This document shows, one piece after another, positions 1 to 64,000 of a DNA stretch of 64,000 bases. The stretch lies in the NCBI GenBank assembly GCA_024704765.1, contig JAKMXF010000322.1:186001-250000 (forward strand), in the 5' to 3' direction. Numbering within the stretch: position 1 is the stretch's first letter; the number at the start of each line of letters is the position of its first letter. The notes beneath the pieces were generated by a model that saw only the letters and a program-made list of their open reading frames with translations, searched no databases and was not told the DNA's origin. The DNA comes from Oopsacas minuta. Lineage: Eukaryota; Animalia; Porifera. A program made the translations under genes and the position numbers.

Positions 1-91
1 AACAACAAACAACAAATATACGAATATAATAGATGCAATTCTCTCTAAATAATATAGTCTCGCAGATATAAACAAATAAACACCAATAATA

Positions 92-3000
92 TTAACAAAC
101 AGTATATTTCCTCTCTGCAATGAGTTCTTGAGATTTTAGCGTGTATAGCGCAACCTTCTCTTCCCATTTCATATTTCGTAGTGTCTCTTTGATCCTGATT
201 TGTTCCCTGTGCCTCCAAAAGTCGTCCGCGAATCCGTTCTCATTGTGATTACCGAAAAATACCGGATAGACTTTGGCCCTGTTGAATTGTTTGTCTCTCT
301 CGAGGGAGCTTTCGATCTCCTCTTCGTTTTCATCGAAAAATTCGACACATACAGTTTTACAAATACCGAATGTCCGAATGAGATAGACCAAGAGATTGAA
401 AGGGGGTGGGAAGAAGGACTTACGTTGGTACTCTTCGACAACTTCCAAGAATTGTGTTAGATAAATACTGTCCGCCTTGTCAGAGATCTCATCAAAAATT
501 TTCGTGAAATAAGCAACCATTAAATTCAGGAGTAGAACATTGGAAGTTAATTGCAGGAAAATTATGAAAATATACGCAATAACAGCTGTGGAATTCCAAA
601 AGACAGGAGAAGCTGAATTTGAATCGAAGCTAATCGATCCATTTTGGATAACATCGAGAGAGAATTCACCAAACACTTGATAAATTGGATTAAACAGTAA
701 AATACGGAGTAACACCCAGCCACTCGATTCCGTAGAGGTTAACGTGACGCCAATAATGCCGAATCCCAGTGCGACTAGGAAAAATATCACAAGAAACTTA
801 AGCATCCGTTTGAATCCGATATAACAAGTGTATATTAATGGTCCAAGCCCGCGGAACACGAGCACATATTGGAAGAATCTCATGTAGAGTAGGACAGCAA
901 CTAGCCCGTATACTAGACGTGTTATGTTATTAATTGGCCCACCTAGATCACTCGTAGGAAATTGAATCGCGAATACGAATATTGTCACTCGCAATGCGAT
1001 CGTTACCAGAAAACTAAATGCTATTGAAATGTCTAATATATTCCAACCAGAGCTCAAATATTCCAACATAGCAGAATTGAGAATCCTCAGCCATTGGTTA
1101 TGCTTGACACGTTTCCCTTTCGATTTGTCTTCGATCAGGAACCGATATTGAAACACCTCGTCCAAGATGTAGGCGAACATGTATAAGAAATATATAATAT
1201 CAAAGGTGACGAATCCATTCACAGGTGTTGATCTCCATGTGACCATAAAGTGTACCGTGTACAACACAAGAAACAGAAAATAGAACAGTGCATGTATGTA
1301 GAAAGTTGTACTGGGGCTGATGTAATAATGATAGAAGAAATTTATACTCGTACGTTGCCAGGGTCTTTTCAAAGATTTTTTCAACTGTACACTAATGTTG
1401 ATGTTTTGATCATCGCTATTATCATATTTTGCTTGTAGTTTTGCTATTCCATTCCATACATTACGCACGTGGCCTTGTACACCCTCATGGGTGTAAAATA
1501 ATTGCTCTCCTGCATTGCTTGCAAGCTCTATCGCGGTCGAATTGTTCCAAAATGGTATTTTCGTCTCGAAAAGTTCGTTTAAGGTGAATTCATTCTTACC
1601 AATTGCGTGATCTAACAATCCGACAGCTAATTCCTCGAAATACGCAGCTTTTTGGACTAAAGTCTCTCTGTCATCCGTGCTGACCGCTGTGTCGAATCTC
1701 AGCTCCTTTTCCACACCATAAAGCAACCGGGAAATAGCCAGCGCATTCGCGATTTGATAAACACCCTTTTGAGTTCGATAGAATTCGCGATCAGTTGTCG
1801 ACAATTCCTGCAAATGTACACCCGAATATTCCAAGAAAAGTTCTGCTACCTCGTATCGTTGGCTCAGTACCCCCCACACCATAATATACTCTGTGAAATA
1901 AACCTCATAATGCGTCAAACTATGCAATTCATCGTGTTTCGGTACATCTGGACTATTCCACAGGAAACCGTCCCCCATTAATTTCTCAATTGCTAGTTGT
2001 AAGAATTTGACAACTTCGAGCGACGCAGAGAAGTCGATCACATCTTTGATTTTGTTCTCAATATATTCTACGTCGTTCGTTAATGTATACATCAACCTTT
2101 GGAATAACAATAATTCGGTTCCTGATTTCTTAAACACACCTGTGAGGATGTCTTCACGCCTGCTTACTAGGCTAGTCTGTATAGATACATTATCGAAAAT
2201 ATTCTCAACTATTTCCCGGGACCCGTAGAAGATGGCATACCGTAATATTCTGTCGATTTGTGCAATATCTTTTGCTCTGTTTTCTCCTAATTGTAGTTTT
2301 TTGAGAGCTTTCTTTACTCGGGCCTGATCTCTGAGAAATAACGCTGTAGTCATTGTGTTCCAACCTATAATATTGTTTGTAAAAAGAGGTTTTTGTTGTT
2401 TGCTTGTTTGTTTGTTTGTTTGTTTGTTTGTTTGTTTGTTTGTTTGTTTGTTTGTTTGTTTGTTTGTTTGTTTGTTTGTTTGTTTGTTTGTTTGTTTGTT
2501 TGTTTGTTTGCTGTTTGTTGTTGTTTGTTAGTTAGTTTGTTTGCTCGTTTGTTTGTTTGTTTGCTCGTTTGCTCGTTTGTTTGCTTGTTTGCTGTTAGTT
2601 AGTTAGTTTGTTTGTTTGTTTGCTTGTTTGCTTGTTAGTTTGTTAGTTAGTTTGTTTGCTCGTTTGTTTGTTTGTTTGCTCGTTTGCTCGTTGTTTGTTG
2701 TTTGTTGTTGTTGTTTGTTTGTTTGTTTGTTTGTTTGTTTGCTTGTTGTTTGTATTGTAAATTTCACAGCTTCACTACCATGGAATTTTATTTGTTAGCA
2801 TAGCAGCGAAAATATTACAAATAATATTACCTTTAAAATCTTGATCATTCTTAGAGAAGTAATCATCAGCTTTCTGTAATACCATCTGATACAATTCCGG
2901 ATCCTTCTGGTAGAAATTATAAACGGACCGATCCATGTACCCTCCAGTGTACACCTTCTCAACATAATTCGGGTCTAGATAGTCTATTTTTATCTGGAAA

Positions 3001-3938
3001 CAAGTTTTTTTGCCCGCTTCGGCAATGAATTCAAGTTTAAGCGCTGGTATTTTCAGGATCTGCGACAGTTCGTATAAAATATGTTCTTTTAGAAGCTTGC
3101 CACTTGGCTGATCGTGTCGCAGGACAACACATCCTTCTAGAACTTTAGAGTTGGAGCCAGATGCCATAGTTTTTACGAGTTCTTTGCAACCGTCATTCGA
3201 GATTTGGTATCGCTTGTTTTCGAGTTGGTTAGGCGCGTCTGGCTTGAAATCGATATTTAAAGGTTTGTCATATAAACCAAGAAAATTCAATCTTTTCCGA
3301 ATTCTTGGTGTCAGCTGTTTAACTTCTAATTTGGCGCGTTCTAGCGCCTCTAATACCAGATTAGTAATTGGCCCTTTCGCATTAGCATCTAAGATAATCC
3401 ACGCTTTGTTCTTTGTGAGTAGATCAGTGATAACTTTTCCTAAAATAGCAATGGTTGTGTTTGGAAGTGTTAAAAGACCGCGGCCAGTTTTCACAATTTC
3501 AGGAATGTATATTATCAGATTATAAAAATCTACTTTCGCTTGGAAATTGAACTGGTCGAATTCCAGCTTTTTGCCTTTATCCAAGATTTTTTTCAGCGAT
3601 TTTGCATAGTTCATATAATTAATCTCCTCGGTGCCTTCCAATATTGGGATTTCTATTATGTCGTAGAGGTTTCGAGCCACTTTTCTCTCACCTTCGATTG
3701 TGTCATTATGTGGTTGTGTCGCGACATATTTGTTTACAGGTTCATAATCAGTCCCGTCAACCCAACTACGTCCATAGGCGAATGGAATGTCCCATTTTTC
3801 GTTCTCATCAATCCTTGAGGCATCAACAAAATTCCAATGATTCATTGTAAGATTATCACTCTCAATAACCCTTGGTTGTTCATCAACACTTTCCCAATCT
3901 CCATGCTTGATTAGACCCTCATTCTCTCTAGTTGCCAT
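92..3938 (-). CDS. TRPM-like cation channel, 2 exons (3938-2831, 2364-92), ~1126 aa
   Basis: The ORF 2775..3938 has a SLOG/MHR-like segment (GRGLLTLPNTTIAILGKVITDLLTKNKAWIILD). It splices in phase 1 (AAA G|gtaata ... tatag|GT TGG AAC ACA ATG) to the 753-aa ORF. That ORF has six TM helices, a TRPM-type pore (ILLFNPIYQVFGEF), S6 LLLNLMVAYF and a post-TRP FPPPF motif. The last codons could continue past the left edge through a weak donor. Confidence 0.85.
2393..2760. repeat. (TTTG)n microsatellite with degenerate TTAG/CTCG variants, inside the TRPM intron
   Basis: A long run of perfect TTTG units from ~2400 to ~2510, then degenerate copies to ~2755. Confidence 0.97.
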
Positions 3939-3944
3939 GGTTAC
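3931..3944 (-). promoter_or_regulatory. RFX X-box-like motif overlapping the TRPM start codon
   Basis: The minus strand reads GTAACCATGGCAAC, matching the RFX consensus GTNRCCATRGYAAC; the ATG inside it is the TRPM start. Confidence 0.4.
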
Positions 3945-4622
3945 ACTTGCTATTATTGAAGGTTCGCTAAAATATTTATAAGTGGCAGGTGCTATATCGT
4001 AAAATTTAAATAGCGCCCACAGGATCTCTAATTTGTATTGCAGTCTATTAGCTTAGGTCACAGAAGGTGTTAACTGGTGTCAACGTGTGATACAGGTTAG
4101 GAATCATTGATTTATACATAAAGTGAGTACAAATAACTTTCATCTTATTGAATGAATTCTTAGGATATTTTAGGAAAGTAGCAGGAAATATTCCCTACAT
4201 TTTGACTTCCTTCCTTCGCATACTACCCCCCTCCCCTTGTAGGGTTACGTAACTATTAACGGCCCATATATGCATAAATATAAGCACATATATGTTCTTG
4301 AGCAAGGGCGGTCACAAGATTTCGCATAGCCCGGGGCAAATGCCCCATTTGCTTCCCTTAAGACCGCCACTGTTCTTAAGCCTCAGAGTACCATAAGGAT
4401 CAATACTGACTGACTATAGCTTAGCCGCCACAGTAAAAAGCGAAGCCTGCTAGTAGTTATGATATCTGAAGTTAAATATGATATTACAAATCTCTTCAGT
4501 CCTCTCAGCCTATACATACTCCAGTGAGATATTGATTTCAATATAGAATTACTTATTCTTTGTCCATCGGTTTCTACTATTTTGAGAGGACAAAATTTAT
4601 GCAATACTATTGACACCGAACT

Positions 4623-4934
4623 CAGTGGGTGCCTGTTATAAGAACACCCTTGGGAGTATCAATACATGTCCTTATAACCGGTATAAATATACAGGAACAT
4701 GTGATAACCGTTTTCCAGAGGATGTACCAATTTTCACATCAATCGGACAGGTAGAAGTTGCAGGATCGCGCCCATGTGCCAACTGGCTACCCGATTAGAA
4801 ATTAAAATACCGCAGATACCAGATATAAGCACCATCCTCTGGAAACAGGTTCTCATATATTCCTGCATATTTATACCGGTTATAAGAGCATGTATTGCTA
4901 CTCCCAAGGGTGTTCTTATAACCGGCATACAATG
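4623..4934. mobile_element. Foldback Tc1/pogo-like MITE (family A)
   Basis: Inverted arms of ~90 bp (cagtgggtgcctgttataagaacacccttgggag... versus ...ctcccaagggtgttcttataaccggcatacaatg). The same core recurs at ~23635-23815, 38240-38348, 43770-43835, 46964-47179 and 57040-57150. Confidence 0.75.
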
Positions 4935-4972
4935 TACAGGAAATAATCAAATTATACTGTGAGTAGCTATCA

Positions 4973-7397
<2,425 letters not shown>

Positions 7398-7639
7398 ATC
7401 GATAATTAGTTCCTATTAGTGTTTGTGTTCATACATTATTTACAGATTAATAATTGGATATTCATGAGTATATATTCACATGAGGTGCTAATATGTTCCA
7501 ATAGGGTGCATATATGTTCTATATTGTACTATTTTGGACCCATAGGGTATCAATTTGGTCCCATAAGATACAATATGATTCCCTTGACTATTTACAAATT
7601 CTGTTTCAGTAAACTGTTTAGCGAACAAACACACCAACA

Positions 7640-8650
7640 ATGCCAAGACATCGAAAACAGAGCCACACGAAAACACCTCCACCACTTCTGAGCCAAGAAT
7701 TCCTAATCCAGAACCACGCAGACATAATTAGTGTCATATGCATATTAATACTGTTAGGCCTAATGTTCCATCCTACCAATTATATTGCTAGCTTATTCAT
7801 ATCACCCCAATATATAGAGAATGCCACAAATGTGACAATTGACGCAGAGTTATTGAAACTGCAACCATCTTTGAATATACGTAACTATGTTTATGGAAAA
7901 GGTGTTAAAGATTTGTGTACTATATTTTTCTACACATGTGTATGTATGGTATTACATGCCGTCTTGCAAGAGTATGTCTGGGAGAGGATCTCACGCCGGT
8001 ACCACTTATCAAACACCACCTCCGCCAAATTCTATGAAACAGGCATTTTGGCGGCCTTCTATCTGTTGTCGACGGTCTGGGGTGTGATGGTAATAATCGA
8101 AGAAAAGATTTTGTCACAGCCTAGTGTATTATGGAGCGGTTACTATGACAACCACGTAAAAATGCCGTTTATAACAAAATTCTATTATTTAATACAGTTG
8201 GCTTATTGGTTACATTGTTACCCTGAATTGTATTTTTTGAAGGTCCCATTCGCGTTTGTCCCTTCTCGCGTGAAATTATACACAATCGCCTTTCTCTTCA
8301 CGGCTATCAGTTATTATTTATCTCTACAGAGATTCGCTATTTGTTTACTAACAATGGAAGCTATATCCGAGGTTATTGCGAGTGCAGCAAAGTTGTTGCA
8401 CTATCTTAACAATGACGAAAGGGCTGTATTCGTGTTCAGGCGATTTTGGGCCCCTGCATTTTGTATTGTCCGGGTTGTATCAGTTCTCCTTGCAGTATTA
8501 GTTTTGTACTATGGTTTCGGTACGGAAGACGTTGCCATGACAACGCGTATTGGAATGCTAGTCCCTACAATTACGCTACAAATCCTGATGTCATATGTAG
8601 CATTCCGAGCATGGAAATCCGTTGGCAAGGAAGTGAAGAAAACACAGTAA
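7640..8650 (+). CDS. TRAM1: Translocating chain-associated membrane protein (TRAM1-like, TLC domain), single exon, 336 aa
   Basis: N-terminal PPLLSQEFLIQNHADI, plus GVKDLCTIFFY, HAVLQEY, KFYE, and KFYYLIQLAYWLHCYPELYF, all TRAM-family hallmarks; multiple TM helices. Confidence 0.92.
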   Translation: MPRHRKQSHTKTPPPLLSQEFLIQNHADIISVICILILLGLMFHPTNYIASLFISPQYIENATNVTIDAELLKLQPSLNIRNYVYGKGVKDLCTIFFYTCVCMVLHAVLQEYVWERISRRYHLSNTTSAKFYETGILAAFYLLSTVWGVMVIIEEKILSQPSVLWSGYYDNHVKMPFITKFYYLIQLAYWLHCYPELYFLKVPFAFVPSRVKLYTIAFLFTAISYYLSLQRFAICLLTMEAISEVIASAAKLLHYLNNDERAVFVFRRFWAPAFCIVRVVSVLLAVLVLYYGFGTEDVAMTTRIGMLVPTITLQILMSYVAFRAWKSVGKEVKKTQ

Positions 8651-8938
8651 ATGTTAATAATTGCTAAATGGAACTAATTTTGCTTTACTTAGGAATTTAT
8701 GTCTGAGTCTTAATTCTGAAGTTCAAATACTTTGATAAACTGTCAATTAGTTGATGTTAGTTCCGAATAAGGAAGCTCAGCTTAATTGGGTCATTTTGGA
8801 ACCATAACATTGAAGGTGTTGGGCAATTAACTGGAGATTTTTGTCCTCTCGATTATTCGATGTGGTCCTTATGTCTCATAATCTCCCATGGGCTGTAATT
8901 ATCGCATTAACAGTATATTTACGAGTTATTAGATTTAA

Positions 8939-9941
8939 ATGTCTCAGAAAGGTGAAGGAGAGGATTATCTAGTCATTAATATAAACGATCTGAAAAAGTT
9001 AAGAGTCAGCGAATTGAAGGAAAAACTCTCAGAATTTGGCCTACAAACTAAAGGGACAAAGATAGAGCTCATAACTCGGCTAGAGGAACATTTATCAGCT
9101 GCCGCGGAGAGTGAGGAGGAGCTAGCTCTAATCGACGTGGCGAATAATAGTCAACCGAGTGATTGTGTGGAGAATATTGATGTTGATACTCCAGTCAAAT
9201 CGAAGGTCATTAAGTCTCTATAGATTATTTGTATAATATTATTCTTAACAGTATACGACAGGAAAATGTGTAATTTTGTGACGTCAAAAAGGTGGTTAAT
9301 GTGTCAGTTTGGGCGGGATATCCTGTTTTATTGGACGAATATTGAGTATTGTGTCACTGTGAAAGGTGCCAAAATGTGGGAAACTCCAGTTTATTAGGCT
9401 AATATACTATTTCCTGTCCATAAACTTATTTCCCGCCAGAATACTAATTTCCCCACCTAATTTTAGAATATCTGGCGCCTAAACTTGAATTATTACCCCG
9501 CGTTTACCCGCTTAAATACTTGTATTTCAAATTAACACATTCTATATTTAGGACAGTGAACATAAAATCTCTGATATTTCATTTGAAGACACTTCAACAG
9601 CCAAACTAGATGACACAACCCCCACGCCTCTGTCTCCAACAAAAGACCTCTCCTTAAACGAACGGATAAAAGCCCGTGGAGAACGGTTCGGTACTCAAAC
9701 AAGCGACGAGGCTAAAAAGGCTATGCGGTTAGAAAAATACGGGGATACCCCAGCCAAAACGGTTGCCGGCGGCGACCTGGAAAAAATGAAGCAGAGAGGG
9801 GAGAGATTCGGCGAAAACGTCAGTAAAAAATTGGTGTCAATGAGTGACAAAGAGAGACAAGAAATGCGAAAAAATCGATTTGCAAGTGACTCAAGTGCTG
9901 GTGAAAATAAACTCACCAAAAAAATCCGTCTAAGTTCATAA
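8939..9941 (+). CDS. SARNP: SAP domain ribonucleoprotein (SARNP/CIP29/Tho1); exons 8939-9205, 9552-9941
   Basis: SAP domain (LKKLRVSELKEKLSEFGLQTKGTKIELITRL) followed by repeated R-x-x-R-F-G motifs (ARGERFG, QRGERFG, RKNRF). The phase-0 junction is AAG|gtcatt ... tttag|GAC; the donor is weak. Confidence 0.88.
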
Positions 9942-9942
9942 T

Positions 9943-9956
9943 GTTGCCATGGTAAC
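9943..9956. promoter_or_regulatory. RFX X-box-like motif upstream of the RhoGEF-MORN gene
   Basis: GTTGCCATGGTAAC, immediately after the SARNP stop codon. Confidence 0.45.
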
Positions 9957-10522
9957 GCTATTCATAGATAGTTATTTAGTTCTCAAATTTGATTCATTAT
10001 ATGCCTCTACTTTATACACATTTTCACACCATTTTTGTTGTTGTTTATTGATATAGTTCATTGGACACAGTGTGGAAATTAGAACATATATAAGAGTGTC
10101 GAAAGTGGCATAATGTGTCGATTTTGCCCTCTAAAAATATTTCTAAACGGTGACAAGAGTTCTCTCGTCTAACACCCCCATTTTTAATCAAATTAGTTTA
10201 TGTCTACATATGCTGACATCCCAGAAATCAACACTTCATTCACTTTAGTTCCAGTTATAGTCATATTAATAATTTCCCCGGTTTACGCTATTTACATCCT
10301 ATTCTCTGATACATACACTGATCAATACATGAGTGATTCTACCATCGAGCTTTCTACTTCACCTTCCAAGAAGAACTTTAAAGAGCGACGCGCAATTCAA
10401 CAGTTCTCAGATGTTCCCTATAAGTCTGTTATGATATTTGTTACAGGAGACTCGGTTTAATAGGGACACTTCTGGAACCTAAAAAACTGAGTCTACTTTA
10501 ACTTAACGAGTGTTTTGGTTTA

Positions 10523-10691
10523 CAGTCAGTTCCTGTTATGTCTAAGCTCAAGGGGCCGTGATGATTCTTCGATATAAACTATGGAAATATATGTTACTTT
10601 GACGGTTTGGGGGCCATATTTATACAATTTTACACTTCTATGTAAGCGGGTATTTTGATATATCCGTGTTGGATATAACAGAAGTTGACTG
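10523..10691. mobile_element. pogo/Tigger-like MITE (family B)
   Basis: TA-CAGTCAGTTCCTGTTAT ... ATAACAGAAGTTGACTG ends. Homologous copies lie at ~5910-5950, 41980-42033, 44160-44368, 45950-46030, 47784-47924, 59541-59620 and 60250-60389. Confidence 0.75.
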
Positions 10692-10737
10692 TTTTATTTT
10701 TGACCATATAAGGGCATTCATCTATGCATTTTGATAG

Positions 10738-13700
10738 GTTCAAGCAATTCAGTGCTGATGACACAAATCTTCAATCTAGATATGATAGAGAAACCACCTC
10801 GAAACCACTTCGACCACCTCCACCACCCAGACCGATACTGAAACCATCAAAGTCTTTAGGAGCTACAGGTCACCATTTGAGACCTTCTGTCTCCCCAAAA
10901 CCAATTTTAGTACCAACTAAATCATCTTCACCTGTGCAATTCAAGTAAGTTTGATTTATTCCTCTTAATATATGTGATTTTTTGACACATTTAGCCCAAA
11001 AGTGACCTCTATAATATCTGCCAGCTATCCCTAGGACATATGAGTTTCATATCCCGCCAAAAAACCCAATCTCCCGCCAAAACTGACCCAAAAGCGTAAT
11101 TACCCTACTTTTGATTGGCTAGACTAATTGTAACTATCTTATTGGAAATCCAATGTCCCGCCAAAAATCCCATTTCTGCTTAAAATCATTTTTTCTTTGT
11201 TCTATACTTGCCATATACAATGACGTCATGCCCTCATAATTGAGTTTTAGACCTCTCGGGCCCCGTTCGGATCCCTATGGTATATAATAATGGCAGTTGG
11301 TCATCTGTCCAATCTGTAACCTACGGACTATCTTCTCATTTAGTTACCAGTTACCGATCTAATAAACTCTATAGTTCCAGAAGCCTAGAATATTTACTGA
11401 GAAATCTTAGAAACTTAATTTCAATATCTTCTATCTAGGCTATTAGTTCCATAAATTCACACTTTTATTTGTTATTCAAATAAGACAATTTATATTATTC
11501 AATTATACATTTTGAGATTTCTAATTCGATTTTTGATAATTTTTAGTTTAGAAATTCTTCGTTCAAATTTGTGTCCGTTAGTTTGGTATAGTGGTTCCCT
11601 AACATAAACCCCTTCGACCGGCAGGTGTACCCCTTCCATGCAGTATGAACTTTGAGATCCTGTTGACCCCCTGGTGTCCTCCGTGGACCGCTAAGGGGTC
11701 AATTCCCGTGTTTTTCTAAGTAAATTTGCTCCAGGTTTGAGGATAGTGATTCATACACCATACTTATGAGTTTGGCCACTAACATGCGGGCCCGGGGGTG
11801 AGGTTATATAAGGTGTCATATCTCCATCCTCTGTCCTCACTGAAACTGGTGTGATAAATTCATCTACCCCTCAGAAAATCCATACCAGTATCTGAGACTT
11901 CTGAAATAGAGGATTCGTTTGATAATATTGATGTAGTGTTACCGGAGTATACTAGTGTTCCAGTGACAAGACCTAGAGCTATGGCTAAGAACGAGCAGAA
12001 TACTGACTGCATTCCGCAAGACGAAGATTTTAGCCTTGGGAAGGCTATTAAACGGTTTTCTGATCGGACACTGATAGGAACTCTTTTCAAACGGGAGTCT
12101 ACCACCTCTCCAAATAACAGTATTAGGAAATCAGGTATGTGTCTGTTTATCTGTGTGTTTATCTGTTTGTCTGCTTGTTTATCTGTGTGTCTGTGTGTCT
12201 GTCTGTGTGTTTATCTGTCTGTTTATTTACTTGTTACTTATTATCCATACCTCACAGAACAATATTCAGACAACAATATAGATTCTAATCCACAAGACAA
12301 ACATACAACTGCCTTCCTTCAGAACGCAGTTGTTGTTGTACAACAAGACAACAACGGCTCTAAAACCCCAGAAACGATTAACATTGTACTCTCACCCGAA
12401 AAACAAATCCAAAACACCTCTGAGCTACCAAAAACCATTAACATATTTGTTGGAAAGACAAACACAAGAATTCAGAAAATCCATGAGATGTACACAACTG
12501 AATACACATATGTCAACCAATTAGAAATGTTAGTTGATATCTTTAAGCGCCCAATGGAGGCCCAATTGGACGAAATTGAGATCCAACAAATATTCTGTAA
12601 CGTGGAGCGGATATTATACTTTAACCGAGAGGTGTTGGCGCTCTTTTTCGAGCGGATGGAGGAATGGAACGATAAGGACAGCTGTATTGGTGATATATTC
12701 ACAGCTAAATTCACACAATACGCATCAGGCCTATACACTGTGTATTGTAGTTCTTATGATAACTGTGAGCATTATATTACTAATAAACTGAAACGGAGGA
12801 AGGAATTTGAAATACTAATGGCTAGCTGTCTATCTGATCCCAGGGGTCAAAAGGGTAAGTTTGTCCCTGTCACGAATGAAGGAGGGGTTTTGTTCACACT
12901 TTTTATTGGGCCACTTAACACTCCCCGAGGGTGAGGTTATTGAAATCACTCCTTGCATATTTTGTATGAATAATATCCTTAAAGTTCTATTTATGAATTT
13001 TCTAATTTCCCAAAGAAATACCTCCCAAGAAATTATAAGGTGTTGACAAGTGTGTAGGTGTGATTTTAATACAATAATATAGGTATGTCAATCACTTACT
13101 ATTTGATAACACCTGTACAAAGAATACCCCGTTACTTACTGCTACTTAAAGATCTTCTAAAGCTAACCCCAGAGAGTCATGTGGACTATCAGAATATTCT
13201 AGAAGCTAATGAGCGGATAAGTAGGATAGCTGATTATGTGAATACACAGATAATGGAAGCACAGTCTCATAGAGCTATGCAGGCGCTTAAGAATGAAATA
13301 CAGGGTCTGGTAGACTTGGAGAAAGATGGAAGAGTTATAATTAAAGTTAGTTGGGGAATTTAGCATTTTTCGGCGTCCCTGTCACCCCGTTTGTGGAAAT
13401 TCACATGAGGGGAACATTATGGGGTGTTAAATTGCCCTCTATATGGTATCCATCGGAGCATTGAAGCCCGACACCTCGCCTCTAATATATGATATGCTCA
13501 TTGTAAATGCTTCAAATGAATTTCATATATTGACAAACAAATAATAATCAAATTAGAATTCTAATATTCTATTTCTATTCTAGAAATGGTTTCTTTCAGA
13601 TTAGTCGGTAGGCTGTATATATGTTATAGTTGTTTATGTTTGTTTATCTGTTTGTGTTGTCTGGCAAAGTATTTCAAGTTCCAGTAATACGTACAGCATG

Positions 13701-16700
13701 ATTGAAATGTATTAATTTGGAACTATGACGCGTACTTATCATATCAAACATGATATAGTTCCGATTTCAAGTGTAACCATAGCAACGAAAGAGAATGTGG
13801 TGATTCTGAAATTCTCAACACTGAGTTTCTTCTTCTAGGAAGGTCCAGTATTCCTTATGAGAATCAGAAAAGAATATCAGTGCATTCTGTTCAATGATTA
13901 TTTAGTCCTTGCTTATAAAGCTGATAACAGATCCTTAATAGAACACAAACTACCGTTAGAGGTCGTATGGATTGAAGACCTGCAGGATCTGGACCCCCAG
14001 ACACACAGTGAGGACGCTATAGAGATATACACACCCGATAGGCCTTATACTATCTACACAAAGACGAATGCTGAGAAGAAGCTTTGGTTACATAAGCTGT
14101 TTAGCACGATTAAACTGCATGTAGCCAAGAGGAAGGGTATTAAGGATATTCCTAAAAATCTTGAGATTGATATTCTAACTAGAGAGGCTATTTTTGTTTA
14201 CTCCAATGGAGACTTGTATAATGGAATGTGAGTTATGTCCCAAGGGAATGATGGGTGAGTGTAACTTCCTCAAAAGGAGCCTGTGGAACGGTGAACTTCT
14301 GGAAAATTAATAGATCAATTTCCTAGTCCATATAAATGAACCTCCACTAAAGGGGGAACGGGTTGGCATTTCCGGCGTCTGGCACCTCGTTAATGGATGT
14401 TACACTTTACTTGCTGCCACGTTAAGAGACAATAATTATTCTTATTTTCGTAAGAAGGCAAGTTAGGCAACTCTCTATTGCGTATCTTTACATTTAAAAT
14501 CATCAGTACATTACCAAGGACTGTGCAAATCTGTACGTCTTATCTGTAGTGTCAAATTAACTATTGAAAGTTTTCAGAAATCTAACTCAATAATCCTTTG
14601 AGTATTTATACAGGTTTAGTGATGCCAAGAGACATGGACACGGTGAGATGGTTTGGGCAGATAAGACCACTTATACAGGGGACTGGTATGAAGATGAGAG
14701 GTGTGGTGAGGGGGAGATGAGGTATAATACAGGGGAGATGTTTGTTGGGGAGTGGAAGAATGATAAACAGGAAGGGACAGGAAGACTTGACTATGTAAAC
14801 GGAGATTCTTTGAAAGTAAGTACCAAACCCGTGATTTATACAGCGTTTTATTGGTCAATTTCAACCAATTAATATCCATTCTTACAAATCTCAAATTCGG
14901 TAAGTTGACCGAAATTGAGATATGTAAATTGATTGGTTGAAATTGGCCAATAAATTGCTGGTATTTGACAGAAAATATGTAACACGATTTAAACCAAGAG
15001 AATATCAGCTGTTGGTGAAGCCTCAAATCTGATTTGGCTAGAACATTCCGAGTATACTCGTGCAAATACATTTTAATATTATTTGTAAGCCAAAAATATG
15101 AATGAGACAACATGCAAGGCGCCAAATACATTATTGTGTCATAACCATTAGGCTATTAGCAGTAATATTTGTTTAAGTTATATAACCGAGTGATATTATA
15201 GGGCAATTGGAATTCGGGTTACAGAGAAGGCGATGCTGTAATTACTTTTGGAAACGGCGACAAATTCGAAGGAACATTCCATCGGGACGAGATTAAAGGT
15301 GAGGGACGGTATATATCAGTCACAGGAATGCACTTTGTGGGTCAGTATAAACACTCTCAGAGGTGTGGACGTGGAACCTTGTGTACTACGAATGGTGATT
15401 ACTATGATGGTGAATTTAAAAGGAATATTTTTGATGGAAAAGGCACAATGTTGTATAAAGATCAAAGTAAGTATATTGGAGAATGGAAGAATGGGCAGAG
15501 GAATGGGGATGGCGAAATGAAGACCGCTGAAGGTGATGAATATGAAGGTAAACAAATAAACAAACAAAGAACAACAAATCGACAGAAAAAAAAGTAAAAT
15601 AATCAATAAAACAGCAATTTTTGATATTATTTTTGAATTTTAGGCAGCTGGTTAGAAGATCGTAAAGACGGTTACGGCACGATGAGATACGCTAACAACG
15701 ATTATTACAAAGGAATGTGGCTTTTAGACAAACGCCATGGCAACGGTAAAATGGAATTCAGTAATTCAGATTATTACGAGGGAGAATTCAAACACGATTA
15801 CAGACACGGGAAGGGTCTAATGAAATATCGTAACGGATCGAAGTACGATGGGTTTTTTGAGTACAATATGCGGTCAGGAGAGGGTATCATGATATTTGAG
15901 GACGGTAAGACTTATGTTGGGGCCTGGAAGCACGATATGAGAGAGGGGAAGGGACAGTTGGTGTCACTTCATGGATTGAAGTATGATGGTAATTGGAAGA
16001 ATGATAAACCACATGGGTAAGTTGTTATAAGTTTGAGGATAGGGATTTGACCTCTGGGGCGAATAGGGTGTAGAATATTAGGGTGAGGGTAGGAGGGGTC
16101 TCAGATCTGGCAGACAGGGGCAGAGTGATTCTTAGGGCCCCTTTAGCAAAGGTGTGAGATCCCTAACCTCATTTTAACTTACTAATCTCAAAATTTGAAA
16201 CCAAAGTTAGAAACTTTCATTATTTTTCGCTGACAACACTAGAAGTATGTTTTACAGAAAAACCTAGAATTTTCTCTTTCACAGAATTGACATTGTCAAC
16301 ATTACTGACACAATCAATGAAATGTTAATAATTTCTAACAGTTGATTCCACTTTCGTTGATTTGCTGACGAGTCAAAATTACCATTTGTTTACATTGAAT
16401 AACTATAGGTATAAATTGTAAATACACTCGTGTGTAATTACTTTTTGTTCTGGACACTTTTCCATCAGGTTAAGCCATAGGTAGCGGGTCTCATCGGTGA
16501 TCCACAGACGACAGCAGGGGGTCCACAGAATGTGTAAAATAGGTATATGGTGTCCAAGGGTGAAGAGGTTGGGAACCACTGCTATAGTGATACATATATT
16601 GTCCCGATGGGTGCTTATTTGTACCCTAAGGGCCAAATAATTTGTGGCAAATTCTCTATTTTAGCCATGGCAACATGAAAAGCTCAAAATTGACTTTCGA

Positions 16701-16998
16701 ATACAGAGGCAATTGGATCAACGGCAAGCGAGAGGGGACTGGTATTGAAACCGGTCCAAAAGGTAAATATAACGGAACTTGGAAGAATGGAATGAGAAAT
16801 GGGCAGGGAAATGAAACCTCGCTCGTCGGAACTTCATTCGAAGGACATTGGACTTTCGACAAAAAAACAGGATCAGTTGATCGAAAACTCGCATCTGGAC
16901 TTAAGGAAACTCAAAAATGGCGAGATGGCTTGATTTTAAATACAAAAAACTGTCTCATTCCTCCAGATTTACCAAGTTTCCCAGTTTTTGATTTTTGA
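10738..16998 (+). CDS. RhoGEF (DH-PH) plus MORN-repeat protein, alsin-core-like; exons 10738-10944, 11875-12134, 12258-12854, 13083-13345, 13839-14227, 14614-14815, 15202-15547, 15644-16017, 16665-16998; 5' end uncertain (possibly 10200-10724)
   Basis: Pro-rich N-terminus; DH motifs (IHEMYTTEYTYVNQL; YLITPVQRIPRYLLLLKDLLKLTP); PH domain (CILFNDYLVLA...EKKLWLHKL); many MORN repeats (YxGxWxxxxRxGxG). All listed junctions are GT-AG and in phase. Confidence 0.88.
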
Positions 16999-17388
16999 AG
17001 TCAGATTGTTACAGAAAGACAAGTTGGAGGTATAAATATATGAACAATGTATATGACTATTTGTTTCTTAGTGTATTTGGTATATTTGGTATATTTGGTA
17101 TATTTTGTATGAGTTTCCGCTAATATATTTACAATGAGTTTATCAAGATTGTTGGAATTATATGAGTTTTTGGGGTTGTGGTGGTTTTCCGGCACTTTTT
17201 AGCTAGTGGCGTATGCTTAAAATGTGTCGACATTGAATGAACCATTTATGAAGTGGCACAGACAGTTATTTCAATACGATTTTCCAAAATTTTCATATAT
17301 AACTTGACCCTCTCCAAATTTTCTTTACTAATTATATTTTGCCACGATTGCTTATTCTAGCAACGAGTTAGCAGTATAAGAATTCGAT

Positions 17389-37928
<20,540 letters not shown>

Positions 37929-38676
37929 ACACAAGTAAAGACCGCTACTCCTAATGTCCAATAAATGGATTATTCAATGTGTATAATATATATATGAAGT
38001 GAATGTTTGTTTTTATGATTCTTTGCTTTGTTTTTTCATTGAAGCATTGGTGTTGTTTGTTGTTTATGTGTTGAAACTGTTTACCATGTGCTATCATGTT
38101 AGTGCTTTTCAAAATAGATTAATTGGGCAATTTTGGCAATCTCATAATTTTTTGGAGATCAGGACAGTTACCAATGGAGCTAGGGGGCTTGCCACCGGCC
38201 AAAATAGGTAAAACTAGAGAAATACATTGGACGCTGGATATAAGCACCATCCTCTGGAAGACGGTACTCACATATTCCTGTATCTTATACCGGTTATAAG
38301 AACATGTAATGCTACTCCTAAGGTTGTTCTAATAACCAGTATACACTGTATCCACAATGGATAAATAATATTATCAATAAATGCATTTTGTTGTCGAGTT
38401 TCTACGCAAAATGCCAATTATGTTCAGGAATATTTTTGCCGTCTTTACTTGCCAATTTTAGAATTTTCTTGGATTATTTTATTGTCCGAATAATCCCCTC
38501 AATTAATTTAGTGAGAATTACGTCTGCAGCTGTAATTTGAGATTCTTTAATTTACTTTAAGCGCCAATAAGATAGCGCGGCTTATTTTACCGCCAATGCG
38601 CGGTATAATTGATATACATTCACATAGAAAAATTTATTTATGTATTTTGATAATATTGGATTAGCTTTAGTCAGTA

Positions 38677-39415
38677 ATGGCGATAGTTCCAGGTCTTGAG
38701 ATCGGATTTGGTTTGCTTTTGATTATTATTACATGGATTGGAGCTTTTGGAATATCATTCGCTTTTCTATTCTTCGAGAAAATTAGGTAATTACTGAATA
38801 CTAGAGTCGTAGCCCACGAATACTTATCCACTTTATAACCCCTCTTCGATAGCATTCCAAGTTCCCATGCAGTAACTAGGGATAAACACCCCGGCTACTA
38901 TTCGAGGCGATACCGAATAATTTGTTTTATATTTCATTTTTTAGGAAACTAGCTATCCCGATCACTTTAACAATATCAATAATAATAACAGGACTGTTGT
39001 TATTACCACTTGCATTTGAGAAAGAGAAAAGTATTTCTTTGGTAAATATAATTAACCCAAATTTGGCAACAATTGGACACGACATTGGTCAGCGGTTCCC
39101 AACCTTTTGACCAATGGACCCACTATAGCAACTGTGGGTCGTGGACCTGAGACCCCGCTGCTGCTGCTGCTGTCGTCCGTGCACCACCAAGGGTACCATC
39201 GACCTCAGGTTGGGAACCGGTGACCTTGGCTCACCAATCAGGGAATTTTATTTATAAAACTTCTTTCTTAGGGAGAAGAGGATCATTTCTACGTAGTTCG
39301 TATTGTGTTCTTCATTCTACTGACTTTGTCTAGTTTTGTGTCAATAGTTCTTTTGGCACATTCCATTCTCTTCGAACCCAGATATGCTACTAAATATACA
39401 CGAATTATTTGGTGA
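38677..39415 (+). CDS. TMEM218: Transmembrane protein 218 (ciliary transition-zone protein), 116 aa; exons 38677-38786, 38945-39041, 39272-39415
   Basis: The hand-spliced protein MAIVPGLEIGFGLLLIIITWIGAF...R|KLAIPITLTISIIITGLLLLP...|GEEDHFYVVRIVFFILL...HSILFEPRYAT has three TM segments. It parallels remembered TMEM218 motifs (LGVGAGVFILALLW; IITSVLLLFP; DDFFIGRYVL; HYVLEPIYAK). Junctions are canonical and in phase. Confidence 0.8.
39090..39222. mobile_element. hAT-like MITE (family C) in TMEM218 intron 2
   Basis: TIRs CAGCGGTTCCCAACC / GGTTGGGAACCGGTG; flanks acattggt / accttggc look like a decayed 8-bp TSD. The core ggacccc(c)tgctgtcgtccgtggaccacc recurs at ~11650, 16500, 30650, 31395, 42395, 45600 and 54105. 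Confidence 0.75.
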
Positions 39416-39489
39416 AATAATTCTGAAAAATTGTGGATCAAGATTTCGAAAAATGAATATTTGCGGTGTTACCATTCTTTTAATTTAGC

Positions 39490-39665
39490 GCTTTCTAATC
39501 TACGCGCCATTTTTGCCATAAATTCGCGCCTCTTGTTATTGGCGCCAAATTTCGCAAAAACGCGCGCCATTTCTCGTATATAGGCGCCTTCCTTTCGCAA
39601 TAATACGCGCCAATTTCCATTTATTACCCGCCAATCTCTTCCTCGCTTCGCGCGCTGACGTCAAT
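39490..39665. promoter_or_regulatory. CpG-rich putative promoter of the cadherin gene (E2F-like TTGGCGC/CGCGCC cluster plus CRE TGACGTCA)
   Basis: Multiple gcgcc/ttggcgcc motifs and tgacgtca at ~39656, in otherwise AT-rich DNA ~370 bp upstream of ATG 40027. Confidence 0.4.
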
Positions 39666-40026
39666 ATTCATGAACGTATTTATCACGAATCATTCGCCAT
39701 CAAATATATTTATATTTAGAAATAATGTTTACACACACTTATGGGAATTCACATACTCAAGTAAGCTCTATCACTGTTCAGCCTTTTGCTTAGGAATGTA
39801 CACTAAGAATCCTTTTCACACAAAGATAAACAATAACAAATAGGCGTATCACGACACTCATTGATTTGTATATTAGAACGACGACCACCCAGGTTCACGT
39901 TTTTGAACTTTTAGTTTTGCATTTTTCTATTCCTTCTTAATTAGTCTTACATTTTTCGATTTTATCTTCACCCCGAGAGGTCAGGGGTTTGCACGAATTA
40001 TTTGGAATCATAACTGATCAACTCGA

Positions 40027-40525
40027 ATGGAAGATCAGAATTTTTTTAGGCGCTCGATTATTTCTCGATTATTTACACTTTTCTTATTGATATCACTCTT
40101 CTTCCCAACAGGTTTGTTTATTTTTTGTAGTATTATTTGTTTATTTTGTTTGCATTTATTTCTCTTTATAAACGCAAACGGACGCAATTTCATTCATATC
40201 AAAGTTCTGTTAGAAATAGAAAGAATCGGAAATTTAGAAATTCAGGGGTTCCTTGGAATCCTGAGAGAATAATTCAATGCAACCTCACAAACGGCCCTGT
40301 CGAAACGGAGTGAAAATTATTAGAACCAATACCTAGTCCCACTCAAATGAACCTCTACAAATCGAGTAGCATTTTCGGCGTCTCTGACACTCCATTTGCG
40401 GAGATGACACTGTAATAATCATAATTATCACGGAAATTTGGTATTTTCGAGTGTATTAGGATGAATTGAATGAAACCCAAGGAGAAACTATATCGAGCTG
40501 AATAGCATAATCTCCTACTTGTCTC

Positions 40526-40596
<71 letters not shown>

Positions 40597-43500
40597 CTAG
40601 TATGTCCTATACTTGTGGACCCTCCTACTGGTAATATAGAAGAAGGAGGAATTAGAACTTTCTTTCTATCGGTAAGTTAGTTTGCAACATTTGTATTTTT
40701 GTTTTCCGTTCTCAATAACTTTTAACGTTAAAATCGGTTGCTAATAGTAACACTATACAATAGAATTTTCTAGAACAAATAGAGCAATATAATAGCTGGG
40801 TGAAATATTCAGCGCCACGAAGTATATTTTATTCACTCAGATCCCCCGCGTCTACTGTCGCCTAAAATTTCTATATCGTCACATTTTGCAAATTCTCCAG
40901 TTTTTTGAGAGGCACCTAACCCTCTAACAACTAGAAAGATCCAAATGGGCTCACACACATACTTTGTATTAGCTTTATAGCAAGGTTGCAATCGAATAAT
41001 ATTTGGCGAATAGTTCAATATTCGGTTCAGCAACTATTCATGAATACTGATATTCGGTTCGCTCGGTTTCAACACCTTGCAGTATATAGCCATGTCTTCA
41101 ATAGTGTGAAGACATGGCTATATAATTCGTTGTTATTTGTATTTTATTCTCAATCATATTAATAGCCAGAGAATTTTCAAGCGACAGAAGGAGTAATTGT
41201 ATATGAGCTCGTATCCGGTAAGTATTTTAGGGTGAAACCTCGTTAATATTAATATGAATACCTACGGACGGTCAAATTCTCCGTAACTAACCCGAGTGAT
41301 ACCAATTATGTGTCCGCAAATTTCTACTAACCGTGTTCTTATTTACGAGGTTGCACTGTACCTAACGATACGTACGTTTATATTCATCAATATATTATTC
41401 CTTTCATCCGGTTAGCTACTCCTAATGTACCTCTGGTCACAGATTTCATTGGTCTCAGTAGTAACAGGCTAACTCTAGGCCCTTATGATTATGAAGTGTT
41501 CGTTAATACGAGTACTCCAGTTATAATTACTACAGTGGTAAGTATTATTCTTTAGAATTTTAATTTGTGTCTTTTGGGCCACAAAATCGACAACTTTCCC
41601 CCGGGAATGTTTGCATATTTGACAAATGAATTAGCAATCATTTATCCATCTTTTAGATAAGTGCAGTAGGAACATTGGGCTCGACAGATTTCTCAGGTTT
41701 ACAATTCACTTTACTGAATGTAAATGAGTTCCCTCCTATTGTCGCTCCTACAGTAACGTTTGAGCTTGATGAGAATCCTACTGATCCTATTGTAGGCACA
41801 ATAGCAGCTACTGATGGAGATGGAGGTTATTGTCTTTTATAGATTATATTTCATACGAACCTAGCGTTTTTCAATCAGTGGGGGTTTGAAAATCCTGGCT
41901 CAGGGACTGCCCTTGTCTCTATCCTTTTTCGAACTGCGGCAAACTTACAGTAGAAATTGTTTTTTTGCATTCCATCGGTTCGAAGTATCTAAGTAATTAT
42001 CGCGGTCCCTTGAGCTTCGACGAGAGTTGACTGTATTTTCAACACTTATCAAGGATTGATTCGATTTGGGAACAGTTTGTCTTTACACTCAACGGCCTTC
42101 TGGTGCAATTCTTTATGTTTCGTCTTTTAGATTTGCTTGAATGCTCTATTGATCCTTCAGCTGTAACTACTAACAATGTTCAGATCTTAAACATTTTCAG
42201 TTTCGCTACTGTATCTTGTGAAATGCGAATCAGTGATGCAGAACTTATCGACTATGAAACAGACATGACTTTAGTATTTGATGTGAGTTATTTACATATT
42301 TGTAATTTTGATATGTTTGTTTACCCCAGAGGTTCAGGAAGATCGTAGGAGTCCACAAGTGACACCCCCTATAACAATTTTAACACATTATGTGGACCCC
42401 CTGCTATCGTCCGTTAACCACCGAGGGGTCGATATGCTCAATGGGATAGAACGTTGAATTCCAGACTGTCGAATTTACAAATAGTTCTTCTAGGTAATTA
42501 TAACAGATGTAACAACTAATCCTATGAGTGCTGTCACTACTGTAACAGTCTTAGTATCTGATATTAACGATAATGATCCAATGATTATTAATAACAAGTA
42601 AGCTATTAGTGGGAGTGATCATAGATAGCGGATTAGTCTATTATGTTACAGCATAACAAACTCCTGTTACAACGAAGTTATTCTTTACTCCGAACACTTC
42701 TTAATAACGAGAGTTTCTGTGTATATATATATATTTCCCCGTCGAAACAAGCGAGGAATGCCTCAAAATGACAACATACAGGGCTTTATATTGAATATTT
42801 GTTGTTATTTACTTTATCATATAGCGAAACAACAAGAATCTCTAATAAGATTGGTGTTAGCGGCAACATTTTAACAGCAATAGCAGACGATAGGGACTCG
42901 AATGAGGCAGGACGATTTGAATTCAGTTTGGGAACTCAAACTAACGTGGATACATTAGACACTGTAGATGCTAATACTCAATACAATATTGATTCAGTTT
43001 CTGGTGTTGTGACTGCTGGACTAGCGGTATATAATCCTGGCAGCTATATGCTAGAAGTAAGTTATATTAAAAATTGAAAATTAGGAATACAGTAGAACGA
43101 TTAACCCATAGCTCTATTAATCGGAGTCCACTGTATTAACTCTTCGTTTGCTTGTGCTGCGCGGCTTGTGAACACTCATCTCCAATTACATATTTGCCAT
43201 CTACCAAATTTATTTACATTCTCAGATATGCAAATTGTACTGAGTATACACTCAAATGTGATACGTCAAGATATTTGACACCTATCTCAGAGAGTTTTTG
43301 AGATTTCTCATAGATATTTGAGATTGCACCGAGATGTATTATGTTCTACACTGATACTAAGTTTCAAGTTTGTAGCTCTGGCCAATTCTTCAATAATACT
43401 GTCATTCCTATATATAACTCCTGTTACTGATATTCGTTTAGATTTGTGTTGAGGATTTTGGAGTTCCAAGACTTATGAGTTGTGCAGAATTCGATCTACG

Positions 43501-46500
43501 AATTGAGTTAGCTAACGATAACGCTCCGAGCTTCACAATACTTCAGGGAGGAGCACCCGTCAATATTTCTGAAGTACCAGAAGAGACTTCTGATCCTGTC
43601 AATGCTGTGTTTATGATTCAAGTTGTGGATCCTGATGATGGTTAGTAAATGATAATTGTCCACCAGTGGACAATGTGGTTCGAAGCAGACAATTACAAAA
43701 TTCTAAGCGAATAAAGACATGCTGGATATAAGCACCGTCCACTGGAACCCGGTTCTCATATATTCCTGTATATTTATACCGGTTATAAGAACATGTATTG
43801 TTACTCCCAAGGGCGTTCTTATAACCTGCATACATTGTACTCCTATAGGAACCACAGGACAAGTTGACGTCACTGTAAATTTCTACACTTTCTCCTCAAA
43901 TTTCAGAATACAGGACCAATCACTTAATCAACAAGCTCCCTATAATATCAAAGTATTCGTGGATAGTGCTATTGACAGGGAAGCGCTGAGCTCTCCTCTC
44001 GATCTCATCCCATTCACAATTTCTGGTACAGATCGAGCGCTATTCCCTACAACGTTTGTACTTGATGCTAATATAAGTATTACAGATGTAAACGATTCTC
44101 CACCTGTGTTTATTAACACTCCTTATACTGTTATGGTGTCAGAAAGTGCACCTATCGGTTAGTTCCATAATATACGCTTTAAACAGCTGATACCGACAAT
44201 ATACATTCTGTAGTTATGTCAAACACGGAAATATAGAAGTATCCGCCTATATCGAAGTCTAAAATTGTACAAATATGGCCCCAAACCGTCAAAGTAGCAT
44301 ATATCCCACCGGTTATACCGAAATAATTATCACAGCCCTTTTGAGCTTTGATATAACGAAAGTTGAATGTATTATTATCCAAATTCAATTGTTTTAATCT
44401 GTTGTACCATTCTTGATTCAATTCTACAAACTATTCATATCTTTCCTTCTATTCTATTAGGCTATATATTCTTCAATGCAAATACTACTGACGAGGATAT
44501 CGGTGTGAATGCAGTCCATCAGTTCTCTTCTAATTCAACTGACATTGAGTTTGAGGTAATTCACTATATTTTCACACCTCTGGGTAACTCAAATTATCAT
44601 TTTGACATTCACATTATTCCCTTAGATTCACCCTAATGGATCAGTTTACATAGCTAGTGACGTCATAAGAGGTGTAGCTCCCACATATGATTTCTATATA
44701 TCCGCAGATGACGGTGCTTTCACTGCTATCACAAAACTTGTGATTAATGTTACAGAATCTAACGAATTTGCACCAACTTTCGTCACAAATGATTCTTCAA
44801 ATCTTTCCTTCCTTGAAAACGCTACTGTTTCAACCTTAATTGCATCTTTCAATATTTCTGATGAGGACTTTGGACCGTCAGGACAATTCAATGTTGTCAT
44901 TACAATGTCAGATGAGATATTTACTGTTAGTCAATCGTTTGGTGATAGAGAAGGTTCTTTTGCTGTGTATCTTGAGAATCCATTCAATTTTGAGGTAATT
45001 TAGATGTTTAGTTACACATAATACGTGGATATTCTCCAAAACGTTCCACATTTTCTTGAGGGAATTTTATGTTTACTGTTTACTCTCCAGACTTCAACAC
45101 AACACACTCTTGAAATAACAGCAACAGATTTAGGTGTACCCTCTAAACAAGGAACTATTACTTTCATAATTGACATATTTGATGTTAACGAGTTCGCTCC
45201 AGAATTTCAGAGTACTCCTTATATCTTTACTGCGCTCGCTCATTACAGCACTGGCACTTTCTTAGGTACATTCGTATATTAAAACTTTTCTGAATATGTT
45301 GAAAATTGGCTTGAAATTTTGTATGTGATAAAACCAGGAATAATTTCTAATATCTAACGGATATTTTCACTAATCTCTGAGAAAAGGTGACGAAGTGTTC
45401 TTTCCCATTATAAAACATTAGAAATAGTCTAACGTATATTAAGGAATTGGTAAGAGTTACAAACTTGAATTTTGCCTGAATGTAGAATATGACATATTAA
45501 GGTGTTGTTTCAAAACTCTCTGAATAGGTTACAAATATCTTGACCTATCAGATTTAAGTGTATGGTCAGTACATTTTTCCTGATAACCTCTTGGTGGTCA
45601 CGGACGACAGCAGGGGTCCACAGGATCTCAAATTTTGTATTAGAGTCTATGGGAGGGGTGCATTGAATGTGTTAAAATTGGTACAGGGGTCCTTTCCTTT
45701 TATTTGTGTTATTGTAATTATGGATATTTTCTTTATTCAGGTACTGTTCGTGCTATCGATCAAGATGGGACAACATCTATGGAGGATATTGCATACACAG
45801 TTATTGATATACCTTCAGAGTTCGATTTTCAAATAATAGCTGCTGCAGTACAGATTACAACTGCCTCTAGTTTTGGATCTGGAATAACTGTAATTATTAT
45901 TATAATAATATCTAAGATCAAAGGGCCTTAATAATCACTTCAATATAACCAATGACGTATATGTTACTTTGACAGTTTGGGATCATATGTGTATACTTTC
46001 ACACTTTGACATAAGCGTTGACTTACTATGCGGACTTTTGTACGAATTTAAGATCTAAGAAATTGAAATTTATATCCTATTTAGAATGAGAATTTCACTT
46101 TCACTGTGGTGGCAGAAGACAATGATCCTTTCGAACCTCTCAACACCTCCATCATAGTACAGATAAATCTACAAAACGATAATAACAATCACGCTCCAGT
46201 CCTAGGGCTTCAGAACTACTTTGGAAATATTCAAGAAAATGCAGCCGACGGTACGGTCATTTTCAATATAACAGCTACAGATGACGACTATGGATTGAAT
46301 CCTGAAGCTGGTACTATATCACAGTTTGAACTTGTTGGAGATCCAGCTGTTACCGGTTATTTTAGGACTGTTCTATATCCTCTTGATAATGGTGTGAGTA
46401 GAGGTGCTTTACTACTGAAGTAAGTTTATATTACACGTATTAGTATAAGAAGGGACGCCTTATCCCGTACAAGACTCCATTTTTATATTTGCTTTTCAAT

Positions 46501-49500
46501 TTTCTAGTGGGGATATTGATTATGAGATCATTCAATCCGCTCTCTTTTCTATAATAGCCATAGACACTAGCCCAAACAATTTAACTCCAAGGCGTAGTGA
46601 TGATAGTTCTGTCAGTATCATTGTTACCAATGTCAATGACAATCCTCCTATCTTTGAGGAAGACTTCTACAGTAAGTTATATTCAATTCAGTTTGTTTGT
46701 TGGTTTACTTGTTTACTTATTTATTACTTATTTATTTCCTTACAGCTGATACACTATTGGAGAACTCTGTCAATGGAACCCAGGTATTACAGGTAATAGC
46801 AATTGATGCAGACTACGACACAGTGAGTGCTGTATTCTTACCAGTTTATTCCATCATTTCTGATCCAGCTGTTCCATTCATTGTTGGACCTTCTTCAGGG
46901 ATAATTCTAGTTGATGGAACGATAGATAGAGAGTACACGTAAGTTCGCTGGTGTATGCTAATACAGTAGATGCCGGTTATAACCGGATATAAGCACCATC
47001 CTATTGAAACTGTTTCTCGTTAATTGCTGTATATTTATACCGGTTTATAGTATCACCCTTGGGAGTAGCATACAGGTTCTTATATGCGAAATGAATATAC
47101 AGGAATATATGGGAAATTGAGAACTGTTTTCTAGTGGATGGTGTTTATATCCGGTGTTCTTATAACTTGTATACACTGTAATTAAGCTTCTGTATTCACA
47201 CATTCAGATACACTACTTAATCTCTATCATATATTTAGACCCGGATACAACTTCCTTGTTAACGCATATGATGGTATACATACTGATTCCACAAACGTAT
47301 CAATATGGCTATTAGATGAAAACGATAATGCTCCTATATTTACTGTCGCATCTCCACTCATATTGAATGTTCTGGAAGAACAACCATTTGGCTACTTTAT
47401 CGCTAATATTACCGCAGATGATAATGACGCACCTCCACTCAATAATAAGGTTTGTATGGTAACTAATAAGCATGTTGGGGACCTGTTTTCTTGTTACAGT
47501 ATTTCTTCTCCCAATTCTTCTGTTGATTATTATTATTGTTGTTGTTTTCCTTATTAGATCCGTTTCAGATTTTTCCCATCTGGTAATGCAGAGTTCTTAT
47601 TAGAAGAATCAACTGGAGAATTAACAGGAATCAGGCAACTGGACAGGGAAGAATCTGATGAAAGATTGTTCAATCTTATGATTCTAGCTGAGGACGACGG
47701 ATCCCCTCGTCAGTCTACTACCCTAGACATACAGGTAATATTTGTTGTTATTGTATATCCTAGAATATACGCTCTGTCGAATACAGTCAACTCCTGTCAT
47801 ATCTAAGCTCAAGGGATCGTGATAATTACTTCGATATGTTCGGTGAAATATTTGTTACTTTTACAGTTTGGGGGCCATATTTGTACAATTCACACTTCGA
47901 TATAAGCGGGTATTTTGATATATCATTTATACCAAATACATTTATTTATTCCACTTCTACAGATAATTATTGAGGATATAAATGACAATGATCCATTCTT
48001 CGTTACAGTCAATCCTTACGGTACCATTCCTGAAAATGCAGCTTACAACACTACAATTGTCACAGTAGAAGCTAATGATCTGGACATAGAACAAAATGCA
48101 GAACTGACTTTCTATATTGACAACCAAGGTGTCATTTTTGGTGACCCATTCACACCTTTTGGTGTTGAGACTAAAGGCAATTTCGGTAGAATTTTCCTTT
48201 CAAATTCAAGTGGAATTGATTTTGAGACTCAGCGAAATTTCACTGTCCTCCTTCGTGTACAAGATAACGGTCCCACCCCTCGTTATTCACAGATTTCAGT
48301 TGCCATAGAGATCACTGATGTCAATGATAATGATCCCCAATTTCTTATGGAATTATATACTGCTATGATCCTTGAGACTGCCCCCGTCGATTCATTTGTT
48401 TCGACTGTAAGAGCGACAGACCGAGACTCAATTAACGTTGGTTTTGGCCATCAAATCCGTGGGTATTCTGTAGACTCATTTTTCTATATTAACTCTGCTA
48501 CTGGAGATATTTACCTACAAAGATTATTGAATCATGAAGATGCACACGAACATTACCTTGTAATTGAAGTATTTGATAACAGTGCTCCTTTAAATGTAAC
48601 TGACACTGCTAACTTGACTATTTCCGTTACAGATGTCAACGACTTGGAACCTTTTTTCCTTCCATTCCCAAGTCCAACTCTTGTCGAAGGTTCTTACATG
48701 GATCATTTGGTCGCTACTGTTACGGTTGTTGATTTTGATGAACTACATGTAGCGGAGGATGTAATCTTCCAACTTTTGAGTGAGGCTGATCGGTTTTATA
48801 TAATAAGTTTTCCTGACCCAACTAATTCTTCTGTTACTTTTGGGCAGCTTTACCTTAATGGATCGATTGATTACGAAACTCAACCGCTGATTTCTGTCAG
48901 TATTCGAGTCTTCGACGAGGCAGGCGTTAATCAACAAAGCCAAATTGATTCTCTGTTTATAACGGTTACAAATATTGATGATGAAGCTCCTGTCTTTGAT
49001 TTAGATCTTTACGAAGCGACTGTTTCTGAATTAGCTCCAGTGTCTACTAGCGTTATAGCTGTACATGCAGATGATCCTGATATCGGTGTAGTTCTAAATT
49101 ATAGCATATTCCTCAGACTTGTACCCTCAAATAATGCTCCATTCGCGATTATTTTACAATCTGGTCTGATTCAAGTTAGTTCAACTGGTGGTAATCCCCT
49201 TGATTTTGAGAGCATCAAGTTCTACACACTTGAGGTTAGTTATTCAGGAGATATAGTGTACAATCAATTCGAGCACTAACGGACGGGAAAGATTGTCCTC
49301 TTTCTCAATAGTAATATCGATTGAATATTTCAGTGGTAGGGACCTGATTTGTGTAAATATTTCGGAAATTCGAATTTCACCGTATTCGTATTAACGAGGT
49401 TCCATTGTATAGATTATATGTATACTTTGGACATGCCCGCTTCGATTAATCATATTTTCACACCTTTTTGTATGTTTCAAATTGAGACAATAGTTTCCAA

Positions 49501-52500
49501 CGGCAAAATACCTTTTTCTAGATATATGCACAAGATACTATGGGCACAACTTCCTCAACTATCGTGAACATAACAGTCATAGACGAGAATGACAATACTC
49601 CTGTATTCGAACAACCCATTTACAACGCTAGTATATTGGAGACTGCATTAGTCAGCACTTCTCTATTACCAGTAGCAGCTACTGACCTTGACGCCACCAC
49701 CAACGCTGATATCCTATACACAATTGAGGGAGGACTAGATAGCGATCATTTTACAATTATAGCTTTAACTGGTGAAGTATTCGTCGATGATGCGTTAGAC
49801 CGTGAGACGCGAGATCTGTACGAACTGATAATTGGCGCAGTAGATCAAGGAACACCACAACTCACCGGCACTGCTCATTTGAATATCTACATTTTGGATG
49901 CGAACGATAATAAACCAATTTTCACTCAATCTACTTTCTATGGAGAAGTCTTTGAGAATGAGGCGAATTTCAGTGTATTTATCCCTCTTGGAGGTGATCT
50001 CTTGATAACAGCCACGGACGCTGACATCGGGGAAAACGGAAGGATTGAGTATGAAATAGTTCAGAGCGATGATTTTAGAATTGTAACGGAATTTTTGGGT
50101 GGTGAATATGTTGGAATTATTGAGACAACGCGTAGGCTTGATAGAGAGTCTCAGGATCAGTATATTTTGACTGTTAGAGCTGTTGACGGCGGGGGATCAA
50201 CATCCGCGAATCTTCCACAAGTTGTAATCGATATTTTGGATCGTGATGACAGTATTCCTGTATTTGATGAGGATCTATATTTTGCCGATCTAGTGGAAAA
50301 TGGAAATGATGGAGAATTACTAGTGACTGTATCTGCTACTGAGTTGGATATTGGAGCTAATAATACGAATATTCAATTCAGGATTACTGATGTTTACAAA
50401 TTTTTTGGCGGTTTGTGTAAAATTAGAAATTCGCTTTACTTTTGCCGAGTTATTAACACAAATTATCGCATTTTCGATCATTTAGCATTCAAATTTTTGT
50501 ATGGCTAATACTTATTTGACACTTTCTGGCCATTTTGCACAATTTTTGGAGCATTTTTACTAATTTTCTCTTAGAGCCACTCATATACTTTCATGCTACT
50601 CCAGAGTATCCATTCAGAATAAACTCCACGACAGGCGAAGTATTCACAAATTCAAGCAATTTCGATAGAGAACAATTCGATCTTTACATAGTAAACCTCG
50701 AAACAACTTCCCAACTAACATTTGAACCTGAAAACACAAACACTGCAGTATTATTCGTTACTATACTTGATCTAAATGATGTCACTCCTATTTTCGACCC
50801 TGATACATATGATTTCTCCTTCAACGAGAATTCTCAAGAAAATTTCATAGTTGGACAAGTATTTGCATACGACACGGACTCACCAGGATCTCTAAACAGT
50901 TACATACGATTCTCCATTGAGTTTCCTAACATCAATTCAAGTTTAGAAGGTCCTTATCTTTCTATAGAAGAAATTACCGGTGAAATATACGTAACCAGTA
51001 ATCCTATTGACTACGAACTTCACTCCGATTTGACTGTAATCGTTACAGCTAGAGATCTTGGAAGTCCATCGCTTAACGTCACATTAGACCTACTTATTGA
51101 AGTAATAGATTTGAATGACAATTCACCAGAATTCAATGAAACTACATACACGTTTAGATTATTTGAGAATAGTCCGAATGGTACTGTTGTTGATCAAGTA
51201 TTCGCTTCTGATGAGGACGATGGGGAAAATGCAGAGTTGGTGTTCTCATTCCAAGTCGAAGATGTGAGTTAACTCAGTGGAATCTCGTAAATACGAATTT
51301 CTGGACAAGACGAACCAATTTTGACTTTCCTTTCGTATTTACCAGTTTACACTGTTTATAACAAACAAACAAACAAACGAATAAACAAACAACTTCACCT
51401 ATTCCCTTACTCTAGGCATCAAGACCATTTACAATGGATGCATCTACCGGAGTAATTACAGTGTCAGGAGATGTAGACAGAGAATCAACAGCTCTATGGA
51501 GTATCGGTATATCTGTAGTAGATAAGGGGGAACCTCCTCTTAGCGACGTAGCCCTTGTATTAATAACTGTAAGAGACGAGAATGATAATCCTCCTGTATT
51601 TCCTGTCGCGTCCCTTAACGTATCTTTTTCAGAGACAGCTGAGCAGTTGACTGTAGTTACAACTGTGCAAGCTGTTGATCTTGAAGATGTAGGAGAGAAT
51701 CAAGTTATCTACTATACAATACCAGTACATTATCCGCTACCTTTTAATATCGACCGTAATTCCGGTAGTATCTATCTGAACGGTTCTATTGACTACGAGG
51801 TTACTCGCTTCTACATGTTTACAGTCTATGCTAATGATGATGGTGTTAACACGCTAAACGACTCGATAACAGTTCGTGTAAATATAATTAATGAAAACGA
51901 TAATACACCAGAATTCGAGTTACAAGCTTACGAGCATTATTTATTTGAGAACGCATCGATAGGGGAAGTACTCAGTATTTCTATAATGGCAACTGACCGT
52001 GATTCTACTTCACAAGTCCCCGTCAAACTAACCTATTTCATAGTTGGTGGGTCAGATAATAGGTTTAATATTGATCCAGATTCGGCGGTTGTCTCTGTTG
52101 CTGGTGCATTGGATCGAGAAACTATCCCGGAATATTTGATTGATCTTGAAGTACGGGATAGTTCAAGGACAGGAAGTGCAACCTTACGTATTATCCTGCG
52201 TGACGTCAATGAAGCAGGGCCTAGATTCAATTCTACGACTTATATCGGTTATGTACCTGAAGATGCGGCGGTTGGGAAGTTCGTTATTGCAATCGAGGCG
52301 ACTGATTCCGAATTTTCCGACCCAATCGATTTTATCCTCACCGTAGATGGTAACGGCGATTTTGCTATTGTTTCAAACATTACAGACCCTTCACTACCAT
52401 TCGACACGATTGCTCATTTGCTAGTAAACAATACACTTGATAGAGAAACCAGAGATGTATACGAATTGTCTATTACAGCTATTGATTCTGGTAACCGGCG

Positions 52501-55500
52501 TTCTGTTTCTCCCATTACAGTTAATTTATTAGATGTCAACGACAATCCTCCAGTATTTGTTGAAAATCCTGACGAGACAGCTAACGTGACATTCTTCACC
52601 AAATGTAGTGTATACTCTAACCCATACAACTTATCCTGCTATTATATTCAAATACAGGAAACCGCATCGCCTGGACTAATTCTAACCGTTTTCACAGAGG
52701 ATGAGGATCTCGGTGCAAATGCTGAATCAACTTATTCAATTGGGTCACATAACGGTTCAATGTTCCGTATTGTTTCTGAAACGGGCCAGCTGTTTAATGA
52801 TGAAGCATTTAATCATGAGATAGACCACCAACACGTTATTCATGTGACAGCCACTAACGTGGGAACACCTCAGCTAGCTTCACGCGTCATTGTTGTTGTT
52901 GATGTCCTCGATGCTAACGACAATAAACCTACTTTTGACTCTATTGTATACAAATTTTCTGTTTACGAAAACAATGCGTTGGATCCGGATGATCCAACAA
53001 ATAAACTAGTAGGCGTTGCCAATGCAACAGATGCAGACGATGGTCCTAACGGAATGTTGAGTTATGAGTTTATTTCCGGGAATACTAAAGACTTTTTCAC
53101 AGTTGTTGATGGTATTATACGAGTCACGGACACAATTGACAGAGACACACTTTTCGAGGACACTTTTGATTTAATTCTACAAGCAACAGATGGCAATCTT
53201 GCAAATCAACAGACCGGAACAACTCGAGTTCTCATAACTGTATTAGATGTTAATGACAATATACCATCATACCCTGGAGACGAATATGTTGTTCTCATTG
53301 ATGAGGAGATTCCGTTAAACGAAGACATATCAATCGGAGGGCTGATAGCTACTGATCCTGATCTAGGTGCTAATGGGACTATATACTATAGTCTGAGTAA
53401 TGTGACATACTTCGAAGTAACAGATGATGGAAAGGTTCAGCCTGTTAGGAGACTAGACTACGATACTATTCCTCTGGTGAGTACTTACCTTGTTTCTGCC
53501 AAACTCCCAGTTTGTAGTAATATCACTGTATTTCCCTCATCCTATCCAGTATATGATAAATATTTAATTCTTACAATTCTATAGTTACAATCAACTGTCG
53601 TCATAATCCTCACCGTTACAGATGGAGGCAGTCCACCCCTATCATCAAGCACAGTCCTCACAATCAGGATTAGTGACATGAACGACAACGGCCCTGAATT
53701 CCTACAAGACCCCATCTCCTTTGATGTCAATGAAGCTACTGCATCTGGGATGGTTATTAGAAACCTAGCAGATGATGTTTCTGATATTGACTCGCCAGCA
53801 AATTCTGTTATGCAATTCTATATCATAGCTGGAAGTGCTGGACTATTTGAATTGAGTACAATGGGAAATTTGACACTAATAGCCACCCTTGATAGAGAGA
53901 ATAGTCCTACACACGAATTGGAAGTACTAGTGCAGGATGCACACTTAAGCATTGAATTTACTGATCGTGCTCGTTATACTATCACAGTAACGGATAATAA
54001 TGATAATACTCCTATGTTCTCACAGCCGGAATATACTATTCCTGTAAGTTGCTTTATTATTATAATTGGTGGCTTAATAGATCAGCTATTCCAAATCCGT
54101 TGCCCCCTGCTGTCCTCCGTGGACAACCAAGGGGTCAATGAGCACAGGTTGGGGAATCGCTCCGTTTGATTGACTAATATACCGATTACAGTGTAACTCG
54201 AATAATCCTTCTTCTTCCCATATGTTTAATATCATAATTGATAATACATTACTACTGAGTTCTACTATATTCACATACCAGGTTCTAGAAGACACTCCCT
54301 TGAATACAGTAATCTTCCAATTCACAGCATCAGACGATGACTTCGGCTTAAACGCTCGAATAACCTACTTCATAAACGATACAGATATAATGCCTGTATT
54401 CCGTGTGCTGAAACAGAATGCTACGATGATATTGACTTCTCAGCTTGATTTTGAGGGTCCTAACAAATCGTATGTATTCTACGTATATGCTATAGATACT
54501 GGGAATAGGACTGGGAGAGCTCTGGTAACTGTTGACGTGAATGATGCTAACGATAATCCACCTTTTATAGAATGTGAGTACATTTATACTAATTTACTGA
54601 TAAATTGAGGAATTTCAAATATGTTTTAGTACCTGTTAATTAGGGCTTGAAATCCCGGGATCCCGATGCATTTTCCTCCGGGATTCGTCTTTCAATCCCG
54701 GGATCCCGAACTTGTATAAGTTAGTTGTTCTCTTTTGTAAGTGCAATTGGCTTAACTTCAGTTACTATGAAACTATTCTCATTTTCATTATTATCGAACT
54801 GGATTGAGCGACAGGACTTTGAATACTCTGTTTCATTAGAAATAACAAATATAGATAATAAATAAGATAGGCCAAGTTCATTATTATATTCCATATATTC
54901 CATATCTTGTGTGTAAATGCAGCAAAGCTTAACTTCATTCAATAAAATAAACCTTACGTATTATATAATTGTAATAATTATTATTCCCGAAATTCCGGGA
55001 TTACAAGCCCTACTGTTAATATATCCACATATTTAACTCATATCCTCTTCCCCCTAGCTACTCCATATTTGATTACGGTATGCGAGAATTCTACACAACC
55101 AGGAATATCATTCTTCCAAGTATTAGCTACAGACAACGATTCTCCTCCCAACAATCAATTACAATACAGCATAGACGAGACATCCGGGCCGTTCGAAATT
55201 AACCCGAACACAGGCGTGATTTCATTCACCGGTCTGATAGACTACGAGACGATAATTATGATACCTATTCCTGTAACAGTCACTGACGGAGGTATCCCTG
55301 CGTTGGAGACTAACACAACCGTGACACTTGAGATATGTGACAGTAATGATAACAAACCGTTGTTCAGTCAGGATAATTACGGAAATGTTGAGATTTCTGA
55401 GGAATTTACTCCTCCTATGGTTATATTTAATTTTATTGTGACTGATGCTGATTCGGGAGAGAATGGAGAATTTGAAGTTTATATTAACAATGCTTTTCCT

Positions 55501-58500
55501 ACAGGATGTGAAGTGAGTTTGATAATTATTGTAGATTTTACCGAAATGTTGCCTTCGAATTTTGTCAATTCAATTCCCTAAACCGGCGATTTTTGAAAAA
55601 TTTCCCGGATTTCCAAGTTGTATATCCTGAAGTAGCAATTCAGACTATTCTTTAGGGGAAAAGTGTACAGAAATTTCAATTTCTGGATAATAAAAGCACG
55701 TTCTTTACTTATTTTTCTATTATTAGTCACTCTACATAATCAGTGGACAATCTGTCGTATTGAACGCTTCTATAGACTATGAAGGTGATACCCCTAGGAA
55801 TTGTCTACTAGAATTGTTATCAGTTGACAACGGCACCCCTCAATCGCAACTTGATACCTCAAGAGTTGAAATTGAGATAGTTAATCATAACGATAACGCA
55901 CCTCAATTCGTGGTAATACAAGATGCAGACATCCAGGAAGATGCCACCGTGGGAGCGTTTGTTACATTCGTATCTGCTTCTGATGTTGATCCAGATGATG
56001 AACTAGCTTTCTCTATTCAGAATCCTACAGGATCTTTTGTGATAGATAGTCTTACTGGTATCATAACTACCAACAGGTTAGTTTGGTATTTTTATCATTA
56101 ATATGCTTGGAATTCTATTGGGATGCATTCGTATTAGACTAGGAATTCGCTCTATTCATTTTCCTTATTAAGGAGGTTACCCTGTCAAGCCTCAATTAAC
56201 CTTCTTTGGCAATTATCTCAAATTTGTATACTTTCTATTCTAGAACATTCGATTACGAGGTTGAACAAGACAGAACACACGTACTAACAATATGTGTTGA
56301 AGATTCCGGATCTCCCCAACTCATAGTTTGCCAAAACCTAACCGTAGCAGTCACAGACATTAACGACAATCCTCCTGTATTCCTACCCAATGACGTCTAC
56401 AAGATAAATGTATACGAAAATACTTTTACGGGAACAGTATTAATCGACGTATCCACATCAGATGCTGATACACCTGCTAATTCAATTGTAGAATACTCAC
56501 TAGTTGCTGATAACGTAAATCCTCTTGAAGACGACAGTCGTTCATTCTTTATCAACAGTGTTACCGGAGAAATCACTCATTTAATTGTCTTTGACAGGGA
56601 AATGAAGGGTTATTATGAATTCCCTATACGCGCCCGTAACGGTATACTAACTACAGAAGCTACTGTAATGATCAATCTCCTCGATAGAAATGATCATATC
56701 CCAGTCGTGAGTCAACCCTCTCTTTTCGCTGAAATCCGAGAGAACGCTACTGCCCAGACTACAGTGGGAATGATCGAAGTAATGGATGCAGATATAGGTA
56801 CAAATATGAATATATCATTTAGGTTTACAGGGGGAGATGACGGAGATCTCGGATCTTTTGCTATCAGTAACAATGGTCGTGTGTATGTGCAGTCTGCTTT
56901 GAATTTGGATTATGAGGAACAGGATCTTTATCTGATTAATGTAAGTACATTTCTCTTATTCATTGTGTGGTTGTACCAACGGTTCTGCAGCGGGGGCGTT
57001 AGATTATATATTACACTAAAGTTGATATTTTCAACACCGAATATAAGCACCATCCTCTGGAGAACGGTACTCATATATTCCTGTATATTTAATACCGGTT
57101 ATAAGCACATGTATTGATACTCCCAATGGAGTTTCTTATCACCTGTCTCCACTGTATTTCACACCTATAGCAGTGGACCACTTTTACCATTCCTTTTTGG
57201 TAACCAACTAAATACCATACTCCCTTATAGGTAACTATCCAAGATCGTAGCTTCATTCCCATCAGTGAAACTACCCTGGAAGATGATGTCATTTACAAGA
57301 ACTCTACAATGATGGAAGTTATCAACACCGTATATGTTATATACGCAATACAGCTGATAGATGTTAATGATAATACACCTGTGTGTAGTAGCCCGTTATT
57401 TCCAGGATTACTGACTGAATCAACTGTGAATGTGAAAATCTTAACTGTACGCGCTACGGATCGAGATGGTGATGGGTCACAGAATATTTTATTTGTGATT
57501 GAAAACTCCAACGATTCGACACCATTCGTGATTAATAGCAATAATGGCGAACTTTCCAATGAGATTTCTCTTGATTTGGAAGTTCAAGAGGTTTATGAGT
57601 TTATCGTGTTGGCTATTGATCAAGGAATACCTCCGATGAGGACTGCTTCTTGCAATGTAAGTAATTTCCATAAATTCCATGTTTTACGCTTTGTAACTAT
57701 GATAGTCAGATGGGTTAATATCCCACATATGGATGTTGTCTGGACATTCTTATGCGTAATTTTCTATAATACATCGTAGAATCAGTGAATTTGTAATTCA
57801 AATGACCAATTCCTATAGATTCAAGTTACCATAACAGATCTTAACGATAACTTCCCTCAATTCGATACAGCTGAATACTATTTCAATATTTCAGAGAGTA
57901 TAGATCTAGGTGGAAGAGTAGGTGATATATTTGCTACTGATGAAGATGCTGGTATAAATGGACAAGTAGAATACTTCATTGAGAGTGGAAATGACGACGG
58001 ACACTTCGATATTGATAAAGAAACTGGCTATTTGACTCTAATAAAATCTGTTGACTATGAAAATATCTTCCAGCAGTCTTTCAAACTCCTAGTTTCCGCA
58101 GCTGATCGCGGATCTCCTTCTCTACAGAATAGAACTGATGTTAACATTAATGTACTAGATTTCAATGATAATCCTCCTATAGCAATAGACACTGTTGGTA
58201 GGATAGATGAGAATGCAACTGACGGTACAATAGCTGCTATGCTAACTGCTACTGATGCTGATTCAGGAATTAATAGACAATTGAAATTCACGTTAGTTGA
58301 TTTTACAGAATATTGACATACAACTGAACCTACATAATTCTCGTGTATTTGCATTGTCCAAAATTCATTTGGGCTGTAAACACGGTCTTCTGTATTATGT
58401 GGTTCACTGTATGTGAGGAGTTATTAACTGGTTATGTCATTTAGTATTGTAAGCAATTACATTATATCCACCATTCATGATAAAGTTCTTCTGAACAAAT

Positions 58501-61500
58501 ATTGTGCATTTCTTCTTCTACACTGTTAATATTATTATTTGTATATTTTTAGGCTATTTGGAGCTGGAACACAGTTTACTGTCAATCCAATGACAGGAGA
58601 CGTGAATCTAACAAATTCGTTATTTTTTCCGCTTGACTACGAATACATTCCTTCTTATCAATTCACCTACCAGGTTTGTGATCTAGGAGAGATTTCTCTT
58701 TGCTCAGAAATCAGATCTCTAACCATCTACATCAACGATATAAACGACAATGAACCTGTATTCACAAATGGAAATCAAAACACAAGTCTTATGGAATCTC
58801 TCTCAGTTTCCTCGCTTATATTTACAATGATGGCAACTGATGCAGATTCAGGAATAAATGCTGAATATCGTTTCCAGCTAATTACACTAGATCCGTTGTT
58901 TAGCATAGACTCTGTTTCCGGTCAAATTAAGCTGACACAATCGTTGGATTTTGAGGTTAAGCGAATACATGTTCTCACAATCCTTGTCTATGACCTTGGT
59001 TTCCCGAGACTGTCTACTCTCACAAACTTCACAGTATATGTGTTGGATAACAACGATAATGCCCCAATATTTGACCCTCCTGCCTATGCTCCAATGATTC
59101 TTGAAAACCGTTTAGAAGGCTTTATCGTAACAAGAGTACACGCCACTGATCGTGATCATCTCGAGCATATGAACTTAGAATTCACGCTTATGGATGATCC
59201 TACTGATCCTGGGAAGTTTACATTGACAAAGACAAATGCTACCTCTGCTGTTATTACTGTTACTTCAACTCTACCAGCTCTTGACAGAGAGACACAAGCC
59301 CAGTATGAGCTATTTGTTATAGCTACTGATAATATCAATGTAGCGTCACCGGATACTGATGATATTAGGCTATCTGCCAGCGCACAGGTTCGTATTATAT
59401 GTATGTATATGTGACTCTCCATAATCGTAGTTCCAGAAGGGACGCTGAAGAATTGGGACTTATAATTCGCTCTATTCATTTTCAAGAAGTTCCCGTTTGT
59501 GGATGTTACACTATAGTGCAATTTGAAATGGATAACGATCCAGTCTACTCCCGTTATATCGAAACTCAAGTAACCACAATTATTACGATATTCCCTGTTA
59601 GGTATAACAGGAGTTGACTGCATTTACTTCCATATGGGAGTAGATGGTTGTATCAGTCAATTTTGGTCTTCTAATTTTCATCTATTTCTATTGATTTAGG
59701 TTTCGATCACACTTCGTGATGTTAACGACAATAACCCCACTCTATCAACAACATCTGAGACTATCGCAAGAGCAGAAACATCTACTCTTAACGTTATATA
59801 CTTCACCTTCCAAGCCTTCGATATAGATATAAACAACACACTCTACTTTGATATAATCACTGGAAATGAAGATAACAGATTCGAACTATTTGTTCTCCAA
59901 CTAAGCGATGATACATACACGATTAATGTACAGAACATTGAAGTTATAGACTTCAATGATCAAGTGATGTACAACTTTACAATTCGTGCTACGGACGCTG
60001 GATATCCACCCTTCTCCACAGATCTAAATTTAATTATCCAATTAGGAGATATCATTAATAAGCCACCGATATTTAACCAAACTTTCCAAGGAATGGTCCT
60101 TGAACATTCCGGTCCAGATGTATCTGTTGCTCAGCTGATTGCATTTGATGATGACACTATTGACTCTAATGATACGCTTGTTTATAGGTTAGTTTTGATT
60201 GTGTTTTGTTTATTTCTATAGCTGAACCTTTGACTATAGAATATATATCCAGTCATCTCCCGTTATATCGAAGCTCAAGGATCCGCGATAATTAATTCGA
60301 TCTAACCGATAAATTTATGCTATTTTTAGACTTCTATATAAGCAGATATTTTGATATATCCGTGTTTGATTTAACGGGAATTGAATATATAGTGAAACTT
60401 ATCTACAGCAGATACTTGAAAATCTCTTTATTCCAAACTCAAATATGACAATGATTTATTGTTCAATTCTTTAGTATTGCAACTAACCCCTACTTCGGTA
60501 TAAACCCACAAACAGGAGAAGTATTCACAAAATCCTCACCAATAGACAGAGAAACAGATCCTATCTTCAACGTTACTGTATCAGTACGAGACGCAGCCGG
60601 TTTCAATGATCAAACTGAACTCAGTATTTGTGTATGTGACATTAACGATCATTCTCCAGTATTCTCAGCATTTGATTTGACATACAGAACAACTATTGAC
60701 GAGGTGTTAGCAGCAGGACATACCTTTTATACTTCTATATCAGCAGATGATGCTGATGAGAAGCCTCACGAAAGTTTAGGATGTGGATGTCCGATTACGA
60801 ATTACGCAGTTCTGGAGTATACGAGGACTGCTGGCGACGACAACGGCCGATTCTACATTGAGGGAGAAACAGGTAATTTTGTATTTCTTTCTTTAGAGAC
60901 TTATTTCGTGCCTACGTTTCCATTCCCTAATTTTGTGATGTGATACATACAAGTCTACGTATTTTCAATAATATATTTCTAGCTGCTCTTCGCGTATCAA
61001 CATACGAAGCCCCTAGCTCAGAATTCATCTACGTGGACAATACAGTGTATCCTCTCTGTGAATCCCAGGCAGAAAATGTATACACTTTGGACATTTTGGT
61101 AGTCGACGGTGGCACTCCACCACGTAACCACACGAGTCAAGTACTAGTGACTGTTAATGACGTCAACATATACACCCCTGTGTTTGAGAAGGCATCTTAT
61201 GTCAGTCTAGTGGATAAGGATTCATTAGCAGGTAAAACTGGACACTTTATCCACCTATTTTAGTGGAATACATGTTTTGAGGAGGCTAGGTTTGACCTTC
61301 AGGCAAAATGTCGAAAATATTTCAACACTTTTGCCTGTGTCGACCACAATTTGAATAGTGGCTAAGTATTGAAATTGTTTTTTCAGTTTTAAGGTTGTAG
61401 CATATTCTCTATCCTATTTTAGGCACTATCGTTATACCACAGCTCTTTTCATCAGATGCAGATTTGTGTAGTGATAATACTGTTGAGTATTATTTCGAAG

Positions 61501-64000
61501 GACACTTTGCTCAGAGCGGTCCCTTCCAGATCGACCCCTCTAGCGGAGAGGTTACTCTAGCGATAGATCTTCCCTCTGATCCTCTGTCCTACACTACAAC
61601 CTTAGCTGTAGAGGATAGATTAAGCCCAGTAGCTACGCATCTCACTGGCACAGCGCAACTTACTGTGATTATCGGGGAACTACTCCCTATTGACTTTGAA
61701 GTGTCAAATGGATATATTGTACCTCCTCTATCTCGAACTACTGATACTGAATTCAACCAAGGTCAGTTATATACAACAAAATCGTAACATTTCATATTGA
61801 CATTATCCTTGAAAATGTCGACAAATTTACTGAACCGACTATAGTGGCTCAGTATTGAAATGCGTGCTTCAATGTCTCCATGATGATGCACAGCAAACTA
61901 TAATAGATTAAGGGCTGAAGCTTTCAGGGCACGAGGACAATTATCGTCTGGTGGGCACCAGGTGTACAATTCTTGATCTGACACAATTTGCCATTTGTTT
62001 ATATTATAATCTTGTAGATTTTTGGTTACCAACTGGACAAGACACTTACGCTCACACCGATCTCACTTTCTCAATCGGGAGCCTCACAAGCACGTCCACA
62101 TACACAATTAATCCCGGTGTTGCCACCCACTTAGAAAGTATCATAATCACCCAATGGGTGTCTGTCAACAATCGTGATGTACGTGTAGTTTTGCAGGCCG
62201 CAAACGATAATGATCAGACCAATATTGATCCCGCAACAATTCGAGTAGAAATTGATAGCCTAATAGACACTGTACCTTCAATTACAGGTGTTTGCACAGT
62301 CAGCATTCCATCTGGCATTTGTTCAATTGTTCTTACCTTCCCTGAAAGTTGGCTATCCTCTCTAACGGAGGATTATCCTTACGCTATCTTGGTATCAGCC
62401 CAATTATTTGATTCATTAACTATTCTCGGTCTTATTGATGCTCGTTATGAGGCTAGCTGTCCCTTCAATAACAATGTGTTCATCCACGTGCCGACATATT
62501 CGCAGTTTTCAGGTTCATATGTATATATCCCTGTATATGGCAGAGCAACTGAAGGCATCAATAGCTATAGTATTGAGTTTTGGGATAGTTACTTATTGGA
62601 ATTCGAAAGAGTTGAAAATTCAGAATATTTCATCTCAGAAGCAACTCTTGATTCTACCATTAGCGGTCATTTTTTCGTGTCAGGATCTACAACACGATTC
62701 CCTATACAAGAAGGGACCATGGATTTACTGTTTACGGTTGTGTTGAAAGTACTCTCTTACAGTGAATGTCGAGATGAAACTTTGACTGCTCAAGTTATCT
62801 TCCTATCAGATGGCCTACAACAATCTGTAAGTTTATATTCGTAAATATTTTGGCGGGGTTCCATGAGTGAAAAGTTAGGGGACGACAATCCCGATTGAAA
62901 TACTTTTATTTTTAATATTTCACACATTTTTTGATAGCTTAACTTACCAATTCTAGAATTTTCATAATTTATATGTGTTATCCTATATTTGCAAGGTTAT
63001 TGGCAATGGAGCTGCTGCAGTTCATTACCCAACCTGTGGGACTAGCAGTTCAATTCGTGTCTGCCCGGATGATTCCCTAATATTATTCCCATATCTAACA
63101 TCTACTACACTTATCAACACAGAGAATATCGGCATACCAACGTCACCAACTCGCATCTATCTAAAGTCTGCTCTAAAGAGTGGTAAAGTTGTTGATGCAA
63201 ACGCTACGAATTGTTTATCTAGTGCACCTGGTGTTGCTGACTTATCAGCTGACTGTAAATGGGTAAGTTATATTACTGTTACATATTCTACAGATTGTCA
63301 CAACAATTATATATATTCCTATTTAGCTTACTTTCTCGAAAGCTCACAGTCAAGGAGCAGATAACTTCTTGCTAACTATTGAACAAGATAGCTTAACCAC
63401 AAGCATAACATTGGATATATGGTACCCACGATCTGTTACATACACAGATCAAAAGCAGGACGCATTAATCACAGACCCAGGAGCACAAGGTCGTAAACTA
63501 GTGCAGGGATACAGCACGTCCACCTGTGGTCTTGGCTACCAATCGCCAGAAATCTACGTTACAGCCGAATTCTGTGACGGATCATTTCTGAGTTGTCCCC
63601 ATAGACAGAATCTAGACATATCCCAGCTAGTACAGGATAGTATTACTTCGGAAGACGCCAATATACTTGACACAGTCAATGTGGGAGCTAGCATATACCT
63701 AGAGGTTTATCAACAAGGAGAAACTGGATTAGAACTCACTAATAGTCCAACGCATCGCATAACATTGAGCACAACTGGTAGCGTGACAACACAGGTCACA
63801 GATTTGGACGTACGCTTCTTTACTTCAATACAATCACTGGCTCCTGATTCAACTAATGCTACATTACTCGAGGCTACTGTTCAGCTAGCTACAGACTTTA
63901 CTATCCCTTATACACAGGCTATTGTTGTAGTGGATGCTGTGTTTGATGACGGATCTCGCATGAATCTTCGACCCGAACATGGCTTGGTTCTGTCATCAAC
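40027..64000 (+). CDS. Giant multi-exon cadherin (~41 EC repeats) with a C-terminal TMEM132-like module (coherin-type); 3'-incomplete
   Basis: The signal-peptide exon 40027-40111 (RLFTLFLLISLFFPT) splices in phase to 40601-40671, 41166-41217, 41416-41537, 41657-41825 and onward. I counted 40 DxNDxxP-type linkers by eye, along with LDRE/DYE and ATDxD motifs, up to ~61670. The exons at 62018-62826, 62996-63262 and 63327-64000 are non-cadherin. I did not phase-check every internal junction. Confidence 0.92.
40508..40593. repeat. (ATT)n microsatellite directly before a cadherin splice acceptor
   Basis: A perfect ATT run ends a few bases before ctag|40601. Confidence 0.97.
46964..47179. mobile_element. 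Family A MITE, complete copy
   Basis: TA-CAGTAGATGCCGGTTATAA ... TTATAACTTGTATACACTG-TA, within a cadherin intron. Confidence 0.75.
54641..55012. mobile_element. 372-bp non-autonomous hAT element with a perfect 8-bp TSD
   Basis: CTGTTAAT|TAGGGCTTGAAATCCCGG ... CCGGGATTACAAGCCCTA|CTGTTAAT. The TIRs match at 17 of 18 bases, with subterminal atcccggga repeats. Confidence 0.92.
62018..64000 (+). other. TMEM132-like extracellular module (conserved region, cohesin domain and Ig-like domains) of the cadherin
   Basis: Motifs occur in TMEM132 order: CTVSIPSGICSIVLTFPESWL, NNVFIHVP...IPV, LINT...CLSSAPGVADLSADCKW, ITLDIWYPR, CGLGYQSPEIYVTAEF, LDISQLVQD, VTDLDVRFFTSI, AIVVVDAVFDDGS. The final exon 63327-64000 is open to the edge and missing from the ORF track. 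Confidence 0.8.

What the first reader, a model, noticed from the sequence alone, without database searches (positions are those of the whole stretch)
40027..64000. Giant cadherin fused to a complete TMEM132-like (cohesin plus Ig) ectodomain
After ~41 cadherin repeats, the same reading frame continues into a module that follows TMEM132 motif by motif. Examples: CxxSIPSGICSIVLTFPESW versus CRLxGxLGLCVAELELxSSW; ITLDIWYPR versus LEMTVWVPR; CGLGYQ versus CTLQYQ; VTDLDVRFFTSI versus ITDLGVQLVTGL; VFDDGS versus QFSDGS. Cadherins with cohesin domains ('coherins') are known from choanoflagellates and sponges, and TMEM132 is known to carry a cohesin domain. This gene would link the two families in one surface protein that may be the ancestral form of TMEM132 (inference). 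Its ligand and role are unknown.
Basis: partly seen in the sequence, partly recalled or inferred. Interest (0 to 1): 0.82.

Follow-up and report, generated by a model that had tools for sequence, protein, structure and literature searches.

The report
Sponge giant cadherin with TMEM132-type cassette
A giant cell-adhesion gene really does run, in one spliced message, from about 40 cadherin repeats into a block of five domains built like the outer part of TMEM132, but this layout was already published for sponge and choanoflagellate cadherins, so it is a new member of a known kind.

Summary
The + strand carries about 40 cadherin repeats (42.5-61.7 kb). Spliced contigs of run X4 join the last cadherin exon (61423-61761) in frame to exons 62018-62826, 62996-63262 and 63327-64000+. 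These encode an Ig-like domain, a cohesin-fold domain (top ten solved matches all cohesins, Z 10.3-12.5) and three BIG/Ig domains. The exon-D model best matches chordate TMEM132C/D models (TM 0.72, against 0.38 for generic Big_2). Direct Pfam hits in the window are below threshold, but relatives found with profiles of these exons carry the Pfam TMEM132 2nd-6th domains at the same places; the 4th and 5th score well above cutoff.

In two orthologous loci the block is not a terminal ectodomain. About 400 more residues, a cohesin, dibasic sites, a dockerin and more cadherins follow, and the unit then recurs. In all long relatives the order is TMEM132-type block, cohesin, dockerin, up to four times.

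Sanchez-Pulido and Ponting (PMC6030884) already reported all five TMEM132 domains, in order, inside coherin, lefftyrin and hedgling cadherins. Other notes of this scan describe the same cassette in this gene beyond the window and in another gene of this genome. Verdict: real, not new; interest is low to moderate.

The parts
40027..41656 (+). Unverified.
   Evidence: The translation is shown. No Pfam family, and no Hedgehog-N or VWA domain, was found in the open stretches between 40018 and 43642. No RNA was laid on this part.
41657..61231 (+). Multi-exon array of about 40 cadherin (EC) repeats.
   Evidence: Pfam Cadherin E 4.7e-79 (51416-53581, 7 stretches) and 5.7e-40 (47906-49276). 31 linker motifs on + and 0 on minus. 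About 37 repeats by a local HMM. Spliced joints 59385/59698, 60184/60472 and 60870/60981 in X4 contigs.
61423..61761 (+). Exon A: the last, divergent cadherin-like repeat, bounded by phase-1 introns.
   Evidence: Pfam Cadherin E 1.9e-4, below cutoff. Local cadherin HMM iE 3.7e-5. Joints 61231|61423 and 61761|62018 in X4 contigs. 35-37% identical to the orthologs.
61762..62017 (+). Phase-1 GT..AG intron between the cadherin array and the cassette.
   Evidence: Splice sites read. One X4 contig (record 26) skips it and carries 191 nt of exon A plus exons B, C and D.
62047..62457 (+). Exon B, first domain: Ig-like beta-sandwich, equivalent to the TMEM132 'conserved region' / Pfam Ig_TMEM132_2nd. 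It holds the C..SG.C...P..W motif.
   Evidence: AlphaFold model pLDDT 88. Macroglobulin/filamin/intimin-type sandwiches at Z about 10. Ig_TMEM132_2nd found in 8 of 27 aligned relatives, best E 4e-4. Invariant C92, G99, C101.
62461..62826 (+). Exon B, second domain: cohesin-fold domain, equivalent to Pfam TMEM132_3rd.
   Evidence: The top ten solved-structure matches are all cohesins: Z 10.3-12.5, rmsd 2.4-3.0 over 109-118 residues. The profile hits R. flavefaciens ScaB cohesins at E 2e-4. TMEM132_3rd found in 10 of 27 relatives, best E 3e-6.
62996..63262 (+). Exon C: linker plus most of BIG1 (Pfam Ig_TMEM132_4th), with the conserved cysteine pair.
   Evidence: The spliced C+D profile aligns to P0014 623-889 (iE 4e-18) and P0012 523-794 (iE 2e-18), over their Pfam 4th-6th domains. 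Conserved C...dC columns. Joints at both ends in X4.
63327..64000 (+). Exon D, running off the window: end of BIG1 (to about 63434), BIG2 / Ig_TMEM132_5th (about 63432-63776), and the first half of BIG3 / Ig_TMEM132_6th (about 63789-64000).
   Evidence: Ordered Pfam hits to the 5th (E 0.024) and 6th (E 0.01) domains, below cutoff; E about 1e-3 in both orthologs. 5th found in 12 of 14 and 6th in 10 of 14 aligned relatives. The model's best atlas matches are chordate TMEM132C (TM 0.72 and 0.71 over 201 residues) and TMEM132D (0.69). The X4 contig runs 488 nt past the window.

Best explanation
The region encodes the N-terminal part (about 4,900 residues) of a giant, probably type I membrane, coherin-type cadherin.

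Shown: about 40 EC repeats are spliced in frame to the first copy of a TMEM132-type cassette. The cassette is an Ig-like 'conserved region', a cohesin-fold domain and three BIG/Ig domains. The window ends inside the third Ig domain.

Shown in orthologs and relatives: the cassette is the front half of a super-cassette of about 1,300 residues. The super-cassette continues with more Ig-like sequence, a canonical cohesin, a short linker with dibasic sites and a dockerin. It alternates with short cadherin blocks up to four times. Complete relatives end in one TM helix.

Inferred: the protein is a long calcium-stiffened adhesion filament. The cadherin blocks give reach and homophilic or heterophilic contacts. 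The TMEM132-type blocks act as rigid beta-sandwich spacers and protein-binding platforms. The cohesin-type domains are the likely docking sites for dockerins of the same or a neighbouring molecule.
For: Transcript continuity: seven GT..AG joints in X4 contigs, including 61761|62018, with frames agreeing.

Cohesin fold: Z up to 12.5 with all top ten matches cohesins; PDB cohesin sequence hits at E 2e-4.

TMEM132-type Ig triplet: atlas TM 0.72/0.71/0.69 to chordate TMEM132C/D against 0.38 for Big_2; language-model score 0.94 to clusters carrying Ig_TMEM132_4th/5th.

Homology by profile: the exon-B profile finds 47 proteins in 1.84 billion (12 at E<1e-10), including Monosiga brevicollis XP_001743798. 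All 13 scanned carry Pfam TMEM132 domains and/or a Cohesin domain (Monosiga: Cohesin only), and in 11 Ig_TMEM132_4th scores above cutoff just after the matched stretch. The exon C+D profile aligns over their 4th-6th domains. Member scans: 2nd in 8/27, 3rd in 10/27, 5th in 12/14, 6th in 10/14.

Orthologs: L001 and L002 keep exons A-D. Identity is 35-37% in the cadherin exon, 49-51% in exon B and 57-64% in exons C-D, so the cassette is the more constrained part. Cohesin, dibasic sites, dockerin and cadherins follow.

Architecture: the order is invariant in all long relatives. A C-terminal TM helix is present in five relatives.
Against: Direct Pfam hits of the window's own sequence are below the gathering cutoffs (15-16 bits against 28), and exon B has none.

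The two-domain exon-B model matches the chordate TMEM132A model only at TM 0.46.

What follows the window comes from orthologs at about 50-64% identity and from untested scan notes, not from this genome's own sequence.

The gene's start, its end and its TM helix were not seen. No binding partner, cleavage or localisation was tested. All functional statements are inference.
Confidence: 0.85

Rival explanations
1. Two genes: a cadherin gene ends near 61761, and a separate TMEM132-like gene starts at about 62018.
For: Pfam sees no cadherin after 61761 in the window. The last cadherin repeat is weak (E 1.9e-4).
Against: An X4 contig splices 61761 to 62018 at GT..AG, in frame and in phase 1, and carries exon A plus exons B-D. 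A second contig joins exon A to the upstream cadherin exons. Exon B has no start codon or signal peptide of its own at 62018. Orthologs and all long relatives have cadherins on both sides of the cassette within single ORFs.
Confidence: 0.02
2. A true TMEM132 ortholog with an N-terminal cadherin extension: the block is the membrane-proximal ectodomain, followed by a TM helix and a WIRS/PP1 tail.
For: Domain order and fold match TMEM132. The window ends before the issue can be seen directly.
Against: In L001 and L002 the exon after exon D continues the third Ig domain and then about 400 more extracellular residues. After that come cohesin, dockerin, seven cadherins and a second cassette. No relative found here has a TM helix directly after the Ig triplet. 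Scan notes s1-266703 and s1-266774 report more cassettes beyond this window (untested).
Confidence: 0.03
3. Generic cohesin plus Big_2 beads with no specific kinship to TMEM132. The similarity would be fold-level convergence or chance.
For: The window's own Pfam TMEM132 scores are sub-threshold. The solved-structure matches are bacterial cohesins and LigA/LigB Big_2 domains.
Against: Atlas matches to chordate TMEM132C/D cover 201 residues across domains at TM about 0.7, against 0.38 for Big_2 clusters. The only Pfam families recurring in relatives are the five TMEM132 domains, in TMEM132 order, some far above cutoff (80, 76 and 62 bits). The family-specific cysteine pattern is present. The same kinship is published (PMC6030884).
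Confidence: 0.07

Closest known systems
Coherin-family cadherins of choanoflagellates and sponges (Abedin & King 2008; Nichols et al. 2012, as cited in PMC6030884)
   Same: Giant proteins with many EC repeats plus cohesin domains. They carry the five TMEM132 domains in the same order (PMC6030884, section 2.3 and Fig. S2 legend). A Monosiga brevicollis protein is a significant relative of exon B (E 8.5e-15).
   Different: This is an undescribed gene. It has about 40 N-terminal EC repeats and, judging from orthologs, several cassettes, each followed by a cohesin-dockerin pair. The held text and supplement of PMC6030884 do not mention a dockerin partner in these proteins. The original coherin definition could not be read here.
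TMEM132A-E (metazoan single-pass adhesion proteins; Pfam PF23481, PF23039, PF16070, PF23486, PF23487)
   Same: The same five ectodomain modules in the same order, the same conserved cysteines, and predicted structures that superpose (TM about 0.7 for the Ig part).
   Different: TMEM132 has no cadherin repeats and one copy of the block, followed at once by a TM helix and a WIRS/PP1 tail. Here the block is internal, repeated and followed by a cohesin-dockerin pair. The window's sequences do not reach the Pfam cutoffs.
Bacterial cellulosomal and non-cellulosomal cohesins (e.g. 2w1n, 2vo8, 1ohz)
   Same: The nine-strand jelly-roll fold of exon B residues 148-269 (Z 10-12.5, rmsd 2.4-3.0). There is a weak but significant sequence-profile match (E 2e-4).
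   Different: 11-20% identity, no Pfam PF00963 hit for this domain, and a eukaryotic adhesion context. Dockerin binding is untested.

Membership tests
TMEM132 family | Five ectodomain modules in the order conserved region (2nd), cohesin-like (3rd), BIG1-3 (4th-6th) | tested here: met
   Shown by structure, by transitive profile homology and by member scans. The sixth domain is cut by the window end.
TMEM132 family | The window's own sequence reaches the Pfam gathering scores of the TMEM132 domain models | tested here: not met
   5th domain 15.2 bits (cutoff 28) and 6th domain 16.2 bits (cutoff 27.8). No hit for exons B and C.
TMEM132 family | Four conserved cysteines: a pair in BIG1, one in BIG2 and one in BIG3 (PMC6030884) | tested here: inconclusive
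   Three are in the window on conserved columns. The fourth lies on a conserved column in the next exon of the orthologs, beyond the window end.
TMEM132 family | A single TM helix and a cytoplasmic tail (TMEM132_C, WIRS/RVxF) directly after BIG3, with no cadherin repeats | tested here: not met
   About 40 EC repeats precede the block. In the orthologs, Ig-like sequence, cohesin, dockerin and cadherins follow it.
Coherin cadherins | Cadherin (EC) repeats in the same polypeptide as cohesin domain(s) | tested here: met
   The EC array and the cohesin-fold domain are joined by spliced contigs. Canonical Pfam Cohesin occurs in the relatives P0007, P0014, P0018 and P0008.
Coherin cadherins | Host is a choanoflagellate or a sponge | not tested
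   The run's organism is coded. Other scan notes call the genome a glass sponge; this was not checked here. A Monosiga relative exists.
Hedgling cadherins | N-terminal Hedgehog-N signalling domain and a VWA domain before the cadherins | tested here: not met
   No Pfam family in nine open stretches between 40018 and 43642. Caveat: the true N-terminus is unverified.
Lefftyrin cadherins | C-terminal LamG/EGF/FN3 region and a tyrosine-phosphatase domain | not testable with these tools
   The C-terminus lies beyond the window, and the genome's own downstream sequence could not be fetched.
Cohesin (PF00963) as a dockerin receptor | Calcium-dependent binding of a dockerin on the cohesin beta-sheet face | not testable with these tools
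   Only the fold and the presence of dockerins downstream in orthologs are shown.

The most novel reading that the evidence does not exclude
TMEM132 may be the surviving front half of an older super-cassette of about 1,300 residues. In every long relative found here, from Monosiga to the sponge-type giants, the TMEM132-type block is followed at a fixed distance by a canonical cohesin, a dibasic linker and a dockerin. The 'orphan' cohesin-like domain of TMEM132 may therefore once have worked with a dockerin supplied in cis. If so, this protein would offer a natural system in which to find what a TMEM132-type cohesin binds. The one paper I could read on the family (PMC6030884) does not mention dockerins in these proteins.
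Probability: 0.2. Interest if true: 0.6.

Novelty: new member of a known kind. Interest (0 to 1): 0.3.

Why it matters
The finding confirms, with transcript, profile and structure evidence, that the TMEM132 ectodomain plan exists inside a giant early-animal cadherin. It corrects the picture of where the block sits: it is internal and repeated, and in relatives it is always coupled to a cohesin-dockerin pair. It adds no new principle, because the cadherin-TMEM132 link was published in 2017. Its practical value lies in annotating such giant genes and in giving a natural context where the unknown partner of the TMEM132-type cohesin-like domain could be sought.

Tried and rejected
- Direct Pfam scans of exons B and C gave nothing useful. 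MPTase-PolyVal (E 0.015) and DUF4841 (E 0.11) are taken as chance.
- Foldseek of the two-domain exon-B model against the PDB gave only generic tandem beta-sandwiches (integrins, complement) at TM about 0.27. This was uninformative until the domain-wise VIA search was run.
- The exon-D profile against PDB sequences gave no significant hit. No TMEM132 chain matched the exon-D profile in the PDB sequence search.
- The word-based protein search found only two ortholog ORFs, because of its length limits.
- No run is labelled RNA. X4 nevertheless holds spliced contigs.
- The window's own ORFs are not in the protein collection, so the window could not be extended. Orthologous loci were used instead.
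- Nichols et al. 2012 and Peer et al. 2009 are not held. The coherin definition is therefore taken second-hand from PMC6030884.
- A search for hedgling N-terminal domains was negative.
- No phylogeny against bona fide TMEM132 was built, because no such sequences were fetched. The 'ancestral form' idea is therefore left untested.
Full report
**What is in the window.** The window is AT-rich eukaryotic DNA (GC about 0.35-0.40) with short introns. On the + strand the cadherin linker motif D.[ND][DE]..P occurs 31 times between 42560 and 60638 and never on the minus strand. Pfam Cadherin scores E 4.7e-79 (seven stretches) on 51416-53581 and 5.7e-40 on 47906-49276. An HMM built from the window's own repeats gives 46 full or intron-split hits, about 37 repeats from 43878 to 61667, plus two or three weak ones upstream. 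The proposed start at 40027 has a hydrophobic N-terminus but is unverified. No Hedgehog-N or VWA domain lies between it and the first repeats.

**Gene model at the 3' end.** Reading the DNA gives these exons...-61231, 61423-61761 (the last, divergent cadherin repeat), 62018-62826 (exon B, 270 aa), 62996-63262 (exon C, 89 aa) and 63327-64000+ (exon D, 224 aa in the window). The introns flanking the cadherin exon are phase 1 and the two inside the block are phase 0, so the frame is continuous.

No run is labelled RNA. However, the contigs of run X4, unlike those of X1-X3, skip every one of these introns at GT..AG, along with three more upstream. One contig carries the end of the cadherin exon, exons B, C and D and 488 further bases. 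Another contig joins the start of that cadherin exon to the upstream cadherin exons. About 50 bases inside that uninterrupted exon are not covered by the listed contigs. All four runs come from one sample and study.

**Exon B.** Pfam finds nothing in exon B, and the word-based search found only two orthologous ORFs at about 50% identity. A profile of the three orthologs (A2) was searched against 1.84 billion representatives. It found 47 proteins at E<1e-3 and 12 at E<1e-10. Many are 3,000-8,000 residues long and contain two to four copies. One is Monosiga brevicollis XP_001743798.

An AlphaFold model built on a 27-sequence alignment (A3) has pLDDT 88 and shows two beta-sandwiches.
- Residues 148-269: the ten best solved matches are all cohesins (Z 10.3-12.5, rmsd 2.4-3.0, 109-118 aligned). 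The profile also hits Ruminococcus ScaB cohesins by sequence (E 2e-4).
- Residues about 30-146: these resemble macroglobulin, filamin and intimin Ig-like domains (Z about 10).

The best atlas match of the whole model is a chordate TMEM132A cluster (TM 0.46). Scanning the 27 aligned members one by one, the only recurring Pfam families are TMEM132_3rd (10 members, best E 3e-6) and Ig_TMEM132_2nd (8 members, best E 4e-4). The invariant columns are C92, G99, C101 and P158, with P108 and W111 nearly invariant.

**Exons C and D.** Exon D gives ordered but sub-threshold Pfam hits to Ig_TMEM132_5th (E 0.024) and 6th (E 0.01). Both orthologs give the same pair at about 1e-3. A local profile of spliced C+D from the three species aligns end to end with P0014 623-889 (iE 4e-18) and P0012 523-794 (iE 2e-18). 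Those stretches are where Pfam places the 4th, 5th and 6th domains; the 4th and 5th score well above cutoff (80/76 and 43/62 bits) and the 6th about 25 bits, just below cutoff.

Of 14 aligned members, 12 hit the 5th domain (best E 3e-18), 10 the 6th and 7 the 4th. The exon-D model (pLDDT 73) matches chordate TMEM132C clusters at TM 0.72 and 0.71 over 201 residues and TMEM132D at 0.69. Generic Big_2 clusters reach only 0.38. Among solved structures the best matches are Leptospira LigA/LigB Big_2 domains (Z 6.4), the same fold that PMC6030884 reported for TMEM132. The language-model search agrees (0.94 to clusters with Ig_TMEM132_4th/5th).

Three of the four conserved TMEM132 cysteines are in the window. 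The fourth lies on a conserved column of the next exon in the orthologs.

**What follows the window.** The genome's own downstream sequence could not be fetched. Two orthologous loci from ENA assemblies (L001, L002) keep exons A-D. Identity is 35-37% in the cadherin exon, 49-51% in exon B and 57-64% in exons C-D, so the block is more constrained than its cadherin neighbour.

In those loci, exon D is spliced (phase 0, GT..AG) to an exon that finishes the third Ig domain and adds about 350 further Ig-like residues. The next exon encodes a cohesin, a linker with dibasic sites, a dockerin (Pfam E about 3-5e-3) and three cadherins. A single exon of about 3,900 residues then brings four more cadherins and a second cassette.

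**Architecture of relatives.** All fetched proteins were mapped with local HMMs, whose placements agree with Pfam Cohesin and Dockerin where Pfam sees them. The order is invariant: TMEM132-type front (2nd-3rd, then 4th-6th), a cohesin about 700 residues later, and a dockerin about 160 residues after that. The unit repeats up to four times between blocks of 3-7 cadherins. An example is P0011 and P0036 (7.9 thousand residues), which share the ortholog pattern of cassette, seven cadherins, cassette. Five complete relatives have one TM helix near the C-terminus. The block in the window is therefore an internal cassette, not a membrane-proximal ectodomain.

**Comparison with what is known.** PMC6030884 (Sanchez-Pulido and Ponting) defines the TMEM132 ectodomain as a conserved region, a cohesin homologue and three BIG domains.

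The gene fits the coherin description (EC repeats plus cohesin domains). It lacks the hedgling N-terminal domains in the stretch examined. It fails the TMEM132 family definition on three counts: cadherin content, internal position and lack of an adjacent TM helix. The paper says dockerins are undetectable in vertebrates and does not mention them in the premetazoan proteins. The fixed coupling of the cassette to a cohesin-dockerin pair may therefore be less well known, but I could not read the primary cadherin papers.

Other notes of this scan already describe the cohesin-dockerin cassettes just beyond this window, four TMEM132-like modules in this same gene, and the same cassette in another giant gene of this genome, which they call a glass sponge. 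I used these notes as leads only. The ortholog and architecture results above partly confirm them. The organism was not checked.

**Mechanism and verdict.**
- Shown: one transcript; about 40 EC repeats; an Ig-like domain, a cohesin-fold domain and a TMEM132-type Ig triplet.
- Shown in relatives: repetition of the cassette, coupling to a cohesin-dockerin pair, and a C-terminal TM helix.
- Inferred: a long calcium-stiffened adhesion filament in which the cassettes serve as rigid spacers and docking platforms, with the cohesin-type domains as candidate receptors for dockerins in cis or trans.

The 'ancestral form of TMEM132' idea remains untested. The phase-1 intron at the front boundary of the cassette is also compatible with exon shuffling. 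The finding is real and well supported, but it is a new member of a known kind.

Noticed in passing
L001:13652-14350 and L002:13991-14700 (orthologous loci, about 2 kb past the equivalent of the window end): A cohesin domain, then a linker of about 25-40 residues with dibasic sites (RRSV and RRTR in L001; RRSV and SRSKR in L002), then a dockerin with two calcium-loop repeats. Cadherins resume immediately afterwards. This matches scan note s1-266703.
   Followed up: partly
P0007-P0047 (relatives); map: In every long relative, including a Monosiga brevicollis protein, the TMEM132-type block is followed at near-constant spacing by a cohesin (about 700 residues after the Ig triplet starts) and a dockerin (about 160 residues later). 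This super-cassette of about 1,300 residues repeats up to four times.
   Followed up: partly
window 4635-4937, 23641-23796, 38233-38350, 43720-43840, 46985-47152, 57041-57156: An interspersed repeat of about 115 bp (76-91% identity), several copies as inverted pairs, lying in introns of this gene and of upstream genes. It looks like a MITE or SINE. Its translation creates spurious open frames.
   Followed up: partly
window 60185-60471 (intron): Contig depth rises about 8-fold to 20-fold over 60156-60339 in the DNA runs, with many 31-33-nt contig fragments. The intron shows weak similarity to other introns in the window. It is probably a high-copy repeat.
   Followed up: partly
L002:9330-9990 and other introns of L001/L002: Long trinucleotide (TGT/TGC/CTG-type) microsatellites fill several introns of the orthologs. 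They produce poly-Leu, poly-Cys and poly-Val open frames that gene callers may pick up.
   Followed up: no
window 61762-62017 and 61232-61422: Both introns flanking the last cadherin exon are phase 1, while the two introns inside the cassette are phase 0. The phase-1 boundary at the front of the cassette fits insertion by exon shuffling.
   Followed up: no
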